Source: Candidatus Gastranaerophilales bacterium | Lineage (GTDB): Bacteria; Cyanobacteriota; Vampirovibrionia; Gastranaerophilales; Gastranaerophilaceae | NCBI GenBank assembly: GCA_944325175.1 | Contig: CALUYZ010000005.1 | Span: forward strand, 15,484 to 79,483 | Direction of reading: 5' to 3' | Length of the DNA stretch: 64,000 nt | Shown: positions 1 through 64,000 of the stretch, piece after piece | Layout: each line of letters begins with the position of its first letter | Position numbering within the stretch: position 1 is the first letter of the stretch | The notes under the pieces: generated by a model | What the model was told of the DNA's origin: nothing | Seen by the model: the letters and a program-made list of their open reading frames with translations, nothing else | The model's database searches: none | Translations under genes and position numbers: made by a program

Positions 1-954
1 AATCTTTATCAAGATGAAAATTTCACCCATTATACCGTCATGTTAAATGAGGCGGTTGATTTTTTAAATATTGAAAATAATCCGGATGCTGTTTATATAG
101 ATGCCACTTTGGGCGCAGGCGGTCATAGCGAGCTTATTTTACAAAAATTATCGGATAAAGGCAGACTTATTTCATTTGATGTTGATAAAGATGCAATTTC
201 TGCTGCTTCAAAAAGGCTTCAAATATATAAAAATTTAACAATTATAAATAGAAGTTATACTGAAATTAAAGAAGTTTTATCCGAACTTGGAATTGAAAAA
301 ATTACAGGTGGTGTAATTTTTGATTTAGGCGCAAGTTTTCATCAGTTGACCAAAGGTGACAGGGGTTTTAGTTTCAATAAAGATGCCCCTTTAGATATGC
401 GCTTTAATCAAGAGCAAAAGTTTTCAGCTTATGATGTTGTGAATAGATATAGTGCAGAAAAACTTGTTGAAATTTTTTCAAAATATGGTGAAGAACATTT
501 TTCAAAAAGAATTGCAAAAGCCATTGTAAATTCACGCCCTATTAATACAACTTTACAATTATCAAATTTAATTGTATCTTCTACACCCAAAGTTAAAACT
601 TCAATTCACCCCGCTACAAGGGTGTTTCAGGCAATAAGAATTGAAGTTAATCAAGAGTTGTTAAATTTTGAAAATACATTAAAAGATGTGCTTACTTTAT
701 TATCCTTAGGTGGTATAATTAGTATTATCAGTTTTCATTCTTTAGAAGACAGAATTGCTAAGCATTTTTTGAAGGAATATTCTAAAAAGTGCAGATGCAA
801 AAAAGAACAACCCGTTTGTTCTTGTGGCGGTCAGGTTCTTGAATTACTTACAAAAAAACCTGTTATGGCAAAGGATGATGAGGTAAAAAACAACCCGCCT
901 TCACGAAGCGCAAAACTGAGGGCTGCAAAGAAAATATCTGATGTTGGAGTTTAA
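1..954 (+). CDS. rsmH: 16S rRNA (cytosine1402-N4)-methyltransferase RsmH/MraW; 5' end probably off-window
   Basis: SAM-binding motif DATLGAGGHS. The RsmH-type N-terminal HYTVMLNEAV starts upstream of the first ATG at 40 and the frame is open to base 1. Followed by ftsL-like and ftsI genes as in dcw clusters. Confidence 0.9.
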   Translation, partial: NLYQDENFTHYTVMLNEAVDFLNIENNPDAVYIDATLGAGGHSELILQKLSDKGRLISFDVDKDAISAASKRLQIYKNLTIINRSYTEIKEVLSELGIEKITGGVIFDLGASFHQLTKGDRGFSFNKDAPLDMRFNQEQKFSAYDVVNRYSAEKLVEIFSKYGEEHFSKRIAKAIVNSRPINTTLQLSNLIVSSTPKVKTSIHPATRVFQAIRIEVNQELLNFENTLKDVLTLLSLGGIISIISFHSLEDRIAKHFLKEYSKKCRCKKEQPVCSCGGQVLELLTKKPVMAKDDEVKNNPPSRSAKLRAAKKISDVGV

Positions 955-957
955 AAT

Positions 958-1536
958 TTGAATTCTTTTGATTTTAACAATAAGAACAATCAAAATGTTC
1001 CATATAGCTCAAACGATGGGATTAAACCCGGCATTGGGGGTGATATGCAAAAGTCTTCTTTGGGTTCAAATATGCTTGGTGCAAGAAGCATTAAAAATCC
1101 TTATCATGACAATATGCAAAATAATAAAAACAATGCCAGAATTCCCCAAAATGCAGGCAACCCTGTAATTAGCGGTTATTTTGTTAAGGAAAAATCATAT
1201 AAAGAAATTATTATTTCAAGAATTAACACCGTCTTGTGCGGCATTTTAGGTTGTTTGGTTTTGGTTTGCTTGGTAAGCTATTATTTTGTTGTTCAAAATG
1301 AAATCGAGCTTAGGAAATTAAGCAAAGAAACAATCGCCCTTAATTATGACAATGTAGATATGCAAAACAAATTAGACAATCTTCAGTCTTTTTCAAATGT
1401 TGATTTTGCGGTTACTAAATCAAACACTTTAACAAGAGCAAAAAAAGTAATAGAACTTTCTGCTGCTAATGTTCCCAGTGTTAACTATGATAAAAAGAAA
1501 AATGAAGGGCTTACAAACAGATACTTGGGTTATTAA
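958..1536 (+). CDS. FtsL-like cell-division protein (single TM helix plus coiled coil); TTG start
   Basis: Lies between rsmH and ftsI. One hydrophobic helix (VLCGILGCLVLVCLVSYYFVV) is followed by a heptad-like region. No motif-level identity, so the call rests on context and architecture. Confidence 0.5.
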   Translation: MNSFDFNNKNNQNVPYSSNDGIKPGIGGDMQKSSLGSNMLGARSIKNPYHDNMQNNKNNARIPQNAGNPVISGYFVKEKSYKEIIISRINTVLCGILGCLVLVCLVSYYFVVQNEIELRKLSKETIALNYDNVDMQNKLDNLQSFSNVDFAVTKSNTLTRAKKVIELSAANVPSVNYDKKKNEGLTNRYLGY

Positions 1537-1561
1537 TTATACACAGAGGCATTAGGGGAAG

Positions 1562-3289
1562 TTGAACAGAGAATTTCATAAACAATTTGAAAAAAGGGTT
1601 GGTTGTTTGCAACTTTTGTTTAACTTGTTTGTTGTTCTTCTTTTGGCATATCTTTTTTTGGTTCAGGTTTTTGATATAAGAGGCTATCGTGACAGGGCAA
1701 AAACCCAAAGAGCTTCTACCCCCTTTGTTTTAAGAGGTGAAATTGTTGACAGAAACAATGTAAAACTTGCAACTGATGATACTTCTTTTAACGTTTATGC
1801 TCATCCTCTTTATTATGATAATTCGCCGGATGAACTTGCGGAAAAATTATCTTCCCTTTTAAATATGGATAAAAAAACACTGGCTTCAAGGTTTGCAAAA
1901 GATGAGAATGTAATTCTTATTAAAAAAGGAATTTCAAGAAAAACCGCAGAAAAAATAAAAGCACTAAAATTGAGAGAAATTTCTCTTGAAGCAAAAAACA
2001 AAAGAATATATCCTCAAGGCAGTTTAGCTGCACATATTTTAGGCTATTATAATGCAGATGCAGATATGGCAGGGGGTATTGAATATGTTGCAAGTGATTA
2101 TCTTAAATATATAGATAAATCTATTAAATATGAAAAAATGCCCAATGGCGATATTATATACAATTTATCGGTGGACCCTGAAGATGTTATAAACCCCACC
2201 AAAGGTAAAACTTTAAAATTAACAATAGATTCTCCAATTCAGCATATTTGTGAAAAATATTTATATCAAATGGTTCAAAAAACAGATGCATACAGAGGTG
2301 CTGCTATTGTTATGGAACCTAAAACAGGTGAAATTTTAGCCATGGCTGAATATCCCTACTATGACCCAAACAACTACCAAAAGCACTCTTTAATTGAAAT
2401 GAAAAACTGGGCGCTTACAGATGTTTATCCCCCCGGTTCAACTTTTAAAATTATTACAATCGCATCTGCCATGTTGAATAATAAAATTAACAAAAACACA
2501 AAAATTATGGACACGGGAAAAATGAAAGTCGGCTGGTGGGAAATAACCAATTACGATTATCGTGAAAAAGGCGCCCCCGGCTTAATTGACCTTGTTTATC
2601 TGTTCCAACATTCAAGCAATATTGCAAGTGTTAAGGTTGCTCAAATGATGACGCCTGAAGAATATTATGATGCGCTTCAATTATTTGGTTTTGGGCAAAG
2701 GACAGGAATTGATCTTCCGGGTGAATCTACAGGGTTGCTTCCTAAAGCTTCAACTTGGGACATTTCAACCCATGCTTCAATGGCATACGGCTATGGTGCT
2801 TCAGTTACTGCAATACAAATGATTTCTGCCGTAAATGCTATAGCAAATGACGGTGTTTGGATAACACCTCATGTTATTAAATATTCTGATGCAGTTGCCG
2901 AGAAGAAAGTTATAAAACGCCGTATAATGACGCATGAGCAAGCGCAAGAAATAACAGAACTTCTTGTAAAATCAATCGAAGCGGGTCATTCCATGGGCAA
3001 AATGGAAGGCTACACGGTAGCTGCAAAAACAGGTACATCAAGGCGACCAAACGACAAAGGTACGGGTTATTCCAATAAGTTATACACATCTATGATTGGT
3101 TTTCTTCCTGCATCCAACCCAAAAGTAACCATTTATGTCGTAATTGACTCTCCTCAAGGTGGCGGATTATGGGGTTCGACTGTTGCAGGGCCCGTGTTTA
3201 AAGATATTGCAACAGAAATTGTAAGAATTTTGAATATTAATCCGGATAAGACACAACCCGATGAAAATAAAAGTGTAAAGATAAATTAA
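1562..3289 (+). CDS. ftsI: Penicillin-binding protein, class B transpeptidase (FtsI/PBP3-like)
   Basis: N-terminal TM anchor. Transpeptidase motifs STFK (SxxK), SSN (SxN) and KTGT (KTG). dcw-cluster position. Confidence 0.9.
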   Translation: MNREFHKQFEKRVGCLQLLFNLFVVLLLAYLFLVQVFDIRGYRDRAKTQRASTPFVLRGEIVDRNNVKLATDDTSFNVYAHPLYYDNSPDELAEKLSSLLNMDKKTLASRFAKDENVILIKKGISRKTAEKIKALKLREISLEAKNKRIYPQGSLAAHILGYYNADADMAGGIEYVASDYLKYIDKSIKYEKMPNGDIIYNLSVDPEDVINPTKGKTLKLTIDSPIQHICEKYLYQMVQKTDAYRGAAIVMEPKTGEILAMAEYPYYDPNNYQKHSLIEMKNWALTDVYPPGSTFKIITIASAMLNNKINKNTKIMDTGKMKVGWWEITNYDYREKGAPGLIDLVYLFQHSSNIASVKVAQMMTPEEYYDALQLFGFGQRTGIDLPGESTGLLPKASTWDISTHASMAYGYGASVTAIQMISAVNAIANDGVWITPHVIKYSDAVAEKKVIKRRIMTHEQAQEITELLVKSIEAGHSMGKMEGYTVAAKTGTSRRPNDKGTGYSNKLYTSMIGFLPASNPKVTIYVVIDSPQGGGLWGSTVAGPVFKDIATEIVRILNINPDKTQPDENKSVKIN

Positions 3290-3415
3290 CTCTCTTGATT
3301 TTATAATTGTTTTTGTTAAAATTTTCATGAGATAAGTTAATTTCGAGTGTAGTTCCTTACTTAGTTTCACATTTAAGATTTTAACTTTTTTTGTAGTTGG
3401 TGACATAGAATTATT

Positions 3416-6400
3416 GTGAAATACAATTTTAACAACAGTTTTATTAAAGAACAAGCTAAACCCGGCAGCTGGCGCAGGGGTTATGAATGTTTTCAAAAAA
3501 ATTTAGTTAGCGATGTTACAATTAAAGATGCCGTTATTTCAGGCAAAGTAAAAGGCAATTTTAAAGATCACTATGATGTTTCGATAAAATTTAATAAAAC
3601 ATCCGCTAAACCTTCTTGTTCTTGCCCTCTTGATGAACCTTGGTGCAAGCATGTTGTTGCTTTGGGTTTATCTGCAATTAAAGAGCATCAGGTTGATGAA
3701 TTGATGTATGAAAAATATAATATTGAGCCAACAATAGTGGATGAAAATATTCCCATGACGGAAAATCCTAAAGGCGGCTATATTTTTCACTTTAACCCCA
3801 AAAGAAGGCAAAATTTCTTTTCAATTCTTGTAATGGACAGAAACACAAAAAGAGTTATAAGAGATTTAGAAGCAATTTTTAAAGCCGTTTTGGAAATGCA
3901 AAAAAACGACCCCGATTTTAAGCTGAACGAAGTACAAAAGCTCGAAGCGATGATGTTTTCAATGCTTTTAAAACAATCAAGGCTGGATAAAAAATCAGGT
4001 TGGTATGATGTTCAAATTAATAAATTTGATGACTTCTTTAAAATGCTCTCTAAAATGGAAGATGTAATAGATGCTAAAACACATAAGAAAATTTTATTTA
4101 CATCCGATGTTTGGAATTTGTGCTTGTCCGTTAATGTTTCTTATGTCGGAAATGTTTTATTGTCTTTATATTGGAAGCGCCCTGACGGGAATGAAATTTA
4201 TCCTTTCGAAGAAATCAGATATTTTTCAAGAGGTCTAAAATGGGGCAGATATAAAGATAGAATTTTCCAAACGGATGTAATGGTTTCTGTTCTTCCGCAA
4301 AACCTTATTAAGGCTTCTTTTACAGATATTAAAGATGCCGAGGGCGGTAAATTCATTTATGAAGAACTTCCTGAATTAAGAAAAGTCATGACAGTTGAAT
4401 TGTCGGAAGAAATGGAAAAACTTTCATTTGAAAAAAGAGACCCTAAATGTGTAGTTGAACTTGGCATTGATTATGATCAATCCCTAAAAGCATCTTTGGA
4501 ATTTGAATATGACGGAGTTAGGGTTCCTTATACAAAAAATCCGAAAACGCCCTATATTACAATTAAAGACCCTGAAAAAGATTTATTATATTGGGTTAAA
4601 AGAGATTCAAATTATGAGCAAAGAGCCTATCAAATGCTTCTTGCTTGCCGTTTTGCACCAATGCAAACTAACAATTTAGCCCTTGAAAAAGAAAATGCTA
4701 TTGATTTTTACAACTATTATATAAATCAAGCAGGCTCAAATTGGGAATTTATAGAAAAAGACGATATGTCCATGTATAAATTAACAAAAAAAGAGCTTAC
4801 CTTGTGCGCTGAAATTGATTTTGCATCAGATACAACAGATAAATTTGAAATTGAAATGTACGCAGAAGCAGAAGGCGAGCGCATTGAATTTGAAAAGGTT
4901 CAAGAATTAGTCTATGACGGGCAAAGATATTATCAATCCGTTGGCAAAGGGCAGAGTTTAATACCTGTAGATAACGTATTTACACTGTTAAAATCATTTA
5001 ATACATACGATGTTTACAAAAATGATGAAGATAAATATATCGTAAAAACATACCGTGCAGGTGTAGTTTCCGAAATGGAAAATATGAAGGTTAAAATGAA
5101 AATGTCCAGAAAATTTTCTAAATTCTGGAAAGAAATTTCTACATTTTCAAATATGGAAAATACGGCATTGCCAAAATCAACCGTTGCAAATCTTCGTGAA
5201 TATCAACAAAAAGGCTACAGTTGGTTATGGTTTTTGTATAAATACGGGCTTAATGGAATTTTAGCAGATGATATGGGTCTTGGTAAAACTCTTCAAACTT
5301 TAACCTTGTTACAAAAGGCAAAAGAAAAAGACGGTAAAGAGCCAACCCTTGTAATTTGCCCGACCTCAGTTGTTTTTAACTGGGAAAATGAAATTGAAAA
5401 ATTTGCCCCCAATCTAAAATTTTTAACTCTTTCAGGGTCTGAAAGAAAAGCAAACTTTAAAAATATTCCAAAATTTGATGTCATTATTACAAGCTATGCT
5501 CTTATCAGGCGTGATATTGAACAGCTAAAAAAATATGATTTCAGATACATTATTTTAGATGAATCTCAAAATATAAAAAATGCACAAAGTCAAACTTCAA
5601 AAGCGGTTAAAACCCTAAAAGCTAAGCACAAATTGGCACTGTCAGGCACCCCTATTGAAAATAGGCTTGAAGAATTATGGAGTGTATTTGATTTTCTTAT
5701 GCCCGGTTTCTTGTTTGATTCTAATGAATTTAATAACAGATACGTATATCCAATCGTAGAAAAAGAAGATAAACAAGTGGAAAGGCGCTTAAAATCGCAA
5801 ATTTTCCCATTTATTTTAAGACGTATGAAAAGGGATGTTGCAAAAGATTTGCCTGATAAAATTGAAGCCGTTGCATATTGCGAACTTACACCCGAGCAAA
5901 AAGACTTATATTTGCAAGTTCTTGATTCTACTAAAGAAGAATTGTTTAAATCAATCGAAACAGTTGGCTTGGAAAAATCCAGAATGTCTATTTTCTCTGC
6001 CCTTCTACGTTTGCGTCAAATCTGCTGTCATCCGAGATTGTACGACAAAGAAGGCATGTTAAATATTAATGAATCAGGTAAGTTTGAGCATTTGCAATCA
6101 ATGCTTGAGGAAATCATATCTGAAGGTCATAGAATTTTATTATTCAGCCAGTTTGTAGGCATGCTTGATATAATTAAAGTGTGGCTTGAAAATAAAGGTA
6201 TTAAGCATGAATACCTATCCGGTGCCACCAAAAACAGACAAGAGGTTGTAGAAAGGTTTAATTCCGACCCTACAATTCCTATCTTCCTTGTTTCCTTGAA
6301 AGCAGGCGGAACAGGCTTGAATTTAACAGGTGCCGATTATGTAATTCACTATGACCCATGGTGGAACCCTGCCGTTGAAGATCAGGCAACAGACAGGGCT

Positions 6401-6583
6401 TACCGTATCGGGCAAACCAAAAAAGTTTTTGTTTACCGCTTAATTACAAAAGGAACGGTTGAAGAAAAAATTCAAAGGTTGAAATCTAAAAAACGTTCGC
6501 TTGTAGATTCTGTAATATCAGTTGACAGAAACATTGCAAAAACTCTTACATATCAAGATATTAAAGATATTTTCTCGGTTTAA
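3416..6583 (+). CDS. SNF2-family helicase/ATPase with N-terminal SWIM zinc finger (RapA-like)
   Basis: SWIM-type CSCPLDEPWCKH. Helicase motifs DDMGLGKT (I), DESQNIKN (II), SGTPIENRL, LKAGGTGLNLT and QATDRAYRIGQ (VI). Confidence 0.9.
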   Translation: MKYNFNNSFIKEQAKPGSWRRGYECFQKNLVSDVTIKDAVISGKVKGNFKDHYDVSIKFNKTSAKPSCSCPLDEPWCKHVVALGLSAIKEHQVDELMYEKYNIEPTIVDENIPMTENPKGGYIFHFNPKRRQNFFSILVMDRNTKRVIRDLEAIFKAVLEMQKNDPDFKLNEVQKLEAMMFSMLLKQSRLDKKSGWYDVQINKFDDFFKMLSKMEDVIDAKTHKKILFTSDVWNLCLSVNVSYVGNVLLSLYWKRPDGNEIYPFEEIRYFSRGLKWGRYKDRIFQTDVMVSVLPQNLIKASFTDIKDAEGGKFIYEELPELRKVMTVELSEEMEKLSFEKRDPKCVVELGIDYDQSLKASLEFEYDGVRVPYTKNPKTPYITIKDPEKDLLYWVKRDSNYEQRAYQMLLACRFAPMQTNNLALEKENAIDFYNYYINQAGSNWEFIEKDDMSMYKLTKKELTLCAEIDFASDTTDKFEIEMYAEAEGERIEFEKVQELVYDGQRYYQSVGKGQSLIPVDNVFTLLKSFNTYDVYKNDEDKYIVKTYRAGVVSEMENMKVKMKMSRKFSKFWKEISTFSNMENTALPKSTVANLREYQQKGYSWLWFLYKYGLNGILADDMGLGKTLQTLTLLQKAKEKDGKEPTLVICPTSVVFNWENEIEKFAPNLKFLTLSGSERKANFKNIPKFDVIITSYALIRRDIEQLKKYDFRYIILDESQNIKNAQSQTSKAVKTLKAKHKLALSGTPIENRLEELWSVFDFLMPGFLFDSNEFNNRYVYPIVEKEDKQVERRLKSQIFPFILRRMKRDVAKDLPDKIEAVAYCELTPEQKDLYLQVLDSTKEELFKSIETVGLEKSRMSIFSALLRLRQICCHPRLYDKEGMLNINESGKFEHLQSMLEEIISEGHRILLFSQFVGMLDIIKVWLENKGIKHEYLSGATKNRQEVVERFNSDPTIPIFLVSLKAGGTGLNLTGADYVIHYDPWWNPAVEDQATDRAYRIGQTKKVFVYRLITKGTVEEKIQRLKSKKRSLVDSVISVDRNIAKTLTYQDIKDIFSV

Positions 6584-6610
6584 AAACCCCCTTAATTTTA
6601 AGGGGTTTAA
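6584..6610. terminator. Hairpin between convergent SNF2 and hydG genes
   Basis: aaaaccccc-ttaatttta-aggggttt inverted repeat flanked by A/T runs. Confidence 0.6.
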
Positions 6611-6616
6611 ATTTAT

Positions 6617-8029
6617 CTAAAATTTTAAATCTCTTATTCCTTTTTCAATATTTTCAAGGTTTTTAATTACTTCTTCTTTTAAAATAGGGTTATCGATGTT
6701 TAAAAGCTCTTGTTTTATTAATTTTTCCCCTGCAAGTTTTGTTTCATTTGAAGCGTAATCAATCAAATATTCTTTTAATGTCATAATGGCGTTTGGTGCG
6801 CAGAAATTATGAATTTGTTCTTTTTTGCAAATTTCCATAAAATCTGAACCTATTCTTCCTTTTCTATAGCAAGCTGTACAAAAACTTGGCATATAATCCA
6901 TTTGAATAAGCCATCTTACGACTTCATCCAAAGTTCTAAGGTCTGAAACATTAAATTGAGATGAATCTTCTTTTTCAGGCTTTGCATAGCCGCCAACGCT
7001 TGTTTTAGAACCGCCTGAAATTTGTGTTATTCCCACATGAAGGCTTCTTTTTCTAACATTAACATTTTCTCTTGTTGAAACAATCATGCCTGTATATGGC
7101 ACAGCAAGCCTTAAAACAGCTATTATTTTTTCAAAAGTATCATCATCAATACCATTATCAAAGCTATTTGGGTCAATATCATCAGCTTTTCTTATTCTTG
7201 GAACTGAAATTGTATGAGGACCAACGCCAAAATTAGCTTCTAGGTGTTCTGCATGCATTATAAGCCCGACAAGTTCATAACGATATAAGCTTAAACCAAA
7301 TAAAACTCCAAGCCCAACATCTTCTATGCCGCCTGTCAAGGCTCTGTCCATTGCTTCAGTGTGGTATTTATAGTTGCTTTTTGGCCCTTTCGGGTGAAGG
7401 TTTTCATAGTTTTTCTTGTGGTATGTTTCTTGAAACAGTATATATGTGCCAATTTCAGCTTCTTTTAATTTTTTATAATTATCCACCGTTGTTGCTGCAA
7501 TATTGACGTTAACCCTTCTTATAGAGCCATTTTTGTGTTTTGTATTATAAATTGTGTTGATTGATTCTAAAATGTATTCAATGGGGTTATGAACAGGGTC
7601 TTCGCCGGATTCAATCGCAAGCCTTTTGTGCCCCATATCTTGAAGTGCTATAACTTCTTGTTCAATTTCTTCTTGTGTTAATTTTTTTCTTGGTATGTGC
7701 TTGTTTGTATAATGATACGGGCAATATACGCAACCGTTTACGCAATAATTTGAAAGATAAAGGGGTGCAAATAAAACAATTCTGTTGCCGTAAAAATCTT
7801 TTTTAATTTTTTCTGCAAGCGCAAAAATTTCATTATTTTTTTCATCAATGGTGCAATCCAATAAAATTAATGCTTCTCTATGGGTTAAGCCCTTTTTTTC
7901 TTTAGCTTTTTGGATTATATCGTCAATTAATTTTTCATTATTTTTATTAGCTTCAGCCCATTTAAGCGTTTCTATAATTTCGTCGTGGTTGATAAAATTT
8001 GTTGCATCAAAAGATTTAATATCATACAT
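6617..8029 (-). CDS. hydG: [FeFe]-hydrogenase maturase HydG (radical SAM tyrosine lyase)
   Basis: Radical SAM CVNGCVYC (Cx3Cx2C) in the LYLSNYC context typical of HydG/ThiH. The C-terminal CTAC-x22-C motif matches the HydG-specific Cx2Cx22C cluster. Start placed at the internal ATG (MYDIKSF) preceded by agaaagg; the ORF extends to 8083. Confidence 0.85.
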   Translation of the reverse strand: MYDIKSFDATNFINHDEIIETLKWAEANKNNEKLIDDIIQKAKEKKGLTHREALILLDCTIDEKNNEIFALAEKIKKDFYGNRIVLFAPLYLSNYCVNGCVYCPYHYTNKHIPRKKLTQEEIEQEVIALQDMGHKRLAIESGEDPVHNPIEYILESINTIYNTKHKNGSIRRVNVNIAATTVDNYKKLKEAEIGTYILFQETYHKKNYENLHPKGPKSNYKYHTEAMDRALTGGIEDVGLGVLFGLSLYRYELVGLIMHAEHLEANFGVGPHTISVPRIRKADDIDPNSFDNGIDDDTFEKIIAVLRLAVPYTGMIVSTRENVNVRKRSLHVGITQISGGSKTSVGGYAKPEKEDSSQFNVSDLRTLDEVVRWLIQMDYMPSFCTACYRKGRIGSDFMEICKKEQIHNFCAPNAIMTLKEYLIDYASNETKLAGEKLIKQELLNIDNPILKEEVIKNLENIEKGIRDLKF

Positions 8030-8095
8030 AATTGCTTGCCTTTCTGATTTAATAATGTTAACTCTTAAAAAATATTCAGGCAAGAAAAATAAATT

Positions 8096-9262
8096 TTAAC
8101 CTAAGGTATCAAACACAACTTTTGAAACTTTTTGTATAAGTTCTCTTGCACCATAGTCGTTATGGGGGCGTTTAACCATAATAACCATAATATATTTTTT
8201 GCCGTTTGGAGAATAAATCACTCCGGCATCACCAAGCATTTTTCCAATATCGCCTGTTTTGTGCATAATTACGGCTTCAGGCGGTAATTGTGATTTAATC
8301 AATGTTCTGTTTTCAACATGGCTCATATATTCTTTTATATTTGCAGCAGATTGAATCGGAACAAATTTTTGATTGTCGATATTATACAGCATTGTTGCTA
8401 TATCGTAAGGAGTTGTAGTGTTTGTTCCTTTCAAATCAGGCAGCCAAGATGTTATTTGTGTTTTTGAAAAACCCCAGTGCCTTAATGCGGAATTTAGTTC
8501 ATTAATGCCGCCAATTTCTTCTATTAGCATATTTGTGGCAGAATTGTCCGATTTTGTAATCATTATTTTTGCCAAATAATCAATAGTGTAATCTACATTG
8601 GCACTTTTAAACTGTAAATTTCCTGAACCTTCTGTTCTGTGCGCTTCCGTAAAGGTTAATTTTTTTTCTAAGCTTATGGGACTAAAACCTTCTTTTTCAA
8701 GGTCTTTGTTGCGGTTGAAAAAATCTAAAAGAACCGGAATTTTAATTATACTTGCAGCAGGAAAAATCTTATCTTTATTTATATCTACGGTTTTTCCCGT
8801 TTTGTAATCATAGATAAAAATGCCTGCATGAAGGTTTTTGTAGTTTTCAAGAATCGGCAAAATATTATTTTTAAGCGCGGTTAATTCTCCAACAGAATTA
8901 ATTGTAAGCATTTTTTCACGCCCTTTGTTTGGAACGCCCGTTAAAATGTTTGTATTTAAAAAGCTTAAATTGTTTACATAATTAAGTGTTGGTGCATAAA
9001 TTGCCTTTGCGTCAAAATTAAGCTTTGCATTATTTATTCTGTTTAAATATACAGGCTCTAAAAAATTTGGCTTGTTTATTGAAAATGCTCCCAATAAAAT
9101 TGTTGCCCAAACCATTGCAGCTATAGCAATTCTTGCTTTTGGCGCTTTCTTTCTTGTTTGTCTGCAAGTTTGCCTGTAATTAGCGCTTTTTAAACTGTCT
9201 GTTGCGCTATAATTATATTGTAATTTTTGTTTCGGATAATTTTTGTATTGTAAATTTTGCAT
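8096..9262 (-). CDS. Class A beta-lactamase-like serine hydrolase, membrane-anchored or secreted
   Basis: SxxK (ASIIK), SDN (KSDNSATN) and KTG (HKTGDIG) motifs in the canonical order. N-terminal hydrophobic segment. Confidence 0.7.
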   Translation of the reverse strand: MQNLQYKNYPKQKLQYNYSATDSLKSANYRQTCRQTRKKAPKARIAIAAMVWATILLGAFSINKPNFLEPVYLNRINNAKLNFDAKAIYAPTLNYVNNLSFLNTNILTGVPNKGREKMLTINSVGELTALKNNILPILENYKNLHAGIFIYDYKTGKTVDINKDKIFPAASIIKIPVLLDFFNRNKDLEKEGFSPISLEKKLTFTEAHRTEGSGNLQFKSANVDYTIDYLAKIMITKSDNSATNMLIEEIGGINELNSALRHWGFSKTQITSWLPDLKGTNTTTPYDIATMLYNIDNQKFVPIQSAANIKEYMSHVENRTLIKSQLPPEAVIMHKTGDIGKMLGDAGVIYSPNGKKYIMVIMVKRPHNDYGARELIQKVSKVVFDTLG

Positions 9263-9374
9263 AAATTCAATATAACAAATTTTATAATTCAGGGCTTTAA
9301 TGTAAAAAAAATTTAATTTTTTTAAAAGATATAAAATTGTTAACTTGTATGAAAAAATATGATATACTCAACTT

Positions 9375-9728
9375 ATGAAATTTTTATATATATTTATTTT
9401 ACTGATTTTATTCTCTTTTCTTCCCGTTTATGCTAAAGATACGGTACAGACATCCGATATGCTTCTTACGGGTAAAATTTCTTCTTATGTTGACGGCCTT
9501 GTCAAAATAAACAAAAATGGCATGGAATATACCTTTACAAGGTCAAAAAATATAGATTATTTTGGCGACTTTGTGCAATATAGGGAGAATCCTTTCAAAA
9601 AAGCTTTAACTGATGCAAATTGTCGTGTTATTTATATTGACCTTTATAAAGTTGTATTTGAACTTCCGACTTCAAGAATTCAAGTTCCAAGATACAGGGT
9701 TAAAAACATTGTTTTAAATGCTGATTAG
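9375..9728 (+). CDS. Small secreted hypothetical protein
   Basis: Signal-peptide-like N-terminus MKFLYIFILLILFSFLPVYA. No recognisable motif. Confidence 0.45.
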   Translation: MKFLYIFILLILFSFLPVYAKDTVQTSDMLLTGKISSYVDGLVKINKNGMEYTFTRSKNIDYFGDFVQYRENPFKKALTDANCRVIYIDLYKVVFELPTSRIQVPRYRVKNIVLNAD

Positions 9729-9738
9729 GAGATAAAAA

Positions 9739-10611
9739 ATGAACGTAGTTATTTATTCAGATAACAATACCGATGAACTCAAAAATATTTTAGAAGATAT
9801 TAATGATATTAATTTAAGGTTTGAGCCTTCAGACAGCTTGCCTCATTATAAAGACATTAATGCATCAGTTATTATTTTAGATATGCCTCTTGATAAAATT
9901 AAAGAAAAGGCTGCTGTTACAAAATTTGATGCAGGTGTTTTAATTTTGACGGATGAAATTCCTGAAATGACTGTTAGAGCGATTGTTCATGATTTTATCA
10001 AACGTCCGATTAATCCTATTGAGCTTAAAGTTAGAACTGAAGCTTTAATGAAGGCTGTTCATTACAAACATTCTTTAAGCAAAGTTTCAATAACAGATGA
10101 ACTTACAGGTCTTTACAACAGAAAATATCTCCATGCCAGATTAGACGCAGAAATTTCTCGTGCAAAAAGATATGGTACCGACCTTTCTTGCCTTTTGATA
10201 GATATTGACTTCTTTAAAACCGTTAATGATATGTATGGCTATGATTGGGGCGATGTTTTATTGAAAAAAGTTGCCGAAATGCTCAGCGCATTAATAAGAA
10301 AAGAAGATATTTTAACAAGATACGGTGATGAAGAATTTCTTTTAATTCTTCCAAACACATCCGAACAACAAGCTTTCATTTTTGCAGAACGTTTTAGACG
10401 TGATATTGAAAAAATGGAATTTATTCCGGCACAAGAAGAAGAACGTCATCCGATTACCATTTCAGGCGGCATTTCAAGCTATCCTTTCTTGGAAAATGTT
10501 GAAGAAAATTCAAATTCTCTGATAAGATACGCTGAACATGCTCTCTACAATGCAAAACAAAGCGGTAAAAATCAAATTGTTCAGTTTTCAAGAATTAATT
10601 TAGGATTCTAA
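9739..10611 (+). CDS. Receiver-like domain fused to a GGDEF-family domain (degenerate GDEEF site, RxxD I-site present)
   Basis: GGDEF-domain hallmarks (DELTGLYNRKY, DIDFFKTVND). The active-site position reads RYGDEEF instead of GG(D/E)EF. RKED lies five residues upstream. Confidence 0.8.
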   Translation: MNVVIYSDNNTDELKNILEDINDINLRFEPSDSLPHYKDINASVIILDMPLDKIKEKAAVTKFDAGVLILTDEIPEMTVRAIVHDFIKRPINPIELKVRTEALMKAVHYKHSLSKVSITDELTGLYNRKYLHARLDAEISRAKRYGTDLSCLLIDIDFFKTVNDMYGYDWGDVLLKKVAEMLSALIRKEDILTRYGDEEFLLILPNTSEQQAFIFAERFRRDIEKMEFIPAQEEERHPITISGGISSYPFLENVEENSNSLIRYAEHALYNAKQSGKNQIVQFSRINLGF

Positions 10612-10612
10612 A

Positions 10613-11389
10613 ATGATAAAAAACGGTCCTTGTAAGAGAATTATCCCTTGCCTTGACGTTAAAGACGGTCAAACCGTAAAAGGGGTAAACTTTGAAAACT
10701 TAAAATATGCAGGTAACTGTATCGAACTTGCAAAAAAATACTCAAACGAAGGTGCTGATGAGCTTGTATTTCTTGATATTACAGCGACAAATGAAAAAAG
10801 AAAAACAGTAGTTGAGCTTGTCCATAAGGTTGGGAAAAATGTCTTTATACCCTTTACAGTTGGTGGCGGCATATCCGATATTGATGATATAAGGTGCATT
10901 TTACAGGCGGGTGCAGATAAGGTATCTATCAATTCTGCTGCTGTTAAAAATCCTGATATTATTTCAAAATGCGCTGAATATTTTGGCTCTCAATGCATTG
11001 TAATTGCGATTGATGCCAAAAGAGTCGATGATGATTTTTACGTCTTTATAAATGCAGGCAAAAAGAACTCCGGAAAAAAACTTTTAGATTGGTCAAAAGA
11101 AGTTGAAGAAAAAGGTGCCGGCGAAATTTTATTAACAAGTATGGATTTTGACGGTACACAAAAAGGGTTTGACATTGAAATGCTAAAACAGGTTTCTCAG
11201 GCGGTTAATATACCAGTTATTGCCTCAGGTGGCGCCGGTGCCTACAGTCAGCACTTTATTGATGTCTTTAAGAAAACAAATGTAGATGCCGCTTTGGCTG
11301 CTTCAATTTTTCATTTTAATACTTTGCCTGTATGTGAACTCAAAAAACAATTATTTGATGCAGGCGTTGAAACAAGAAGAATTATTTAA
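10613..11389 (+). CDS. hisF: Imidazole glycerol phosphate synthase cyclase subunit HisF
   Basis: RIIPCLDVKDG...VKGVNF start and (beta/alpha)8 HisF motifs (SINSAAV, LLTSMDFDGT, ASGGAG). Confidence 0.92.
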   Translation: MIKNGPCKRIIPCLDVKDGQTVKGVNFENLKYAGNCIELAKKYSNEGADELVFLDITATNEKRKTVVELVHKVGKNVFIPFTVGGGISDIDDIRCILQAGADKVSINSAAVKNPDIISKCAEYFGSQCIVIAIDAKRVDDDFYVFINAGKKNSGKKLLDWSKEVEEKGAGEILLTSMDFDGTQKGFDIEMLKQVSQAVNIPVIASGGAGAYSQHFIDVFKKTNVDAALAASIFHFNTLPVCELKKQLFDAGVETRRII

Positions 11390-11401
11390 TTTTATTGCAA
11401 T

Positions 11402-11429
11402 AAAAAAGCCGCATATTTTGCGGCTTTTT
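11402..11429. terminator. Bidirectional rho-independent terminator
   Basis: gccgca-tattt-tgcggc stem-loop flanked by an A-run and a T-run, between convergent hisF and the 11447-12301 gene. Confidence 0.75.
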
Positions 11430-11446
11430 CTTTATTAAATTTGGAT

Positions 11447-12301
11447 TTAGCTGAAATACTGGAACGTTCTTTCGATATTTGATTGGATGATTGAATCGAC
11501 TGATTCCATTTCTTGTTCTACTGCTTTTTTCTGTGTTTCGATTTGATTTAATTTATTTTCAAGGCGGGTATCTAATGTGTTAACTTTTGCCATTGCTGTG
11601 TTGTATTCAGCTTGGGCAGCTGCGTCATCTTCCGTATAATATCTGGATGTTACGGTTGATAATGATTCAGGGGTTTTTCTTACGTAAAATTCATCGTTTA
11701 CTTTTAATTCGCCTTCATCATTAGTAACAGTTGAAACTATATGGCTTGTTGAATTAGTATTGTCTGTGTCTGAATTGTCTTGTGTCCATAATTGATATGA
11801 GCCGTTTGCAATGCCGTATTGAATTGGTGTATTGGAGCCGTTTGTATTCATTGCTTCAATTACATTTTGATAATATTTATACAATGCGGGGTTTTCATTT
11901 TTTAAATCATCATTAAATGGCTTTAATTCGCCGCCTACTTCAACTTCATAAGTCATTCCATAGGTTGAATTTCCGTCATCATCACCTGAAGCTGTAGCGG
12001 TTGCCTTTACAATAGGTGTTCCGTTTGAATCTGCAATAATAATGCTTGCAGAGCCAACTCCACCTGTTTGTGCTTTCGCAAGTGCATCAAGTGTCATTGT
12101 TTGTTGCTGTGTTTCACCATTTTCAAATACACGACAGGTATAGATTGTGTTTGTCGTTTTGTCAGAATATTCCTGAGCAATAGTTTCTTGTTCCTGAGCA
12201 AGTAGCAAACGTTCCTGTTCTACATTTTGTGCTTGTAGTTCAAGAGCGTCATTTTTTGCTGTCAGTAATAATAGTCTTGCTTGTGATGCTGCTAAACCCA
12301 T
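11447..12301 (-). CDS. Uncharacterised coiled-coil protein, long member of a three-gene family with conserved termini and an inserted Gly/Thr-rich core
   Basis: The N-terminus MGLAASQARLLLLTAKNDALELQ..QE...LA aligns with MGW..LSLRKM.L.QR...LE.RL...SQE of ORFs 60646 and 61185. The C-terminal LE....IETQ..A...E..S.D...QS also aligns. GGTGG RBS upstream. Confidence 0.7.
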   Translation of the reverse strand: MGLAASQARLLLLTAKNDALELQAQNVEQERLLLAQEQETIAQEYSDKTTNTIYTCRVFENGETQQQTMTLDALAKAQTGGVGSASIIIADSNGTPIVKATATASGDDDGNSTYGMTYEVEVGGELKPFNDDLKNENPALYKYYQNVIEAMNTNGSNTPIQYGIANGSYQLWTQDNSDTDNTNSTSHIVSTVTNDEGELKVNDEFYVRKTPESLSTVTSRYYTEDDAAAQAEYNTAMAKVNTLDTRLENKLNQIETQKKAVEQEMESVDSIIQSNIERTFQYFS

Positions 12302-12370
12302 TTTATACCACCTTTATATTATGTTAATTCTTTTCTTTTAAGGACATATATAGTAATAAAAACTATTTTT

Positions 12371-12420
12371 ATATACGAAATACATAATTTCTATATATTG
12401 TTACATTACTTTACATTTTG
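12371..12420. promoter_or_regulatory. Conserved non-coding block, copy A (matches 60493-60540)
   Basis: Manual ungapped alignment gives about 40 of 48 identical positions, including TATATACGAA and TGTTACATT. Lies 70-120 nt from the start of the 11447-12301 gene. Confidence 0.5.
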
Positions 12421-12641
12421 TTTTTATACCTTTTTTATCCTTACTGCACTATTTTGATACTTTTGTCGTTTTCTTGGTATTGTTAACGACAAAATTTAAA
12501 AAAAACTTTAATCTGATGTTTTTTAGCTTAATATTTTGTAACATCTCTATAATTAATTAAGTCTGATTTACCTAATTCACATAATTGCATGAACTGTTTT
12601 ATTTGAATTATAATAATACTGATATTTTTTATGAGGTGTTT

Positions 12642-13829
12642 ATGTCATCAAAGAAACGTAACATAATTACAATTTTATGTATTTTAGGACTTATTTTAAG
12701 TATAGATTTAGTTTATATATATATAAAAACAAGCTTTTTATCAGGCGCCCCGAAAAGTTTTTGTTCAATTAACAGTTTTATAGACTGTGACGGTGTAGCG
12801 CAGACTGATAAAGCCTTCTTTCTCGGTATTCCTCTTGCCATTTGGGGTGTTATTTTATATATGCTTTTTCTCTTTTTAAATTATGTTGATAAAATTAGAG
12901 AAAAAATTAATTTCCCTTTATTAAATGTTTTTAAAAACCCAAGTTCATATATTGCAAGTATTGGATTATTTTCTTTTTGCATTTCTGTTTCTCTTGCTTG
13001 CGTTTCCCTTTTTAATATTCACAAAATTTGTATTCTTTGTTTTATGACATATTTTATAAATTTCTTTATAGCACTTGTAGCTGTTAAAAAAGACTTTTTT
13101 GTTTCAGATGTCAAAAATACTGTTTTTGATTTTATTCAAGGGGTTAAAGAGTATACCACACTGTTTTTAGTTGTGCTTCTTTTTGGTGTATTGACGCTTG
13201 GATATTTTCAACAGTCTTTAATATTGGCACCTATTGTTAAAGCTAATAAATCCTTAAAAGAATTTAGTGAGCTAAAAAGCAATATTTATGCAACTTCAGG
13301 AAACACTTTAGGTAACCCCGAGGGTGATGTTTCCATATTTGTTTACGGAGATTTTATGTGTCCTTTCTGTAAGGTCATGAATATCATGCTTCATAAACTT
13401 GTTATTGATGATAAAAATGTAGCTGTGTATCATGTTAATTTTCCTCTTGATTCAGCTTGCAACCCTACTGTTAAAGTTCAGGTGCATCCCGGTTCTTGCA
13501 TTTTATCTAAATATGCATTGGCTGCTCAAAATCAAGGAAATTATTGGGGCATGGTTTCAGGTATATATAACACATTGCCTAACAATGAGAAAGAAATTAT
13601 TCAAATTGGTAAATCAATCGGTTTAGATACCAAAAAACTATACAACGATGCTCATTCTAAACAAATTGACGAATATCTTGAAAATCAAGTTTACAGAGGT
13701 ATTAATGAAAAATTAGTCGGAACGCCTACTATTATTATTGACGGTATTCCTCATTCTGAAGTTATGCCTTATTTTAAAATTCAAGAGCTTGTTAAACAAT
13801 CAAGAGAACGTCATGCCAAACAAAAATAA
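12642..13829 (+). CDS. VKOR (vitamin K epoxide reductase-like) membrane domain fused to a DsbA/thioredoxin-like domain
   Basis: VKOR loop cysteines CSINSFIDC and the CILC active site lie within a multi-TM N-half. The C-half has thioredoxin-fold CPFC. Start moved to the ATG preceded by GAGGTG; the ORF extends to 12585. Confidence 0.8.
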   Translation: MSSKKRNIITILCILGLILSIDLVYIYIKTSFLSGAPKSFCSINSFIDCDGVAQTDKAFFLGIPLAIWGVILYMLFLFLNYVDKIREKINFPLLNVFKNPSSYIASIGLFSFCISVSLACVSLFNIHKICILCFMTYFINFFIALVAVKKDFFVSDVKNTVFDFIQGVKEYTTLFLVVLLFGVLTLGYFQQSLILAPIVKANKSLKEFSELKSNIYATSGNTLGNPEGDVSIFVYGDFMCPFCKVMNIMLHKLVIDDKNVAVYHVNFPLDSACNPTVKVQVHPGSCILSKYALAAQNQGNYWGMVSGIYNTLPNNEKEIIQIGKSIGLDTKKLYNDAHSKQIDEYLENQVYRGINEKLVGTPTIIIDGIPHSEVMPYFKIQELVKQSRERHAKQK

Positions 13830-14355
13830 CATTTTGGTTCATGCCTGCTGCGGTGTTTGTTTTTCTTATCCGTTAATTCTTTTGAGAGAATTAGGGTATG
13901 AACCTATAGTGTACTTTGCTAATCCTAATATATACCCTGAAGATGAGTTTCAAAGGCGGTTTTTAGAACTTGAAAAATATTGTAAGGCTAATAATGTTCA
14001 GCTTGTGAAAGAGGAATATTCTCATAATACTTTTTTAAATGCCATAAAGGGGCTTGAAATGCTGCCTGAAAAAAGCGAAAGATGCAAAAAATGCTTTTAT
14101 TTAAGGCTTTCAAGCGCTGCCATATTTGCCAAAAAAAGCGGTATAGATAAAGTTACAACAACTTTATCCGTTTCGCCTCATAAAATATCAAAAGATATAT
14201 TTGAAATGGGAAAAAAGGCATGTTTATTATATGGGGTCGAGTTTTTGGAATTTGACTTTAAGAAAAAAGACGGCTTTAAAAAAACTTCTAAAATTGCTTA
14301 TGAGTTTGGAATGTATCGCCAGAGATATTGTGGCTGCGAATTTAGTTTAAGATAA
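13813..14355 (+). CDS. queH: Epoxyqueuosine reductase QueH (DUF208)
   Basis: Conserved cysteines HACCGVC, CKKCFYLR and YCGCEFS, typical of QueH. ATG at 13813 overlaps the upstream stop by 17 nt. Confidence 0.8.
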   Translation: MPNKNNILVHACCGVCFSYPLILLRELGYEPIVYFANPNIYPEDEFQRRFLELEKYCKANNVQLVKEEYSHNTFLNAIKGLEMLPEKSERCKKCFYLRLSSAAIFAKKSGIDKVTTTLSVSPHKISKDIFEMGKKACLLYGVEFLEFDFKKKDGFKKTSKIAYEFGMYRQRYCGCEFSLR

Positions 14356-14548
14356 AAAATTTGTATATAATTTTTGTTTCTGTTATTATAATTTAGCTAA
14401 AGGTTTGAAGCAAAAAAATTGTTTCACGTGTTTTAACAATTTACTTCAAACACGATCTGTCGGTTAGAGAATACATTAGAGAATATTTTTTGAATTAGAG
14501 AATATTAAACAAGTTTATTTTTTCATACTACAATTTTCTTTTCGTTAC

Positions 14549-14577
14549 GACGCTTGAACAATCCCAAGCGTCTTTTC
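14549..14577 (+). terminator. Rho-independent terminator (plus-strand polarity)
   Basis: gacgcttg-aacaatcc-caagcgtc followed by TTTTCTT. The T-run overlaps the comEC stop on the other strand. Confidence 0.65.
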
Positions 14578-17127
14578 TTATTTATACTCTACAAATTTTT
14601 CATTCTGAAAAATATAAGGGGTTATTTTATCTTCTTTAATTTTAAACTTAATTGCGCCCGTTTCTTTTGTGTTAAGAACTTTAGAATAATTTCTATAAAG
14701 GTCTACGGTTTCTTTGTTTGGATGATTATAAGGATTTTTTCCCGTTAAAATTACCGTATATTTTGGCTTTAATCTATTGAGCATTTTTCTGTCTGCCGTT
14801 CGTTTTGCACCATGGTGAGATGCTTTTAGAATGTCTATATTTTTGGGCATAAACTTTTCGATTGAATGAAAACTTTTGGTCGGCACATCTGCAAGAAATA
14901 AAAATTTTAAATTTCCGTATTTTACAAAAGTCACAGTCGATGAATCATTTTTTGACAGTTTGTTTTCAGATTTTGGAACATAATTTACAATTTCAACATC
15001 TTTGTATGAAAATTTCTGTTTTGTATATGGAATTATGTAGTTAACTTTATTTTTCTCTATGTAATTTTTAATATTGCAAGAATTTTTGGAATTACATTCA
15101 AGTTTTGGTATAACAAGCTTGTTAACTTTTATTTCTTCCAATAAATTAATTAAACCGCCCGAGTGGTCTGCATCGTAGTGGGTTACGATTAAAAGTTCTA
15201 TTTCTTTTATATTTTTGTCGTAAAGATATTCCAATGTTATTCTTTTTGCACTCGAAGAATCAGGATAGATAAACCTTCCCGTATCAATCATTATGTATTT
15301 ATTGTCTTTTGTTTTAATTAAACAATTATCTGCATTGCCTGAATCGAAGAATATAATTTCACCATTATTGCAGTCAAATTTTGCAAGCGAAAATGTAAAT
15401 ATTATAAAAACTATTATTAATAATTGATTCAAATATTTATTTTTAAACAAATGTTTTATTGAAACAAAAAGAACGGTTATAAAAAGATAATAAAAAATTA
15501 TTTGTACAATATCGGGTGACGGAACTTTTATTATTGAATTATTTAGTGAAGAAAAATAATTTGAAATATTTAAAATTATCTGAATCATAAAATTTAAAAT
15601 AATGTCAAAAATCGGTATTATATAATCTGAAACAATCGGTATAAAACAAAAGGCGGAAGATATAAACCCTAAAAAGCTTACTATTCCTATAAATGGCACC
15701 ACTGCTATGTTTGCTAAAATTGAATATATTGAAAAAGTGTTAAAATAATACGCCTGCAATGGCGATGCCCAAATTTGCGCAACAAAAGGCACCATTATAA
15801 TACAAGTAACAGAAATTGGCGAAAACATCATAAGAAAATATTTAACAATTTTATTATAAGGTTTTATCTTTTTGATATATTTTCTTTCTTTTTCTTCAAG
15901 ATTTTTAGTTAAGCTCGGAATACATATTAATAAACCAAGTGTTACAAGAAATGAAAGCTGAAATGCTACATCATTTATAAATTCCGGTTTAAAAATTAAA
16001 ATAAGCAAGCCTGCCATAAATATTAAAGAAATGCCGTTTGCTTCTCTGTAGATAAATTTACCGATTAAAATAAGAATAAGCATAACGGATGCTCTTACAA
16101 TAGAGGGTGGAAAACCTGTCATCATCATATATAGCATAACAATAAAAAGACCTGATAAAATCTTTAATCTGTAGTGAATATTTATAAAATGCACTACATA
16201 AAGCCACATAGAAAGAATTAATGCCACGTTTAAACCCGAAGCTGCAAGTAAATGCAGCAAACCTGAATTTATAAAAGATTCCCTTACTTCATCCGGCGGG
16301 TTTATTGCGTCATCTCCAAAAACAATTCCGCCCAAAATTTCTAAATTAGGCGAGCGAACGTATTTGCCATGGGTTTGTATGATTTTATCCCTTAAATCGT
16401 TCATATTTCTTGTAAAGCACAAGTTGAAATAATTTAATTTGTTTATAAAGCCTTCTTTTCTTCTAAGTTCTTTTATGTTGGGAGATTGAATTAAACTGTA
16501 TTCTTTTGCATAAAAAGTTTTTAAAATTCCCTTGTTGTTTAAGAATTTTTGATAATTAAATTGCGAGGGGTTTGTTGCTTTTGTTGGTGTTGTTAATATG
16601 CCGTTTGCTTTTATTTTGTCCCCGTATTTTGGAATATAGTTATCTTTATTAACTTTTATTGTTGCAAGAATTTTTGTTTTCTCAATTTTGTATGTTTTAC
16701 CTTGTATATCAATTTTTTCCACATCAAGAGGAAACTTGCAGCTTTTATTCTTTTCTTTGCAAGTTGGAATATTTGCAACCGTGCCGTTTATTTCCGTATT
16801 CTTAACAGTTTCTATTCCGTAAAAATCGTCATAAACCGTATAATTTGACTTTGCGCAAAGAAATCCGAAACAAAATAAGAAGTATATAAAAACAATAAAA
16901 GTGGAAGAAATGTATCTCTTGTTCTCTTTTAAAAATAATTGAAAAATTAAAATTAAAAGAATTAAAGCCGTAAATATATTAGCTATAATTAATTTTTCAC
17001 CCGAATAAAAAGCAATTAAACCCATTGTGTAAGATGTAAATAAGACAATACAAATTAAGGGCTTATTTTCTTTTAGGTTAAGTAAAAAATCTTTCAGCAT
17101 AAAATATTTATCCCATATCAATGCCAC
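14578..17127 (-). CDS. comEC: DNA internalisation competence protein ComEC/Rec2 with C-terminal metallo-beta-lactamase domain
   Basis: Polytopic membrane core with the LLAASGLNVALI competence-domain motif. C-terminal MBL motif HYDADHSGG and SHHG. Confidence 0.88.
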   Translation of the reverse strand: MALIWDKYFMLKDFLLNLKENKPLICIVLFTSYTMGLIAFYSGEKLIIANIFTALILLILIFQLFLKENKRYISSTFIVFIYFLFCFGFLCAKSNYTVYDDFYGIETVKNTEINGTVANIPTCKEKNKSCKFPLDVEKIDIQGKTYKIEKTKILATIKVNKDNYIPKYGDKIKANGILTTPTKATNPSQFNYQKFLNNKGILKTFYAKEYSLIQSPNIKELRRKEGFINKLNYFNLCFTRNMNDLRDKIIQTHGKYVRSPNLEILGGIVFGDDAINPPDEVRESFINSGLLHLLAASGLNVALILSMWLYVVHFINIHYRLKILSGLFIVMLYMMMTGFPPSIVRASVMLILILIGKFIYREANGISLIFMAGLLILIFKPEFINDVAFQLSFLVTLGLLICIPSLTKNLEEKERKYIKKIKPYNKIVKYFLMMFSPISVTCIIMVPFVAQIWASPLQAYYFNTFSIYSILANIAVVPFIGIVSFLGFISSAFCFIPIVSDYIIPIFDIILNFMIQIILNISNYFSSLNNSIIKVPSPDIVQIIFYYLFITVLFVSIKHLFKNKYLNQLLIIVFIIFTFSLAKFDCNNGEIIFFDSGNADNCLIKTKDNKYIMIDTGRFIYPDSSSAKRITLEYLYDKNIKEIELLIVTHYDADHSGGLINLLEEIKVNKLVIPKLECNSKNSCNIKNYIEKNKVNYIIPYTKQKFSYKDVEIVNYVPKSENKLSKNDSSTVTFVKYGNLKFLFLADVPTKSFHSIEKFMPKNIDILKASHHGAKRTADRKMLNRLKPKYTVILTGKNPYNHPNKETVDLYRNYSKVLNTKETGAIKFKIKEDKITPYIFQNEKFVEYK

Positions 17128-17170
17128 TTTTGATAAGGTTTGTTAATTTTTGTTAACTTATTTTTTTTAA

Positions 17171-17244
17171 AAAAGTCAATTTTATATAAAGTATATACTT
17201 TATATATGTAACGAGAGATAATTTTTTACCAGAGGAGAGTAAAA
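17171..17244 (+). promoter_or_regulatory. Conserved promoter/leader block, copy 1 (matches 60551-60645)
   Basis: AAAAG(T/G)CAATTTTA..AAAGTATAT..TTTATATA..TGTA(A)CGAGAGAT shared with the region upstream of ORF 60646. About 42 identical positions over ~50 nt with three short gaps, then a TTACnAnAGnAGAG-like leader. Confidence 0.6.
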
Positions 17245-18729
17245 ATGACACATGTAAGTACTATTAAAACAAATACCCAAACAATGACGCCTGAAGCTTT
17301 GCAAGAAGCTATAAGAAACGGCAGCATTGATTCAACCAAAATAACAGATGTTTCAGTATTTTCACAATCAGCCGATACTTCACAATGTTCTGACGGCAAA
17401 GATGACGGTAAAATCGGCTTCTTTGATGCACTCGGAAGCACTTTAAAAGGTGCTGTGGATGGCGTTGTAAACGGTATCAAAGGTTGCTTTTTTGATGAAA
17501 ACGGTAACTTTAGCTTAGGTAACACTTTAAAAACAGCTTTAACCGTTGGCGCATGCTTTATCCCCGGTGTTGGTCCTGTTATTGCAACCGGTTTATGTGC
17601 CTATGGTGCAGTCAAAGGCGGTGTTGGAATTGCTAAAGGTGTTGCAGCTGCTGCAAGTGCCGAAACAGACGCTGAAGCAAAAGCAGCATTTGAATCAATC
17701 GGTGCAAACGGTGTTGCTACAGCTGCATCAGCAGTTGGTCTTAAAGCCTCTGCAAGTGCGTTGGCATCAAATGTAACAGGCAGCGCTACAGGCAGCACTC
17801 TTAAAAACTTAGGTTCTGTTAAAAATGCAGTAACAAAATCATTTAAAACAGGAAACGGCATTACGGATAAATTAGCAAATGCAGCTGATACACTGACAGG
17901 CGGCTACTATGGCTCAGCTTGGAATAGTGCAACAGGCTCTACAGTTCAAAAATTAGGTCAAGTTGCTCAATCTTCTCTAAAAGATACAGGCGCAAATATC
18001 TATAAAGCTTATGATGTAACTAAAAATACAATAAAAGATAAAACAGCTAAAATTACCAAAAAGAAAACTGATTCAAATCTTACTTCAGAAACGGTAATTA
18101 CTGATAGCTCAGCTAATGCAAAAACGACTACAAAAACAAAAAATGTTTCAGATTTACCTGAAGATATTCAACAATCAATTAAAGACGGAAACTCAACCGG
18201 TCATATAGACAATAATACGACTTACAAAACTGTTGGTGACGGCAAAGTTGAAGTTACAACAACAACTCCCGGAAAAGTAAAAACAACTTATAATACAGAA
18301 TTACTTAAAGACCAATCTAAAGCAGTTCAAAAAGAAGTTGGCAAACTTTCAGCCGGTCAATCAACAAACATTAAGGGTAAAACATATACAAACTTAGGTG
18401 ACGGATATGTTGAAATTACAACTTCAAAAAATCTTGGTCTTGCCGGCGAAACGCTTTATAATCTTGAAAACGCTGCAACGGTAAATGGTTATCAAGGTTT
18501 AACTTCAAATGGCGGAAATGTTAAAGCTGCTGTTGGTGCATTATCTTCAAACGCTCTTAATAATTCTGCGGATGAAATTGAAAATCAAATTCCTTATGCA
18601 TCTCAAACATTTGCGACGGTTGATATTCAATCAGGTTATGAATATGACTTACAAGATTACACAATAATGGATGAAGATCAAGTTAACGAAAGCTATTCTC
18701 AAATTATGGCAAATGCATACGGGCTGTAA
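17245..18729 (+). CDS. Gly/Ala/Thr/Ser-rich hypothetical protein with a glycine-zipper-like hydrophobic segment
   Basis: GGAGAG RBS and a long open frame. Residues ~95-135 (ALTVGACFIPGVGPVIATGLCAYGAVKGGVGIAKG) are small-residue rich. Internal duplicated TYKTVGDGKVEVTTT / TYTNLGDGYVEITTS. No family recognised. Confidence 0.65.
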   Translation: MTHVSTIKTNTQTMTPEALQEAIRNGSIDSTKITDVSVFSQSADTSQCSDGKDDGKIGFFDALGSTLKGAVDGVVNGIKGCFFDENGNFSLGNTLKTALTVGACFIPGVGPVIATGLCAYGAVKGGVGIAKGVAAAASAETDAEAKAAFESIGANGVATAASAVGLKASASALASNVTGSATGSTLKNLGSVKNAVTKSFKTGNGITDKLANAADTLTGGYYGSAWNSATGSTVQKLGQVAQSSLKDTGANIYKAYDVTKNTIKDKTAKITKKKTDSNLTSETVITDSSANAKTTTKTKNVSDLPEDIQQSIKDGNSTGHIDNNTTYKTVGDGKVEVTTTTPGKVKTTYNTELLKDQSKAVQKEVGKLSAGQSTNIKGKTYTNLGDGYVEITTSKNLGLAGETLYNLENAATVNGYQGLTSNGGNVKAAVGALSSNALNNSADEIENQIPYASQTFATVDIQSGYEYDLQDYTIMDEDQVNESYSQIMANAYGL

Positions 18730-18755
18730 TTTAAAATATACTCTCCTCATAAATT

Positions 18756-18785
18756 AACAGGGCTTAAATTAAGCCCTGTTTTTTA
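18756..18785 (+). terminator. Rho-independent terminator
   Basis: aacagggctta-aat-taagccctgtt followed by TTTT. Confidence 0.8.
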
Positions 18786-19616
18786 ATCTATGATAGTAAC
18801 CGTTGCGCCGCCGTTTGAACCATATCTTCCTTCGTATCCGTAGCCGTTTTGATAATCTCCTGCGCTTGTACCGTTGTTATCATCAAATAAATTTATTGTT
18901 TTACTTGAGTTATTTGGCGCATTGTTGTAATTTCCGTTTACAATTCCGTTGTTTGGCGGTGTTGGAACGGTAGAATAGTATGGGTCATTGTTTTCATCAT
19001 CTTTTTTAAATACATTTTTTATCTTATCTACGATGCTTTCTCTGTAATAGTAGTTTGGATTATTGTAAATACCGTTTGTGTAGCCATAGTTGTTGTAATA
19101 ACTATACCCTACAGGCGGTGTAAATCCTGTGATTGTGCCGTATGGTCTTCTGTTCCAAAAGCGGTTATTATACCACCTGTTACAGCCGCAGTTATGCCTG
19201 TGGTATCTGCCATAGCCTCTATAACCTCTATAACCCCCATAATAGCCGCCATACGACGGTCCGAAACCGCCAACACCCATATTTACTACGCCTATACCGG
19301 CTGCAATAAGGCATTTATTTGAATATTTATTTATCATATCCATTCTTTTTGAAAAGCTGCCCGATTGAATTGCGCCGAATATTTTTGCTTCAATTCTTGA
19401 TAGTCTTATATCTGTTGAATCATCCTTGAAAATTTTCCCAAGAATTTTATATTCTGCTTTTTCTAAATTTTTAATATCTATTTTATCTACGGCGTTTTTA
19501 CAGGTGAAATCATTGTATCCGTCTTTTACCTTGTAATTTGCATCTATAATGTTATTCTCTGCCATTGCAGGAATAATGCTTAAAATTAACCCTAAAATTA
19601 TAATGTATTTTTTCAT
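18783..19616 (-). CDS. Secreted hypothetical protein with Gly/Tyr/Arg/Asn-rich low-complexity C-half
   Basis: Signal peptide MKKYIIILGLILSIIPAMA. YGGYYGGYRGYRGYGRYHRH and N/Y-rich tracts. Confidence 0.55.
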   Translation of the reverse strand: MKKYIIILGLILSIIPAMAENNIIDANYKVKDGYNDFTCKNAVDKIDIKNLEKAEYKILGKIFKDDSTDIRLSRIEAKIFGAIQSGSFSKRMDMINKYSNKCLIAAGIGVVNMGVGGFGPSYGGYYGGYRGYRGYGRYHRHNCGCNRWYNNRFWNRRPYGTITGFTPPVGYSYYNNYGYTNGIYNNPNYYYRESIVDKIKNVFKKDDENNDPYYSTVPTPPNNGIVNGNYNNAPNNSSKTINLFDDNNGTSAGDYQNGYGYEGRYGSNGGATVTIID

Positions 19617-19677
19617 AATTTTAAGATAATACGGGTTGATTTTTTTTAAACCCTATAAAAAGATATTAGCTTATTGT

Positions 19678-20505
19678 TTAATAATTTAATTGTCTTATGG
19701 CAAAAATTGTTTTATCAAGCTCTGCTAAAAGCTTCATATCTTCTTTTAAAATGTTTTCAGGGTCATATTTAGTGCCCATAACGGGCGAAAATTTTGAATA
19801 GTAGTTTGCATCAAATTTTAAATTGCCTAAAACTTTTGCCTTATAGCTTAAATCCAATAAAAGCCAGTAAGAAGGGCTCATTCCTTCAGGTTTATCTTTA
19901 TAAAGTTTTTCAATTCGCCTTGCATGAAGATCTAATAAATTTACATTTGCATTGAATTTTTGAATATTTTCATGGTTTTCAATTACAACTCTAAAGCTTT
20001 CTAAGAATTTCATAATGCGCATCATATCGACCACATAGTTAGATGGTTTTTCTTTTTTTAGAATAACATCAAGAAACAGAGGGTCATTAACTTTTGATTC
20101 TTGAAATTCTTCAGGAAAATATTCATCGGCTGTTTTGCCGTTGTTTTTAACATTGGTTGTTTTTGGTTTTTTGTATTGATATTCTGATTTTATGTTGGGT
20201 ATTGTTCCAAAATAGCCGGATTGTACCGTATCAAATTGGGGTTGTTGCTTTTTGTTTCTGTTAAATAATTTTTTGAAAAAGCCTATTATTCCGCCTTCTT
20301 CATTTTTTGTTTGAATGGAATAATCTGATTGATTATTTACTTTAACTTCATTTGATGAGCCTTGTTTAATTTTATATTCATTATATTTTGGCACCTGAAA
20401 AGAAACATCTGGCGGAAGGTCAAGGTCATACATTGAATCAGCCCAAGCGCCAACATTTGTTAAGAAAAAAAGTATTAACGATAGAAAAAATAAAGCAATT
20501 TTCTT
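19678..20505 (-). CDS. Secreted hypothetical protein
   Basis: Signal peptide MKKIALFFLSLILFFLTNVGAWA from the internal ATG. No recognised motif. Confidence 0.5.
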   Translation of the reverse strand, partial: KKIALFFLSLILFFLTNVGAWADSMYDLDLPPDVSFQVPKYNEYKIKQGSSNEVKVNNQSDYSIQTKNEEGGIIGFFKKLFNRNKKQQPQFDTVQSGYFGTIPNIKSEYQYKKPKTTNVKNNGKTADEYFPEEFQESKVNDPLFLDVILKKEKPSNYVVDMMRIMKFLESFRVVIENHENIQKFNANVNLLDLHARRIEKLYKDKPEGMSPSYWLLLDLSYKAKVLGNLKFDANYYSKFSPVMGTKYDPENILKEDMKLLAELDKTIFAIRQLNY

Positions 20506-20555
20506 CATAATTAAATTATAATGATGAATTTGCAAAATGTAAAAAATATAAAGTT

Positions 20556-21110
20556 TTATATGTGGTTTTTATTATATTTTTCCTGAAGTTTTTGCATGTC
20601 AAGATTAAGCCAATCAACTGCGGCATTTGCTGCAATGTCTAAAACTTTGTTTAAGTTTTCTGTTTCATTTTTAGCAAAATTTTCAAGAACAAATTTTTCA
20701 GACGGACAATTTTTTGGTTGGGGACCAATTCCAAATTTTAATCTGTCAAAATCTTTTGAACCCGTTTCTTTGATGATTGATTTTATGCCGTTATGACCGC
20801 CATCCGAGCCGTTTTGTCTAAATCTGAGCGTGCCTAGGGGAAGAGAGATGTCGTCATATACAACTAAAATGTCTTTTATATCTAATTTATAAAAATTCAT
20901 GGCTTCAACTATTGCAAAACCCGATAAATTCATATAAGTTTGAGGTAGTAAATAAATAACATCGGAATCTTTTACAAAAAAAGATTTGAATTTCTCTTGA
21001 AGCTTTAAATTCTTTTTGCCAAGAATTCTATCCAACACCATAAAGCCTGAATTGTGTCTTGTATTTATATATTTTATATCGGGGTTGCCAAGCCCTATTA
21101 TCAACTTCAT
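20556..21110 (-). CDS. pth: Peptidyl-tRNA hydrolase
   Basis: MKLIIGLGNP...TRHNSGF and GHNG motifs. Confidence 0.92.
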   Translation of the reverse strand: MKLIIGLGNPDIKYINTRHNSGFMVLDRILGKKNLKLQEKFKSFFVKDSDVIYLLPQTYMNLSGFAIVEAMNFYKLDIKDILVVYDDISLPLGTLRFRQNGSDGGHNGIKSIIKETGSKDFDRLKFGIGPQPKNCPSEKFVLENFAKNETENLNKVLDIAANAAVDWLNLDMQKLQEKYNKNHI

Positions 21111-21236
21111 AATTTTTTTCCTTTCAATTTTAATTATAATACAAATTATCTTACTAGCTATTTATATGTGGAATAAAAAAATGACAACTAAGGGTTAATT
21201 TCAAAATAATCAAATTTTTTTTGGAGTATATAAAAC

Positions 21237-21818
21237 ATGAAGCAAACAAATAAAGATGAAAAAAATATAAAAAGTTCTAAAAAAGTAAGTGATTTTTTAG
21301 AAAAAAATAATCTTCACAAAAAAGATTTTGCGCAAATGATAGGTGTGACTTTGTCTTATGTATATAATATTATTGACGAAAACATCCCTTTTTCCACTCG
21401 CTCTACAACAATAGAACGTATTGCAACCGTTATGGATGTTATGCCTGAAGATTTTGAAGAATATATTATTGAAGACGATCCGACGCCATTTAATAAAAAT
21501 CTTCAAACCATAAAAGAATATATTAAAAAGAATAATTATAAAGTTGTTGATTTTCTAAAACTTTTTGAAAGAAAAAAGAGATTAAAAGTTGTTGATATTT
21601 TAAGAGGCCATGAGCCTTTACCGATTGATTATTTTGAGCTTTTATCGTTTAAAGAAATCTTAAAAATGAATGATGTTGATTTTTTTGAACTATGGAAAAA
21701 TATCATGCTTGATTATTTGCAAAAAGGCGGTCTTGATATTGAAAAAAATAAGCCATTGCTAGATAGTATGTTTATGTCAGCTAAAGAATATTTGAATAAT
21801 CAAACTAGACATATGTAA
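21237..21818 (+). CDS. XRE-type helix-turn-helix DNA-binding protein
   Basis: HTH-like segment KKDFAQMIGVTLSYVYNIIDEN near the N-terminus. Confidence 0.55.
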   Translation: MKQTNKDEKNIKSSKKVSDFLEKNNLHKKDFAQMIGVTLSYVYNIIDENIPFSTRSTTIERIATVMDVMPEDFEEYIIEDDPTPFNKNLQTIKEYIKKNNYKVVDFLKLFERKKRLKVVDILRGHEPLPIDYFELLSFKEILKMNDVDFFELWKNIMLDYLQKGGLDIEKNKPLLDSMFMSAKEYLNNQTRHM

Positions 21819-21902
21819 TATTTCTTAATGACAAAAAGTTAATTTTCTTGCCAACTTCACATGTTTAAATTAGTATGAAACAATAGGAAGGATTTTGGCA
21901 AT

Positions 21903-22466
21903 ATGAAAAGTTCCACATTACACAGATCAAATCTTTCGAGAGAAAGAATGGCGATGATAGAAAATGTTAAACCTCAAAGTTATAACAGCTCTGTCTCAGA
22001 TGTTAATCAGTATATGAAATTTCAAAGAAAACCTGAACTTGATGTTTTGTGGAGAGATTTTGAAAAAAGTGTTCAATCGAAATCAAAAACCAAAGCTCCT
22101 GTCGTTTATGCAGGAATTGGTTTTGTTTTAGGTCTTTTGTTTGCTCTTGGTATTGCAGTCATTATAGGGCTTTCAATGTATTCTGATACACAAAAGCCCG
22201 AGTTTGGTCAACAAGCAATTAAATTAGAAACAGGCAATGCTCCCGTTTCAATCGTTCCTTCCGCTACAAATGAAGATTCTCAGGTTCAAACAAATGCAGG
22301 CGAAGAAAAATATACGGTAAAAGCCGGTGATACTTTGGATAAAATTGCATTCAGATTTTACGGCAAGTATGACCCCGAAAAAATTAACCGTATAATGAAG
22401 CTTAACAATATTAAAGATGAAACAACAATTCAAATAGGGCAAGTTTTAATCATTCCTTTGGATTAA
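21903..22466 (+). CDS. Membrane-anchored LysM domain protein
   Basis: Central TM helix. C-terminal LysM (YTVKAGDTLDKIAFRFYG...IQIGQVLIIP). Confidence 0.75.
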   Translation: MKSSTLHRSNLSRERMAMIENVKPQSYNSSVSDVNQYMKFQRKPELDVLWRDFEKSVQSKSKTKAPVVYAGIGFVLGLLFALGIAVIIGLSMYSDTQKPEFGQQAIKLETGNAPVSIVPSATNEDSQVQTNAGEEKYTVKAGDTLDKIAFRFYGKYDPEKINRIMKLNNIKDETTIQIGQVLIIPLD

Positions 22467-22516
22467 TCATCTCTAATTTATGCATATTAAAGAATAGTAA
22501 AGAGGAAGAAGTATTT

Positions 22517-24067
22517 ATGCCTACTATGCTTATGGCTTGTTTTGCCTTGTTGTGTGCTCTAAGTCAAGCAGCATGTGCCGCAAGCATTGATGAACAAATT
22601 GATAAATATTTTGCGCCATTTTCGGATGCATTTTCAAAAGTTGTATTTTTTTCAATCAATGTTGGTGAAGCAAAAGTTCCTTTATTAATTTTACTTTTAA
22701 TAACAGCAAGTTTTATTTGTACTTTTTATTTAAGAGGCATAGGTATTTGGGGCTTTAAATACTCAATTAAGCAAATATTTGGCAGAAAACAAGAATTTAA
22801 TGAATCAAAAAATGATAAAGACGGAGAAGTTTCTTCTCTTGGCGCTCTTGCTACGGCATTATCCGGAACTGTCGGCTTAGGAAGTATTGCAGGCGTCGCT
22901 ATTGCAATATCGGTTGGTGGCCCCGGTGCTATGTTTTGGATGTGCGTTGGTGCTGTTTTTGCTATGGCGCTTAAATTTTGTGAAGTAACTTTGGCGCTTA
23001 AATACAGACGTTTTAATGCAGACGGCTCTGTTTCAGGCGGTCCTATGTTCTATATTGCTCACGGTCTTACAAGAAAAGGTCTTAGATGGCTTGGACAGCC
23101 TATGGCATTGCTTTTTGCCATAATGTGTGTTCCGGGCGCTCTTGGCGGTGGTTGCATGCTGCAAGTAAATCAGGCAACAAGGCAGATGATAAGCATTACA
23201 GGCGGTGAAAACAGCTTTTTTGAAGCTCATGCTTGGGTTTTTGGCTTGATTGTTGCTATTTTGGTAGGTTTAACAATAGTAGGCGGTATTAAAAGTATTG
23301 CAAACGTTACATCTAAAATAGTTCCTGCCATGTGCGGTTTATATATTCTTTCTGCATTAATTATAATTATCTTAAATTTTCAAAATATTCCAAATTGCTT
23401 TGTAACTATTGTGCAACAGGCTTTCTTTCCTGATGCTGTTACAGGTGGCATTATTGGCACAATCGTTATGAGTATGAGAAGGTCAATTCAATCTAATGAA
23501 GCCGGCTCAGGCTCAGCTCCTATTGCTTATGCTGCGGTTAAAACAAAAGAACCTGTTTCTCAAGGGTTTGTTTCTTTGATAGAACCCTTTTTTGTAACAG
23601 CTGTAATTTGTTCTATGACTGCACTTGTAATTGTTATAACGGGTCAATATCTTCATTATCAAGACGGCATGACAGGTGTTGAGTTAACCTCATCTGCCTT
23701 TGCTTCCGTATTTTCATTTTTCCCGTTTATATTGGCTGTAGTTATTGTTCTTTTTGCAATTTCAACAATAATATCTTGGGCTTATTACGGTCAAAAAGCT
23801 TGGAACTATATGTTTGGTGAAGGTTTTAAACGCACTAAAGTTTATCAAATTATGTTCTGCTGTTTTATTGTAATCGGTTCAAGCATGAATTTAAACAGCG
23901 TAGTAGATTTTACGGATGCAACCATGCTTGCAATGGCGCTTCCAAACTTAACTGCAATCTTTATTCTTTTAAAAGAAATTCGTTCAGACCTTATTTTGTA
24001 CTGTAAAAAGCATGGAATAAAAAGCAAATTAATAGAACCTTGGTTTAGAGATGACTTCCAAAATTGA
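22517..24067 (+). CDS. Alanine/glycine:cation symporter (AGCS family)
   Basis: AGCS signatures GGPGAMFWM and NEAGSGSAPIAYAA in a polytopic protein. Confidence 0.88.
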   Translation: MPTMLMACFALLCALSQAACAASIDEQIDKYFAPFSDAFSKVVFFSINVGEAKVPLLILLLITASFICTFYLRGIGIWGFKYSIKQIFGRKQEFNESKNDKDGEVSSLGALATALSGTVGLGSIAGVAIAISVGGPGAMFWMCVGAVFAMALKFCEVTLALKYRRFNADGSVSGGPMFYIAHGLTRKGLRWLGQPMALLFAIMCVPGALGGGCMLQVNQATRQMISITGGENSFFEAHAWVFGLIVAILVGLTIVGGIKSIANVTSKIVPAMCGLYILSALIIIILNFQNIPNCFVTIVQQAFFPDAVTGGIIGTIVMSMRRSIQSNEAGSGSAPIAYAAVKTKEPVSQGFVSLIEPFFVTAVICSMTALVIVITGQYLHYQDGMTGVELTSSAFASVFSFFPFILAVVIVLFAISTIISWAYYGQKAWNYMFGEGFKRTKVYQIMFCCFIVIGSSMNLNSVVDFTDATMLAMALPNLTAIFILLKEIRSDLILYCKKHGIKSKLIEPWFRDDFQN

Positions 24068-25196
24068 ATTTTATCAAGAAAAGCTTGAGCAATTAAAAAA
24101 AGACTCTAATTTAAGATGCCTTAGAAATATTTCGCAAGAGGGCAAATATTTATTTCTTGATAATTCAAAACTTTTGAATTTGTCATCTAATGATTATCTT
24201 GGAATAAGCATTGATGAAAACATTAAAGATAATTTTTTATCTGCTTATAAGGGAAAAATTGAAAATCCTTCAGCAAGGCTTTTAAGCGGTTCAAACAAGG
24301 TTTTTTTGGAGCTTGAAAATTTAATTAAAAACGAATTAAAGGTTGAAGATGTTCTTCTTTTTAATTCAGGCTACCATGCAAATGTCGGAATATATTCTTC
24401 TCTTTTGAATAAAGATGATGTTGTTTTTATTGATAGATTAAACCATGCAAGCATTATTGACGGTATTCATTTGTCGGGCGCAAAATTAATTCCTTTTAAT
24501 CATCTTGATTATTCTGACCTTGAAATTAAGTTAAAAAAATACAGAAACCAATTTAAAAATGCAATAATTTCTTCTGAAACACTTTTTAGCATGGACGGTG
24601 ACTTTGCAGACATCAAAAAGTTGGTTGAGCTTAAAAATAAATATAACGCTCTTTTTATTGCGGATGAAGCACATTCTTTCGGTGTTTTTGGATGTGGCAG
24701 AGGATATTGTTACGGTTTAAATTTGACTAATGAAATTGACCTTATCATGGGAACTTTCGGTAAGGCAGTCGGCTCTTATGGTGCCTTTGTTGCAGGCAAA
24801 AAAATTCTTATTTCTTATTTAATTAATTTTGCTCGCTCTTTTATTTTCTCAACTTCTTTGCCTGAAATTACAGTTTCTTTTTCAAAATATGTTTTGGAAA
24901 ATTACATCTTTAGCTCGAATAAACTGCAAAACAAGCTTTTTGATATTACAAAATATGTTCATCAAAAATTAAACGGATTAAATGTTTTATCTGACAGTTA
25001 TATTGTTCCTGTTGTATTGGGTGAAAATTCCCTTGCTGTTTCTCTTTCAGATAAATTAATTCAAAACGGTTTTTATGTATTGCCAATCAGATATCCTACA
25101 GTGAAAAAAGGCAGCGCAAGAGTAAGAATTTCTCTAAATCCATTTATTGAAAAGTCTGAAATTGATTCTTTGGCTGAAATTATAATTCCTGTTTAA
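24051..25196 (+). CDS. bioF: PLP-dependent alpha-oxoamine synthase (8-amino-7-oxononanoate synthase BioF/Kbl family)
   Basis: NDYLGIS, SGYHANVG, DEAHSFG and the lysine motif GTFGKAVG. The symbol is tentative within the family. Confidence 0.75.
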   Translation: MTSKIEFYQEKLEQLKKDSNLRCLRNISQEGKYLFLDNSKLLNLSSNDYLGISIDENIKDNFLSAYKGKIENPSARLLSGSNKVFLELENLIKNELKVEDVLLFNSGYHANVGIYSSLLNKDDVVFIDRLNHASIIDGIHLSGAKLIPFNHLDYSDLEIKLKKYRNQFKNAIISSETLFSMDGDFADIKKLVELKNKYNALFIADEAHSFGVFGCGRGYCYGLNLTNEIDLIMGTFGKAVGSYGAFVAGKKILISYLINFARSFIFSTSLPEITVSFSKYVLENYIFSSNKLQNKLFDITKYVHQKLNGLNVLSDSYIVPVVLGENSLAVSLSDKLIQNGFYVLPIRYPTVKKGSARVRISLNPFIEKSEIDSLAEIIIPV

Positions 25197-26037
25197 TTTC
25201 TTCTTTCATTTTGGATAAGGGACCATTTATAGGGTTTCTTAAAATTTTGAAATAGTTTTTAAAATATACAACGGGAAATTTTGGCAGCCAGCCGATTTTC
25301 ATAAAAATTGAAACTGCCTCTGCGCCTTGAGAGAGCATTAATTCGTCTATTGTGGCTTCATAAGCGGGAGAAATTGATGAAAAAACTTTAATTGAGTAAT
25401 CAGCAGTTGTTACAAGCGAATATTTTGATGCTGCAACCGGACTTGTAATAAGCTTGGTAATTTTAAATTCATCATTTTCTTTGATGTTTTTGACATCGCT
25501 TGGTAAGGTTAGAGTGCTGGCTGAAACTTGTTCAATTTCATACCATTCGTTATTGTATTTTACCCTCATTACGTTTGGTTTTGGCATATAAATATCGTCT
25601 GCAACATAGTCTATAAGCTGTTTGCCGTTTTTATCCACAACGCCGTATTTATAGTTTTTGTTTACAAGAAACATGCCCCCAAATAAAAGCTCAATCGAAT
25701 CTTTATCTTGAGATATAATAGTTTCACCAAATTCATTGTATAAGCCATAGCCTTTATTGTTCTTTAATTTGACATATTTGCCCAAGACTCTTGAAGCATG
25801 GGAAAACTTAAAGCACAACAAGGTTTTTCCTTCTTTGTCAACCACGCCATATTTGCTTCCTTTAAGCGCTATAAAAGCGTTTTCCCCGAGGCGAATTAAT
25901 TTTTTATATTTAGCTTCTAAAATTATTTCTTCATTATTTTTTAATCCGAATTTGTTTTTCTCTTGGTATATTTCAACCCCTAAAGAAGAACCCATTGTAA
26001 TTAAAAAAATAAAGAAAAATATTATTAACTTTTTCAT
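25180..26037 (-). CDS. Secreted WG-repeat (KWG-like) protein
   Basis: Signal peptide. Repeated KYGVVDK.GK..I / KGYGLYN.FGE motifs. Confidence 0.65.
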   Translation of the reverse strand: MKKLIIFFFIFLITMGSSLGVEIYQEKNKFGLKNNEEIILEAKYKKLIRLGENAFIALKGSKYGVVDKEGKTLLCFKFSHASRVLGKYVKLKNNKGYGLYNEFGETIISQDKDSIELLFGGMFLVNKNYKYGVVDKNGKQLIDYVADDIYMPKPNVMRVKYNNEWYEIEQVSASTLTLPSDVKNIKENDEFKITKLITSPVAASKYSLVTTADYSIKVFSSISPAYEATIDELMLSQGAEAVSIFMKIGWLPKFPVVYFKNYFKILRNPINGPLSKMKEEIKQEL

Positions 26038-26081
26038 AGTTTAAATAATAACATAAAATTTTATGTTATTATCTTTTTGTT

Positions 26082-28886
26082 ATGACAAATAAACCTTTCC
26101 AACTAACCAAAAAAAGAAAAATAATTTTAGCTTCAACGGTCGCATTAATTTGTGCAATTTTAGCTTTATATATCTTTGTTTTACCTTTTGTATTGACAAG
26201 CAAAGTTTTCATAAATAGTGTGCATAATTTTGTATTAAAAACAACGGGTGCAAATTTAGAAATTGTAAATCCTGTTGTTAAAACAAGCATTACACCTAAA
26301 ATTTTTATTTCATTTGACAAGCTTTCATTAACAAAAGAAAACGAAAAACTTTTAAATATAGATAAGTTTATCACTGCTTTTTATTTTGACCCCTTGTTTA
26401 AAAAAGAACTCAAATTCAAGGTTTTGGGCATAAATAAAATCTCTCTTAATGCTTCCAAACTTATTGAAATTCTTCCAAAACAGCAAGAAAATAATAAAAA
26501 ACAAGAAAAACTTCCTTTTAAAATAAATATTTTTGATTCCGTGTTTTTTGTAAACGAATGTAGTGTAAAATCTAATCTTATTAATGGCGCTAAATTAACC
26601 TTGAATGGTAAAAACCTTTTGATTGAGAGTGAAAAAAATCCAAAATACATAAGGTTTATTTTTGATGTATTAATTGAAAACGGTAAAGAAAATACTAAAA
26701 TCAGATTTACGGATAATAATAAATTTTACATTAAAGATAGAACATTAATTGCAGATGATTGTCCTTTATATATTAATAAATCTAAAATTCTTATTCAATC
26801 TCTTTCAAATGAGGGCTCTTTTGCTTTTATTTTAAAATCAAGGGGCTTTAAAATAAATGATGGCGCTTCGCTTTTGGGGCTTAACATTTTTATTAATAAC
26901 GGTTCTGATATTATAAGAGAATTAACCGATATAAAAGGAACTTCAGATCTTTATGTCAGACTTGATAAAGAAGGGCTTAAAGGCGGAGTTAGAGTTAATA
27001 AAAGTTCTTTTAAATTAAAATCTTTGGCAAATTTGCCTGTTTTTGTAAATGGCGGAATTATTAAAATAGAGCCTGATTTAATTACTTTGAAAAACTTTAG
27101 CGGTTTTTACGGCTCAGGTAAAAATAACAAACTCTCATTAGAGGGTACTGTTGCTGACTATTATAATTCCGTGGATACAAAAATAGCTATAAATACGGTT
27201 ATGACCGATGATTTTACAAGAAATTATTTGTCAAAATTAATTGGTTGCACAGTGACAATGACGGGCGAAAAACCCGCAGGAACAAGAATTGAAATTTATT
27301 CTAAGTTTAATAATATCGACATTATCTATATGGCCAAAGTTGATTCAGGCAACGATATATTAATTGAAAATTTATCTTTTAGCCCGCCAACTTACGATAG
27401 AGCAATAAAATGCGATATGCACATCAAAGGAAACATTCTAAACATAGAAAGTTTGAAATATTATATTGCAAAAGAAATTACTAAAAATTCCAAAGGTAAA
27501 ATTAAGCCTATAATAACTATGGAAGGTAATGTCGATTTAGCAAACAATTCAAAAATTTTGGATTTTGGTTTTGAAATTCCAAAGCCCTTGCCAAGTGAAT
27601 TTTTAAACATTTTTGTCGGACCCAAAACCTTTAAAAAGGGTCAAATTTCAGGCGGAATAAAATGGCTAAACAGAGGCAAGGTTCCAAAATTAATGGGTCA
27701 TCTTGCCATGAATAAGGTTATAATTCCTTCTCAAAGGCTTTATATAAAAGAAGGCACTTTTTCGACAGACCGGAATTACTTAAATTTCAATTCAACGGGT
27801 TATTTCAGGCGCTCAAAATATGACCTAAAAGGGCAAATTTCAAACTCTATTGTTTTTCCGATAATCGTTGATAATTTCAATTTAACTCTTGATTATATTG
27901 ATATTGAAAGGCTTCTAAAATCTCAAACAACCGCAGTAAATGTTAAAGATAAAGTAAGCGAAGAAGAATATATAAAAGCTGTAGAAACAAGCAATGTTAG
28001 TGCTTATGACGACTCTGCACCCGCTTTTGTACCAAACTTAATTGAAATTAAAAACGGCGAATTTAATCTGTTAAAAGGCAAATATAAAGAAATTGAATTT
28101 GCAAATGTAAAAGCCAAAATTTCATTAGATAGAAACGGCAATTTGAATATTAATTCAAACAGATTTGATTTTGCAAAGGGTCATTCTTCAGCCAAAGTGA
28201 TATGTAACTTGGTTGATAATAAATTCAGAGTGATATTGGGCGCAAAACAAATTGATTCAGATGTTATAGCAACTGCTCTTTTAAATTTAAAAAGGGAAAT
28301 TACCGGTCTTGCAAGCGGTATAATTGATATTAATACCGATGAAACTCTTGCACTAAACGGTATTATAAAGTTTGATATTAATAATGGCACAATCGAAAAA
28401 ATGGGACTTGTTGAATACGCCCTTAATTTTGTTTCGTTTTTCAGAAATCCTATGGCAATGATTAGCCCCTCTACTATTTTTGACCTTGTTAATATTCCTG
28501 AAGGCAATTTCGATAGAATTTGGGGTAATATTTCAATTAAAAATAATGTTGTTAACAAAATGATAATTAAAACAACTGCCCCTGAATTAGCAACTCTTAC
28601 TATGGGCAGATTTGACCTTGTTACAAGAGATGCTTCTCTTAGAATTTATACAAAATTTTCAAATAAAAATAAAGGCTTTACAGGCTTTTTAAGAGGTATT
28701 TCACTAAACAGTCTGGCAAATGTAGGTTCGTTTGGCATGAAAAATGATATTAACTACTATTCTGCCGAGCTTTCTTTAATTCCCAAGCTAAAAGTAGATG
28801 AAGAAAACAGTCAAATATTTTTAACTACAGTGGATGGAGATGTTGAACGTAATAATTTCTTATCTGCATTAAAAAAGATTAAGTAA
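26082..28886 (+). CDS. Large N-terminally anchored envelope protein, AsmA/TamB-like (tentative)
   Basis: 934 aa with a single N-terminal TM helix and long beta-rich repetitive sequence. The call is by architecture only. Confidence 0.35.
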   Translation: MTNKPFQLTKKRKIILASTVALICAILALYIFVLPFVLTSKVFINSVHNFVLKTTGANLEIVNPVVKTSITPKIFISFDKLSLTKENEKLLNIDKFITAFYFDPLFKKELKFKVLGINKISLNASKLIEILPKQQENNKKQEKLPFKINIFDSVFFVNECSVKSNLINGAKLTLNGKNLLIESEKNPKYIRFIFDVLIENGKENTKIRFTDNNKFYIKDRTLIADDCPLYINKSKILIQSLSNEGSFAFILKSRGFKINDGASLLGLNIFINNGSDIIRELTDIKGTSDLYVRLDKEGLKGGVRVNKSSFKLKSLANLPVFVNGGIIKIEPDLITLKNFSGFYGSGKNNKLSLEGTVADYYNSVDTKIAINTVMTDDFTRNYLSKLIGCTVTMTGEKPAGTRIEIYSKFNNIDIIYMAKVDSGNDILIENLSFSPPTYDRAIKCDMHIKGNILNIESLKYYIAKEITKNSKGKIKPIITMEGNVDLANNSKILDFGFEIPKPLPSEFLNIFVGPKTFKKGQISGGIKWLNRGKVPKLMGHLAMNKVIIPSQRLYIKEGTFSTDRNYLNFNSTGYFRRSKYDLKGQISNSIVFPIIVDNFNLTLDYIDIERLLKSQTTAVNVKDKVSEEEYIKAVETSNVSAYDDSAPAFVPNLIEIKNGEFNLLKGKYKEIEFANVKAKISLDRNGNLNINSNRFDFAKGHSSAKVICNLVDNKFRVILGAKQIDSDVIATALLNLKREITGLASGIIDINTDETLALNGIIKFDINNGTIEKMGLVEYALNFVSFFRNPMAMISPSTIFDLVNIPEGNFDRIWGNISIKNNVVNKMIIKTTAPELATLTMGRFDLVTRDASLRIYTKFSNKNKGFTGFLRGISLNSLANVGSFGMKNDINYYSAELSLIPKLKVDEENSQIFLTTVDGDVERNNFLSALKKIK

Positions 28887-28941
28887 CACCTTTTAAAAAA
28901 TTATTTTGTGATATAGTTGTCTTATAGGAAGCTTAACAACT

Positions 28942-30507
28942 ATGCAAAATATTTCTACAAAAGTTAGTGAAAAACCAATTAATCCTTATATTACAGCTTT
29001 TGTGATTTTGCTTCCGGGGTTTATTTCCCTTGTGGCTTCTTCTGCTACAAACACATGTCAAAATCACATTGCAGGATACTTTGCTGCTACACCGTATGAA
29101 ACAAATTCAGTTATTACGGCTTATATGATTGCAGCTGGTGTTACTTTGCCTGTTTTTGGCTGGCTTGTTGGAATATACGGAAAGAAAAACGTTGCATATT
29201 TTAGCTTAATATTATTTGCACTGGGTGCGCTTATGTGTATTTTGGTGCATGATCTTTATTTGCTTATAATTGCAAGGGTTATTCAAGGTGTAGGAAGCGG
29301 TTGCCTTTTGCCATTAGCTCAACAAGTTCTTTTAGAGGTTTTTCCGCCTGAAAAAAAATCTGTTGCTATGGGCTTGTTTGGTTTTGCTGCAATGTTTGCA
29401 CCTCTTGCAGGTCCTGCCATAGGCGGTTTTTTGACAGATAATTATTCCTGGCAATGGGTTTTTATTATAAATATACCCTTGGCGCTAATTTCCATTCCTT
29501 TGGTTAAATATTTTGTTCCCGATTCTCATAAAAAAGGTGATTCAAAGAAAAAAGAAATTCATGTTGATATTCCGGGGTTATTAGGAATTATAATCGGCAT
29601 GGGATGTTTGCAGATGGTATTAGACAAGGGTGAACAATATAATTGGTTTGACACACCTTGGATATATTGGTGTACAATGGCTTCTGTTGTTGCCTTTGTA
29701 TTTTTCTATGTTTGGGAATTAGAATATAAACACCCGATTGTTAAGATAAGGGTTTTTAAAAATATAAATTTTTTGGTTGGCACCACAATTAGTGCATTTA
29801 TTAATATTTTACTATATTCTACTTTGCTCTTAATACCAATGTTTGTGCAAAATATTTTGGGCTATTCGCCTTCTCTTGCAGGGCTTTCTGTTTTTCCTAG
29901 AGCCATTTCTTGCTTAATTGGACTTTTTGTTTTTGGCGAGGTTGCAAGGTATGTTGAAAACAGAGTTTTAACGGTAATAGGGTTTTTGATTTTGTCTTAT
30001 TCTGTTTTTATGTTTTCGTCATTAAATAGTGAGGCTTCAATGGCTGCTGTTATTATTCCTAATATTTTGCTTGGAATTGGCATCTCATGCGCTTTTGTGC
30101 CTATCACGGCTCTTTCTTTTTTGACTTTGAAAAAAGATATGGTTGCAGATGCAGCCGGCATGCATGCTTTCTTTAAAAATATAGTAACCGCCGGTTCAAC
30201 AGCTTTGTCTTCTACTTTTATATCAAGAGTTTCAGAAGTTCACCAAAACTACTTGGTTGAAAATTTGTCAAGGTTTAATTTAACTTTTCAACATCATCTT
30301 GCTGTTTTGCAATCAAAATTTGGAATTTATTTTTCCCCATACATTGCATCCAAAAAGGCAAACGGGTTATTATATAAAGAAATGATTTATCAATCTAAAA
30401 TGAGCGCATTTTATGATATTTTCCAACTTTTATCATTATTGTGCTTGCTTATAATTCCGTTAATTTTGTTTATCAGAGTTCCAAAAAAGCCTTCAAAAGC
30501 TGAATAA
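28942..30507 (+). CDS. MFS transporter, DHA2 (EmrB/QacA-like, 14-TMS) family
   Basis: About 14 hydrophobic segments. MFS motif-A-like region and DHA2-like length. Confidence 0.75.
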   Translation: MQNISTKVSEKPINPYITAFVILLPGFISLVASSATNTCQNHIAGYFAATPYETNSVITAYMIAAGVTLPVFGWLVGIYGKKNVAYFSLILFALGALMCILVHDLYLLIIARVIQGVGSGCLLPLAQQVLLEVFPPEKKSVAMGLFGFAAMFAPLAGPAIGGFLTDNYSWQWVFIINIPLALISIPLVKYFVPDSHKKGDSKKKEIHVDIPGLLGIIIGMGCLQMVLDKGEQYNWFDTPWIYWCTMASVVAFVFFYVWELEYKHPIVKIRVFKNINFLVGTTISAFINILLYSTLLLIPMFVQNILGYSPSLAGLSVFPRAISCLIGLFVFGEVARYVENRVLTVIGFLILSYSVFMFSSLNSEASMAAVIIPNILLGIGISCAFVPITALSFLTLKKDMVADAAGMHAFFKNIVTAGSTALSSTFISRVSEVHQNYLVENLSRFNLTFQHHLAVLQSKFGIYFSPYIASKKANGLLYKEMIYQSKMSAFYDIFQLLSLLCLLIIPLILFIRVPKKPSKAE

Positions 30508-30545
30508 AATATGTTATAATCTCTGATATTTTCTATCTGGCTTTA

Positions 30546-31736
30546 ATGTTGAATAAATTCCTAAAAGTTATTTTTTGTTTTTTATTTTTTTCTTCCCCCG
30601 CATTTTCGGTTGTGGATGAATCTTCTTCTGAATTAACGAAACCAAAAATAAAACATTATCAAGGCGAAATTTTAGCAGATGAGATAATAAAGCTTGATGA
30701 TACAATCGATGGCGATTCTGTCGAAGGTGTTGATTTTTTTGATGACGATAAGCTTGATTTTAAATTATTTTCTGAATATACCTTTGCAAAGAAGAAAAGC
30801 ATTAAGTTTAATACAGGTCCTATTGATGAGCTTTCAGGTGAATTAAGATTTAAGGGAATTAATTCTTTTGAAAATATAGATGATTCAATGACATCTACAT
30901 ATCCTTTTGACATTAATGCGGTTATTGAATCAAAATTTTATGAAAACAAATTCAGATTTTTTACTGAATATGCTTTTACAAGGGATACGTCTAATCTTGA
31001 CTATGAATTTTTCGGCAAATTTTCAAATCTATTTATAGAAACTAACTTTTCTGATGCTCATAAAATGAGAATAGGTACATCTCGTGCGCCAATCGGCTTA
31101 GAAGGCTCTATGAGTTCGTTTTCTCTTCCTTTAATAAACCGAGCGCAAATTTCAAGAAATTTTGGAGACGCTATAGCAACAGGGGTTTCATTTTTAGGTA
31201 ATTCAAAAGGGTTTGAATATAATATTGGCGGATATTCCTCAGAAAGATTTACACAAGGCTTTAGTGACGGAGTTGAACTTATAGGCAGAATTGGCTATCA
31301 GCCTTTTTATAAAAGCGAAGGCAGCTATTTTAGAGATTTGACATTTTATACAGGTGCAGACATAGGACACAGGCAAAGTGATTATCAGGTGTATTCTGCT
31401 GCCATAAATTATGAATATAAAAAATTATTAATGAATTTTGAATATGCTTATGCAAACGGTTCAAACGGTGATTATTTTGTTCCTGATAAACGACAAGGTT
31501 TTTTTACAACTCTTGGTTGGAATTTTAACCCCAAAGTGCAATTATTGTTAAGATATGATTGTTTTGACCCAAATGTAAATAAATCGGGCGATTTTAACCA
31601 TGAGTATACGGTTGGTCTTAACTATTTTATATTTAAACAAAGGCTGAAATTTGCAGTTAACTATGTTTTTAAAGATAATCGTGCAATTAATTCTCAAACG
31701 GGCGCTATTTATTTCTTGACTCAATTTTATATTTAA
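30546..31736 (+). CDS. Outer-membrane beta-barrel porin-like protein
   Basis: Signal peptide, alternating beta-strand pattern and an aromatic C-terminus (TQFYI). Confidence 0.45.
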   Translation: MLNKFLKVIFCFLFFSSPAFSVVDESSSELTKPKIKHYQGEILADEIIKLDDTIDGDSVEGVDFFDDDKLDFKLFSEYTFAKKKSIKFNTGPIDELSGELRFKGINSFENIDDSMTSTYPFDINAVIESKFYENKFRFFTEYAFTRDTSNLDYEFFGKFSNLFIETNFSDAHKMRIGTSRAPIGLEGSMSSFSLPLINRAQISRNFGDAIATGVSFLGNSKGFEYNIGGYSSERFTQGFSDGVELIGRIGYQPFYKSEGSYFRDLTFYTGADIGHRQSDYQVYSAAINYEYKKLLMNFEYAYANGSNGDYFVPDKRQGFFTTLGWNFNPKVQLLLRYDCFDPNVNKSGDFNHEYTVGLNYFIFKQRLKFAVNYVFKDNRAINSQTGAIYFLTQFYI

Positions 31737-31793
31737 CAAATTTGTCACAGGATGCTATGTTTGCTATAATTGATTATCTTTTAAGGAGTTTTT

Positions 31794-33098
31794 ATGGAAG
31801 GTAGTAAAAGACCCACTTGGAGTTCTTATATAAGTTTTATTATTGCCGCAATAGGCAGCGCTGTCGGTTTGGGAAATATCTGGCGTTTTCCTTATGTTAC
31901 AGGTAAATATGGCGGTGCTGTATTTTTAATTACTTATCTTTTAATAATTCTTTTTATTTGCGCAATTCCGTTGTGTTTAGAGCTTGCTTTGGGCAAATAC
32001 TATAAGATAGATACTATTTCTTGTTACGAGGCAATATCACCTAAATTAAAATGGTTTGGAATTTTAAATCTTATAACGGCTGTTTTAATTCCCGCATTTT
32101 ATTTTGTTGTAGGCGGTTGGATTATAAATTATATCTGGGTTTTTTTAACAAATAATATTCCGTCTGATTTTTCTGTTTATTTTTCCACTCTTAATTCAAA
32201 CCCTTATATACCTTGTATTTTAACATTTTTATTTTTGTTTATTGTGGCAATTTTCCCATTTAGAGGTGTTAATAAGGGAATTGAAAAAGCAAACAATTTT
32301 ATGATGCCAATGCTGGCTTTTGCGCTAATATTATTGGCTTTTGTTTCTGTTTCTTTGCCCGGTGCAAAGCAGGGCTTAGAATTTATGTTTAAGCCGGATT
32401 TTTCAAAGTTTAGTTATGAGCTTATTTTAACTGCACTTGGACAAGCACTTTTTACATTAAGCATTGGCATGGGCGCTATGGTTACTTATGGCAGCTATTT
32501 GAATAAAGAAGTTAAAATAAGAAAATCTGCATATACATTAATATTTTTTGATACTTTGGTTTCTGTTTTGGCAGGTGTGATGATATTTCCCGTTGTGTTT
32601 ACTTATGGAATTGAACCTACGGCAGGCGCATCTTTAGCTTTTATTTCCTTGCCTCAAATATTTTTAAATATGCCATTTAGTATTCCTTGCGCAATTTTGT
32701 TTTTCTTATTATTGTTTTTTGCGGCGGTTACATCCGGCATAAGTTTAATGGAAACATCTGTTGCCTCTTTTGTTGATAATTTTAAATTTTCAAGAAAAAA
32801 GGCAGTATGTATTCTTTCTTTAATAATAGGATTATTAAGTATACCATCATCTCTTTCATTTGGTATTTTAAACAACTTTAAAATCATGGGAAAAACCATT
32901 TTTGATTTTTTAGATTTTCTGACCTCTACAATTTTGTTACCGTTTAATACGCTTTTAATATGTATTATCTGCGGTTGGTTTGCTTCTAATATTGTTAAAG
33001 AGGCGTTTGGCGAGGGTAAATTTGCTTCTTTGCTCACTTTTTTATTAAAATTTGTTTTACCTGTTGTATTTAGTTATGCCCTTTTTGTTGGTTTGTAG
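31794..33098 (+). CDS. Sodium-dependent transporter, NSS/SNF family
   Basis: GSAVGLGNIWRFPY signature in a polytopic protein. Confidence 0.9.
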   Translation: MEGSKRPTWSSYISFIIAAIGSAVGLGNIWRFPYVTGKYGGAVFLITYLLIILFICAIPLCLELALGKYYKIDTISCYEAISPKLKWFGILNLITAVLIPAFYFVVGGWIINYIWVFLTNNIPSDFSVYFSTLNSNPYIPCILTFLFLFIVAIFPFRGVNKGIEKANNFMMPMLAFALILLAFVSVSLPGAKQGLEFMFKPDFSKFSYELILTALGQALFTLSIGMGAMVTYGSYLNKEVKIRKSAYTLIFFDTLVSVLAGVMIFPVVFTYGIEPTAGASLAFISLPQIFLNMPFSIPCAILFFLLLFFAAVTSGISLMETSVASFVDNFKFSRKKAVCILSLIIGLLSIPSSLSFGILNNFKIMGKTIFDFLDFLTSTILLPFNTLLICIICGWFASNIVKEAFGEGKFASLLTFLLKFVLPVVFSYALFVGL

Positions 33099-33159
33099 GT
33101 ATACAATTCTTATTTAAAATAGTGTAAAATGTAAGTATCAAAGATTAAAGGCAATTAAA

Positions 33160-33969
33160 ATGAGATCTCAAAAAGAAAAAATTGTTGAAGCTAAATTATT
33201 TGAAAGGGTTTCAAAATATCCCGTTTGTAAAAAGTTGCTTGAGGCTATTTTGTCTGATGAAGAGCTTCATGAGATGCAAGATTATGCAAACAATGTTTCT
33301 ATAAAAAGACTTGGTTTTAATGACCATGGTCCTGTTCATATGCGCCAAGTTACAAAAAACGCTATTAAAATGCTTGAAATTCTTCATGAGGCAGGCATTA
33401 AAACTTCGCTTGAACAAGAGGATATGGGCAGTTTTGAAGATTCCATGTGCGCTTTAATTTTAGCCGGCATGTGCCATGATATTGGCATGATGATTGGCAG
33501 ACAGGGGCATGAAGAAATGTCTGTTATGCTTTCTTTGCCTTTGATTGAGCGAATTTTAAAGTCTGTTTTTAAGGATGATCTTAAAAAAAGAGTTATAATA
33601 AAATCTTTGGCAACTGAGGCTATAATAGGTCACATGACAACAAGAAAAATCCACTCTTTTGAAGCAGGAATTTTACTTGTGGCTGATGGTTGCGATATGA
33701 CAAAAGGCAGGGCAAGAATACCTTTGGCTATTCATAGTGCAACGCCAAGAATTGGTGATATTCATATTTATTCAGCCAATGCAATAGAAAGAGTCAGTAT
33801 AAGAAGAGGCACAAATAAACCACTAAGGGTTGAAGTTGAAATGTCGAGTGAAGTTGGATATTTTCAAATTGAAGAAGTTTTGCTTGCTAAAATCAACTCA
33901 AGTCCGGCAAAAATATTTATTGAAGTTTATGCAGGTGTTAAAGGGCAAGAAAAGAAGTGCTACTTATAA
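33160..33969 (+). CDS. HD-domain metal-dependent phosphohydrolase
   Basis: H...HD motif (GPVHMRQV..., CHDIGM). Confidence 0.65.
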   Translation: MRSQKEKIVEAKLFERVSKYPVCKKLLEAILSDEELHEMQDYANNVSIKRLGFNDHGPVHMRQVTKNAIKMLEILHEAGIKTSLEQEDMGSFEDSMCALILAGMCHDIGMMIGRQGHEEMSVMLSLPLIERILKSVFKDDLKKRVIIKSLATEAIIGHMTTRKIHSFEAGILLVADGCDMTKGRARIPLAIHSATPRIGDIHIYSANAIERVSIRRGTNKPLRVEVEMSSEVGYFQIEEVLLAKINSSPAKIFIEVYAGVKGQEKKCYL

Positions 33970-34971
33970 GCCTTTTTTAAAATTGGCAATTTCCCATTTG
34001 TAGGCTGTTAAAATTCCTTCCTCAAGGGTTTTTTCGGGCTGCCAATTTAATATTTCTTTTGCCTTTTTGTTATCTGCAATTAAAATGGCAGGGTCACCTT
34101 CTCTTTTTTCTTTAATTGTGTAATTTATTTTTTGACCTGTGATATTTTCCGCTGTTTTTAATATTTCAAGAACGGTATTGCCTTCTTTTGTGCCAAGATT
34201 AAAATAGTCTGTTTTGCCGCCATTTTGCAAATATTTAAGCGCTTTTATATGCGCATTAATTAAATCATCTATAACAATATAATCACGAACACAGGTGCCG
34301 TCTTTTGTATTATATGTGTTTCCGTATATTTCAAAAACTTTATTTTTATCGTTAATGCTTTTTAAAATGTTTGGAACAAGATGTGTTTCTATATCATGCC
34401 ATTCGCCTGTTCTTTGAAATTTGTCTGCTCCAATTACATTAAAATATCTGAGTCTTACACTTTTGATATTATAAGCTTTTGAATAATCATCCATTAAAAA
34501 TTCAAGCGCAAGCTTTGTATTGCCGTATGAATTTATCGGTTTTTGCGGATGCTGTTCATCTATTGGTGTGTATAAAGGTTCTCCGTAGGTTGCTGCAGTA
34601 GATGAAAAAATTATTTTATCCGTGCCAAATTTTTTCATAGCATCAAGAAGATTTTTTGTGCCTGTAAAGTTATTTTCCCAGTATTTATGCGGATTTTTGG
34701 CTGATTCAGACACAATGGAAAAAGCCGCAAAGTGAAAAACTGCTTCAATTTTATATTTTGAAAAAACAGCCTCAATATCATTAAGATTTCTAAGATCACC
34801 TTTTATAAAATCAACAACTTTTCCCTTTAAATTAAGGGTTTTTAGCTTGTCGACAATTTTTTGATGTCCTGTTGAAAGATTATCAAAAATAACTATATCT
34901 TCGCCCGATTCTAATAATTTCAGAGCTAAGTTTGAACCAATATAACCCGCTGCACCCGTAACTAAAAACAA
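33964..34971 (-). CDS. galE: UDP-glucose 4-epimerase GalE (TTG start)
   Basis: TGAAGYIGS Rossmann motif and YGNTK (YxxxK). GalE-like throughout. GAGG RBS before the TTG. Confidence 0.88.
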   Translation of the reverse strand: MFLVTGAAGYIGSNLALKLLESGEDIVIFDNLSTGHQKIVDKLKTLNLKGKVVDFIKGDLRNLNDIEAVFSKYKIEAVFHFAAFSIVSESAKNPHKYWENNFTGTKNLLDAMKKFGTDKIIFSSTAATYGEPLYTPIDEQHPQKPINSYGNTKLALEFLMDDYSKAYNIKSVRLRYFNVIGADKFQRTGEWHDIETHLVPNILKSINDKNKVFEIYGNTYNTKDGTCVRDYIVIDDLINAHIKALKYLQNGGKTDYFNLGTKEGNTVLEILKTAENITGQKINYTIKEKREGDPAILIADNKKAKEILNWQPEKTLEEGILTAYKWEIANFKKGL

Positions 34972-35070
34972 AAGAACCTCACTTAACAGTTATTTAAGGC
35001 AAAAATTTTATTAAACGCCAATGCTATATGTTTTAAATTTTAATTCAGCCTTATTTTCTTGCCGGAAACA

Positions 35071-35278
35071 GTTTGGGCGAGAAGACTCTGCCGAGGGAAA
35101 AGTTGACTAAATGTCAAGTTTTTCCGAGAGGGAAGAACCCTTTGGGTTCGAGTCTTGTTACCCTTATAAACTAAGTTTGGGCGAGAAGACTCTGCCGAGG
35201 GAAAAGTTGACTAAATGTCAAGTTTTTCCGAGAGGGAAGAACCCTTTGGGTTCGAGTCTTGTTACCCTTATAAACTAA
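35071..35278. repeat. Two perfect tandem 104-bp units abutting the 3' end of tRNA-Leu
   Basis: Units 35071-35174 and 35175-35278 read identically. Each starts (plus strand) with GTTTGGGCGAGAAG, the same 14 nt that span the tRNA 3' end at 35279-35292. Confidence 0.9.
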
Positions 35279-35281
35279 GTT

Positions 35282-35363
35282 TGGGCGAGAAGGGACTCGA
35301 ACCCTTACACATCGCTGCGCTAGATCCTAAATCTAGTGCGTCTACCAATTTCGCCACTCGCCC
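35282..35363 (-). tRNA. tRNA-Leu (anticodon UAG), class II with long variable arm, CCA not encoded
   Basis: The reverse complement GGGCGAGTGGCGAAATTGGTAGACGCACTAGATTTAGGATCTAGCGCAGCGATGTGTAAGGGTTCGAGTCCCTTCTCGCCCA folds as a cloverleaf. Acceptor GGGCGAG/CTCGCCC, anticodon stem CTAGA/TCTAG, loop TTTAGGA, T-arm AAGGG-TTCGAGT-CCCTT. Confidence 0.93.
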
Positions 35364-35469
35364 AAAATTGATTTACTATTAAATTATTAAATAAGTCTGA
35401 CTACAAGTCAAGTATATAATAAAAATATTCTTTATGGTATTATTTTTTTATATTTTAGGAGTTTTTTCC

Positions 35470-36402
35470 ATGAAGAGAATATTGGTTACAGGCGGCGCAG
35501 GCTTTATAGGTTCACATCTTTGTTGTGAGTTGCTAAAGCGTGGAAATGATGTAATTTGCCTTGATAATTTTTTTACAGGCTCTAAAGATTCTATTAGGCA
35601 TCTTTTGTCTGATAGTCATTTTGAACTTGTAAGGCATGATATTACTAAGGAATATTTTATTGAAGTTGATGAAATTTATAATCTGGCATGCCCGGCTTCT
35701 CCGCCTCATTATCAATATAACCCCATAAAGACGGCAAAAACTTCTGTTTTGGGCATAATTAACATGCTTGGGCTTGCAAAAAGGTGTAAGGCAAAAATTC
35801 TGCAAGCTTCAACTTCTGAAGTATATGGTGACCCGTTTGTTCATCCTCAAAAGGAAACTTATTGGGGAAATGTTAATCCAATCGGTATTAGAAGCTGCTA
35901 TGATGAAGGCAAAAGAATGGCGGAAACTCTGATGTTTGACTATAACAGGCAAAATAATGTAGATATTAGAGTTGTCAGAATTTTTAATACCTATGGTCCG
36001 AATATGGATAAAAACGACGGCAGAGTTGTTTCCAATTTTATTGTGCAAGCGCTTCAAAATAAGGATATTACAATATATGGTGACGGTTCTCAGACACGTT
36101 CTTTTTGTTATGTATCTGATTTAGTTTCAGGCATGATTAAAATGATGGAAAATAATTCAGGGTTTATTGGACCTGTTAATTTAGGCAACCCTGTCGAAAC
36201 TTCAATTTTAGATTTTGCAAAATATATAATAAATTTGACAAATTCAAAGTCAAAAATTGTTTTTCTGCCCCTTCCTTCAGATGATCCTACGCAAAGAAAA
36301 CCTGATATTACTTTGGCGAAAGAAAAATTAAACTGGGAGCCAAAGGTTGATGTTAAAGAGGGTTTGCTAAAGACTATTGAATATTTTAAGCAAGTGATTT
36401 AA
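35470..36402 (+). CDS. UDP-glucuronate decarboxylase (UDP-xylose synthase-like SDR)
   Basis: [17 protein letters not shown] and YDEGK (YxxxK). UXS-like throughout. AGGAG RBS before the ATG at 35470. Confidence 0.85.
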
Positions 36403-36407
36403 GGAGA

Positions 36408-37730
36408 GTGGAATTGAAAATTTGTGTTATAGGCACCGGTTATGTTGGTTTAGTTGTTGGAACTTGTCTTGCTGAAATGGGCAACAGTGTTATTTGTGTT
36501 GATTCCGATTTAAAAAAGCTTGAATTACTTGAGCGTGGCATTATTCCTATATATGAACCGGGTTTAGAAGAGTTAATTATTTCAAATGTAAAAGAAAAAA
36601 GGCTTACATTTACATCAAATACCGAATATGCGGTAAAAAATTCAACAGTATGTTTTATTGCCGTAGGTACTCCGCAAGATGAAGACGGCAGCGCTGATTT
36701 AAAATATGTTTATCAGGTAGCAGATGAGATAGGTAAAGCTCTAAACGGGTATAAAGTTATTGTAGATAAGTCTACGGTGCCTGTCGGAACAGCTGATGAA
36801 GTTTCTAAAATAATTAGAAAAAATACGGAATTTGAATTTGATGTTGTGTCAAACCCTGAGTTTTTAAAGCAGGGCGCTGCTGTTGAGGATTTTTTAAAGC
36901 CCGATAGGGTTATAATCGGTTCAAATTCTCGCCATGCGACAGAAATTATGCAAGAATTATACGCTCCTTTTATGAGAACCGGAAACCCTGTAATTATAAT
37001 GGATGTTAAATCTGCCGAAATGACAAAATATGCTTCAAATTCATTTTTAGCGGTCAAAATTTCATACGCTAACGAAATTGCAAATATTTGTGAAAAAGTC
37101 GGTGCTGATGCTGAAATGGTGAGAATTGGCATGTGTGCAGATAAAAGAATAGGTCAACAATTTTTATTCCCGGGGCTTGGATATGGCGGTAGCTGTTTTC
37201 CAAAAGACGTAAAAGCTTTAATTAAAACCGCAGCAGATAATGATTGTGATTCTAAGCTTTTAGAGGCTTGTGATATTGTAAATAAAAAACAGCGTCTTTT
37301 GTTTGTAGATAAAATTTTGAAATTTTATAATAACGATATTAAAGATAAAACTTTTGCGGTATGGGGTCTTTCATTTAAGCCAAAAACCAATGATATGAGG
37401 GAAGCGCCTTCTATTACCATTGTTAATGCTTTATTGTCTTTAGGCGCAAAAATTAAAGCTTACGACCCTAAGGCATTTGAACTTGCAAGAACTATTTTTA
37501 AAGATGATATTGAATATTCAAAAGATGCTTATTCTGCCCTTGAAGCTTCTGATGCACTTTTGGTTTTAACGGAATGGAATGAATTTAAACGCCCTGATTT
37601 TGATAAAATTAAATCTTTGTTAAAAACTCCGTTAATTTTTGACGGAAGAAATATATATAATTCTGATAAATTAATTAAAAGAGGCTTTATGTATTTTTGC
37701 ATTGGTAAAAACACAAATATTAAGGGTTAA
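36408..37730 (+). CDS. ugd: UDP-glucose 6-dehydrogenase
   Basis: KICVIGTGYVGLV Rossmann motif and catalytic GGSCFPKD. The start may be TTG at 36414, which has better spacing from AAGGAG. Confidence 0.9.
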   Translation: MELKICVIGTGYVGLVVGTCLAEMGNSVICVDSDLKKLELLERGIIPIYEPGLEELIISNVKEKRLTFTSNTEYAVKNSTVCFIAVGTPQDEDGSADLKYVYQVADEIGKALNGYKVIVDKSTVPVGTADEVSKIIRKNTEFEFDVVSNPEFLKQGAAVEDFLKPDRVIIGSNSRHATEIMQELYAPFMRTGNPVIIMDVKSAEMTKYASNSFLAVKISYANEIANICEKVGADAEMVRIGMCADKRIGQQFLFPGLGYGGSCFPKDVKALIKTAADNDCDSKLLEACDIVNKKQRLLFVDKILKFYNNDIKDKTFAVWGLSFKPKTNDMREAPSITIVNALLSLGAKIKAYDPKAFELARTIFKDDIEYSKDAYSALEASDALLVLTEWNEFKRPDFDKIKSLLKTPLIFDGRNIYNSDKLIKRGFMYFCIGKNTNIKG

Positions 37731-37733
37731 CTT

Positions 37734-38327
37734 ATGAACGAAAAAGAAAAAATGCTAAACGGTTTTTTATATGATGCTGATAATAATCCGCAATTAAAAA
37801 AAGAGCGAGATTATGCAAAAGATTTGTGCTTTGAATTTAACCACACAAAACCCTCTGATGAAGTTAAAAAAGCTGAAATAATTAAAAAACTGTTTGGAAA
37901 AGTTGAAGGCAGATTTTTAATTCAGCCCGATTTTTGGTGTGATTACGGATATAATATTGAAATTGGCGATAATTTTTTTGCAAACCATGGGCTTGTTATC
38001 TTAGATTGTGCTAAGGTTAAATTTGGTAAAAATGTTTTAATTGCCCCAAATTGCGGTTTTTACGCAGCCGGTCATCCACTAGATGTTGAAGATAGAACAA
38101 ATTGGCTTGAATATGCATACCCAATAACAGTTGGTGACAATGTTTGGTTTGGCGGAAACGTTGTTGTGTGCCCAGGGGTTACAATAGGCAATAATTCTGT
38201 TATTGCAGCCGGTTCTGTTATTGTTAAAGATATTCCCGATAATGTTTTAGCAGGTGGTGTTCCTTGCAAGGTTATAAGAAAAATAACTCCTGAAGATAAA
38301 CTTAAATATAAAAGATTTGAAGAATAA
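37734..38327 (+). CDS. maa: Maltose/galactoside O-acetyltransferase (hexapeptide-repeat, LacA/Maa family)
   Basis: N-terminal Mac-like region (MLNGFLYDA..., ...L) and left-handed beta-helix hexapeptide repeats. Confidence 0.82.
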   Translation: MNEKEKMLNGFLYDADNNPQLKKERDYAKDLCFEFNHTKPSDEVKKAEIIKKLFGKVEGRFLIQPDFWCDYGYNIEIGDNFFANHGLVILDCAKVKFGKNVLIAPNCGFYAAGHPLDVEDRTNWLEYAYPITVGDNVWFGGNVVVCPGVTIGNNSVIAAGSVIVKDIPDNVLAGGVPCKVIRKITPEDKLKYKRFEE

Positions 38328-38356
38328 AAAATGAGCCTTAAATTAAGGCTCATTTT
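38326..38356. terminator. Bidirectional terminator
   Basis: aaaaatgagcctta-aatt-aaggctcatttt between convergent maa and the ferritin gene. Confidence 0.75.
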
Positions 38357-38371
38357 ATTTTGGTTTAAAAA

Positions 38372-38890
38372 TTAACCGATAACAGGCTGAACAAACGTTC
38401 TTGTTGCAAGTTCTTTATCAAGTGCATAAAGTGCGTTTGGGTCTGTTCCAATCATTTTTAATTGTGCTAAAACGCCGCCTACATTTGCTTCTTCTTCTAC
38501 TTGTTCTTTTAGATACCAATTTAAAAATATCATTGCAGCCCTGTCTTTTGTTTCTTCTGCAACATCCATAAGTGCATTAATTCTTGATGTTACGTATTCT
38601 TCATGTTTTAAAACTGCTTCAAAAACAGCTAAGGGCGAATCCCATTCGAAATCAGGCTTATCTATTGCATAAAGTTCAACTTTACCGCCTCTTTCGATGA
38701 CATAATCATACATACCCATAGCATGTGCATGTTCTTCTTGAACTTGCACATCCATCCAGTTTACAAAGCCGTTTAAATTCAGATTTGCAAAATATGCCTT
38801 CATTGATAAATAAAGATATTCAGAATACAATTCTGCGTTTATTTGTTCCAAAAACGCTTTTTCCATTTCTTTTGAAATCATTTTGAGCAT
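38372..38890 (-). CDS. ftn: Non-heme ferritin
   Basis: Ferroxidase-centre residues in INAELYSEYLYLSM and QEEHAHAM. ~170 aa. Confidence 0.88.
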   Translation of the reverse strand: MLKMISKEMEKAFLEQINAELYSEYLYLSMKAYFANLNLNGFVNWMDVQVQEEHAHAMGMYDYVIERGGKVELYAIDKPDFEWDSPLAVFEAVLKHEEYVTSRINALMDVAEETKDRAAMIFLNWYLKEQVEEEANVGGVLAQLKMIGTDPNALYALDKELATRTFVQPVIG

Positions 38891-38968
38891 CCTCCATTAA
38901 TTATTCAGCTATTATTATAGCAAATAAAAGTTAGAGCATGAATTTTGTAATTTCAAAATTGATTGGTT

Positions 38969-40477
38969 TTATTGCTTTGGATTAATGATGATATTTCCGT
39001 TAATTGTTATTGTTGAATTATCACCCATTATTATGACATATTTTGCATTGTCTGCAAGAAGATCTGAATCAAGGGTAATTTTTTTGCCGTCAACATTAAT
39101 TACCTTGTTTTCAGGAACAGGTGCTACCGTTTTTTGCTTTCTTGGTTGTGCAACTATGTCATCAATGTATTTTTCGTCTTGTTTGCTCAAATACGCACTT
39201 TTGAAAATCTTAACACCGTCTTCTTTTGCTTTTTCAATTAACCCTTTTACTAAGTTACGTATTTTTTCAGTAAACGGTTTGCTTCTGTCGCTTGATATCG
39301 ATATTGATTTGCAGCCTACCTCTTTAACGACATTATAAAAGCCGTAAACATCAGCCTCATTGTCATTTACTCCTTCTAAGAATATATATTTTAAGCGCAA
39401 ATTTGCATTTTCGAGAGGATATTTTTTAAGATTTTCTACTACTTTATTGAAACAATCTACTTTTTTAATTTTTAAAAATGTTTCAGGCGTTCCGCTGTCA
39501 AGAGATGTTAAGACATTTACAGTTCTTCCTGTTTTTAAAAATTCTGCAAATTTTTCATTGTATATGGTCATATTTGTAACAAATCTTACTTTCCATTTTG
39601 TACTGAAAAGTATGTCAAAAATTTCATTGCAGTTTTTATTTGCGCACAACTCACCGTTTGAGAGTTCTATTGTTGTATTTGAATTGTTATATTCAGGTAT
39701 TTCCGAAAGTTGTTTTAATGTCTCATAGGTTGTTAAACCTTCAGGATTTTCTTTGAATTTTTGAAATCTGTTTTGTACAAAACAATACGAACATCTTAAA
39801 TTACAAACATCGCCGGGGTGATTTGTTGCAAAACAAAAGTAATCAAGTTTAATGTCACGAGGGTAAAAACCTTCTTTTAGATATTTACAACTGTCGCATG
39901 CGGTGGGTACGCCATTTTTAATGTCTTCTAACAATTTGACTGTATAATTTTCCCAATGTGCTATTCTTTCTTGAACAGTACCTGATGTTTTAACGGATGG
40001 GTGTTTACCTATACAGCATGGTGAAAAATTATCAACACGATAATCTATAAAATGCCCTATAAAACCGCAACTCAATTTATATTCTAAATTTGCTTCAAAA
40101 AAGTGAATCTTTTTGGGGTCATAGTGTTTAGCTAGTTTCTTTGCAGTTGTATTAGCTATTTTATAGGTTACCCAAATATCGTTTTCCGGATACTGCTTTA
40201 GAACTTCTGCTAATGGCATGACTTTATATTTGTTTAAGTATGGCCTGTTCTTGTATTTTTCAACTTCTTCTTCGCTGCCTGTAAAAACAACAGGTTCACC
40301 TGCAATAGATATGTATTTGCTCATTGAATTGGGAACATGTGCAGGAATACCATAAAATACCGGTGCCAAGTCTTTTTTATCTTGTGAGTCGTCTTTTTTG
40401 TCTTGTGAGTCGTCTTTTTTGTCTTGTGAATTTTGAAATAAATTTGCTATGTTGAATTCCATTGTATTTAACTCCAA
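38969..40477 (-). CDS. Radical SAM protein of unknown function with an uncharacterised N-terminal domain and an acidic/basic tandem repeat
   Basis: CNLRCSYC (Cx3Cx2C). Additional Cys-rich stretch (CC...C..C) upstream of the core. N-terminal (DSQDKKD)x3. GGAG RBS. Confidence 0.75.
   Translation of the reverse strand: MELNTMEFNIANLFQNSQDKKDDSQDKKDDSQDKKDLAPVFYGIPAHVPNSMSKYISIAGEPVVFTGSEEEVEKYKNRPYLNKYKVMPLAEVLKQYPENDIWVTYKIANTTAKKLAKHYDPKKIHFFEANLEYKLSCGFIGHFIDYRVDNFSPCCIGKHPSVKTSGTVQERIAHWENYTVKLLEDIKNGVPTACDSCKYLKEGFYPRDIKLDYFCFATNHPGDVCNLRCSYCFVQNRFQKFKENPEGLTTYETLKQLSEIPEYNNSNTTIELSNGELCANKNCNEIFDILFSTKWKVRFVTNMTIYNEKFAEFLKTGRTVNVLTSLDSGTPETFLKIKKVDCFNKVVENLKKYPLENANLRLKYIFLEGVNDNEADVYGFYNVVKEVGCKSISISSDRSKPFTEKIRNLVKGLIEKAKEDGVKIFKSAYLSKQDEKYIDDIVAQPRKQKTVAPVPENKVINVDGKKITLDSDLLADNAKYVIIMGDNSTITINGNIIINPKQ
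40370..40432. repeat. 3 x 21-bp in-frame tandem repeat inside the radical SAM gene
   Basis: gtcttttttRtcttgtgagtc repeated three times, last copy diverged. Encodes SQDKKDD repeats on the minus strand. Confidence 0.85.
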
Positions 40478-40595
40478 TTTATACTAATTACACCAATTAT
40501 AATTTGATTTTTGGCAAAAACTGCTTTATTTTTGATAAATACAGTATATGATTGACATTTATCAAAAAATATATTTTATTTGTTTTGCAATTTTG

Positions 40596-41177
40596 TCAGA
40601 TTAAATTTACAAGCCCTGTCGAGTGGTCGAAGTGGCACTTTGCGATTAAAAGTTTATTTTCTTTTACTGCTTCTTTTACTATTTTTGATTTTTCAAGAAG
40701 AGTTTCTTCTACCCATTTTGTGTGCTCTTGAGCAAAATAATTGTGGCATTTTATGTCTTCTTTTTTATCTAAAACGGGGTAAACGCATTTCATGATTGAT
40801 TGAAAATTTTCTGTCATATTGGGATAGTGCTCTTTTGCATATTTCATAACTCCGCAATCATCGTGCCCAAGCAAAATTAACAACGGGACATTTAATTTTT
40901 TTACAGCATATTCAATGCTTTCAACAACATTTGGACCCAATGTAATTCCTGCAACTCTAATTACAAAAAGTTCGCCTATTCCGCAGTCAAAAATAATTTC
41001 AGGTACTACCCTTGAATCGGAACAGCTTAAAACAGCAGCGTATGGTTCTTGATGAAATGCGAATTTTTTTAACGTGTCAAGGCACATATTGCTTGCCGTT
41101 AAATTTCCTTTTACAAAGTTTTTATTTCCTTCAAGAAGCCTTGTTAATTCGTTTTTTCCAAGTTGGTTTTCTGTCAT
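40596..41177 (-). CDS. Beta-class carbonic anhydrase
   Basis: Zinc-ligand motifs CSDSR and GHDDCG. Confidence 0.88.
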   Translation of the reverse strand: MTENQLGKNELTRLLEGNKNFVKGNLTASNMCLDTLKKFAFHQEPYAAVLSCSDSRVVPEIIFDCGIGELFVIRVAGITLGPNVVESIEYAVKKLNVPLLILLGHDDCGVMKYAKEHYPNMTENFQSIMKCVYPVLDKKEDIKCHNYFAQEHTKWVEETLLEKSKIVKEAVKENKLLIAKCHFDHSTGLVNLI

Positions 41178-41236
41178 TTTTTCTCCAAAAATTATTATAT
41201 TTTCTTTGTTATTTTTTGTAAAATTGTAAATTTTTT

Positions 41237-41267
41237 AAAGGCAAAAGTTATAAATACATTTGCCTTT
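41237..41267. terminator. Hairpin downstream of the 41315-42676 gene
   Basis: aaaggcaaa-N13-tttgccttt. The U-run on the relevant (minus) strand is poor, so the call is weak. Confidence 0.4.
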
Positions 41268-41314
41268 TATTAAGTTTAATTCCTCTTAATTGTAATAATT
41301 TTAACCGTTGTTTT

Positions 41315-42676
41315 TTAAGAATTTTTTATAAAAACATGATACTGTGTTCCGTAATTTGTGGTTTGTTTTTGGATATGATCAGATGCTTCTCTTCCGTCAC
41401 CAAGAGCTATTGAAATGTGACCATGGGGGTGATTTGATGAATTTTCCCAAACTACAATAGCGCCTTCAGGAAGATTGACAAGTTCGGATGCATTTTCGTA
41501 TTGATTTGTAACTTCAACAAAATCGCTTCTGGATTGTAAAGCAGGTATTGCTTGATAAGCGCTGTTATAGCTTAAACGAAAACCATAAACTTTTTCCAGC
41601 GTATTATTAACTCCTTTTAAGCACCAACCGGTTGTGCCCATTGAATTTGCAGTTTGTTCGGCGGCAGATGCCAATGTGCTGTTTGAAGGTAAGTTTCCTG
41701 TATAGGTTGTTGTTCCTGTTGAATATGTTGGTGTTGTGCTTGATATATTTTGTTTTGCACTTTGCTCTTTTATGGCTTTTACTTGAACTAAAAGCTCGAT
41801 ATCGTTTGTAAGTTTTAGAGTGTTTGTTGTTAGCTGAATTTCAGCCTGTTCTATGTTTGATTCAAGATTTTCAATTTGCGATTTCAAGGTTGAATCTTCA
41901 TATACCCTATCTTCCATTGTGTGGGTTTGATAGTATTCATTCATTAAATTTGTCATTAGCCCGCTTTGGCTGTCTGTTAAGCTTGAATTATCGGCCTCAA
42001 GCTCTTTGTTGCTATTTTCCGCTGTTTTTATATTTTTATTCGCATTTGTAATTAAGTAATTTAATTTTGTTATTTCACCATTTAATTTTTCTATTTCTTT
42101 TTGAAGTTCGTTAATTTTATCTGCATCTTGATTTGATGATTTTTGAAGTGTTTCAATTTCTTCTTCTTTTTCTTTAATTTCTTTTTCTTTTAGTTCAATT
42201 TCTTCTTTGGCTTCTTCTATTGATATTTTATTTTCTGTAATTATGCTTAAATTTTCTTGAATAGTGCCTGTGTTAAGAGCTATATTTGATATTATATTTT
42301 TAAGCTCTTCATCATATTTTTTCTGTACTTCTTTTGGAATAACATCTGTGCCGTTTGCAAAAATTGCTTCTATTGCATTTTTGCAAGTTTCAATATATGC
42401 ATCAGTTTCTGTTTGTTTATCTTTAATTTCTTGTTGTTTTTCTTCTATTTCTTTTTGAATATCTTCCGTTGTTTTAGAACTTGAAAGCATTTCTTCATAG
42501 CTTGTTTCACTTGTTTCATTTAATTCTACAAGTTCATCTTCAAGTGTTTGATAGTATGCTTCTTTTATTTTACTAACGCCGTATGTACCTGATGTTTCAG
42601 CTTTTTTTACTGTTTCGCTGCCTGAAATTGCACCGGTTATTTTTTTTAGTATTGAATTTATGTAGTTATAGCTCAT
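41315..42676 (-). CDS. Coiled-coil protein with C-terminal papain-like Cys/His hydrolase domain (CHAP/NlpC-P60 superfamily-like); no signal peptide
   Basis: About 300 aa of E/K/Q-rich heptad sequence. The C-terminal ~120 aa have GWCLKGV (candidate nucleophile Cys) and HPHGHISIALGDG (candidate His), spaced as in CHAP/amidase folds. The N-terminus is hydrophilic. Confidence 0.65.
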   Translation of the reverse strand: MSYNYINSILKKITGAISGSETVKKAETSGTYGVSKIKEAYYQTLEDELVELNETSETSYEEMLSSSKTTEDIQKEIEEKQQEIKDKQTETDAYIETCKNAIEAIFANGTDVIPKEVQKKYDEELKNIISNIALNTGTIQENLSIITENKISIEEAKEEIELKEKEIKEKEEEIETLQKSSNQDADKINELQKEIEKLNGEITKLNYLITNANKNIKTAENSNKELEADNSSLTDSQSGLMTNLMNEYYQTHTMEDRVYEDSTLKSQIENLESNIEQAEIQLTTNTLKLTNDIELLVQVKAIKEQSAKQNISSTTPTYSTGTTTYTGNLPSNSTLASAAEQTANSMGTTGWCLKGVNNTLEKVYGFRLSYNSAYQAIPALQSRSDFVEVTNQYENASELVNLPEGAIVVWENSSNHPHGHISIALGDGREASDHIQKQTTNYGTQYHVFIKNS

Positions 42677-42690
42677 TCACTTTATCCTTA

Positions 42691-45573
42691 TTATTTTTCT
42701 TCGTCTTCAAAATCAAGTTCATAATCATATCCGTCTTCGCCTTCGATTATGGTGGTTGAACTTGAAGAACTTTCATTGGATTGAATTTGCATGGTGCTTT
42801 CTTGTTCGATGTTATCTTCTTTTATTTCGTCATTTGTTTCTTCGCTTGTTAAGCCTGATTCTTTGTCATTTTGTGTTTCTATAAAGCTGTTTGAATTATC
42901 AACTTTTACAAAGTCTTCTTCTTCGCATGGAATATCTTCTGTTTTATCGTCAACTGTTTCATCAGGAATTTTTTCAGGCTCATTTTCTTCTGTTGTTACC
43001 TCTTCATTGCTTGTTTCAGGAGCCTTATCAATAATTATTGTTTCTTTGTCTTCATTTGTTTCTGATGTTGTTTGTTCGGGTTCTTGAGTTTTTAGAGGTA
43101 TGTCATTTGCTGTTTCTTCCTGTTTTGGTTCTGTTATTTCTTCCGTTGTTTCTTGGTCTTGAATTGGGGGTTCAATATTTGGATTATCGGGAATGACATC
43201 ATCCTCTGGTTCACATGGTTTTTTGTCAATAATTGTTGTATCTTCATCTTTGTTCATTTTATCAAGAATTTCTTGAAGAATATCTTCAATTTTGCTTGTA
43301 TCTACATTGTTGTTTACGTTGGTTGAATTATCAATACTTCCTATATTCGTGGAATTATCCGTATTGTTATTTGTTGTTGAATTATCTTGATAAATATTGG
43401 TTGTTGAATTATCAGTATAATTGTTGCTGTTATTTATTGAATTATCAGTAGAATTATTACTGTTTGATACTGAATTATCGTTTGTAATATCCGTATTGGT
43501 TGTTGTGTTATTTTGAGTATTGTTACTGTTTGTTGTTGTATTGTTATTTGTTATGTTATTTTCAGGATTTTTAGATGTTTCTTCTTCTTTTATTTCATTC
43601 AATTTTTGATTTAATATGATTAAAACTTGTTGGTATCCGCTTACATCACAACCTATGCTTTGCGATGTTTGAATATCTGTTTGAATTTTGCTTATGATTG
43701 AATAAATTTCATCTAATGATGTTGCTTTATCTGCATTGCTGATATAAATTTGTACTTTAGAATTTATTGCTGCCTCTTCACGACGTTTTAGCGTTTCAAT
43801 AAGAGATTGCGCACCTGAAACACTTACTGAAATGGAAGAATATTTTGATATCATAGAGCTTATTTCGCTCAATAATTGACGTCTTTCAGAACTTGTAGTT
43901 GCGCTATTAACTCTGTTTTCAAATGCTTTTATTTCTTCATCTACAAGAATTTGTTGAGTTTGCCTGATTTCTTTTAATTTTGCTTCAAGTCTGCTGCAAT
44001 CAAGCCCTTCTATTTGCTTTAATTCTTCATAATTTGCACTAAGTTCAATGTAAAGCTCTTCAAGCTCAAAAACAGAAAGGTTTGCAAGACTTATGCTTTG
44101 TACGTAGCTGTCTAACTCTTTTTGCGCTTCAGATTTTAGTGTTTCTGATGTTTTATTTATATCATCTGTGCTTGTCTCATATTGTGTTGAATTTTTATCT
44201 ACTTGTTGCGCAGTTGTTGCTGCTTGATTGCTTCCATTGACAAGACCTTGTACGGTTCCTGTTATGCCGTTATTTGCACTGTTTCCTGTTGTATAGGTGT
44301 TAAGCATTGTTTCAGCTGTTGTGTCAGCTTCTTTTTGGTTTGTTTCCTGTATTTTTTCAAGCAACTTTTCTAATTTCGATGTATCAAGACCTTTGCCTTC
44401 TGCATCTTTAATTAATGTTGAAATATCTTCATACAAGGTATTAAGGGTTGTTGTATCAGATATTACTTCATCGGTTACATCTAAACTTACTTGTTGTGCG
44501 TATGAATCAAGATATTCTTGTGCATATTTAAGGCTGTCATCTCCTGTTCCTAATTTTGTCATCAGTTCATTCAAGCCTTCAATCTCGATGCCGTATGTTT
44601 TACTAACCTCATAAAAAGGTTCTAATTTTGTTTGTGCTTCTATAATTTTATCTATATTTTCTGTAATGCTTCCTACATCTGTTATATCGTCAAAGTTAAA
44701 TTCGCTGTCAAGCAGCCCTTTTAAGTCGCTATTAACCTCATCTACTACTGTTTTTCCGCCATTTTGAAGTTTTTCTGCTGCCAAATTCCATGAATTATCG
44801 AGTCTGTCTGCTGTGTTTGTTATATTTTGTTGTAATTCAGCTAATTTTCTTTCCATTTCTTCATTCTGTTTAGATGAAGTGTATGCCCAAATTCCTGCGC
44901 CTACTGCTACAATTCCTGCTATTCCGGCCACTACCCAACCTGCAACCGGAACTGCAGCTGCAACTGCTGCTACCGTGCCTGCACCGCTTGTTACTGCAGC
45001 TGCTGATATTGCTGCAGCCGAAGAGGCTATGCAATATGCCGGAACCACAACTGCTACTGCGCCTGCAACGCCTGACGTTACAGCCTTTCCAACAACTCCG
45101 TTTTTCTCAAATTCAACGCCTGCCGCTTTTCCAAGTTCGCCTATTGCAATAGACATATTCGTCATATCTGCAAGAACTGCTGCAATTTCATCAGGATTAT
45201 CTTCATCCAATGATGCAATTTTTTTATCCAGTTCATTTACTTCATCTTCAATTTTTTCAAATATTGCAATAAGGTCATCAAGGCTGCTGTCTTCTGTCAG
45301 CTTGCTTATACCTGTTGAATTTGCATAAATTTTATAACTGTCGTAGTCAAAACCTTCAGGATATTCCTCTTCACCCTGAACTTCGCCTTCTTCGCCCAGT
45401 TGTATTTCTTGGTATTCGTCTTCGTTTATTTGTTCTGCCTTATTGCTTGCTATATAATTTGAAATAATTTCTTGCTTTTCTGATGTAGTTGATGCATTGT
45501 TTATTTCATTTAAAATAGCCTGTGAGTTAACCCTGTAGTATTTCCCGCTAATTTCCACTGAATATTCGCTCAT
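42691..45573 (-). CDS. Giant (~960 aa) hypothetical protein: soluble N-domain, Gly/Ala-zipper membrane core, about five helical repeats, Asn/Thr-rich DNS-repeat tract, highly acidic tail
   Basis: AAGGAAGG RBS before the ATG at 45573. Hydrophobic small-residue region at nt 44881-45096. Repeats share a ..LDSY.Q..SL....LY..IS.....G.D.S.LE.L..I pattern. 14-nt gap to the downstream hydrolase gene suggests an operon. Confidence 0.7.
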   Translation of the reverse strand: MSEYSVEISGKYYRVNSQAILNEINNASTTSEKQEIISNYIASNKAEQINEDEYQEIQLGEEGEVQGEEEYPEGFDYDSYKIYANSTGISKLTEDSSLDDLIAIFEKIEDEVNELDKKIASLDEDNPDEIAAVLADMTNMSIAIGELGKAAGVEFEKNGVVGKAVTSGVAGAVAVVVPAYCIASSAAAISAAAVTSGAGTVAAVAAAVPVAGWVVAGIAGIVAVGAGIWAYTSSKQNEEMERKLAELQQNITNTADRLDNSWNLAAEKLQNGGKTVVDEVNSDLKGLLDSEFNFDDITDVGSITENIDKIIEAQTKLEPFYEVSKTYGIEIEGLNELMTKLGTGDDSLKYAQEYLDSYAQQVSLDVTDEVISDTTTLNTLYEDISTLIKDAEGKGLDTSKLEKLLEKIQETNQKEADTTAETMLNTYTTGNSANNGITGTVQGLVNGSNQAATTAQQVDKNSTQYETSTDDINKTSETLKSEAQKELDSYVQSISLANLSVFELEELYIELSANYEELKQIEGLDCSRLEAKLKEIRQTQQILVDEEIKAFENRVNSATTSSERRQLLSEISSMISKYSSISVSVSGAQSLIETLKRREEAAINSKVQIYISNADKATSLDEIYSIISKIQTDIQTSQSIGCDVSGYQQVLIILNQKLNEIKEEETSKNPENNITNNNTTTNSNNTQNNTTTNTDITNDNSVSNSNNSTDNSINNSNNYTDNSTTNIYQDNSTTNNNTDNSTNIGSIDNSTNVNNNVDTSKIEDILQEILDKMNKDEDTTIIDKKPCEPEDDVIPDNPNIEPPIQDQETTEEITEPKQEETANDIPLKTQEPEQTTSETNEDKETIIIDKAPETSNEEVTTEENEPEKIPDETVDDKTEDIPCEEEDFVKVDNSNSFIETQNDKESGLTSEETNDEIKEDNIEQESTMQIQSNESSSSSTTIIEGEDGYDYELDFEDEEK

Positions 45574-45758
45574 AAAATACCTTCCTTTTTTTAAGACACA
45601 CTTCATTAAATCGGTTTTTATATTTTTTTTCTTTAGGAAAAAAATTATTTCTTAACAAACTTGTTACATTTAAGTTAATTTTTGTAAAATAATTTTTCTT
45701 TTTTGAAATTTCGCTGTCTATATATACTTTTTACATATATTCTGGAGAAAAATTCGCT

Positions 45759-47807
45759 ATGATTTCTGAATCTTTTGATTTATACCTTTTGAAAAATTCT
45801 GTCACCGTCAATTCTTTGGATGACACTAATTTAGATTTGAAAAGCGCACAAAATGAACAAGGTAAAAAAACAAATTCTACAGATGATGCCTCTGAGGATG
45901 AGTATCTTGAAGTTGATATAAAAGATGATGCCGATGATGAAACTGTTTTATCGGAAGATTTACCTTTAGTAAAAGAAGATGATTCAGATTCTTCAACGGA
46001 TGTTAAAAGCGATGAAAATGCATCTTTCGCATCGGATACCAAGCTTGATTCTTCTTTAGAAACAGAAAATGAAAAAGATGATGCTCAAGGCATAGATATA
46101 AAAGAATTCAAAAATATCATATCCGAAAATTCCAAAAAAGATGAGCTTATGGCAGAATATGGCTATGATAAGATATTTGACTATATCGATGAAAATAATG
46201 ACGGTCAAATTTCAGATGAAGAAATTAAAAATTTAGGTTTTGATATTACCGATATAAAAAATTTAACCGTTGAAAACATTCAAGAGTTGGCTAAACTTGC
46301 AGGTTTGCCTGTTGTGAGCCTTGAAGATGACAATGAAGATAAAAATAAAGATGATTCAATAGGGCTTACTCCTGAACTTTTGGAAAAATTAAAAAAGGCT
46401 TTTAGCGAAGATGACAATTCAAATGTTTTAAGCGAGCAAACAGTTAATACAGCATCACCTGTTAATTATAGTTATACACCCGCTAATACAGGCGTTTCCG
46501 GCGGAAATATTTCAAGTGCAAATTATTCAAATTCAAACGCTTCATCTAAAGCTCAGCCGGATGAAATGTCTATGGATGAGCTTTTAGATGAAAAGCAAAC
46601 AAAACAAAATGCGCTTTCAGATGCAAATTCTAAAGTTGCAGATGTTATGTCTAATAATGACGTTGAAGTTAAAGCAGCAATCGAAAATTCTGATAATAAG
46701 CAAGAAGAATATGAAAAATGCCTTAAAGAAGATGAAAAAATTTCAGATGAGCTAAAAGAAAGGCAAGAAAACAATCAAAAAGATATTGAAAGTAAAGAGA
46801 AAGCTATTTGTGACAAAGAAACTGAAATTGTAGAAGCTGAAGCAAAAATTCAAAATTTAGATAGCGAAATTTCTTTAATCGATAATAAAATTAGCGCACT
46901 TAATGCTTCATTGGCTGCATTGCCAGATAAAACAGAAGATAATCAATCAAGACATTCTGAAATTGATGCTCAAAAAGCAAATATTGAAAGTCAAATTGCA
47001 GATGCAAAGAACGACAAACAAGCAAAAGAAGATGAAAAATCTGAAATTAAAGATAAAAAAAACGATAATGAAAAAGAGCTTGAAGAACTGAAAGATGAAC
47101 TTAAAGAACTTGAAGATGAACGAGCTGATATTGAAGATGAAATTTTAAATTCTTGTTCAAATGAAACCAAACAAAAGCTTGAAGCTTGGCAAGATGCAAG
47201 AGAAAATATAGAAACCGTTAAAAATGAAAGACTTGCGCTTTTTAAAGAGGAAGTCCAAACGGCACAAGATGAACTCGATGAAGTTAATTCTTCAATTATG
47301 GAGCTTGAAAATATGCAAATTCAACTTCAAAATCGTGTTGGTGATGAAGGCGAAGATGTTGTTGATTTTGCAACAAAACTTGATGGTCTGAGTGCATCTG
47401 AAATGAAACAAATTATGCAAGCTGCCGGTTGCAGATTTGACGATGGCGCTTGGTGTGCTGATTTTGTTACCTATGTTACAAAACAAATTTATGGAAATGA
47501 TTCCACCCCCGGCAATTTTGCAAACAGTTGTTCCAATACGGCATCTTGTACAACGATAGGTGCTTGGGCAGATGCTAACGGTATTTTAACAACCGATTCA
47601 AGTCAAGTTGAACCGGGTGATTTTATCTTGTATCCAAAAAACGGTTCTTATGGACATATCGGAATAGTAACTTCAGTAAATGCAGATGGTACCGTTAATA
47701 CGGTTGAAGGTAATACAAGTTATGATAACGGCAGCTATAATGGCGGTGTTGTCAATCAATGGACGGGAAGAACCGGCTCTTATGTTTTGATGCATAAGCT
47801 GGCATAG
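45759..47807 (+). CDS. Acidic N-region plus EF-hand-like loop plus long coiled coil plus C-terminal CHAP domain protein; no signal peptide
   Basis: CHAP motifs WCADFVTYV (Cys) and YGHIGIVTSV...TVEGNTS (His, polar). DENNDGQISDEE fits the 12-residue EF-hand loop. About 250 aa E/K-rich coiled coil. Confidence 0.8.
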   Translation: MISESFDLYLLKNSVTVNSLDDTNLDLKSAQNEQGKKTNSTDDASEDEYLEVDIKDDADDETVLSEDLPLVKEDDSDSSTDVKSDENASFASDTKLDSSLETENEKDDAQGIDIKEFKNIISENSKKDELMAEYGYDKIFDYIDENNDGQISDEEIKNLGFDITDIKNLTVENIQELAKLAGLPVVSLEDDNEDKNKDDSIGLTPELLEKLKKAFSEDDNSNVLSEQTVNTASPVNYSYTPANTGVSGGNISSANYSNSNASSKAQPDEMSMDELLDEKQTKQNALSDANSKVADVMSNNDVEVKAAIENSDNKQEEYEKCLKEDEKISDELKERQENNQKDIESKEKAICDKETEIVEAEAKIQNLDSEISLIDNKISALNASLAALPDKTEDNQSRHSEIDAQKANIESQIADAKNDKQAKEDEKSEIKDKKNDNEKELEELKDELKELEDERADIEDEILNSCSNETKQKLEAWQDARENIETVKNERLALFKEEVQTAQDELDEVNSSIMELENMQIQLQNRVGDEGEDVVDFATKLDGLSASEMKQIMQAAGCRFDDGAWCADFVTYVTKQIYGNDSTPGNFANSCSNTASCTTIGAWADANGILTTDSSQVEPGDFILYPKNGSYGHIGIVTSVNADGTVNTVEGNTSYDNGSYNGGVVNQWTGRTGSYVLMHKLA

Positions 47808-47843
47808 AAATATAAATTTACAGAAACAGCATAGCGATTTTTT

Positions 47844-47875
47844 GGCGTCTTATTGATATGAGGCGCCTTTTTTTA
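47844..47875 (+). terminator. Rho-independent terminator
   Basis: ggcgtct-N10-aggcgcc followed by T7. A second hairpin at 47878-47911 may serve the convergent minus-strand gene. Confidence 0.75.
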
Positions 47876-47931
47876 TGTAATAAGAGCCGGCATGGTGACC
47901 GGCCCTTATTATCCTTTGTTTATTTGTAACC

Positions 47932-48390
47932 TTAGCCTTGAATTGTTCCGTTAAATGTTTCAAAAGGGTTTTTTGCTAATTGTGCTTCTTCTTTTGGTTC
48001 TGCTTGCTCAAGCGCTTGCATCTCGGGTTGAATGACTGTTGGCTCCATTTCTTTGATTGCTTGAGGAATGTCGTTTGCTGTTTCGTTATTATTTTCTGCT
48101 TGCGCTTGTTTGTCGTTGTTTTTGTTAAATAATCCAACGGCTTTATCTTTAATTGCAATAAATTCTTCTTTTTTTAGGCTTAATAAGGTTGTAGCTGCTG
48201 CGGCAAAAACACCTGCGATGCCTGCTTTTAAAATTCTTTTGCTTGTTTTCATGCCGTTAACCGCATCTTTTGCGGGTTTTGTTGCTAAAAATGCGCTTCC
48301 GGCTGAAAGCACTGTAGCAGCTCCAATGTATTTTGCTCTTGTTCTGTTTTCTTTATCTTGAAAAGCTGTTTGTATTGAATTTATTTGCAT
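47932..48390 (-). CDS. Small membrane protein (two small-residue-rich helices), paralog of 48404-48685
   Basis: A(F/Y)Q.KEN...I.AA...LS.G..LA..K....K..AGI..V pattern shared with the upstream gene. Acidic/Gln-rich tail. Confidence 0.6.
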   Translation of the reverse strand: MQINSIQTAFQDKENRTRAKYIGAATVLSAGSAFLATKPAKDAVNGMKTSKRILKAGIAGVFAAAATTLLSLKKEEFIAIKDKAVGLFNKNNDKQAQAENNNETANDIPQAIKEMEPTVIQPEMQALEQAEPKEEAQLAKNPFETFNGTIQG

Positions 48391-48403
48391 TTGTTTCCCC
48401 TTT

Positions 48404-48685
48404 TTAACCTTGATGTGTAAACAGTTTTCCTGCTTCTTTGTCGTATGCTGTCTGATTATCCGTATTTTTGTTTTTAAGTTTACTTACACCTGCTCTTATT
48501 GTGTCGATAACAACTGAAATTCCCGCCACAATTAAACCAACTTTGAGGGCATTTTTCGGGTTTTGTCCTTTATTAAAAGCTAAAGTTAAACCTGTGCTTA
48601 GTACTGCACTGCTTGCTGCATTTATTGCTACTTGTTTTGCATTTTCTTTTTGATATGCATTTGTGTATGAACCTTCTATGCGCAT
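48404..48685 (-). CDS. Small membrane protein, paralog of 47932-48390
   Basis: Same pattern as above. Start placed at MRIEGSY after AGGAAGG; the ORF extends to 48721. Confidence 0.55.
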   Translation of the reverse strand: MRIEGSYTNAYQKENAKQVAINAASSAVLSTGLTLAFNKGQNPKNALKVGLIVAGISVVIDTIRAGVSKLKNKNTDNQTAYDKEAGKLFTHQG

Positions 48686-48834
48686 TTTACACCCAACCTT
48701 CCTGTTGTAATTATAAAACATAAAATAAAATTTTTTTGCTATTATACCTTATTGCATTAGTTCTTATGTGCAATTTTTACATTTGTTAACTTTTAATAAA
48801 ATGCTTATGCTTGAGTATTTATGGGCGGTGTTTT

Positions 48835-49674
48835 ATGAAAAATGTATTAATCTTACTATTATTTGCACTTTTAACAGGTAGTCTTATTTATTTTGACAGC
48901 AGCAACAAAAATGATGTGGTTGTTGAATTTGAAAAGCTTAGACCCGTGAATGAAAAAATTAATGTTTACTATAATGGGTATAAAATAGGGCACTCAAGAA
49001 GATTTTTTCCTTGTGAAAATTCAAAAAGCATTTGTTTACTTATAAGTTTGAATAAAAATGCAATGTTTTTACCTGAAAATATTACTGCAAAAATGAAGCA
49101 GAAAAAAATTCATGACAGAAAATATGAAGATTATTTAGAAATTGTATACCCAAATGTTCCGTCAGATAAACCAATACGAGATGATATGGTAATTAAAGGC
49201 GAGCTTGCAAGCGGTTTTCATAATTATTTAAACGAAGAAGTTAATTTTTCTGATATGGAAGAATTAAAGCTTTCTCTCTCAAATTCTGTTCAAAATATAG
49301 AAAAAATGACAGCTTCCCTTGTTGATATTATGCAAAACATCGAAAGAACAACAAAAAAATCTGAATCCAATCTTGAAAACGCTTTTCAAAATGTTGATTC
49401 CACTACCAAAAATCTCTCCGACATAAGCAGCAAAATTAATTCATCCATAAATGAAACCTCCATGCAAGATATTATTCAAAATTTAGACGGCATCATGGGT
49501 AATATAAACGAATTTACAGCCGATTTTAACGATTCATCTTCCGACATTGGCGAAACCATAAGCTCAATCGAATCTATCACAAGAAACACAGATGAAATAA
49601 TTCAAGGTGTAAATTGCACTTTGAGAAAACCTTTCGGTGGTTTTCGGCTAATGTTTGGAAAAGTTGTAAGATAA
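48835..49674 (+). CDS. MlaD/MCE-domain-like protein with N-terminal anchor and helical C-terminal repeats
   Basis: N-terminal TM helix. MCE-like beta segment (VVVEFEKLRPVNEKINVYYNGYKIGHS). C-terminal N/S/T-rich helical repeats as in MCE proteins. No MlaE/MlaF partners adjacent. Confidence 0.5.
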   Translation: MKNVLILLLFALLTGSLIYFDSSNKNDVVVEFEKLRPVNEKINVYYNGYKIGHSRRFFPCENSKSICLLISLNKNAMFLPENITAKMKQKKIHDRKYEDYLEIVYPNVPSDKPIRDDMVIKGELASGFHNYLNEEVNFSDMEELKLSLSNSVQNIEKMTASLVDIMQNIERTTKKSESNLENAFQNVDSTTKNLSDISSKINSSINETSMQDIIQNLDGIMGNINEFTADFNDSSSDIGETISSIESITRNTDEIIQGVNCTLRKPFGGFRLMFGKVVR

Positions 49675-49797
49675 TACACACACTTTTGCATTTTTGTTGG
49701 TTCTTTATATTAAAGGTACATATTGTCTGTCTAAAATACTTTTTACCTTAATTGCTTACAAGTAGTGCCACTTTTTAAGTGGCACAAAGCTAAATTT

Positions 49798-50769
49798 CTA
49801 TTTTTTTACACAACGTACGAGATATAATTCTGATCGGGGACGCTTTCCTCGGTCGCCATTTACAAAAGCCTGATACCAAGCCATACCGGAATTGCCTGAT
49901 GATACGGTTGTGCTTGACCAGTATCTGCTTTTGCTTTCACTTAAATTAATTAATGGTGCATTTACAAATAAAGATGTCAGTTCATCTTTATCAGGTAGCC
50001 TTAAATTTTCTGCCATATTTTTGCACGCTGTTGGCGCATCGATTGTTTCTTTGTTTTCTGAATAGTGAGGCACTGTTGAAGCGTAATCTTTGTCATAAGG
50101 AACAGGTGCTACAACTACAGGGTTTTTATTGTAGAGTGCTGTCATAAACCCAATATCTTTACCTATTTCATTAGGTCCTTCTTTACCATTTAGGTCGTAT
50201 AAAAAATTTACACACATATTGTTTTGTGGATAGTGATTGATTGACACACTTGATGAACACATAGGATTATAGTAAACAGCGATAGATTCACCATTTACCG
50301 TTTCAAAAGCAGCAGCTTTAGTATCAACCACGCTTCCTTTTTCTCCGTCCACATGAAGCCCGTTTAATAATTGGCTATTTAACTCGCTCATTTTAGTTGG
50401 AAAACTAATTTCAGAAACTGCATCTAGTGTTGCAACTTTACTTGGAATACCGCAAGATGAAAGCTTATCAGGACCACAAACATTGTTTATTTTATAAACC
50501 TTTGATAATGCATCCAAAATAAAGCTTTCAGCTGCCGTATCTTCTGTTGCGGTTCCTTCTTCATTGGTTTCAAATGTTCCATATCCACCCAACGTATTCA
50601 TCTGCCCAATCGCTTGCGCCATTCTGGCATGAAGCGCTTTCCTCTGTGCATCCCATGCTTTTTCGTTAACATTTACAAGTAAACTAGGCAACGTAATTGC
50701 AGCCACAATGCCAATAATTGCCAAAGTAATTAAAACTTCAGCAAGCGTAAAGCCTCTTGTCTTTTTCAT
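49798..50769 (-). CDS. Prepilin-type N-terminal cleavage/methylation domain protein with DUF1566-like C-terminal domain (paralog P1)
   Basis: MKKTRG|FTLAEVLITLAIIGIVAAITLP (G-1, F+1, E+5). C-terminal RLPDKDEL.SLF....YWSST....AWYQ.F..G....VRCV pattern. Confidence 0.82.
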   Translation of the reverse strand: MKKTRGFTLAEVLITLAIIGIVAAITLPSLLVNVNEKAWDAQRKALHARMAQAIGQMNTLGGYGTFETNEEGTATEDTAAESFILDALSKVYKINNVCGPDKLSSCGIPSKVATLDAVSEISFPTKMSELNSQLLNGLHVDGEKGSVVDTKAAAFETVNGESIAVYYNPMCSSSVSINHYPQNNMCVNFLYDLNGKEGPNEIGKDIGFMTALYNKNPVVVAPVPYDKDYASTVPHYSENKETIDAPTACKNMAENLRLPDKDELTSLFVNAPLINLSESKSRYWSSTTVSSGNSGMAWYQAFVNGDRGKRPRSELYLVRCVKK

Positions 50770-50790
50770 ATCATTCTATCCTTTCAACTT

Positions 50791-50817
50791 TGCACCAATT
50801 TGAGCTAATTTGATGCA
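50791..50817. promoter_or_regulatory. Proximal 27-bp palindromic site upstream of P1
   Basis: TGCACCAA-N11-TTGATGCA. Confidence 0.6.
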
Positions 50818-50934
50818 AGGGGTTATATCCTTTATTGTTAGAGGGTTTTGTGGATTATAGAAATAAAAAATATTAAGGTTTATTGGTCTTGAATTAATAG
50901 TGAAACAATGATATATTGAGAAAAAGAAGTTAAA

Positions 50935-50961
50935 TGCACCAATATAGCTCATTTTGGTGCA
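50935..50961. promoter_or_regulatory. Distal 27-bp palindromic site upstream of P1
   Basis: TGCACCAA-N11-TTGGTGCA, with arms extendable to 11 bp. Confidence 0.6.
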
Positions 50962-51093
50962 TTTTTTGTGTATTTAAAAAATAGTGGGGTAATGGGGGTT
51001 AGATATAAAGGCTTTTTGAGATGAAGGGGTGAAGAAGTTGTTAAGAAATATGAGAAGTTTGCAATTTTTTATATTTTCCGGGTTTAAGAAGAT

Positions 51094-52734
51094 ATGAAAA
51101 TAAATGGTTTTAAAAATGATGTAAATTTTAAAGGTGCTACTATTAATATAAATGCATTATCAGATACTCATGGCAATTTAGAGCTTGCTGACAGAGGGTA
51201 TCAGACAATGATAAAGCATGAAAAAGATGTTTTCGAAAAGGAAGAAAAAGGGAAAGCTAATTTCTTGATAATTGGTGGTGATTGGTTTATATCAGGCGGG
51301 AAAACAGGATATTTAACAGACCCAAACAAGCCTTTGATGAAATTTCAAGGGGAAATGCTAAATAAATTTATTGGCAAAATTAAGGAAAAGTATCCAATGA
51401 CAAAAAGCATTTTTGTTCCTGGAAACCATGAAACAGATGGCGGAATTGAAATTTTTAGTCAAGCAATTAGGAATATTGATGCTGATGTGATTATAACAAA
51501 TATGGATTTTGAAAATTCTTTTCTTATGAAAGATGCCATAGACGAAGGAAGGGTAGTAGCCGAAAAAATAACGGTTGTTTCTGATGATAAGGACCCTGAA
51601 AAAAGCTATCCTGTATTAAATTTAGGAATCATGCCCGTAAACTTAGAATTTTATCTAAATGACCATACAGGCTTAGAATTAGTTGAAAATTGCAAAGTTC
51701 CCCAAAAATATGTAAGTTCAAATCAAACCCAAAAGACAAGAGCGCTTGTAAAAGCCAGAATTGAAGAATTTAAAGAAGAAAATCCAAACGGTATTGTTAT
51801 TTTAACTTGTCATACGGGTGTTAATTTAGCTGATAATCTTGCAAAAGAAACTCAAATTGACCTTGCTTTTGATGCGCATGAACATAAAGATGAAGTAAGA
51901 TATGTTAATGGAACTCCAATCGTGGCGCTTTCGCAAAATTTTCAAAAAATTGCTAATGCTAAAATAAAAATTGATGATGACGGAAAAAAAGAAATTACAA
52001 TTAAAGAACTAAGACCTACTGAGGGGCAATTTCAGCAAGGCGAGCTTGCTAAATTTTATAAAACACTTTTTGAAAAAGATGTGGCCCCGCAGTATTCAAT
52101 TACATCTGACGGAATAACTTCACTTTCTGTTGATAACATAAGAAACAGAAATAATCATTTAGCCAATTTTGTACTGGATTCAATTAGAGAAGAAATAAAA
52201 GAATACGACCCCGATGTTCAAATTTTTGCTCTAAATGCAAGCGCAATAAGATCCGGATTTAAAATTTCAAAAAATGAACCAAAAACTTCCCCTATAGAAA
52301 TTGCAAACTGTTTGGTTGGAATTAATCATAAAGTTGCAAATGTCGTTGTAAACAATGTTACAGGCAGGGAATTATCTTTTATGGTTTTAGATAATCTTTT
52401 ATTCAACAGGCTTGATACAGAGAAAAATCCTCTTATACATTATTCAGGCTTAAAAGTTGATAAAACAGGGCTTTTAGCTGCTTATGATAAAGGAATTATT
52501 GGTGAAGAACTTTGCAAATTTATAACTTTATCAGATACAGGCGAAACAATTAACCCTGATGAAAAATATAGAATTGCAAATGTTGAAAAATATTTTAATA
52601 AGTCCGTAAACGAAAAGATTAAGGAACTATACAGTGCATCTGAGCCTTTAAACATAAATATTCATGACCTGTTGAAAGAACATTTCAGAAAGCATCCAAA
52701 TATTCACTATACACCTGAAAACAGGCTATATTAG
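51094..52734 (+). CDS. Bifunctional metallophosphatase/5'-nucleotidase-like protein
   Basis: Calcineurin-like motifs SDTHGN, GGDWF and GNHE plus a C-terminal 5'-nucleotidase-like half. Confidence 0.65.
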   Translation: MKINGFKNDVNFKGATININALSDTHGNLELADRGYQTMIKHEKDVFEKEEKGKANFLIIGGDWFISGGKTGYLTDPNKPLMKFQGEMLNKFIGKIKEKYPMTKSIFVPGNHETDGGIEIFSQAIRNIDADVIITNMDFENSFLMKDAIDEGRVVAEKITVVSDDKDPEKSYPVLNLGIMPVNLEFYLNDHTGLELVENCKVPQKYVSSNQTQKTRALVKARIEEFKEENPNGIVILTCHTGVNLADNLAKETQIDLAFDAHEHKDEVRYVNGTPIVALSQNFQKIANAKIKIDDDGKKEITIKELRPTEGQFQQGELAKFYKTLFEKDVAPQYSITSDGITSLSVDNIRNRNNHLANFVLDSIREEIKEYDPDVQIFALNASAIRSGFKISKNEPKTSPIEIANCLVGINHKVANVVVNNVTGRELSFMVLDNLLFNRLDTEKNPLIHYSGLKVDKTGLLAAYDKGIIGEELCKFITLSDTGETINPDEKYRIANVEKYFNKSVNEKIKELYSASEPLNINIHDLLKEHFRKHPNIHYTPENRLY

Positions 52735-52739
52735 CAATA

Positions 52740-53564
52740 TTAATCTTCAAATTTTAAATTCAGATAATCTTTCAGTGCAAGTTTCCAATCTCTTAACATT
52801 TTGCCGTTATCCATAACAGAATATTTAGGTCGCACTGCGGGCCTTTTAAATTCTTCTGTTGTGCAAGGTTTAAGATTAACATCTAAATTGCTTAGTTCAA
52901 AAATTGTTTTTGCAAAATTATACCAAGTGGTGGGTTTTCCGCCGCCTGAGAGATGATATATTCCATAAGGCTTATTTAATAATGTCATAATTGCACCGGC
53001 TAAATCCATTGTCCAAGTAGGCGTTCCCCATTGATCGTCAACAACTTTTAATTCATCTTTATCTTTAAGAGAAAGCATAGTATCAACAAAGTTTTTGCCA
53101 TACATGCCATAAAGCCAGCTTGTTCTTGCTATATAGTATTTTTTGCAATGTTTTTTTACAAGTTCTTCCCCTTGTAGTTTGGTTTTGCCGTATACGTTTA
53201 TTGGATTTGTTGCATCTGTGGGCAGATATGGAGAATTCTTTTCTCCGTCAAAAACGTAATCTGTTGAAATGTAGATGATAGGAATATCAATTTTGCTTGC
53301 GCTAAGAGCAATATTTTCCGTTCCTATAACATTAATAAGCTCGGCTTTTTCTTTTTCTTCTTCAGCTTTATCAACATTTGTGTATGCTGCAAGATGAATA
53401 ATTAAATCAGGGTGAGCTTTTAGAACAAATTCCTCAACTTCTTCTTTTTTTGTAATATCTAAATTATCAATATCTGTTTCTATTAGAAAACAACCTAAAT
53501 CTTCCAGTGTTGGGCAAAGATCTTGCCCTAACATGCCTTTTGCGCCTGTTATTAAAACTTTCAT
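52740..53564 (-). CDS. rfbD: dTDP-4-dehydrorhamnose reductase
   Basis: MKVLITGAKGMLG and STDYVFDG...Y...K. RmlD-like throughout. Confidence 0.88.
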   Translation of the reverse strand: MKVLITGAKGMLGQDLCPTLEDLGCFLIETDIDNLDITKKEEVEEFVLKAHPDLIIHLAAYTNVDKAEEEKEKAELINVIGTENIALSASKIDIPIIYISTDYVFDGEKNSPYLPTDATNPINVYGKTKLQGEELVKKHCKKYYIARTSWLYGMYGKNFVDTMLSLKDKDELKVVDDQWGTPTWTMDLAGAIMTLLNKPYGIYHLSGGGKPTTWYNFAKTIFELSNLDVNLKPCTTEEFKRPAVRPKYSVMDNGKMLRDWKLALKDYLNLKFED

Positions 53565-54118
53565 AATAAATCCTCTTTATTTATTTCAGCAATAGTTTTT
53601 GCAATTTTATCTTTTTCTGATAATTTTGGTTCAAAATCAATATCCCAGTCTATGTTTATGTCTTTGTCGCACCATAAGATGCTCATCTCGTCTTTTGGGC
53701 TATAATCGCCTGAAACTTTATACATAACTTCAACAGTTTCAGAAAGCGCAACAAAACCATGAGCAAAACCTTTGGGAATAAAAAGCTGATGTTTGTTTTC
53801 CTCGGTTAATTTCTTTTTTGTCCATTTTAAAAATGTAGGTGAATTAACCCTTATATCAACCGCAACGTCTATTATTTCACCTTTTGTGCAGCGAACGAGT
53901 TTTGCTTGCGGGTTTGGATTTTTTTGATAATGTAAACCTCTTAAAACCCCAAAAGATGATTTTGAGTGGTTATCTTGAATAAAAATTTCATTAATTCCGA
54001 TATCTTTAAAATCTTTTTCTTTATAGGTTTCAAGAAAAAACCCTCTTGTATCGCCAAAAACCTTTGGTTTAACTAAAATAACGCCGTCTAATTCTGTTTT
54101 TTCAAATTCAAAAGGCAT
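53561..54118 (-). CDS. rfbC: dTDP-4-dehydrorhamnose 3,5-epimerase
   Basis: FGDTRGFFLETY, LRGLHYQ and GFAHGF motifs. 4-nt overlap with rfbD. Confidence 0.9.
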   Translation of the reverse strand: MPFEFEKTELDGVILVKPKVFGDTRGFFLETYKEKDFKDIGINEIFIQDNHSKSSFGVLRGLHYQKNPNPQAKLVRCTKGEIIDVAVDIRVNSPTFLKWTKKKLTEENKHQLFIPKGFAHGFVALSETVEVMYKVSGDYSPKDEMSILWCDKDINIDWDIDFEPKLSEKDKIAKTIAEINKEDLL

Positions 54119-54199
54119 TTAAAAACCCCCAAATAATTATTTATAAAAAGTATACACTTAAAATAAGTTATTTTCAAAATTTTATTGTAAACTTAATTT

Positions 54200-54982
54200 A
54201 TGACAATAAAACAAATTATAATTTCTTTAATTTTATTATTGGCAATTTACGGATTTTTAATAGAGCCTAATTTGATTATGGTTAAAAAATTAACCATAAA
54301 ATCTGATGATATTAAAAATTTTAAAATAGTCTTTGTTTCAGATTTTCACCTCTCAAAACAAGCAAAATTGAGGCTTAATAGGATTGTTAAAAAAGTTAAC
54401 GAACAAAAACCGGATGTCGTTATTTCAGGCGGTGATTATGTCATTATGCATAATGCAAAATTTTCAATGGATATGAACTATGCCGCAGAAAAATTAGCTG
54501 AAATTAATTCAAGGTATGGCATTTACTCTGTTATGGGCAACCATGACTATCATAAAGATAATAAATATATAAAAAATGCCCTAACAAACCATGGAATAAA
54601 AGTTTTAGAAAATGAAAACGCAAAAATTATTCACAACGACAAACCAATTTACATTGCAGGCATTTCTGACATGCAAACAACCTTTTATGACCTTGATAAG
54701 GCACTAAAAGGAACAAAACTTCCTATTATTTTGGTTTCTCACTCGCCTGACATAACCCCAAAAGCAAAAGGCAGAGTAAACCTTGTTTTATCGGGGCATA
54801 CCCATGGCGGGCAAGTAAGAATTCCCTTCATAGGTCCAATTATAGTGCCTTCTAAATATGGCGATAAATATGCATCAGGTTTTATTGATAACTTTACATA
54901 CACAACAAAAGGTCTCGGCACAAGCATTTTACACCTGAGATTTAATTGCGCACCTGAAATTTTAGTTGTTGAATATAAATAA
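54200..54982 (+). CDS. Membrane-anchored metallophosphoesterase (YkuE/YaeI-like)
   Basis: SDFHL, GGDY, GNHD and GHTHGGQ motifs. N-terminal TM helix. Confidence 0.8.
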   Translation: MTIKQIIISLILLLAIYGFLIEPNLIMVKKLTIKSDDIKNFKIVFVSDFHLSKQAKLRLNRIVKKVNEQKPDVVISGGDYVIMHNAKFSMDMNYAAEKLAEINSRYGIYSVMGNHDYHKDNKYIKNALTNHGIKVLENENAKIIHNDKPIYIAGISDMQTTFYDLDKALKGTKLPIILVSHSPDITPKAKGRVNLVLSGHTHGGQVRIPFIGPIIVPSKYGDKYASGFIDNFTYTTKGLGTSILHLRFNCAPEILVVEYK

Positions 54983-55146
54983 TCTGAATTAATTATCCTT
55001 TAACCTAAGCTATATATTCTATAATCTCAATTAATTTACACTGTAATCATTTTTATGGAATAAAAAAGCGTTGCTTTATATAACAACGCCTGATTGTGAT
55101 AAATTATGCATAATATAAAAATATTTTTTCTTCTGTAATATCAATT

Positions 55147-56118
55147 TTATTTCTCAACACAACGTACATAATGCGTATCTGAACGTTTGCCACGGGAAAG
55201 ATGCCCAACATTGAAGTTTTGGTACCATGCCAAACCGGACGACCCAAGTGAAATTACAGAACCTGACCAATAGCCACTTATACTTTTATTTAGTTCAATA
55301 AGTGGGGAGTTAATAAAAAGCGATGCCAGTTCATCTTTATCAGGAAGTCTTAAATCTTCTGACATAGTTTTGCAAACAGCTTGTGCATCAACCGCCTCTG
55401 TTTCTGTTGAATATTGTTGCACAGTCGATTTATAATCAGTACTGTAGGGAATAGGTGCCACAACTATAGGGCTCTTATTATTAAAAGCTGTTATGAAACC
55501 AATATCTTTTCCTACTTGATTAGGACCTTCGCTACCATTTAAGTCATAAACAAAATTAACACACATTCTGTTTTTGCTGTAGTGATCAAAGGTTTTATCA
55601 GAGCTGCATAGTGGATTATAAAAAACTGCTATTGATTCCCCATTTACTGTTTCAAAAGCAGCCGCTTTTGTATCAGCAACATCACCTTCTTCGCCTTCAT
55701 AACGTTGTCCGTTTAACAATTTATCATTCAGTTCACTCATCTTTGTCGGAAAAGTAAGCTCAGATGTTCCGTTTAAAGTTGTAATTTTACTTGGAATACC
55801 GCAAGATGAAAGTTTATCGGGTCCGCAAACATTGTTAATCTTATAAACCTTTGACAATGCATCTAAAATAAAACTCTCAGCTGCCGTATCAACCGTTGCG
55901 GTTCCTTCTTCATTGGTTTCAAATGTTCCATATCCACCTAATGTATTCATCTGCCCTATTGCTTGAGCTAATCTTGCATGAAGAGCTTTTTTCTGTGCAT
56001 CCCATGCTTTTTCGTTAACATTTACAAGTAAACTAGGCAAAGTAATTGCTGCTACAATACCAATAATTGCTAACGTAATCAAAATTTCAGCTAAAGTAAA
56101 CCCTGTTTTCTTTTTCAT
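55147..56118 (-). CDS. Prepilin-type/DUF1566-like protein (paralog P2)
   Basis: MKKKTG|FTLAEILITLAIIGIVAAITLP. The first ~110 aa are near-identical to P1/P3 and the C-terminus has diverged. Start moved to the ATG after AAAGG; the ORF extends to 56178. Confidence 0.8.
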   Translation of the reverse strand: MKKKTGFTLAEILITLAIIGIVAAITLPSLLVNVNEKAWDAQKKALHARLAQAIGQMNTLGGYGTFETNEEGTATVDTAAESFILDALSKVYKINNVCGPDKLSSCGIPSKITTLNGTSELTFPTKMSELNDKLLNGQRYEGEEGDVADTKAAAFETVNGESIAVFYNPLCSSDKTFDHYSKNRMCVNFVYDLNGSEGPNQVGKDIGFITAFNNKSPIVVAPIPYSTDYKSTVQQYSTETEAVDAQAVCKTMSEDLRLPDKDELASLFINSPLIELNKSISGYWSGSVISLGSSGLAWYQNFNVGHLSRGKRSDTHYVRCVEK

Positions 56119-56282
56119 CAAAATTACCTTTCTTTTATCAGCAAATTTAAAAAAATGTATAATGAAGCAATACTTCACATATAGTTATATTATCATCTTT
56201 TCACCTTGGCTTCAATGTATGAATTATAAATTATTATTTTAGCTTTTTGTACCACTATTACGGAATTATATTGCAACAAAAA

Positions 56283-56309
56283 TGCACCAAAATGAGCTAT
56301 CTTGGTGCA
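56283..56309. promoter_or_regulatory. Distal 27-bp palindromic site upstream of P3
   Basis: TGCACCAA-aatgagctatc-TTGGTGCA. Confidence 0.6.
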
Positions 56310-56426
56310 TTTAACTTCTTTTTCTCAATATATCATTGTTTCACTATTAATTCAAGACCAATAAACCTTAATATTTTTTATTTCTATAATCCACAAAACC
56401 CTCTAACAATAAAGGATATAACCCCT

Positions 56427-56453
56427 TGCATCAAATTAGCTCAAATTGGTGCA
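56427..56453. promoter_or_regulatory. Proximal 27-bp palindromic site in the P3 leader
   Basis: TGCATCAA-attagctcaaa-TTGGTGCA. The asymmetric core TAGCTC is the reverse complement of the distal-site core GAGCTA. Confidence 0.6.
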
Positions 56454-56474
56454 AAGTTGAAAGGATAGAATGAT

Positions 56475-57449
56475 ATGAAAAAGTTTAAAGGCTTTACGCT
56501 TGCTGAAGTATTAATTACTTTAGCTATTATTGGCATTGTGGCTGCAATTACGTTGCCTAGTTTGCTTGTAAATGTTAACGAAAAGGCATGGGATGCACAG
56601 AGGAAAGCACTTCATGCAAGAATGGCGCAAGCTATAGGGCAGATGAATACGTTGGGTGGATATGGAACATTTGAAACCAATGAAGAAGGAACCGCAACGG
56701 TTGATACGGCAGCTGAAAGCTTTATTTTGGATGCATTGTCAAAAGTTTATAAGATAAACAATGTCTGTGGTCCTGATAAGCTTTCATCTTGCGGTATTCC
56801 AAGTAAAGTTGCAACGTTGAACGGGGTATCAGAAATTAATTTTCCGACAAAGATGAGCGAGCTGAATTCATTTCTTTTGAATGGATTACACAAGATAAAT
56901 GAAGATGGAAATATTGTTGATACAAAGGCTGCTGCATTTGAAACGGTTAATGGTGAATCGATTGCGGTTTTTTACAATCCGCTTTGTGGCTCGGATAGCT
57001 CTGCAAGTCATTATGTTCAAAACAAAATGTGTGTAAATTTTATCTACGACCTAAATGGAAGTGAAGGTCCTAATGAAGTGGGCAAAGATGTCGGATTTAT
57101 GACTGCATTGTATAATAAAAATTCATCTGTTGTTGCGCCTTTTCCGTATAAGGTTAATTATAAAACAAAGGCAGTGTCATACTCTGATAGTTTAGATACA
57201 AAAGATGCATCAGAAATTTGTAAACTTCAAAATGAAGGGCTTAGATTGCCAAACAGAGATGAATTGGCATCATTATTTATTAATAGCAGGCTTATTAACA
57301 TTGTCGGGGACGGTTCAGGCGGGTATTGGTCGGGCTCAATTATTTCGGGTGGTACTAACGGTTTAGCATGGCATCAATATTTTAATGACGGAATTAGAGA
57401 AACGAGTTTACGTTCTACGGAAAGATATATAAGATGTCTTTATAAATAG
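56475..57449 (+). CDS. Prepilin-type/DUF1566-like protein (paralog P3)
   Basis: MKKFKG|FTLAEVLITLAIIGIVAAITLP. C-terminal RLPNRDELASLF...YWSGS...AWHQ.F..G...IRCL. Confidence 0.82.
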   Translation: MKKFKGFTLAEVLITLAIIGIVAAITLPSLLVNVNEKAWDAQRKALHARMAQAIGQMNTLGGYGTFETNEEGTATVDTAAESFILDALSKVYKINNVCGPDKLSSCGIPSKVATLNGVSEINFPTKMSELNSFLLNGLHKINEDGNIVDTKAAAFETVNGESIAVFYNPLCGSDSSASHYVQNKMCVNFIYDLNGSEGPNEVGKDVGFMTALYNKNSSVVAPFPYKVNYKTKAVSYSDSLDTKDASEICKLQNEGLRLPNRDELASLFINSRLINIVGDGSGGYWSGSIISGGTNGLAWHQYFNDGIRETSLRSTERYIRCLYK

Positions 57450-57462
57450 TTCAAAAAATATA

Positions 57463-57499
57463 ACATAAAGCCTTTAGTCACGCTAAGGGCTTTATGTTT
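57463..57499. terminator. Strong hairpin between convergent P3 and proC
   Basis: aacataaagcctttag-tcacg-ctaagggctttatgtt (16-bp arms, one mismatch). Confidence 0.75.
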
Positions 57500-57511
57500 A
57501 AGAATTAAATT

Positions 57512-58318
57512 TTAATTATCTTTACCCAATTCAACTGCACGAAGGCAAGTTTTTTCGATAGTTTCGAAAAGAACTTTTTCTATGTCTGATTCGATTAGAA
57601 CTTTATTTCCTTCATAGGTTGTTCCGTTTGGAGTTGTAACTGCTGTGATTAAATCTTGCGGAGTTTGATTTGTTTGCATAATCATTTTAGAAGCGCCAAG
57701 GGCAGTTTGGGCTGATAGTTTAAGTGATGTTTTATAATCAAGACCTAATATTTCTCCTGCACGAGCAATTTTATCAATTATATAGTAATAAAAAGCCGGT
57801 CCGGAACCGGAAACAGCCGTAACAGCGTTAATTTGTGTTTCATCTAAAGAAATTGCTTCGCCCAGTTTTGAAAACATATCAAGAACGAATTGAACATCAT
57901 TATCTGTAGATTTATTTCCTCTGCAAACAACACTCATGCCTTCATTAACCATTGCGGGAGTGTTTGGCATAACTCTTACTACTCTTGAATTTTCAAGGGT
58001 ATCTTCATATTTTTTAATTGGAATACCTGCAAGAATTGAGATAATCAACTTGTTGTCCGCATATTCTTTTAAATTTGATAAAACGTCGTTAACAACAAAA
58101 GGTTTTGTAGCAATTAAAATATTAGATACATTTTTTGCTAACTGTTCAATATTATGAACAGGATTAATTTTAAGCTCTTTTGCGGTTGAATTCAAATGCT
58201 CAAAATTAACATCGTAAGCATAGATGTTTTCAGGTTTAATAAAGCCTGAGTTAATAACGCCTCTGCAAATTGCGCCTGCCATTTTTCCAAAACCTATAAA
58301 CCCAAGATTATTAACCAT
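57512..58318 (-). CDS. proC: Pyrroline-5-carboxylate reductase
   Basis: LGFIGFGKMAGAI Rossmann motif and a ProC-like C-terminal dimerisation region. Start at the ATG after AAGGAG; the ORF extends to 58435. Confidence 0.88.
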   Translation of the reverse strand: MVNNLGFIGFGKMAGAICRGVINSGFIKPENIYAYDVNFEHLNSTAKELKINPVHNIEQLAKNVSNILIATKPFVVNDVLSNLKEYADNKLIISILAGIPIKKYEDTLENSRVVRVMPNTPAMVNEGMSVVCRGNKSTDNDVQFVLDMFSKLGEAISLDETQINAVTAVSGSGPAFYYYIIDKIARAGEILGLDYKTSLKLSAQTALGASKMIMQTNQTPQDLITAVTTPNGTTYEGNKVLIESDIEKVLFETIEKTCLRAVELGKDN

Positions 58319-58412
58319 AGCACATTTCTCCTTATATAACTTGACAGCTGTTTTTGTCTCATTTATCATAATAAATACCGTAGTAAAAATCAATATCAAG
58401 GAGTAAAATATA

Positions 58413-58565
58413 ATGCGTCGCACATTAGAAGGCACAAAAAGAAAAAGACAAAAAGTTTCAGGTTTCAGAGCTAGAATGGCTACTCCGGAAGGTCAAAAAA
58501 CAATTAACAGACGTCGCGCTAAAGGTCGTCATAAAGTAGCTATTGTTGCAAAAAACCGTGCTTAA
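58413..58565 (+). CDS. rpmH: 50S ribosomal protein L34 (absent from the supplied ORF track because it is under 60 aa)
   Basis: Manual translation gives MRRTLEGTKRKRQKVSGFRARMATPEGQKTINRRRAKGRHKVAIVAKNRA, with the L34 signature GFRARMAT...RRRAKGR. AAGGAG RBS. Directly precedes rnpA. Confidence 0.92.
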   Translation: MRRTLEGTKRKRQKVSGFRARMATPEGQKTINRRRAKGRHKVAIVAKNRA

Positions 58566-58923
58566 TAAAAGAAACAGATTAAAAACAAACTCATCATTTA
58601 AAGCAACATACTGCCAAAACAGAGTTGTATCTGATGAGTTTTTTGTTTTGTTTGCCGGTAAAAATAAACAACAAGATGATGTTGAAACAAGAATCGGGTT
58701 TGTTGTAAGCAAAAAAATTGACAAAAGAGCGGTTGTAAGAAATAAAATTAAACGAAGAATGAGAGAAAGTTTTAGGGTTTACCTGAAAGACAGGAAAATT
58801 CCCTACATGAGCCTTATTTTAACCGCAAAGGAAGCTTCTAAAAATGCCAATTTAGAAATTACATTAAAAAGTGTTTACAAATTGATGGATAAAATGGCAA
58901 ACAAATTTATTCAGGAGTATTAA
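58543..58923 (+). CDS. rnpA: Ribonuclease P protein component
   Basis: RNR-like basic motif KRAVVRNKIKRRMRE. Classic rpmH-rnpA arrangement. The start is uncertain (TTG 58543 or GTG 58558). Confidence 0.85.
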   Translation: MLQKTVLNKRNRLKTNSSFKATYCQNRVVSDEFFVLFAGKNKQQDDVETRIGFVVSKKIDKRAVVRNKIKRRMRESFRVYLKDRKIPYMSLILTAKEASKNANLEITLKSVYKLMDKMANKFIQEY

Positions 58924-58933
58924 TAAAATCATA

Positions 58934-59803
58934 ATGAACGCTTTAATTGAAACATACAATATAAAAAATAGTAACGAAAAGCTGCAAAAGCCTAATTTTG
59001 ACACTAAAATAGGCAGAGAATTTTTGGCATTTTATCTTCAGACAAAATTTAAGCAAATACTAAATTTTGACAAGAAAAATGAGGAACATCTATTTTTAGA
59101 AGTTCGTGACGATTTTATTCCAAACTTTCTTAACCGTTTGGTAAATTACCCCAATATGAAGATTTTAATTGGAATTACCGGCGAATCAGCCTCAGGCAAA
59201 TCTTCAATATGCAATGAAATTCAAAAAATAATCGACAAATTTAATATGCCAATCACCATAATAAATGCCGATAATTATTTTAGAGATATTTCCGATTTAA
59301 TAAAAAAATATGGCACTTTTGATAATTTAAGAGATAACGGGCATGATGTTGATGCGCCTGAAAATTTTAGGCTGGATTTACTTAAAGAGCATGCCTACGA
59401 CTTAAAAAACGGCAAAAATATCATGGCGCCAAAATATTTAACAAACGGCACAGGTGTTTCTGTATTAAATGCAAATGAAGTTAAAACAAACAAAATTGTT
59501 GTAATTGAAGGCATGGCAACAATGTTTGAACCCGTAAGAAGCCTGTTTGACATAAAAATTTATGTAGAAACAACCAGAAAAACAAGAAGAAAAAGATTCT
59601 TAGACAGAGCCGAAGAAAGAAATCAAGACAGAGAAAATGCTCTAAAGCACTGGGACTACGTTGAAAAAGCCGGCGCTAAATACATAAAACCTGCAAAAAG
59701 TTTCTCAGATATTGTTGTTAACGGCGAATGTAGCTTAGAATATTTTACGCAAATTATAGAATTTATAAACCACATTACAAATTGCTTTAGAGAGGCTGAA
59801 TAA
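58934..59803 (+). CDS. Uridine kinase/phosphoribulokinase-family P-loop kinase
   Basis: Walker A GITGESASGKSS. PRK/Udk-like downstream region. Confidence 0.6.
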   Translation: MNALIETYNIKNSNEKLQKPNFDTKIGREFLAFYLQTKFKQILNFDKKNEEHLFLEVRDDFIPNFLNRLVNYPNMKILIGITGESASGKSSICNEIQKIIDKFNMPITIINADNYFRDISDLIKKYGTFDNLRDNGHDVDAPENFRLDLLKEHAYDLKNGKNIMAPKYLTNGTGVSVLNANEVKTNKIVVIEGMATMFEPVRSLFDIKIYVETTRKTRRKRFLDRAEERNQDRENALKHWDYVEKAGAKYIKPAKSFSDIVVNGECSLEYFTQIIEFINHITNCFREAE

Positions 59804-60317
59804 GTTTTTCTTTTAGAAAATCAATTAAGGGCAAAATATTTTCTTTTAATTCCTCATAATTGCCATTATTATTTAATATATAATCAAAGCCACTGTAGCT
59901 ATCAAGCTCTGTTTCGGTTAAATCGTTTGTATTTGTAATTGTTCCGCGTTTATTTCTTGTTTCATAACTTGCTTCAACCCTTATTAAAATTGCACCTGCG
60001 TTTTTAAAAACTTCAGCTTCGTGCAACAATCTGACATCAGGAACAATAACATTTTTATCTTGTTCAATAATCTTATTAAGCCAAAAATCAGGATGGATAT
60101 TTCTGCCTTCATTGCCAAGCTCAATAAGCCCCGTTCTATACTTGCCTTTATTGTTTTCTATTTCCAAAAAAGTTAAATTATTTCTTTTTCCATATTCAAG
60201 CTTTATTGCATCTGCAATACCGATTCTTATAAATTGCGGAAAAGCATCTAATATAAGCTTTGCAGCCGTGTCTTTACCTGAATATTGTTTTCCTGAGAAG
60301 CAAATTATATTTTTCAT
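59787..60317 (-). CDS. dNMP kinase-like P-loop protein (phage T4 gp1 / phosphomevalonate-kinase-like family)
   Basis: FSGKQYSGKDT P-loop, IVPDVRLLHEAE and LNNNGNYEEL segments parallel the T4 dNMP kinase layout, recalled from memory and not searched. Confidence 0.55.
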   Translation of the reverse strand: MKNIICFSGKQYSGKDTAAKLILDAFPQFIRIGIADAIKLEYGKRNNLTFLEIENNKGKYRTGLIELGNEGRNIHPDFWLNKIIEQDKNVIVPDVRLLHEAEVFKNAGAILIRVEASYETRNKRGTITNTNDLTETELDSYSGFDYILNNNGNYEELKENILPLIDFLKEKLIQPL

Positions 60318-60351
60318 ATACAAATTATATCAAAATATATACATAAAGAAA

Positions 60352-60375
60352 AATCGCAATTAATAAATTGCGATT
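60352..60375 (-). terminator. Hairpin with U-run on the minus strand
   Basis: aatcgcaat-taataa-attgcgatt. On the minus strand it is followed by TTTTCTTT. Confidence 0.5.
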
Positions 60376-60492
60376 AATGCCTTTTTCTCTATAAGTCCCA
60401 AAGCCATAGTAGCGGCTTTTATAAAATTCTTGATTATTCTTTCATAGCAAGGGTTTTGGTTCGTTTGCCTTACATTATAATTAAAACATTTT

Positions 60493-60540
60493 ATATATAC
60501 GAATTTCATATTTTATATATACTGTTACATTTCTTAATAT
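60493..60540. promoter_or_regulatory. Conserved non-coding block, copy B (matches 12371-12420)
   Basis: See 12371-12420. Lies 105-155 nt upstream of ORF 60646. Confidence 0.5.
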
Positions 60541-60550
60541 TAAGAAATTA

Positions 60551-60645
60551 AAAAGGCAATTTTAAAAAGTATATTTTTTTTATATACATGTACGAGAGAT
60601 CAAAAGTTACAAAAGAGAGACTAAACAGAAATGGAGTAAAGACCA
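60551..60645 (+). promoter_or_regulatory. Conserved promoter/leader block, copy 2 (matches 17171-17244)
   Basis: See 17171-17244. Confidence 0.6.
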
Positions 60646-61134
60646 ATGGGCTGGGTAACACTGTCACTCAGAAAAATGGTTTTGACTCAAAGAGTATCAC
60701 AATTAGAAAACAGATTACTTCATTTGAGTCAAGAACAACAATCATTAGCAAATAGTTCTTCATACACAGAAAGAGCTATAGGTCTTGAAAAACAAGAAGC
60801 TTATTCTTCTCTTATGAACAATTACTCTGGCAACCTGAACAATATATCAGACTTTGTATCAAGCGGAAACGCAAGCGACCCTGCAAGCTTAATTCAATAT
60901 CAAGCAGAACTGCAACAACAACAGCTTGATTACATGTACAACAAAATGATAATTGATTCAGTGTTTACACAAAAAGAACAATCACTACAAGATGAAATAA
61001 ACAACAAACAAACTTACTTATCACTGGAACAAGAACAAGTAGAAACCCAATTAGAAGCAGCAAGAGCTGAACTTGAACAAATGGATGAAGCATGTTCACA
61101 AGATATTCAATCAAGTACAATTAGCTTAGTATAA
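60646..61134 (+). CDS. Uncharacterised coiled-coil protein, short family member 1
   Basis: MGWVTLSLRKMVLTQRVSQLENRL... and ...LEQEQVETQLEAARAELEQMDEACSQDIQSSTISLV. Paralog of 61185 and 11447. GGAG RBS. Confidence 0.7.
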   Translation: MGWVTLSLRKMVLTQRVSQLENRLLHLSQEQQSLANSSSYTERAIGLEKQEAYSSLMNNYSGNLNNISDFVSSGNASDPASLIQYQAELQQQQLDYMYNKMIIDSVFTQKEQSLQDEINNKQTYLSLEQEQVETQLEAARAELEQMDEACSQDIQSSTISLV

Positions 61135-61184
61135 CGGATTAAAACGATAAACACCACAAACAAAGGAAAAAGGAGAAACACACT

Positions 61185-61670
61185 ATGGGCTGGGCAGCAT
61201 TATCATTAAGAAAGATGACGCTCAAACAAAGAATCAACAACTTGGAACAAAGGCTTGTAAATATAAGCCAAGAACTCCAATCAATGTACGATTCGTCATC
61301 TTACGCACAACAAGCATTGGGCGTTGAAAAATCAAACGCACTTGCAAACTTACAACAAACATATTCAAACAATACATCAACATTAGCCGGTACATACCAA
61401 GGCGCAACAGATACATCTGCATTAAATGAATACAACACGGCATTGCAACAAGAACAACTTTCTTTAATGTATAATCAAATGATTCAAAACTCATTATTTA
61501 CAGCAAAAGAATCAGCAATGCAAGATTCAATCAACCAAGCAGAAACTCAATTACAATTAGAACAAGAACAAGTTGAAACACAATTAGAAGCAGCAAGAGC
61601 TGAATATGATTCACTCGATCAAGCTTGCTCACAAGATATTCAATCAGGCGCTATAAGCTTGGTATCATAA
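61185..61670 (+). CDS. Uncharacterised coiled-coil protein, short family member 2
   Basis: MGWAALSLRKMTLKQRINNLEQRL... and ...LEQEQVETQLEAARAEYDSLDQACSQDIQSGAISLVS. AAGGAG RBS. Tandem with 60646. Confidence 0.7.
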   Translation: MGWAALSLRKMTLKQRINNLEQRLVNISQELQSMYDSSSYAQQALGVEKSNALANLQQTYSNNTSTLAGTYQGATDTSALNEYNTALQQEQLSLMYNQMIQNSLFTAKESAMQDSINQAETQLQLEQEQVETQLEAARAEYDSLDQACSQDIQSGAISLVS

Positions 61671-61716
61671 AACCAATTAATTAGCAAAACTTGTATGTTT
61701 AAACTATAATCAGAAT

Positions 61717-63081
61717 ATGAAAATAGTTGATGAGTTTAAAAATGCAGGTATAGAGGTTCTGTATGAAAAAGCAGATATATTTCCTTATGCTTTTGATACA
61801 GCCCCAATAAAAGAAGAAATCATTCTTCCGCTTTTGGTTCTATTTCCAAAATCAACAAAAGAAGTTCAAGAAATTGTAAAAATATGCAATAAAAACAATT
61901 TAAAAATAATTTCAAGAGGAGCAGGCACCTGTCATACATCAGGCTGCAAACCTACTAAAAATTCAGTTGTAATACATTTTAGTAAAATGAATAAAATTCT
62001 TGAAATTAATAAAGAAAATTTAACAGCAATAGTGGAATCCGGTGTTATCGTCGGTCAACTTCAAAGTGAGGTTGGCCGTTTTGGTTTGTTTTTTCCGCCT
62101 GACCCATCAAACCTTAAAGTTTCAACAATAGGGGGCGCAATTTCCCTATCTTCAGGCGGCGCAAGAGCTTTTAAATACGGCACCACAAAAGACTACATTT
62201 TAAATTTAGAAGTAGTTTTAGCAGACGGCTCTGTCATTGAAACAGGAAAAAATGTTGCAAAAAATGTAACAGGGTATAATTTAACCCAATTATTTGTAGG
62301 TTCCGAAGGCACCTTAGGTATAATCACAAAAGCAACGCTAAAGTTAATACCGAAACCGGAAACATCACTTGTTACAATGGCATATTTTAACAGCCTTGAA
62401 GAAGCTGCACAAGCCGTTAATAACATAATTAACTCCCTTCTTATGCCATCCACCATAGATTTAATTGACAAAAACACAATAGAAACCATTGAAAGGTTTA
62501 ATCCTTCAGGGTGGCTTTCTTATGAAGCAATGCTTTTAATTGAACTTGACGGCAATTTGAATGAAATAAAAACAAAAAATGAAAAATTAAAGCAAGTTTT
62601 AAACGAATCTAATGCCGATAAAATTGTTCAAGCAAAAGATGAAAAAGAAAGCGAAAAAATTTGGAACGCAAGAAGAAGCGCATTTGCTTGCACGGCAAAG
62701 CTTAAACCTAATGTTGTGACAGAAGATGTTGTTGTTCCAAGAAATTATATTGTCCCGCTTATAAACGAAATTAAAAAAATGTGCAATGAAAATCAAATAA
62801 CGGTGTGCATTATGGGTCATGCGGGAGATGGTAATATTCATCCTAATTTTGCACTTGATTTTTCAGATAAAGACGAAATGAAAAGGTTTAAAATCGTCAA
62901 AGATAAACTTTTTAAGCTTGCAGTTCAAATGGAAGGAACACTTTCAGGCGAACATGGGATAGGCTCTGAGAAAAAAGAATATCTTGACATTGCCTTAAAT
63001 AAAACAAGTTATTTATATATGAAAAAAATTAAAGAAGTTTTTGATAAAAATAATTTGCTGAATCCGGAGCTTATGTTTTAA
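61717..63081 (+). CDS. FAD-linked oxidase (glycolate oxidase GlcD / D-lactate dehydrogenase family)
   Basis: FAD_binding_4-like N-half (RGAGTCHTSG, GGAISLSSGG) and C-terminal GEHGIG motif. Confidence 0.82.
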   Translation: MKIVDEFKNAGIEVLYEKADIFPYAFDTAPIKEEIILPLLVLFPKSTKEVQEIVKICNKNNLKIISRGAGTCHTSGCKPTKNSVVIHFSKMNKILEINKENLTAIVESGVIVGQLQSEVGRFGLFFPPDPSNLKVSTIGGAISLSSGGARAFKYGTTKDYILNLEVVLADGSVIETGKNVAKNVTGYNLTQLFVGSEGTLGIITKATLKLIPKPETSLVTMAYFNSLEEAAQAVNNIINSLLMPSTIDLIDKNTIETIERFNPSGWLSYEAMLLIELDGNLNEIKTKNEKLKQVLNESNADKIVQAKDEKESEKIWNARRSAFACTAKLKPNVVTEDVVVPRNYIVPLINEIKKMCNENQITVCIMGHAGDGNIHPNFALDFSDKDEMKRFKIVKDKLFKLAVQMEGTLSGEHGIGSEKKEYLDIALNKTSYLYMKKIKEVFDKNNLLNPELMF

Positions 63082-63082
63082 A

Positions 63083-64000
63083 ATGAATTTTTTAACCTTT
63101 AAAAAATACTTAAAAGAATTATTAATTCTTGCTTTGCCTATATTAGCAGGCAACATTGGGCAAATGCTTATAAATATTGGAGATGTTTATGTTGCAGGGC
63201 ACTTTAACACAAACACTCTTGCTGCAATAAGTGTTGCAAGTGCAATTTTTATGACATTTGTTATCCCGGGCATCGGTCTTTGCGCCGGAGTTACGCCTGT
63301 TTTATCCAACTATAGGGGAGAAAGAAAGCCTGTTAAAAAATTGTTTGGAATAACTATAGTTTTTTCGCAAGTTTTAGCTGCTTTTTTCTTTATTCTTTTA
63401 TGGCTAATTATTCCCTTAGTATATAAAATTGGTTTATCTAATGAAATTATTCAAGATACGGTTGATTATTTGAAAATATCTTCTTTTTCGGTTTTTGCAA
63501 TATTTCTATATTCAGCACTAAAAGAATTTTTACAATCGCATGAAATAGTTCTTTTTCCTAATGTTATGATGGGTTTGTGCGTTTTTATTAACGTTGCACT
63601 AAATTTTATACTAACCTTCGGATACGGGTTCATTCCTTCATTAGGGACAATAGGGCTTGCCATTGCAAGCTTGACTGTCAGATTTATTCTTGCCATAGCT
63701 GTCTTTATATATTGCATGGGCTTTTTAAAAAGAAGCAAATTCAGCAATATAAAACGCTATGCTAAAGATTTAATCAAAGTTGGGCTACCTATTGCAGGGG
63801 CAATGTTTATTGAATTTTTGGGCTTCAATTTTGTTGCGGTTTTTGTTGGTAAATTCGACCCAATGTATGCAGCTTGTCACAATATTATTATATCTATTAC
63901 AAGTTTAGCTTATATGATACCATTTTCAGTTTCAAGTGCACTGTCTGTTAAAGTCGGCTATGCTAACGGAAGCAAAAATATTCAAGATATAAAAAAATAT
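63083..64000 (+). CDS. MATE-family efflux transporter (3' end off-window)
   Basis: The frame is open from the ATG at 63083 to the window end (checked manually). LPILAGNIGQMLINIGDVYVAGH start and polytopic hydrophobic pattern typical of NorM/MATE. Confidence 0.8.
   Translation, partial: MNFLTFKKYLKELLILALPILAGNIGQMLINIGDVYVAGHFNTNTLAAISVASAIFMTFVIPGIGLCAGVTPVLSNYRGERKPVKKLFGITIVFSQVLAAFFFILLWLIIPLVYKIGLSNEIIQDTVDYLKISSFSVFAIFLYSALKEFLQSHEIVLFPNVMMGLCVFINVALNFILTFGYGFIPSLGTIGLAIASLTVRFILAIAVFIYCMGFLKRSKFSNIKRYAKDLIKVGLPIAGAMFIEFLGFNFVAVFVGKFDPMYAACHNIIISITSLAYMIPFSVSSALSVKVGYANGSKNIQDIKKY

What the first reader, a model, noticed from the sequence alone, without database searches (positions are those of the whole stretch)
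11447..12301. Long member of a coiled-coil family with flagellin-like domain logic (conserved helical termini, inserted variable core)
The first ~45 and last ~45 residues align with the two 160-aa proteins at 60646 and 61185. Shared pattern: MG(L/W)..(S)..R...LT.....LE......QE...LA at the N-terminus and LE.....(I/V)ETQ..A...E...D...QS.I at the C-terminus. This 284-aa protein also carries a ~150-aa Gly/Thr/Asn/Asp-rich, beta-looking insertion (GGVGSASIIIADSNGTPIVKATATASGDDDGNSTYGMTYEVEVGG...). Conserved terminal helices with a hypervariable middle is how self-assembling filament subunits such as flagellins are built. I recognise no known family and none of the three has a signal peptide.
Basis: partly seen in the sequence, partly recalled or inferred. 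Interest (0 to 1): 0.65.

Follow-up and report, generated by a model that had tools for sequence, protein, structure and literature searches.

The report
Sigma-28-linked hairpin proteins with variable tips
This gene belongs to a very large, unannotated protein family of gut Melainabacteria that is built like a flagellin (invariant end helices, fast-changing middle) and often sits behind late-flagellar-type promoters, yet is not detectably related to flagellin or any other known family.

Summary
ORF 11447-12301 (-) is a real, monocistronic 284-aa gene. Its N- and C-terminal helices are specifically related to the two 160-aa proteins at 60646 and 61185 (profile-profile P 1.8e-5 and 2e-9; controls 0.015 or worse).

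It belongs to a Gastranaerophilales-restricted family with 3,660 clusters at 50% identity and no hit in Pfam, NCBIfam, PHROGs, PADLOC, PDB or Foldseek. AlphaFold and covariation indicate an antiparallel helical hairpin carrying a beta-rich domain at its tip. The 160-aa proteins are the bare hairpin.

At one conserved chromosomal locus the termini stay 92-100% identical while the middle drops to 40-63%. Equally distant genomes carry very different middles.

New evidence: canonical sigma-28 (FliA) promoters, TAAAGTTT-N11/12-GCCGATAA, lie at fixed distances upstream of family genes. Matches of 14/16 or better occur in 23 of 85 family genes against 3 of 956 other genes. The window copy has a 14/16 match at the orthologous position.

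Canonical flagellins exist in this lineage, so this is not the flagellin.

Best reading (inferred, about 0.4): late-flagellar-regulon proteins exported without a Sec signal, which dock or self-assemble through the conserved stalk and expose the variable tip. Export and filament formation are untested.

The parts
11447..12301 (-). CDS of the 284-aa family-A protein (stop codon 11447-11449)
   Evidence: 379 homologues; dN/dS 0.044 against the orthologue in L096
12155..12301 (-). Residues 1-49: conserved N-terminal helix. Invariant or nearly invariant (at least 84%) in 290 unique members: M1 G2 L3 A5 S6 Q7 R9 L11 L13 T14 A15 R16 E21 Q25 I27 L34 Y45 N51
   Evidence: dN = 0 against L096; aligns with the family-B N-terminus at P 1.8e-5
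11642..12154 (-). Residues 50-220: beta-rich, T/N/G/S/D-rich variable tip domain on a partly conserved skeleton
11450..11641 (-). Residues 221-284: YYTEDDAAA motif and conserved C-terminal helix ending ...NIERTFQYFS
   Evidence: dN/dS 0.007; covaries antiparallel with the N-terminal helix
12308..12315 (-). Shine-Dalgarno site AAAGGTGG, conserved across orthologous loci
12356..12415 (-). 'Motif 2': TGTAAAGTAATGTAACAATATATAG-N14-GTATATAA-N4-AGTTTTTAT. A promoter-like or operator-like element found almost only upstream of family-A genes, 81-112 nt from the ATG
   Evidence: 30 of 39 core hits; 19 of 20 for the 3' half
12483..12510 (-). Sigma-28-like box TAAAGTTT-N12-GTCGTTAA (14/16), about 210 nt upstream of the ATG. 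Orthologous loci have 14-15/16 matches at the same position
   Evidence: In the window alone it is not above chance (3 matches against 1.98 expected); its weight comes from positional conservation
11403..11429 (.). GC-rich hairpin flanked by A and T runs; bidirectional terminator shared with hisF
60646..61134 (+). Family-B protein B1, 162 aa; bare helical hairpin (helices 2-73 and 79-158)
61185..61670 (+). Family-B protein B2, 161 aa; tandem paralogue, 54% identical to B1
   Evidence: the tandem pair is conserved in L104, and a single copy is present in L105 and L106
60480..60537 (-). Second copy of motif 2, pointing away from B1 towards a terminator-ended region of about 130 nt with no ORF

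Best explanation
Shown:
- The gene encodes a member of a very large protein family restricted to Gastranaerophilales (non-photosynthetic gut Cyanobacteria/Melainabacteria).
- The invariant N-terminal helix (residues 1-49) and C-terminal helix (221-284) pair antiparallel into a stalk about 7-9 nm long. A beta-rich domain sits at the tip.
- The 160-aa proteins at 60646 and 61185 are the same hairpin without the tip domain.
- The stalk is under extreme purifying selection. The tip diverges far faster than neighbouring housekeeping genes and differs sharply between equally distant genomes.
- Copies are duplicated within genomes.
- Family genes are strongly enriched for canonical sigma-28/FliA promoters.

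Inferred:
- The proteins are expressed with the late flagellar genes.
- Having no Sec signal, they are most likely exported through the flagellar type III export gate. That gate is complete in about a quarter of Gastranaerophilales and reduced in the rest.
- Outside the cell they dock or self-assemble through the conserved stalk and display the variable tip to host, phage or other bacteria.
- In this particular genome the sigma-28 box is degenerate, and a second family-specific promoter-like element (motif 2) probably drives the gene.
For: Family size and range:
- 379 homologues for the long protein and 72 for the short one.
- 3,660 clusters at 50% identity with E<=1e-3, and 2,379 with E<=1e-10.
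- At least 463 loci in genome collections, nearly all in Gastranaerophilales, Melainabacteria or 'Vampirovibrio' MAGs.

Hairpin structure:
- AlphaFold pLDDT is 80.9 for the 284-aa protein and 84.6 for the 162-aa protein.
- 13 of the top 20 covarying N-C residue pairs lie on one antiparallel diagonal, for example R31 with E-37, N51 with D-60 and L20 with I-31. A band that wide holds 15% of all pairs.

Evolution at the conserved VKOR-DsbA | gene | hisF-GGDEF locus:
- With HisF 90% identical, the termini are 98-100% and the middle 60-63% identical.
- With HisF 81%, the termini are 92-98% and the middle 39-40%.
- With HisF about 76%, the middle is 6-27%.
- L096, equally distant (80.2% against 80.3% nucleotide identity), keeps a 90% identical middle. 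This suggests allele-like replacement.
- dN/dS is 0 for the N-terminus, 0.058 for the middle and 0.007 for the C-terminus.
- An 870-bp copy, including 119 bp upstream, is 99.5% identical at two unrelated sites in one MAG.

Sigma-28 promoters:
- The strict pattern TAAAG-N13-16-CCGATA[AT] has 31 hits in 2.87 Mb. Nineteen lie within 250 nt upstream of family-A genes against 0.3 expected (P 5e-31).
- Matches of 14/16 or better: 23 of 85 family genes against 3 of 956 other genes (Fisher P 1e-23). Matches of 13/16 or better: 39 of 85 against 10 of 956.
- The boxes sit at two fixed distances, 55-81 and 173-231 nt, with unrelated spacer sequences.
- The consensus is that of E. coli FliA promoters (PMC4183435).
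- Positive control: 15/16 upstream of fliS in a Vampirovibrionia locus.

Flagellar context:
- Flagellar or chemotaxis genes lie within 8 kb in 8 of 80 loci.
- Most Gastranaerophilales keep flhB, fliI and flgG without a full flagellum. The authors of that study suggest a secretory role (bioRxiv 10.64898/2026.04.24.720558).
Against: - Export, localisation and polymerisation are entirely inferred. No oligomer model could be run.
- The window's own gene has only a 14/16 sigma-28 box (-10 element GTCGTTAA) about 210 nt upstream. By itself this is no better than chance in the window.
- The family-B genes in the window have no convincing box.
- Family genes sit among housekeeping genes, with no conserved operon partner, chaperone or secretion gene.
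- dN/dS of the middle between the two closest genomes is 0.058, so positive selection is not demonstrated.
- Sigma-28 regulons also contain cytoplasmic proteins.
- The flagellar content of this genome is unknown; there are no flagellar genes in the 64-kb window.
- AlphaFold models residues 2-49 as a helix (first ten residues at mean pLDDT 74), whereas flagellar export signals are usually disordered.
Confidence: 0.4

Rival explanations
1. A cytoplasmic or membrane-peripheral coiled-coil protein of the motility regulon that is never exported. It could be an adaptor, regulator or scaffold. The conserved stalk would bind a common partner and the tip domain would provide variable specificity.
For: - There is no signal peptide and no linked secretion genes.
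- Both loci are core chromosomal, syntenic and monocistronic.
- Selection is purifying overall.
- Sigma-28 regulons include cytoplasmic proteins (established knowledge).
- Foldseek places the 162-aa model next to generic intracellular hairpins such as SMC arms and a soluble chemoreceptor, though only at E 0.17 or worse.
- Invariant polar residues in the stalk (S6, Q7, R9, T14, R16, E21, Q25) fit a fixed binding partner.
Against: - Extreme diversity (3,660 clusters at 50% identity), tip sizes from 0 to about 600 residues, allele-like replacement at a fixed locus, and several paralogues per genome are unusual for an intracellular scaffold. They are typical of exposed proteins.
- One inserted domain is EF-hand or dockerin-like.
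Confidence: 0.28
2. A surface adhesin, toxin or other effector released by a route unrelated to flagella, such as vesicles, lysis or an unknown system. The hydrophobic N-terminal helix might act on membranes, in the manner of alpha-helical pore-forming toxins.
For: - The first 15 residues are about two-thirds hydrophobic (L3 A4 A5 A8 L10-L13 A15).
- The shape is a long helical stalk with a beta-rich head.
- The variable head is compatible with receptor binding.
- Tandem pairs occur, as in binary toxins.
Against: - There is no structural match to ClyA, Hbl or Yax-type toxins, or to any adhesin, at E<=1e-3.
- The stalk has only two helices.
- This reading does not explain the enrichment of sigma-28 promoters.
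Confidence: 0.15
3. A phage-derived or phage-interacting protein, carried as prophage cargo or used as a decoy, receptor or exclusion factor.
For: - Twelve IMG/VR contigs carry 337-773-aa members, in at least six contigs directly downstream of a TerS-portal-TerL module plus a 76-aa gene.
- The variable domain would fit an arms race.
Against: - Twelve viral contigs compare with at least 463 chromosomal loci.
- In L082 the next gene is host rsmI (by N-terminal sequence), so the gene lies at a prophage border.
- There are no PHROG, PADLOC or BFVD matches.
- The window gene and its orthologues lie in a stable housekeeping context.
Confidence: 0.05
4. The long and short proteins are unrelated, and their terminal similarity is only coiled-coil composition.
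For: Pairwise BLASTP is marginal, at E 0.001-0.011 for the C-terminus and 1.6 for the N-terminus.
Against: - Profile-profile tests give P 2e-9 (C-termini) and 1.8e-5 (N-termini), in register from Met1. Reversed and mismatched coiled-coil controls give P 0.015-0.41.
- The two families are reciprocal best HMM hits in the window.
- Many family-A members hit the family-B HMM, down to E 4e-9, and an intermediate protein exists in L021.
- Both start with MG[LW].
Confidence: 0.03

Closest known systems
Bacterial flagellin (FliC/Hag; Pfam Flagellin_N PF00669 and Flagellin_C PF00700)
   Same: - Conserved N- and C-terminal helices pack together, with a hypervariable domain at the far end.
- No Sec signal.
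- Both termini are conserved to the last residue.
- The middle varies in an allele-like way at a fixed locus.
- Genes are duplicated.
- Sigma-28-type promoters are present.
   Different: - No sequence or profile similarity and no significant structural match.
- The stalk is a single two-helix hairpin of about 50 and 60 residues, not the four-helix D0/D1 unit.
- Canonical flagellins coexist in the lineage.
- Polymerisation is untested.
Non-flagellin proteins secreted through the flagellar apparatus and co-regulated by sigma-28 (for example Campylobacter FlaC, FspA, CiaI and the Fed proteins). This comparison is recalled from memory and is a lead, not a test.
   Same: - Sigma-28-type promoters.
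- No Sec signal.
- The organism lives in a gut.
- The proteins are scattered outside flagellar operons.
   Different: - No homology was tested or seen.
- The family is far larger and more variable.
- Its termini are far more conserved than a typical flagellar export signal.
Helical-hairpin filament or needle subunits of type III systems (EspA; MxiH/PrgI, Pfam T3SS_needle_F)
   Same: - Antiparallel two-helix hairpin.
- Conserved termini.
- Small size of the domain-less members.
   Different: - Only a sub-threshold Pfam hit for B1 (17.1 bits against a cut-off of 29.4, aligned in the loop region).
- No injectisome genes were seen.
- The helices are about twice as long.
WXG100/Esx-type tandem helical-hairpin pairs
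   Same: B1 and B2 are tandem paralogous hairpins of equal length, which suggests a heterodimeric four-helix bundle.
   Different: - No Pfam hit.
- No WxG turn motif was noticed in the B1/B2 sequences or the family-B consensus.
- Some relatives have a single copy.
- The organism has two membranes, and no type VII secretion genes were seen.
PspA/Vipp1/ESCRT-III
   Same: - Starts with MG plus a hydrophobic N-terminal helix.
- Long helical hairpin.
- Cyanobacterial relatives have Vipp1.
   Different: - No PF04012 hit at E<=10.
- The Foldseek match to Vipp1 (8qbr) has E 1.2 and TM-score 0.28.
- A hypervariable tip domain is unknown in that family.

Membership tests
Flagellin (PF00669/PF00700) | Sequence or profile match to Flagellin_N and Flagellin_C | tested here: not met
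   No hit at E<=10 for the three window proteins. None among 60 long family members. hhalign against a Vampirovibrionia plus E. coli flagellin alignment gives P 0.16-0.39.
Flagellin (PF00669/PF00700) | D0/D1 four-helix fold | tested here: not met
   The AlphaFold model has one N-terminal and one C-terminal helix. The best flagellin match in Foldseek is 7sn9_A at rank 36, E 0.26, TM-score 0.26.
Flagellin (PF00669/PF00700) | Conserved termini pairing as a coiled coil, with a hypervariable central domain | tested here: met
Flagellin (PF00669/PF00700) | Transcription from a sigma-28 (FliA) promoter | tested here: inconclusive
   Met at family level: 23 of 85 genes against 3 of 956 at 14/16 or better. 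The window gene has a 14/16 box at the orthologous position, which is not above chance on its own. No expression data.
Flagellin (PF00669/PF00700) | Export by the flagellar type III apparatus, FliS binding, and polymerisation into a filament | not testable with these tools
   Needs experiments or multimer modelling. fliS-fliT lies about 6.3 kb from a family member in L102, which is not informative.
Other flagellar proteins (FlgB/C/E/G/K/L, FliD/E/H/J/K/S, FlgM/N) | Profile similarity | tested here: not met
   hhalign of the A1 and A2 alignments against the E. coli proteins gives P 0.04 or worse in every case.
T3SS needle (PF09392) | Pfam match above the gathering score | tested here: not met
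   B1: 17.1 bits against a cut-off of 29.4, E 0.0062, residues 64-93 only.
PspA/Vipp1 (PF04012) | Pfam match; structural match to the hairpin plus helices 4-5 | tested here: not met
   No Pfam hit. Foldseek against 8qbr gives E 1.2.
Phage structural or defence families (PHROGs, PADLOC) | Profile match | tested here: not met
   The best BFVD structural match has E 1.5e-3 with TM-score 0.11.
Any solved structure (PDB) | Sequence or fold similarity | tested here: not met
   Only generic coiled-coil hairpins appear, at E 0.17 or worse.

The most novel reading that the evidence does not exclude
Gut Melainabacteria have a second, lineage-specific class of flagellum-dependent extracellular proteins that is unrelated in sequence to flagellin.
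- It would comprise thousands of sigma-28-controlled helical-hairpin subunits.
- These would be exported through the complete or reduced flagellar type III gate.
- They would polymerise into, or decorate, a surface filament through their invariant stalk.
- Their hypervariable tips would act as exchangeable antigens or adhesins.
- This would give a function to the 'orphan' flagellar export genes (flhB, fliI, flgG) kept by about three quarters of Gastranaerophilales genomes.
Probability: 0.25. Interest if true: 0.85.

Novelty: new variant of a known kind. Interest (0 to 1): 0.64.

Why it matters
Gastranaerophilales are uncultured gut relatives of Cyanobacteria. They are widespread in animals and in non-industrialised human populations, and almost nothing is known of their cell surface.

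This family is one of their most diversified gene families and has no annotation anywhere. If its members are exported with the flagellar regulon, several things would follow:
- They would be a major variable antigen or adhesin set of these bacteria.
- They would be a possible cargo for the reduced flagellar export apparatus that most of these genomes retain.
- They would be an independent evolutionary solution to the flagellin design of conserved assembly helices plus an exchangeable exposed domain.

The finding also yields testable regulatory elements: sigma-28 boxes and a family-specific 'motif 2'.

Tried and rejected
Searches that found nothing:
- Pfam, NCBIfam, PHROGs and PADLOC on the three window proteins and on long or viral-contig members. 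Nothing exceeded the cut-offs.
- PDB sequence searches with single sequences and with profiles.
- Foldseek against PDB for both models and against BFVD for the long model. Nothing at E<=1e-3; only generic coiled coils.
- Names given by the public sources: 'hypothetical protein' wherever one is recorded.
- Rfam on the 5' region of the gene and on the family-B intergenic region.

Ideas considered and dropped:
- Guilt by association. Clustering neighbours over 80 loci shows only subfamily-level synteny with housekeeping genes: hisF, GGDEF, VKOR-DsbA, a BadF-type ATPase, asparaginase, and rpmH-rnpA-PRK.
- 'It is the melainabacterial flagellin.' Rejected, because canonical flagellins are reported (PMC3787301) and one was seen next to flaG-fliS-fliT in L109. 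hhalign against flagellar proteins is negative.
- Phage origin. Twelve viral contigs carry members, but at prophage borders.
- Positive selection. dN/dS of the middle is 0.058 for the only close pair, so it is not shown.
- Two sigma-28-pattern hits upstream of family B in L105 and L106. Discarded as ambiguous, because they fall inside a conserved region that may be a small RNA on the other strand.
- The MGxxxS start resembles a eukaryotic N-myristoylation motif. Noted but not pursued; family B does not fit it.
- A second covariation diagonal (N 38-49 with C -37 to -27) could hint at staggered packing between subunits. By my own count it holds 6 of the top 30 pairs against roughly 3 expected, so it is not above chance.
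Full report
**1. The observation**

The ORF at 11447..12301 (minus strand) encodes 284 aa.
- It has a strong ribosome-binding site (AAAGGTGG, seven bases before the ATG).
- It has a 283-bp upstream region of its own.
- A hairpin terminator follows it at 11403-11429.

It is therefore a free-standing gene. It lies between a VKOR-DsbA gene and hisF-GGDEF.

The two short proteins at 60646 (162 aa, B1) and 61185 (161 aa, B2) are tandem paralogues, 54% identical.

Pairwise BLASTP between the long and short proteins is only marginal (E 0.001-0.011 at the C-terminus, 1.6 at the N-terminus). Profiles decide it:
- hhalign of the two family alignments gives 93.5% probability and E 2.2e-7 over 49 C-terminal columns.
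- Tested separately, the N-termini align from Met1 without gaps (P 1.8e-5) and the C-termini at P 2e-9.
- N-versus-C, reversed and mid-region controls give P 0.015-0.41.
- Each family's HMM finds the other as its best non-self hit among all window ORFs.
- In related loci many long members hit the short-family HMM, down to E 4e-9, and an intermediate protein exists in L021.

**2. What the protein is**

The long protein has 379 homologues at E<=1e-3 and the short one has 72. None carries a name other than 'hypothetical protein'.

An exhaustive HMMER search of 1.84 billion cluster representatives found 3,660 clusters at 50% identity (2,379 at E<=1e-10). This is a very diverse family.

In one genome per species, at least 463 loci encode relatives. 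Nearly all are in MAGs labelled Gastranaerophilales, Melainabacteria or 'Vampirovibrio', from human, mouse, chicken, goat, rabbit and horse guts. A few are labelled otherwise.

In 290 unique members the length runs from 189 to 773 aa, with a median of 280. The following positions are invariant or conserved in at least 84% of members:
- N-terminus: M1 G2 L3 A5 S6 Q7 R9 L11 L13 T14 A15 R16 E21 Q25 I27 L34 Y45 N51.
- C-terminus, counted from the end: D-60 D-59 A-56 A-54 Y-52 L-38 A-25 E-21 N-10 F-5 F-2.

The middle is not wholly free. A skeleton (YRLxDxxGxIVV, LQxxLRNGxY, WxxxSWD, YYTEDD) persists around insertions of very different size.

AlphaFold models:

| Protein | Mean pLDDT | Model |
|---|---|---|
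| 284 aa | 80.9 | Helix 2-49, mostly beta middle (52-221), helix 224-283 |
| 162 aa | 84.6 | Plain hairpin, helices 2-73 and 79-158 |

Thirteen of the top 20 N-C pairs by mutual information lie on one antiparallel diagonal (R31/E-37, N51/D-60, L20/I-31, K17/H-27 and others). A band that wide holds 15% of all pairs. The stalk is thus an antiparallel hairpin with both termini at its base and the variable domain at its tip.

**3. No known family**

None of the following gives a significant match:
- Pfam, NCBIfam, PHROGs and PADLOC.
- PDB sequence search, with single sequences and with profiles.
- Foldseek against PDB and BFVD.

Sixty long members share no recurrent Pfam domain in their middles; one has EF-hand or dockerin-like repeats.

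hhalign against a flagellin alignment (E. coli plus a Vampirovibrionia flagellin) and against 14 other E. coli flagellar proteins is negative.

**4. How it evolves**

The gene sits in a conserved locus (VKOR-DsbA | gene | hisF-GGDEF) across genomes whose copies are only 35% identical overall. Measured against the window:

| HisF identity | Termini identity | Middle identity |
|---|---|---|
| 90% | 98-100% | 60-63% |
| 81% | 92-98% | 39-40% |
| about 76% | 56-77% | 6-27% |

Two genomes are equally distant from the window over the whole locus (80.2% and 80.3% nucleotide identity). One has a middle 90% identical (L096) and the other 63% (L002). Middle-domain divergence is therefore uncoupled from genome divergence, as with flagellin alleles.

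A sliding-window profile shows the last 50 nt or so of the 5' UTR and the first 200 nt or so of the gene at 86-98% identity in the three closest loci. That is higher than most of the flanking housekeeping genes.

Synonymous divergence in the N-terminal segment is 0.33, against about 1.0 elsewhere.

dN/dS is 0 for the N-terminus, 0.058 for the middle and 0.007 for the C-terminus. The stalk is extremely constrained, but positive selection on the tip is not demonstrated.

Within one MAG, an 870-bp unit (119 bp upstream plus the gene) is 99.5% identical at two unrelated sites. Tandem pairs occur in four loci. One protein, P0284, strings together about five whole modules.

**5. The regulatory clue**

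I aligned the upstream regions of 87 family genes. Many have perfect matches to the sigma-28/FliA consensus TAAAGTTT-N11/12-GCCGATAA. This is the consensus of E. coli FliA promoters (PMC4183435).
- A strict pattern has 31 hits in 2.87 Mb (both strands). Nineteen lie within 250 nt upstream, on the same strand, of family-A genes, against 0.3 expected (P 5e-31).
- Every gene's upstream 250 nt was scored. Matches of 14/16 or better occur in 23 of 85 family genes against 3 of 956 others (P 1e-23). Matches of 13/16 or better occur in 39 of 85 against 10 of 956.
- The boxes sit at two fixed distances, 55-81 nt and 173-231 nt. Spacer sequences are unrelated across subfamilies and loci, as expected of functional promoters rather than of shared descent.
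- As a positive control, fliS in a Vampirovibrionia locus with the order flagellin-flaG-fliS-fliT has a 15/16 box.

The window gene has TAAAGTTT-N12-GTCGTTAA (14/16) at 12510-12483, about 210 nt upstream. Orthologues have 14-15/16 boxes at the same position. In the window alone this is no better than chance.

Between that box and the start codon lies 'motif 2' (12415-12356): TGTAA-N6-TGTAAC, then TATA[CG]NNN-N11-GTATATA[CA], then TGTTTTTAT.
- It is found almost only upstream of family-A genes, 81-112 nt from the ATG (30 of 39 and 19 of 20 hits).
- Its 8-11-8 geometry mimics a sigma-28 promoter.
- The TGTAAC element also precedes canonical boxes in other subfamilies.

I read motif 2 as a second promoter, possibly for a FliA-like sigma factor of 209-223 aa that lies near some family genes. 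This is inference.

**6. Flagellar context**
- Flagellar or chemotaxis genes lie within 8 kb of a family member in 8 of 80 loci: two FlgF/G-like rod genes, fliA, fliS-fliT, fliF, flhB and cheA/W. This is suggestive but not decisive.
- Melainabacteria have canonical flagellins (PMC3787301; L109), so the family is not the flagellin.
- Only three of nine, or about 25%, of Gastranaerophilales genomes have a complete flagellar set (PMC4040986; bioRxiv 10.64898/2026.04.24.720558).
- According to the bioRxiv study, the remaining genomes keep flhB, fliI and flgG, for which its authors suggest a secretory role.

**7. Most likely mechanism**

Shown:
- A hairpin stalk carries a variable tip.
- The stalk is highly constrained.
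- The tip turns over rapidly and in an allele-like way.
- There are several copies per genome.
- Sigma-28 promoters are enriched upstream of family genes.

Inferred:
- The family is expressed with late flagellar genes.
- It is exported without a Sec signal through the flagellar type III gate.
- It docks or self-assembles through the stalk, with the tip outward.

I put about 0.4 on this chain as a whole.

The main rival is a non-exported coiled-coil adaptor or scaffold of the motility regulon (0.28). The housekeeping-type loci, the absence of partners and the purifying selection fit it. The family's diversity fits it less well. Lesser rivals are secretion by another route as an adhesin or toxin (0.15) and a phage-linked role (0.05; twelve viral contigs, all at prophage borders).

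**8. Novelty and verdict**

The design principle and the promoter class are known from flagellins and from other sigma-28-controlled proteins. The family itself has no detectable relative and no annotation, and its stalk is simpler than flagellin's D0/D1 unit. I file it as a new variant of a known kind.

I put 0.25 on the stronger reading: a new class of flagellum-dependent surface filament or decoration proteins, which would explain why most Gastranaerophilales keep a reduced flagellar export apparatus.

Interest: 0.64.

Noticed in passing
window 60345-60537 (-): A copy of the family-A 'motif 2' lies on the minus strand (60480-60537) between the DNMK-like kinase gene and B1. About 130 nt further on there is an intrinsic terminator on the same strand (hairpin about 60353-60377 plus a U-run). 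The stretch has no ORF of 50 aa or more and no Rfam match; its fold z-score is -2.55. L104 and L105 have the same layout. It may be a small RNA co-regulated with the family.
   Followed up: partly
window 12356-12415 (-), and upstream of about 30 family genes in related loci: Motif 2 (TGTAA-N6-TGTAAC ... TATAC-N14-GTATATAC ... TGTTTTTAT) is nearly exclusive to this family's upstream regions and has sigma-28-like 8-11-8 geometry. The factor that recognises it is unknown.
   Followed up: partly
P0284 (974 aa, from the representative search): One polypeptide contains about five tandem copies of the whole family module (N-helix fragment, tip domain, YDTTDDAAA motif and C-helix), like a covalently linked chain of subunits.
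   Followed up: no
L081-L092 (IMG/VR contigs): Family members of 337-773 aa lie directly after a TerS-portal-TerL module plus a 76-aa gene in at least six contigs. The next gene is host rsmI (L082) or a Mu-like transposase and baseplate genes (L088). L089-L091 also have a 15/16 sigma-28 box 73 nt upstream. These look like prophage borders.
   Followed up: partly
L102, L107, L108 compared with L109, L110: In three Gastranaerophilales-type loci (L102, L107, L108), fliS-fliT is preceded by an 82-84-aa protein and a 704-723-aa acidic protein with a CarD-like C-terminus (no Pfam family), rather than by flagellin-flaG as in another Vampirovibrionia lineage. The same large protein lies one or two genes from family-A members in 12 loci.
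   Followed up: partly
L024 and L025 (same MAG, BRZ_PB__bin5): An 870-bp unit (119 bp upstream plus the 249-aa family gene) is 99.5% identical at two unrelated chromosomal sites. This indicates recent duplication or gene conversion.
   Followed up: yes
L107 16106-16321 (-): A 71-aa ORF next to the DNMK-like kinase gene has a perfect 16/16 sigma-28 box 61 nt upstream. Its function is unknown and it does not belong to the family.
   Followed up: no
window 58413-58923: rpmH (L34) and rnpA lie just upstream of the family-B locus. The order rpmH-rnpA-PRK-DNMK | B | FAD oxidase-MatE is conserved across the order, with one or two B copies.
   Followed up: yes

Follow-up and report, generated by a model that had tools for sequence, protein, structure and literature searches.

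A rigidly spaced promoter signature that very probably marks a regulon in Gastranaerophilales

A sequence block that stands upstream of two unrelated genes in a 64,000-nt stretch of Gastranaerophilales DNA (the window) very probably forms the core of promoters of a specialised class, which drive a regulon in this order. The signature, which spans ~37 nt, consists of two boxes held at a nearly invariant distance and a conserved tail (TAyrTAAGAGA after the downstream box), recurs in front of orthologous genes in other species and differs from the promoters of the housekeeping genes of the same lineage. The Gastranaerophilales are widespread gut and rumen bacteria, most of whose lineage-specific genes are without known function and for which, to our knowledge, there is no cultured representative; their class, the Vampirovibrionia or Melainabacteria, is the non-photosynthetic sister group of the cyanobacteria. 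In the literature on promoters, sigma factors and cultures of Gastranaerophilales and Melainabacteria, we found no description of the motif.

An earlier note on this DNA had concluded from the two blocks that both genes are co-regulated by a dedicated factor and that their products are functionally linked. Co-regulation by such a factor is still the best reading of the sequence, in which the block is oriented, linked to gene starts, conserved at orthologous loci and unlike housekeeping promoters. The special tie between the two products, by contrast, is not supported: because at least 82 gene families, and phage genes too, have this signature in front of them, the proposed functional link reduces to shared membership of a regulon, and the signature would mark a large, undescribed set of co-regulated genes and no private link between two of them.

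Results

Two copies of one block in the window

The contig belongs to a chicken-gut-type assembly and has a GC content of ~32%. Outside the two loci, the window consists of ordinary chromosomal DNA with mraW, a PBP gene, genes for rhamnose synthesis, pilin-like genes, comEC and pth. Direct reading and a MAFFT alignment of 17170–17219 and 60550–60600 gave common strings in conserved order, namely AAAAAG(T/G)CAATTTTA, AAAGTATAT, TTTATATA, TGTA and (A)CGAGAGAT, followed by TTAC..AGAG; the start codons downstream of the blocks are at 17245 and 60646 (Table 1). When 17170–17244 was aligned locally with the rest of the window in 150-nt tiles, the best non-self match was the 60550 region with a score of 53, and the whole-window maxima for 20 shuffled queries were 26–40. 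The shared block that had been reported at 17171–17220 and 60551–60600 is thus real, with the correction that both left edges lie one base further left, at 17170 and 60550; a conserved element further upstream (17139–17156 and 60524–60541) had been missed. The claim that this much identity is unlikely by chance is likewise borne out, given that the combined string pattern of the block has an expectation of 0 and that the window contains only two such sites. Taken singly and with mismatches allowed, AAAAAGKCAATTTTA and ACGAGAGAT occur at chance frequency in the window and are uninformative. Against the lineage consensus described below, which has 25 informative positions, the 17170 site has no mismatch and the 60550 site has three; a third site with six or fewer mismatches was not found elsewhere in the 64 kb, and shuffled sequences yield 0–3 sites at six mismatches. 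The two products, which had been described as unrelated-looking, fall into separate BLAST clusters and have no detectable homology.

Table 1 Features of the two motif loci in the window
Feature	Coordinates	Strand	Remarks
Tandem repeat TTTGTTAATTTTTGTTAA	17139..17156	+	Reverse-oriented TT(T/A)ACA-N4-TT(T/A)ACA with 10-nt period; 2 mismatches to reverse HLR1
Upstream box AAAAAGTCAATT (A-tract + GKCAATT)	17170..17181	+	Exact match to the lineage consensus; kept in orthologues
Downstream box A-ATAC-TTTATATA	17193..17206	+	-10-like TATATA with conserved 5' extension; consensus positions 23-36 all matched
Inferred start and leader	17212..17244	+	Inferred start ~17212-17214; CGAGAGAT at 17212-17219; SD-like GAGGAGAG at 17232-17239
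Gene for 494-aa protein	17245..18729	+	Gly/Ala-rich hydrophobic region; without Pfam or NCBIfam match
Tandem repeat GTTACATTTCTTAATATT	60524..60541	+	Forward-oriented TTACA-type direct repeat; 2 mismatches to HLR1
Upstream box AAAAAGGCAATT	60550..60561	+	Invariant in five species; consensus match
Downstream box A-TTTT-TTTATATA	60573..60586	+	Without ATAC extension, hence 3 mismatches; usual box-to-box spacing
Inferred start and purine-rich leader	60592..60645	+	Inferred start ~60592-60594; ACGAGAGAT at 60592-60600; AAGAGAGA at 60613-60620; SD GGAG at 60633-60636
Gene for 162-aa coiled-coil protein	60646..61134	+	First of a tandem paralogue pair; without Pfam or NCBIfam match
Gene for 161-aa paralogue	61185..61670	+	55% identical; 50-nt intergenic gap with SD only and without motif

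The signature is a lineage-specific pair of boxes at fixed spacing

Species-representative genomes were scanned with the pattern AAAAAGKCAATT-N17-TTTATWWA, which returned at least 120 matches. Among the 120 listed, ~105 come from metagenome-assembled genomes of Gastranaerophilales, Melainabacteria or "Vampirovibrio", or from contigs that are labelled otherwise but carry the gene families in question, and about a dozen (in Flavobacterium, Chamaesiphon, Halomicronema and others) seem to be chance hits. The listed matches in metagenomes are likewise almost entirely Gastranaerophilales or Melainabacteria DNA. Judged by the distribution of these matches, the signature is characteristic of the order Gastranaerophilales in the class Vampirovibrionia/Melainabacteria.

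From 100 listed matches, we derived the lineage consensus AAAAAG(G78/T22)CAATT-TTT-n8-A(92%)-a-A-T-A-C(91%)-TTTATATA-t-A-y-r-T-A-A-G-a-g-a, in which the A at position 23 (92%) and the C at position 28 (91%) lie outside the constraints of the scan pattern. The hexamer in the downstream box is TATATA, TATTTA or TATTAA; its first four positions fit TATAAT and its last base is A in orthologues, the orthologue set being the one that is unbiased for this base because the first scan pattern fixed the terminal A. To assess the spacing, metagenome contigs were scanned with a different anchor, GGCAATT-N{9,17}-ATACTTTATATA, which allows nine gap lengths and gave at least 123 matches; in 118 of the 123 listed, the gap from GGCAATT to ATACTTTATATA is exactly 13 nt. 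Of 12 secondary sites in the flanks of the loci, which the first pattern had not selected, 10 have the same spacing.

Both window loci are syntenic in other species, one in the order comEC, 494-aa gene, two orphan genes, pth and a LysM gene, and the other in the order rpmH-rnpA, kinases, coiled-coil gene(s), a glcD-like gene and MatE. Comparison of the orthologous promoters, as the earlier note had proposed, revealed that the block is kept as an A-tract joined to G(G/T)CAAT, exactly 20 nt and TAT(A/T)(T/A)A, while the intervening 20 nt and the flanks diverge. At one locus (L014), there are two tandem paralogues of the 494-aa gene with a copy of the block before each. Such rigid spacing across free sequence points to a single protein assembly that contacts both boxes.

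The signature differs from housekeeping promoters

The rpmH promoters of four species and the tRNA-Leu promoter of the window have the form TTGACA-N17-TATnAT. A consensus scan found no sigma-70-type match at 17050–17300 and, at 60548, a 9/12 match that is at chance level; the conserved GKCAAT box of the motif lies exactly 20 nt from the hexamer, and there is no TTGACA-like -35 element at 16–18 nt. Because the housekeeping promoters of the lineage are canonical TTGACA-N17-TATnAT promoters, the motif is, as far as promoter anatomy can tell, a promoter class separate from them. Inspection of the 100-site logo by eye found no sigma-28/FliA, sigma-54 or ECF consensus at the required spacing. Of the other candidates considered, sigma-H, sigma-K/E, the ComX cin-box, SigF and MerR-type long spacers as well as ComK AT-boxes, T7-type and T4-late promoters have a superficial likeness at most and misfit in spacing, and we rejected them. 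We note that the primary sigma factor, too, could accommodate the TATATA box, so that a dedicated sigma factor is not required.

With an approximate region-2 segment of RpaD and the ECF sigma factor of one of the loci as probes, we looked for sigma genes next to motif sites; three sigma-70-family genes turned up in addition to the ECF gene, none of them behind the motif. Because none of the ~240 sites has a sigma-70-family gene directly downstream, the sites give no clue to autoregulation.

A tandem repeat precedes the boxes at fixed positions

Upstream of the boxes, many sites have a tandem repeat with the lineage half-site TT(T/A)ACA and a period of 10 nt. For comparison, we used HLR1, two imperfect 8-nt direct repeats with the consensus (G/T)TTACA(T/A)(T/A)-N2-repeat (PMC6525291). 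The 17139 element recurs with its orientation kept at the orthologous 494-aa loci L002, L014 (twice) and L016. The 60524 element is conserved in L003, L004 and L008; at L012, it reads TTTACATAAGTTTACAAA, a perfect HLR1 match. In general, the coiled-coil loci have GTTACAAAAGTTAATATT-like direct repeats upstream of the A-tract and the 494-aa loci have the reverse complement.

Within the window, HLR1 matches with two or fewer mismatches occur at chance frequency, as can happen with a low-information repeat in AT-rich DNA, and it is therefore only the positional enrichment across sites that argues for a function of the repeat. Allowing three or fewer mismatches, forward copies peak at -26 from the motif start (50 of 222 unique sites, with 31 more at ±1) and reverse copies peak at -31 (34 of 222, with 30 more at -30 and -29). 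Off-peak positions have a background of 0–3 apart from echoes 10 nt further upstream. In column-permuted controls, the median peak was ~5, and the few high values were register shifts of the same repeat. We had at first demoted the repeat because of its chance-level occurrence in the window and its weak phasing in the 100-site logo, and reinstated it on the basis of the positional test and the permutations. A further candidate, that the repeat is the -35 element of a divergent comEC promoter, was rejected because the repeat persists between the tandem paralogues of L014 and at the non-divergent locus L017.

With the start placed 7 nt past TATATA, the repeat centres lie at ~-60 (forward) and ~-65 (reverse). 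We consider the repeat a candidate site for a response regulator of the OmpR family. RpaB is a lead as to which one, the TTWACA half-site equally resembling the boxes of other OmpR-family members. Activating HLR1 sites have centres from -66 to -45 relative to the transcription start and repressing ones from -38 to +23 (PMC6525291), and both rpaA and rpaB are reported to be retained in Gastranaerophilales genomes (PMC5877343). A search of the ~1.8 Mb of analysed DNA with an approximate RpaB sequence as the probe found no full-length orthologue, a negative that carries no weight either way.

Gene starts and purine-rich leaders follow the motif

In 89 of 96 cases, the motif is followed after 15–60 nt (median 32 nt) by an SD-like sequence and the start codon of an ORF of at least 40 aa, and a start codon likewise lies downstream at 76 of 87 sites of the metagenome set. 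The earlier note had named a dispersed repeat unrelated to gene starts as the case that would speak against its reading; this was checked, and what we found is a fixed orientation together with these start-codon distances.

Transcription starts were placed at the usual distance of 7–8 nt past a -10 hexamer, which puts the upstream box of the 17170 site at about -43 to -32. By the same reckoning, the transcription start most likely falls on or just before CGAGAGAT, a string that had been taken for a potential promoter element. The purine-rich leader described for the two genes is real and general across sites: leaders contain 46% A, 23% G and 5.7% C, compared with 15.5% C in the window, and come in two flavours, with GAGAGA repeats or with AGGTTA repeats. 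In orthologues of the 60646 gene, the second GAGAGA-type repeat of the leader is kept. A CGAG at the start of the leader was found at 27 of 214 sites, including both window sites, and because they share this minority leader the two window copies look closer to each other than the consensus of the class requires.

The leaders fold no better than shuffled sequences (z-scores +0.1 to +1.4); that of the 494-aa gene is unstructured and purine-rich with a z-score of +0.36, and that of the 162-aa gene scores +1.37. Searching the whole window against Rfam at the gathering threshold identified tRNA-Leu alone and no riboswitch or other structured RNA.

Most genes behind the motif encode lineage-specific proteins

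Gathering all motif sites, with the scan matches listed taken as lower bounds, gave 211 downstream genes in 82 BLAST clusters, 50 of them singletons. The most frequent families encode proteins of ~80 aa (17 genes) and 67 aa (MKEQELN…, 16 genes), the coiled-coil proteins (14), ~96-aa proteins (MLF…, 13) and the 494-aa proteins (7), these counts including one window gene each in the third and the fifth family; several families further down are N/Q/M/F/G-rich and of low complexity. Approximately 80% of 96 scanned products have no Pfam match. The matches obtained were to RHH (3), EF-hand (3), SLT/GH108/lysozyme/glucosaminidase (~5), annexin (2) and TPS (1) domains, and none of the 96 products is ribosomal or metabolic. 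PHROGs and NCBIfam searches with the same 96 products found lysin, RHH and EF-hand domains only and no overall prophage module. By crude hydropathy thresholds, a hydrophobic N-terminus was found in 0 of 96 motif products and 21 of 47 other window ORFs, and a TM-like segment in 5 of 96 and 24 of 47, respectively. The residues enriched in motif products are Q, M, A and T. A T3SS_needle_F hit for window products or their neighbours (E = 0.006) did not reach the cut-off and was dismissed.

The 494-aa protein has 115 homologues, all from metagenome-assembled genomes and, where named, from Gastranaerophilales only; its AF2 model is of low confidence (pLDDT 55) and gave no fold match. The coiled-coil family has 72 homologues, again only in metagenome-assembled genomes and, where named, in "Candidatus Gastranaerophilales" or "Avigastranaerophilus". 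Conservation in the 162-aa protein is high in the N- and C-terminal helices and low in the segment between them. Its AF2 model is a single long helical hairpin (pLDDT 84), for which Foldseek returned no match below E = 0.2 and generic antiparallel coiled coils only. Because no motif precedes the gene of the 161-aa paralogue, it is probably co-transcribed with the 162-aa gene.

Two sites in 64 kb here and ~12 extra sites in ~0.87 Mb of flanking DNA extrapolate to a regulon that may comprise several dozen genes per genome.

Phages carry the motif

The same pattern had about a dozen consensus-quality matches in IMG/VR. Eight viral contigs have a perfect copy of the motif before a ~96-aa MLF… gene, and at L142 a gene of this family lies inside a podovirus-like module that includes an SU10-like portal and adaptor. 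Another viral contig, L162 (71 kb), has four variant copies in tandem, each before a small ORF, in a region that looks early. That phage contigs carry the motif suggests that phages, infecting or resident, have access to the factor recognising it. Such access speaks mildly for a factor that is active in growing cells and weakens the idea of a developmental sigma factor.

Discussion

A model for recognition of the signature and its rivals

Our working hypothesis is that RNA polymerase reads both boxes at their rigid spacing, either with a dedicated alternative sigma factor or with the primary sigma factor and an activator bound to the GKCAATT box, which would then stand in for a -35 element, two options that we rate roughly equal. 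From upstream to downstream, the promoter would comprise a tandem TT(T/A)ACA-N4-TT(T/A)ACA repeat, present in about half or more of the sites, in either orientation, with its centre near -60 or -65; the A-tract and G(G/T)CAATT at about -43 to -32, followed by a 13-nt gap that is free in sequence and fixed in length; and ATAC-TTTATATA as an extended -10-like box with a start ~7 nt past TATATA. The start region TA(A/C)GAGAGA would then lead into a short, C-poor, unstructured leader with SD-like GAGAGA or AGGTTA repeats. An OmpR-family response regulator on the upstream repeat may assist, and because Gastranaerophilales are reported to keep rpaA and rpaB, an RpaB-like protein would be the obvious candidate. 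The products of such a regulon would be mostly lineage-specific coiled-coil or low-complexity proteins that lack a hydrophobic N-terminus and, for the most part, a TM-like segment; it would also take in cell-wall hydrolases and a small RHH regulator, and the 494-aa gene and the coiled-coil pair would be recurrent members. Co-regulation of the motif genes is supported by these patterns, and we infer from it that they are co-expressed.

A real possibility, if somewhat short of an even one, is that the housekeeping sigma factor reads TATATA and that a dedicated class-II-type activator or a sequence-specific UP-like element at AAAAAGKCAATT replaces the -35 element. The hexamer shares its T-A-T-A start with the lineage -10 sequence TATnAT, the position of the AAAAAGKCAATT box would suit an activator that takes over from the -35 element, the motif has no linked sigma gene, and an apparently early phage region uses it four times; early phage genes usually rely on the vegetative polymerase of the host. 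The 14-nt A-ATAC-TTTATATA stretch with its C at 91% and the near-invariant spacing point, however, more towards the promoters of a stringent alternative sigma factor, the box lacks the symmetry that most dimeric activator sites have, and the last -10 base is A instead of T, an argument tempered by the fact that the first scan pattern required the A. It is unlikely that the block is simply a constitutive high-output promoter with a translation leader before highly expressed structural genes and has no dedicated regulator. Short, unstructured, SD-rich leaders, the copying of the motif by phages and its extreme conservation across species would all fit such a promoter; yet rpmH and tRNA genes, for which top expression is expected, use the canonical TTGACA promoter, ribosomal and metabolic genes are missing from the 96 products, and a response-regulator-type repeat at a fixed position in many sites implies regulation.

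Two further explanations would take the block out of the realm of promoters. Repeats of GAGAGA or AGGTTA in the leader could bind a protein or act as ribosome standby sites, and the whole block might then be an RNA-level element such as a 5' UTR structure, a riboswitch or an RNA-binding platform; we consider this very unlikely, since any plausible transcript would begin downstream of the larger part of the conserved block, the folding of the leaders does not exceed that of shuffled sequences, and Rfam gave nothing in the window besides one tRNA. An RNA-binding factor may still add a layer of control through the leader repeats. The many near-identical copies per lineage are what one would also see with a dispersed repeat or a miniature mobile element unrelated to gene starts. 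Against this, the conserved stretch is only ~37–45 nt long and has no terminal inverted repeats, the sequence between the boxes is free, the copies occupy syntenic positions before orthologous genes across species, and their orientation is fixed; because start codons sit at a set distance past the motif, we regard such an element as ruled out for practical purposes, its probability being minute.

Implications

The preferred reading, a specialised promoter class, makes the ~37-nt tag a means to turn hypothetical proteins, several dozen per genome, into one testable regulon. The signature can be traced in existing metatranscriptomes and could serve as bait for finding its sigma factor or regulator, and it points to the most recurrent members, the 67-aa, ~80-aa, 162-aa coiled-coil and 494-aa families, as targets for studies of structure and localisation. 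As a marker, the motif can reveal contigs of Gastranaerophilales that were assigned to other taxa in binning or labelling, and phages that probably infect Gastranaerophilales. An RpaB/HLR1-like site would in addition provide a handle on how regulatory wiring in cyanobacteria is related to that in their non-photosynthetic relatives. More speculatively, an RpaB-type regulator together with a novel sigma or activator specificity (GKCAATT-N13-ATACTTTATATA) might switch on orphan coiled-coil or low-complexity proteins without signal peptides along with wall hydrolases, possibly an apparatus for surface, secretion or host-interaction functions. We hold this extended scenario to be doubtful; if true, it would shed light on the role that RpaB had ancestrally, before photosynthesis, and the signature would be a sequence tag listing the parts of an undescribed cellular machine in an uncultured gut lineage.

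Comparison with known promoter systems

The closest likeness of the upstream repeat is to RpaB/HLR1 promoters, for instance those of cyanobacterial photosystem I genes, which also have paired TTACA-core direct repeats with a 10-nt period in either orientation; with the start placed as above, the centres at ~-60 and ~-65 would fall inside the -66 to -45 range of activating HLR1 sites. The half-site here is TT(T/A)ACA instead of (G/T)TTACA(T/A)(T/A), the repeat is merely accessory, and the regulon is unrelated to photosynthesis. For the high-information part of the signature, AAAAAGKCAATT-N13-ATACTTTATATA, we know of no counterpart in HLR1 promoters. In Pho-box type promoters, which are bound by PhoB/PhoP of the OmpR family, tandem direct repeats replace the -35 element. 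Like the motif sites, they have a hexamer similar to TT(A/T)ACA that is directly repeated in tandem, and a -35 that is weak or missing; they differ from the motif sites in period (11 nt there, 10 nt here) and in layout, the repeat here being upstream of another conserved box instead of abutting the -10 element.

With sigma-70 promoters that carry an UP element or an extended -10, the motif has in common the TATATA hexamer, an A-tract near -40 and an upstream A/T phasing. In contrast to them, it has no TTGACA at 17±1 nt, a conserved C where the extended -10 has TG, and a G(G/T)C that is base-specifically conserved inside the UP-like region, and the 20 nt from GKCAAT to TATATA exceed the usual -35/-10 spacers. 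Alternative sigma factors recognise well-known consensus sequences: TAAA-N15-GCCGATAA for the class 3 flagellar promoters of sigma-28/FliA, TGGCAC-N5-TTGCW for sigma-54, AAC..-N16-17-CGT for the ECF type and, in the "hrp box" of HrpL before type III effector genes, GGAACC-N16-CCACNNA. The boxes of the motif are unlike any promoter consensus known to us, these included. In organisation, the signature is nonetheless like the FliA and HrpL promoters, which are bipartite and rigidly spaced, are conserved between species, tag dispersed unrelated genes and can be used for regulon discovery.

Promoter copies in viral and differently labelled contigs

Copies of the specialised promoter, in which a G(G/T)CAATT box precedes a TATATA-type -10-like box, also lie in viral contigs (Table). 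In the 71-kb viral contig IMGVR_UViG_3300049857_000028 (L162), four tandem copies have the variant form …GGCAATT-N-AAAACCGAATGTTTTTATTTA-AGTATAAG, and each is followed by a small ORF (60, 56, 75, and 325 aa, respectively). This stretch looks like a phage early region using the specialised promoter class of its host. In L142 as well as in contigs L141, L143, L146, L151, L158, L160, and L161, a gene of ~96 aa (MLF(T/V)T…) has a copy that matches the motif perfectly (25/25), and this gene is embedded in a module of podovirus-like structural genes with an SU10-type portal and adaptor. The ~96-aa family was also found in the MAG contigs L032, L105, L110, and L123, which are thus probably prophages or co-binned phages. 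Among matches from the genome-contig collection, perfect motif copies together with Gastranaerophilales gene families (e.g., the coiled-coil and 67-aa families) were present in L048, L051, L055, L068, L087, L088, L090, L100, and L128, the taxon labels of which are Brachyspira, Gammaproteobacteria, Eubacteriales, Methanobacteriaceae, Bacteroidaceae, Muribaculaceae, Anaerovoracaceae, and Acutalibacteraceae; these nine contigs are probably mis-binned or mislabelled.

Genomic context of the promoter

In contig L014, the 494-aa family gene is duplicated in tandem, and each copy separately retains the complete set of promoter elements, among them the TTACA-type repeat in reverse orientation. Two further contigs have back-to-back motif copies on opposite strands, within ~60–190 nt, which are thus divergent promoters of one class. 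Within the window, PF07963 (type IV pilin/pseudopilin N-terminal methylation motif) was found in three proteins and Lcl_C domains in two, and the specialised promoter is absent before all of them.

In two species (L003 and L012) but not in L008, the coiled-coil pair is followed, after glcD-like and MatE genes and at a distance of ~3 kb, by an ECF-type sigma gene; its expected position in the window is just past the end at 64000. Between a divergent kinase-like gene and the coiled-coil promoter of the window lies a perfect inverted repeat that has the appearance of a bidirectional terminator. This appearance is at odds with the site, where convergent transcription is not expected.

Coordinates of the features discussed
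Feature	Contig	Position (strand)
Four tandem promoter variants	L162	8630-10489
~96-aa gene	L142	5665-5952 (-)
494-aa family copies (461 aa; 536 aa)	L014	2516-3901; 4001-5611
Back-to-back motif copies	L074	~2003-2100
Back-to-back motif copies	L043	~2845-3070
ECF-type sigma factor with putative anti-sigma gene downstream	L003	7814-8486
ECF-type sigma factor with putative anti-sigma gene downstream	L012	7823-8489
Kinase-like gene	window	59787-60323 (-)
Perfect 10-bp inverted repeat AATCGCAATT…AATTGCGATT, T-runs both sides	window	60352-60375
HLR1 match GTTACATTACTTTACATT	window	12400-12417 (+)
HLR1-like region	window	12390-12427 (+)
VKOR/DsbA-like gene, start	window	~12585-12642

An HLR1-like site

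An intergenic site upstream of the VKOR/DsbA-like gene lacks the GKCAATT/TATATA core and may be a stand-alone response-regulator site. It contains a sequence that fits the cyanobacterial HLR1 consensus perfectly, against 0 such matches expected from shuffles, and that is flanked by additional TTACA-type repeats in 10-nt phase.

Follow-up and report, generated by a model that had tools for sequence, protein, structure and literature searches.

Peptidoglycan hydrolases normally either bear a Sec or Tat signal for export or leave the cytoplasm on a known machine, be it type VI secretion, the flagellum, a phage tail or a holin. In a Gastranaerophilales (Melainabacteria) genome, a locus within an unremarkable part of the chromosome raises the question of how two predicted wall hydrolases that lack signal peptides reach the wall, and whether they form a dedicated system with the genes around them. 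The locus comprises six genes, designated A to F, and lies in the window, i.e., the whole stretch of 64,000 nucleotides that was analysed. All six genes named in a preliminary description of this DNA are present as open reading frames (ORFs) at the positions assigned to them. The features are as follows:

41315-42676, minus strand: A, 453 aa (ORF call)
41318..41719, minus strand: catalytic domain of A, aa 320-453, Tae3-like, NlpC/P60-CHAP superfamily
41417-41419, minus strand: His420 of A
41621-41623, minus strand: Cys352 of A
42691-45573, minus strand: B, 960 aa (ORF call)
44878..45099, minus strand: Gly/Ala-rich hydrophobic core of B, aa 159-232, 74 aa, hydropathy 2.17
45574..45758, no strand: divergent B/C intergenic region, holding TGTTACATTT at 45662-45671
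45759-47807, plus strand: C, 682 aa (ORF call)
46188..46223, plus strand: EF-hand loop of C, DENNDGQISDEE, aa 144-155, sub-threshold Pfam EF-hand matches
47442..47714, plus strand: CHAP domain of C, aa 562-652, PF05257
47844..47867, plus strand: terminator-like hairpin and T-run in the convergent C/D gap
47932-48390, minus strand: D, 152 aa (ORF call)
48404-48721, minus strand: E, 105 aa (first ATG) or 93 aa (start at 48685, MRIEGSY)
48811-49674, plus strand: F, 279/287 aa (ORF call)

The block occupies a variable chromosomal spot bordered by a ferritin gene. The downstream neighbour of A is a carbonic anhydrase gene, 137 nt away, and F has E and D to one side and a pseudopilin gene to the opposite side. 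Among the genes of the window with Pfam annotation there is no phage, ICE, T4SS, T6SS, T7SS or FtsEX gene, in agreement with the non-phage context without a nearby secretion system that had been described; moreover, no defence genes were seen near A-F, and no spanin, cargo gene or phage remnants are present at the locus. The ORF coordinates reproduce the 14-nt gap between B and A. The B/C intergenic region, previously put at approx. 150 bp, measures 185 bp with the 960-aa start of B, a start supported because all homologues begin MSEYS, MSSYE or MANYE. The motif TGTTACATTT, which had been taken as a hint of co-regulation with ORF 17245, occurs four times (0.6 expected). Its copy near ORF 17245 sits within that ORF (17769-17778, minus strand), and the only intergenic copies are those at 45662, which overlaps a -35-like hexamer, and at 60523. 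Co-regulation is not supported.

Domain architecture of the encoded proteins

Protein A, which has no signal peptide, consists of a Pro/Gly-poor coiled-coil region (approx. aa 40-310; SMC-type coiled-coil matches at aa 42-282 in profile comparison) followed by a C-terminal hydrolase domain. A homologue search with A found 140 proteins. No Pfam model captures the C-terminal Cys/His domain above threshold; sub-threshold CHAP matches occur in 23 of 25 members of its family (best E=4.9e-5). Cys, His, Glu, Ser and Asp are invariant in an alignment of 25 diverse members, and the GREASDH motif of the catalytic domain is invariant as well. The AlphaFold model of the domain has a pLDDT of 92, and its top PDB match in Foldseek is Tae3 (4hz9_A, E=5e-5, TM 0.69/0.78), followed by MepS, Tae4, Tse1 and CHAP lysins. 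The viral proteins that it matches in structure are virion-associated lysins fused to baseplate hub or tape-measure proteins. The invariant residues, the AlphaFold model and the Foldseek matches thus bear out the papain-like Cys/His domain proposed for the C-terminus of A, and, as modelled, this domain belongs to the papain-like NlpC/P60-CHAP superfamily. Because no Pfam model passes threshold, the Tae3-like domain merits a family definition of its own.

Protein C, likewise without a signal peptide, runs from an acidic N-terminal region through an EF-hand and a coiled coil (approx. aa 260-540) to a CHAP domain. The segment of aa 260-535 is Pro/Gly-poor and gives SMC-type coiled-coil matches. 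PF05257, whose cut-off is 26, is matched at 49.3 bits (E=7.1e-13), with Cys566 (AWCADF), His633 (YGHIGI) and Glu650 (VEGN) in place, and Cys566 and His633 align with the CHAP domain of LytN (11cf_A); the domain is therefore a bona fide CHAP, as had been claimed, and according to the alignments the catalytic residues of both predicted hydrolases are intact. PHROG endolysin families are matched by the domain of A and by C, the CHAP domain of the latter with E down to 1.6e-9. As for the EF-hand-like loop noted earlier, DENNDGQISDEE fits the canonical 12-residue EF-hand loop pattern, judged from sequence, but its scores with Pfam EF-hand models (19-21 bits, E 3e-4 to 9e-4) fall short of the cut-offs of 25-28. 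The loop is kept in C orthologues and, among relatives, in CHAP-type and Tae3-type proteins alike.

Proteins A, B and C all lack an N-terminal hydrophobic segment: their maximal 11-residue hydropathy is 0.1-1.0 (0.8-1.0 for A and C), compared with 3.0 or more in signal-peptide control proteins from the same window. By this hydropathy criterion, none of 119 complete family proteins has a signal-like hydrophobic N-terminus. The claim that the two hydrolases carry no signal peptide is thus upheld, and the pair does not conform to the PcsB, CwlO or EnvC type.

Protein B is a very acidic helical rod (net charge -126) with an N-terminal beta-rich mini-domain, a hydrophobic core, the rod itself and a tail rich in Asn/Thr and Glu/Pro; the C-terminal motif ELDFEDEEK is conserved. 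Hydropathy agrees with the Gly/Ala membrane core described previously, a hydrophobic stretch of 74 aa, which is probably a membrane hairpin. AlphaFold renders this core as coil (pLDDT about 22) within a model whose overall pLDDT is 78.6, and no structural match for B exceeds a TM-score of 0.25. The motif (I)PVAGW(I/V)VAG is found in many B relatives and is missing from P0148, P0154 and P0158. B is an orphan, with 31 relatives in an exhaustive search of 1.84 billion representative proteins; it is restricted to one clade and is co-transcribed with A, and is probably a partner or anchor rather than an exporter.

The small membrane proteins D and E each have one clear hydrophobic helix and a weaker one rich in Ala, Ser and Gly. 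D starts MQINSIQ and has its clear helix at aa 53-72 and a hydrophilic tail ending in QG; the layout of E resembles it. The two had been described as two-helix paralogues. Their small size and membrane character stand, but the second helix is weaker and the paralogy weak: BLAST detects no similarity between D and E (E=0.43), and profile comparison gives a probability of 51% (E=1.5e-4). None of D, E and B has a significant holin or transporter match in Pfam, NCBIfam, PHROGs or PADLOC. Both lie convergent with the CHAP gene wherever they occur beside it, and they are the strongest candidates at the locus for a holin-like release step.

In F, a membrane anchor at the N-terminus is followed by a divergent MlaD/MCE domain and then by a helical C-terminal region, a layout shared with MlaD, PqiB and other MCE proteins. 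The window protein itself is below threshold for PF02470 (14.1 bits against a cut-off of 25.1; TIGR04430, E=0.0055), and 14 of 15 members of its family match this model (best E=1e-6), which substantiates the MCE/MlaD-like assignment made earlier. Mce4A (7ai2_A) aligns with aa 42-120 (E=0.11), and a precomputed match to PF28544 (Helical_needle) is weak. Unlike MlaD and PqiB, F has no adjacent MlaE/MlaF, PqiA or LetA partner and diverges much faster than housekeeping genes, being 42-64% identical between genomes in which flanking housekeeping proteins are 79-91% identical.

Conservation of the block and spread of the hydrolase family

The block is syntenic only where flanking housekeeping proteins are 74-91% identical. 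The complete A-F set is found at loci L013 and L082 only. L008 has the order F-D-C-B-A, with E absent and F cut by the contig end, and L099 has F-E-D-C-B, with A missing and B about 30% identical. The flanking housekeeping proteins of these four loci are 79-91% identical to those of the window, and their synteny is ascribed to shared descent. Similarly, the five lineages in which D is convergent with and adjoins a CHAP gene (the window, L013, L082, L008 and L099) are all close relatives. L014 has no D, E or F within 10 kb; the distant B relatives P0145, P0149, P0154 and P0148 stand without a hydrolase or any of D, E and F nearby; and other Gastranaerophilales have Tae3-like and CHAP gene pairs without B, D, E or F. 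At L100, B-like paralogues stand alone beside ferritin, in the same chromosomal spot. The full set is thus kept in near relatives and not in the other lineages examined, and B and the hydrolases occur apart, so that the dedicated six-gene system suggested at the outset is not supported. The robust finding is instead a hydrolase family, characterised by its domain identities, intact catalytic residues, absent signal peptides, modularity and fast evolution.

In species-representative genomes, relatives of the A domain occur at 208 places, which belong to Vampirovibrionia, Sericytochromatia, Eremiobacterota and other lineages. The host organisms are uncultured. Adjacent paralogues retain their N-termini while the catalytic domain is swapped among CHAP, Tae3-like and GH73 types; a further C-terminal type appears lysozyme-like by eye and has no family match. 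Tae3-like and CHAP genes adjoin at L006, L016, L018 and L021, and in the two pairs whose sequences were read (L006 and L016) the first approx. 45 aa are nearly identical. At L045, three small adjacent genes, of which two are of the CHAP type and one is Tae3-like, have a common N-terminus, and ahead of them stands a 769-aa CHAP gene whose N-terminus differs. L051 has two family hydrolases in a row. At L014, a GH73 glucosaminidase with an EF-hand and coiled coil (PF01832, 36.7 bits) occupies the slot of C, and a 290-aa CHAP protein bears the N-terminal mini-domain of B. Overall, a CHAP gene lies less than 3.5 kb from a Tae3-like gene in 8 of 51 species-representative loci. Some relatives fuse the A domain to PG_binding_1 repeats. 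Seven relatives come from IMG/VR viral contigs, and those read (L092-L097) have lipoprotein-type signal peptides.

Among 80 related loci, no neighbouring gene family recurs with the hydrolases across phyla, and no small signal-peptide ORF was found beside A or its relatives in the loci examined; a conserved coupled ORF of approx. 110 aa with an acidic product is seen in an Eremiobacterota subgroup only. In comparisons of genomes that share 79-91% identity in the flanking housekeeping proteins, proteins A-F themselves show 32-64%. This fast evolution may mean no more than that coiled-coil and disordered segments are weakly constrained.

Possible functions of the locus

The reading favoured here, tentatively and at somewhat less than even probability, is that A-F is a fast-evolving accessory locus whose signal-less, modular peptidoglycan hydrolases are exported by a non-Sec route and act on the wall. 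A and C would exit the cytoplasm by a route other than Sec, may fold or become activated with calcium once outside, and would then cleave peptidoglycan cross-links and stem peptides, C as a predicted CHAP amidase/endopeptidase and A as a predicted Tae3-like Cys/His endopeptidase. Peptidoglycan is taken as the substrate because relatives carry PG_binding_1 repeats, viral relatives have lipoprotein signals, and the structural matches include virion lysins. The favoured target would be the walls of neighbouring bacteria, or else the producer's own wall during controlled opening or lysis. Known antibacterial wall-targeting effectors are encoded next to immunity genes. No such gene was seen near A and C, possibly because the producer's outer membrane would protect it from an enzyme released outside. 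No export machinery for A and C was identified in this analysis. A more far-reaching proposal, which we consider unlikely, is that the calcium-binding, modular hydrolases, along with the B-type rods (in which the N-terminal mini-domain is conserved and the C-terminal tail alternates between hydrophobic and acidic), are substrates of an export or release route as yet undescribed in non-photosynthetic Cyanobacteriota, Eremiobacterota and allied uncultured lineages. At this locus D, E and F would form its envelope-crossing part, any link of F to the other genes being putative, and the whole would constitute an antibacterial arsenal that can dispense with immunity genes because the producer is shielded by its outer membrane.

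Several known arrangements share features with the A/C family. The A domain and Tae3 (Ralstonia pickettii, 4HZ9, 4HZB) are both small papain-like Cys-His wall-cutting domains without a signal peptide, but their sequences are only 19-24% identical. Moreover, the A domain, unlike Tae3, ends a protein with a 320-aa coiled-coil part, and whereas Tae3 belongs to proteobacterial type VI loci, the A family is found in Vampirovibrionia, Sericytochromatia and Eremiobacterota. Of the hallmarks of Tae3-family type VI effectors, type VI genes are absent from the Pfam tables of the window, and no Tai3-type immunity gene adjoins A. Polymorphic toxins resemble the family in their shared N-terminal modules with varied catalytic domains (here L006, L016, L045, L051 and L014, with GH73 and CHAP variants), in fast evolution and in tandem arrays; the A/C family differs in having no PAAR, LXG, MIX or Rhs-type trafficking domain and no adjacent immunity genes. 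FlgJ, a GH73 enzyme, and phage virion enzymes, which are lysins fused to tape-measure or baseplate proteins, are signal-less wall hydrolases carried out by a dedicated machine, and the GH73 enzyme in the C slot of L014 is a parallel. In contrast to these, A and C have no rod-binding domain and no flagellar or phage structural genes nearby. Complete flagellar gene sets occur in only some Gastranaerophilales (PMC4040986, PMC5877343).

A release of the holin-endolysin kind, as in type 10 secretion or programmed lysis, would have D, E and perhaps the B hairpin lesion the inner membrane so that C and A reach the wall, the outcome being a local breach of the wall or the lysis of part of the population, which thereby sets cell contents free. 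Endolysins are typically signal-less, C and the A domain match PHROG endolysin families, D and E are small proteins with Ala/Gly-rich helices and hydrophilic tails, and the convergent D-CHAP arrangement recurs in all five lineages named above. Chromosomal, non-phage holin/hydrolase secretion systems have been described (PMC10109510, PMC10847048, PMC9527704), and the ChiWXYZ, TtsA and Yersinia entomophaga lysis cassettes, like A-F, place chromosomal signal-less hydrolases beside small membrane proteins. Such cassettes serve release, not phage burst (PMC10109510, PMC10847048). D and E, however, match no holin family; L014, with B, A and three hydrolases, has neither within 10 kb; the hydrolase pairs examined at L006, L016, L045 and L051 lack a D/E-like gene; and A and C are far bigger, more modular and more elaborate than endolysins. 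As spanin, cargo and phage remnants are also lacking and the D/E link is confined to one narrow clade, this explanation appears rather unlikely. Much the same weight is given to the view that no functional unit exists, the six genes being neighbours by descent in a variable spot beside ferritin and each acting alone, F as a lipid-transport MCE protein, B as a surface or membrane rod, and A and C as independent hydrolases. The spot does vary in relatives (only B-like paralogues at L100, no A at L099), B relatives occur without hydrolases and hydrolases without B, and no neighbouring family is conserved across phyla. Nevertheless, the order F-E-D-C-B persists in L099 even with B about 30% identical, and it survives an exchange of the neighbour of F, which is a pseudopilin gene in the window, GH57 in L099 and, judged by eye, a GH57-like ORF in L013. 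Furthermore, wherever a lineage possesses both B and A, the two are neighbours on the same strand (with a 14-nt gap in the window), and, whichever catalytic domain it carries, the occupant of the C slot is invariably a hydrolase with an EF-hand and a coiled coil.

Housekeeping hydrolases for remodelling or cell separation, with coiled-coil control by B or by FtsEX encoded elsewhere, would account for the layout of a long coiled coil with a CHAP or NlpC/P60-type domain at its C-terminal end, which A and C share with PcsB, CwlO, RipC and EnvC. The weak coiled-coil match to an EnvC-type M23 protein (8tzk_E) and the co-transcription of A with the membrane protein B point in the same direction. PcsB, CwlO, RipC and EnvC have Sec signal peptides and are FtsEX-dependent, whereas the A/C family lacks signal peptides in all 119 members, FtsEX is absent among the annotated genes of the window, and the family is further set apart by its EF-hand loop and catalytic-domain swapping. 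These proteins also evolve far faster than housekeeping genes, near relatives differ in content (A lost in L099, CHAP replaced by GH73 in L014), and up to four hydrolase genes in a row at L045, three with one N-terminus but different catalytic domains, would be unexpected for a conserved division function; such a role is decidedly improbable. The absence of signal peptides would be explained most simply if A and C stayed in the cytoplasm, as amidases that recycle wall fragments or act on non-wall substrates on coiled-coil scaffolds. Glutathionylspermidine amidase is a CHAP domain with a non-wall substrate, and Gsp amidase is among the weak structural matches of the A domain (rank 28). Yet relatives carry peptidoglycan-binding repeats, phage relatives have lipoprotein signals, wall endopeptidases and lysins head the structural matches, the same scaffolds bear wall-cleaving domains of four different types, and the EF-hand loops point to a calcium-rich, extracellular setting, all of which make a cytoplasmic role very improbable.

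Implications for the family and its hosts

A signal-less family that spans several poorly known phyla departs from the usual export of wall hydrolases. It bears the marks of exported, fast-diversifying effectors: catalytic domains are swapped while N-termini are shared, EF-hand loops are present, and genes occur in tandem arrays. Working out how enzymes of the A/C type reach the wall might uncover a new route of export or controlled lysis in gut Melainabacteria and might also clarify the interactions of these organisms with the bacteria around them.

Two wall hydrolase domains without a Sec-type signal

All six open reading frames of the preliminary description are present in the window:

41315-42676, minus strand: A, 453 aa, coiled coil and C-terminal Cys/His domain
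42691-45573, minus strand: B, 960 aa, Gly/Ala-rich hydrophobic core
45759-47807, plus strand: C, 682 aa, EF-hand-like loop, coiled coil and CHAP domain
47932-48390, minus strand: D, 152 aa, small hydrophobic-helix protein
48404-48721, minus strand: E, 105/93 aa, small hydrophobic-helix protein
48811-49674, plus strand: F, 279/287 aa, MlaD/MCE-like

C contains the bona fide CHAP domain that had been proposed for it (49.3 bits, above threshold), and Cys566 and His633 align with the CHAP domain of LytN. Its EF-hand-like loop is canonical-looking at aa 144-155, with sub-threshold Pfam matches, and its coiled coil is a ~280-aa Pro/Gly-poor segment matching SMC coiled coils. A has a coiled coil like that of C, followed by a ~134-aa C-terminal domain without any Pfam model above threshold. 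An alignment of 25 diverse relatives of this domain shows an invariant Cys, His, and GREASDH-type motif, and weak CHAP matches were obtained for 23 of them. The AlphaFold model of the domain is confident (pLDDT 92); among PDB structures, the type VI effector Tae3 matches it best (E=5e-5, TM 0.69/0.78), ahead of MepS/Spr, Tae4, Tse1, and CHAP endolysins. Tae3 cuts the mDAP-D-Ala cross-link, and A would be expected to do likewise. Because of the alignment, the model, and the PDB matches, the earlier label of a papain-like Cys/His domain is correct and can be narrowed to Tae3-like.

Both hydrolases are leaderless, as first described: neither has a signal-like N-terminus, and B has none either. 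A and C thus carry two wall hydrolase domains with no Sec-type signal, and the catalytic residues are intact on alignment in both. Putative calcium-loop motifs, as judged from sequence, are present as well.

The Tae3-like hydrolase family

The family defined by the domain of A comprises 140 proteins in a word-indexed search, and GTDB species representatives contain it at 208 places. Hosts with a label belong mainly to Gastranaerophilales/Vampirovibrionia, Sericytochromatia, Eremiobacterota/Vulcanimicrobiota/Xenobia, and UBP9, plus a few others, and a signal-peptide-like N-terminus was found in 0 of 119 complete proteins. The N-termini vary: some have an EF-hand plus coiled coil, some a short start rich in Ser/Thr/Asn (e.g., MSINSINPNDP), some, in Eremiobacterota, a Met/Gln/Gly-rich low-complexity start, and some three PG_binding_1 repeats. 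An F..L...I-type start is common to a subset of long members, and an 'MSINSI/MQINSI' motif, which may resemble the N-termini of flagellin and FlgM, occurs in some hydrolases, in D, and in other proteins. The idea of an amphipathic helix at the N-terminus of the whole family, acting as an export signal, was rejected as a general feature, the hydrophobic moment of the N-termini not being above that of controls (median 0.34 vs. 0.38, one-sided p=0.998).

A prophage origin was likewise rejected, as the domain of A has no matches in 50,697 GenBank phages and only seven in IMG/VR. Those of the seven viral-contig relatives that were examined (loci L092-L097) have lipoprotein-type signal peptides. These phage proteins are ~228 aa long (signal peptide, e.g., MKNIVFALLLLFGCSD), and the bacterial family is without any such signal. 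The peptidoglycan-binding fusions, the viral relatives with lipoprotein signals, and the structural matches to virion-associated lysins speak for the wall as the substrate of the family.

The family is modular, and its catalytic domains are exchanged. At four loci (L006, L016, L018, and L021), a CHAP gene lies 12-16 nt behind a Tae3-like gene; both proteins were examined in L006 and L016, and there the first ~45 aa are nearly identical between the neighbours. L045 has three small adjacent genes with one common N-terminus and the domains CHAP, Tae3-like, and CHAP, preceded by a 769-aa CHAP gene with a differing N-terminus, and L051 has two such hydrolase genes in tandem. The L014 gene in the position of C has C's architecture with a GH73 glucosaminidase domain (PF01832, 36.7 bits); a 313-aa paralogue of this gene ends likewise in GH73, and a similarly built neighbour of 348 aa has a different C-terminal domain, lysozyme-like by eye and matching no family. 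Moreover, a 290-aa CHAP protein with B's N-terminal mini-domain occurs in L014 and L015.

Features at related loci
L014 1673-5685 and 14737-15609, L015 4675-5574: modular variants (GH73, lysozyme-like by eye, CHAP with B mini-domain)
L044 10354-10689, L071 7848-8180, L077 4352-4687, L086 10395-10727: conserved ~110-aa ORF after the Tae3-like gene

All-against-all ORF clustering of 80 loci yielded no neighbour family recurring across phyla. RND/TolC-like neighbour genes in L004, L022, and L033, whose recurrence is confined to one related subgroup, were rejected as an export route; they are of the RND efflux type, not type I secretion ABC transporters. The conserved ~110-aa ORF abuts or overlaps the Tae3-like stop, and its product is very acidic and has no signal peptide (the label is Vulcanimicrobiota for L071 and L086, just 'bacterium' for L044 and L077). 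Upstream in L044, L071, L086, and two related loci lies a gene whose helical product (380-410 aa) has a CxxC...CxxC ribbon. The acidic and CxxC-ribbon proteins may be chaperones or inhibitors.

Protein B and the six-gene neighbourhood

The length of 960 aa first given for B is upheld because its relatives all begin MSEYS, MSSYE, or MANYE. The protein has a net charge of -126 and a 74-aa Gly/Ala hydrophobic stretch, in agreement with the ~70-aa membrane core described earlier. Relatives are few: out of 1.84 billion representative proteins, an exhaustive profile search retrieved just 31. Common to the family are an N-terminal beta-rich mini-domain and a helical rod; a hydrophobic hairpin is usual, with an (I)PVAGW(I/V)VAG motif in many relatives. 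The C-terminal end is a conserved alternating hydrophobic/acidic run (e.g., ELDFEEDEK, EIEIEIEE, and DIEIIVEE in B and relatives P0139-P0158), which might be a targeting signal. Two PCExEDE motifs are conserved in an alignment of closer relatives. In the AlphaFold model of B, the rod is confident and the hydrophobic core is coil (pLDDT ~22), the underlying alignment of only 7 sequences making this not decisive. A structural homology of B was rejected, Foldseek giving no match with a TM-score >0.25.

D and E, described as paralogous two-helix membrane proteins, are related weakly: they lack BLAST similarity, and profile comparison is marginal (51% probability, E=1.5e-4). One clear hydrophobic helix stands in each, and the second is weaker. 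The idea that the hydrolase pair of L016 has a D-like neighbour was rejected, as no relationship was found. F is indeed a divergent MlaD/MCE protein, PF02470 being matched by 14 of 15 family members, with the F of the window itself below threshold. The idea that F is a slow-evolving housekeeping gene was dropped, as its identity is 64% in L008 but 42% in L099.

The window matches metagenome-assembled contigs exactly (e.g., ENA ERZ24773294 NODE_552), has a G+C content of ~32%, and has close relatives labelled Candidatus Gastranaerophilales or Galligastranaerophilus. MAGs bearing the locus are the BRZ bins CALUWE01 and CALYDL01, GCA_965349595.1, and GCA_964467625.1. According to the Pfam tables, its gene content is ordinary chromosomal (MraW, PBP, UvrC, ComEC, peptidyl-tRNA hydrolase, sugar-nucleotide enzymes) and includes ferritin, carbonic anhydrase, RnpA, L34, and several N_methyl/Lcl_C pseudopilins; the sole RNA gene is a tRNA-Leu. 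A known defence system was rejected, the PADLOC matches being coiled-coil noise.

Further genes in the window
17245-18729, plus strand: ORF 17245, 494 aa, no signal peptide, Ser/Thr/Asn-rich start
18783-19616, minus strand: secreted protein, clear signal peptide, low-complexity region rich in Gly/Tyr/Asn; positive control in the signal-peptide check
26082-28886, plus strand: 934-aa protein, N-terminal membrane anchor, no Pfam match
49798-50769, 55147-56178, 56475-57449: pseudopilin-like genes with a prepilin N-methylation motif (Pfam; Lcl_C in two of three)
60646-61134, 61185-61670, plus strand: two tandem ~161-aa coiled-coil paralogues without signal peptides, starting MGWxxLSLRKMxLxQR

One of the pseudopilin-like genes directly adjoins F. 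The tandem paralogues could not be assigned to a family; T3SS_needle_F is their sole match, and a weak one (E=0.006). ORF 17245 has no Pfam or PADLOC match; BLAST of the examined loci places it only in L009 and L010, both from one contig of the same organism. Its Gly/Ala-rich hydrophobic stretch (aa 99-119) is in character like the core of B. The short motif TGTTACATTT has 4 copies vs. 0.6 expected, and only two are intergenic. A copy at 60523-60532 lies upstream of the first ~161-aa paralogue. Despite the enrichment, co-regulation through this motif was rejected, since two copies are intragenic; the one held to link the cluster to ORF 17245 lies inside that gene itself.

The neighbourhood is conserved in part, among close genomes only. 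Complete A-F sets occur in L013 and L082 alone, with A to F 60-71% identical in L013. L008 keeps F-D-C-B-A, without E and with F cut by the contig end; L099 keeps F-E-D-C-B without A (identities: B ~30%, C 49%, D 33%, E 46%, F 42%); and L014 combines B and A with the GH73 variant at C's position, D, E, and F being absent from the surrounding 10 kb. L100 has, beside ferritin, only B-like paralogues missing the hydrophobic core. More distant B relatives (P0145, P0149, and P0154) lie among unrelated genes, and tblastn found none of A, C, D, E, or F around them. In particular, P0145 (996 aa; L101 8001-10991) has a GntR-type regulator gene as its neighbour and no hydrolase in its vicinity; it is present in 578 blocks of the contig index, and its lineage is therefore common in sequenced samples. 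Because B relatives occur without hydrolases, B is unlikely to be a dedicated exporter.

In all block-keeping genomes, flanking housekeeping proteins are 79-91% identical to those of the window, so that descent alone can explain the synteny; the hydrolases evolve much faster than these neighbouring housekeeping genes. In favour of linkage, the order F-E-D-C-B outlasts a swap of F's flanking gene (GH57 in L099, GH57-like by eye in L013, pseudopilin in the window), B and A are adjacent on the same strand wherever both are present (14-nt gap in the window), and the C position is in every case occupied by a hydrolase with EF-hand and coiled coil. The rival reading that the six genes are mere neighbours by descent is considered unlikely. 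The dedicated six-gene system of the preliminary description is not supported, its synteny being explicable by descent and no neighbour family crossing phyla; the specific claim is weak. The robust entity is the hydrolase family, and the six-gene unit is a clade-specific arrangement of unproven functional unity.

Proposed exit of the enzymes and its meaning

A and C would leave the cytoplasm by a non-Sec route and would act on peptidoglycan outside it. D and E are the only local candidates for an export route and are holin-like in size and layout, which fits a holin/endolysin-like release module; however, neither matched a holin family, and we consider such a module improbable. Phage, type IV/VI/VII secretion, and FtsEX genes are all missing from the Pfam-annotated genes of the window, as had been claimed for the surroundings of the cluster, and so are ICE genes. 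It is quite unlikely that A and C, with their coiled coils, are PcsB-like division hydrolases. Although A and C are leaderless, there is only a very slight chance that they are cytoplasmic enzymes, set beside the argument for the wall as substrate.

For export by a non-Sec route, the machine could possibly be encoded elsewhere in the genome; in Gastranaerophilales, type IV pili and flagellar gene sets, some partial and some complete, have been reported (PMC4040986, PMC5877343). The absence of immunity genes is compatible with an outer-membrane producer releasing the enzymes outward, onto the exposed walls of Gram-positive neighbours, and also with controlled self-lysis.

The kinds of component are already known (CHAP, NlpC/P60 superfamily in the Tae3-like form, MCE, EF-hand); what is new is the combination of parts, not a demonstrated new system. 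The Tae3-like domain stands here outside type VI secretion and below the threshold of every Pfam model. New are its occurrence on signal-less coiled-coil scaffolds, with an EF-hand in many members, A itself not among them, the swapping of catalytic domains on such scaffolds, and a signal-less family spread across several little-studied phyla. The host organisms are uncultured, and how these enzymes exit is a real and testable puzzle at the level of the family.
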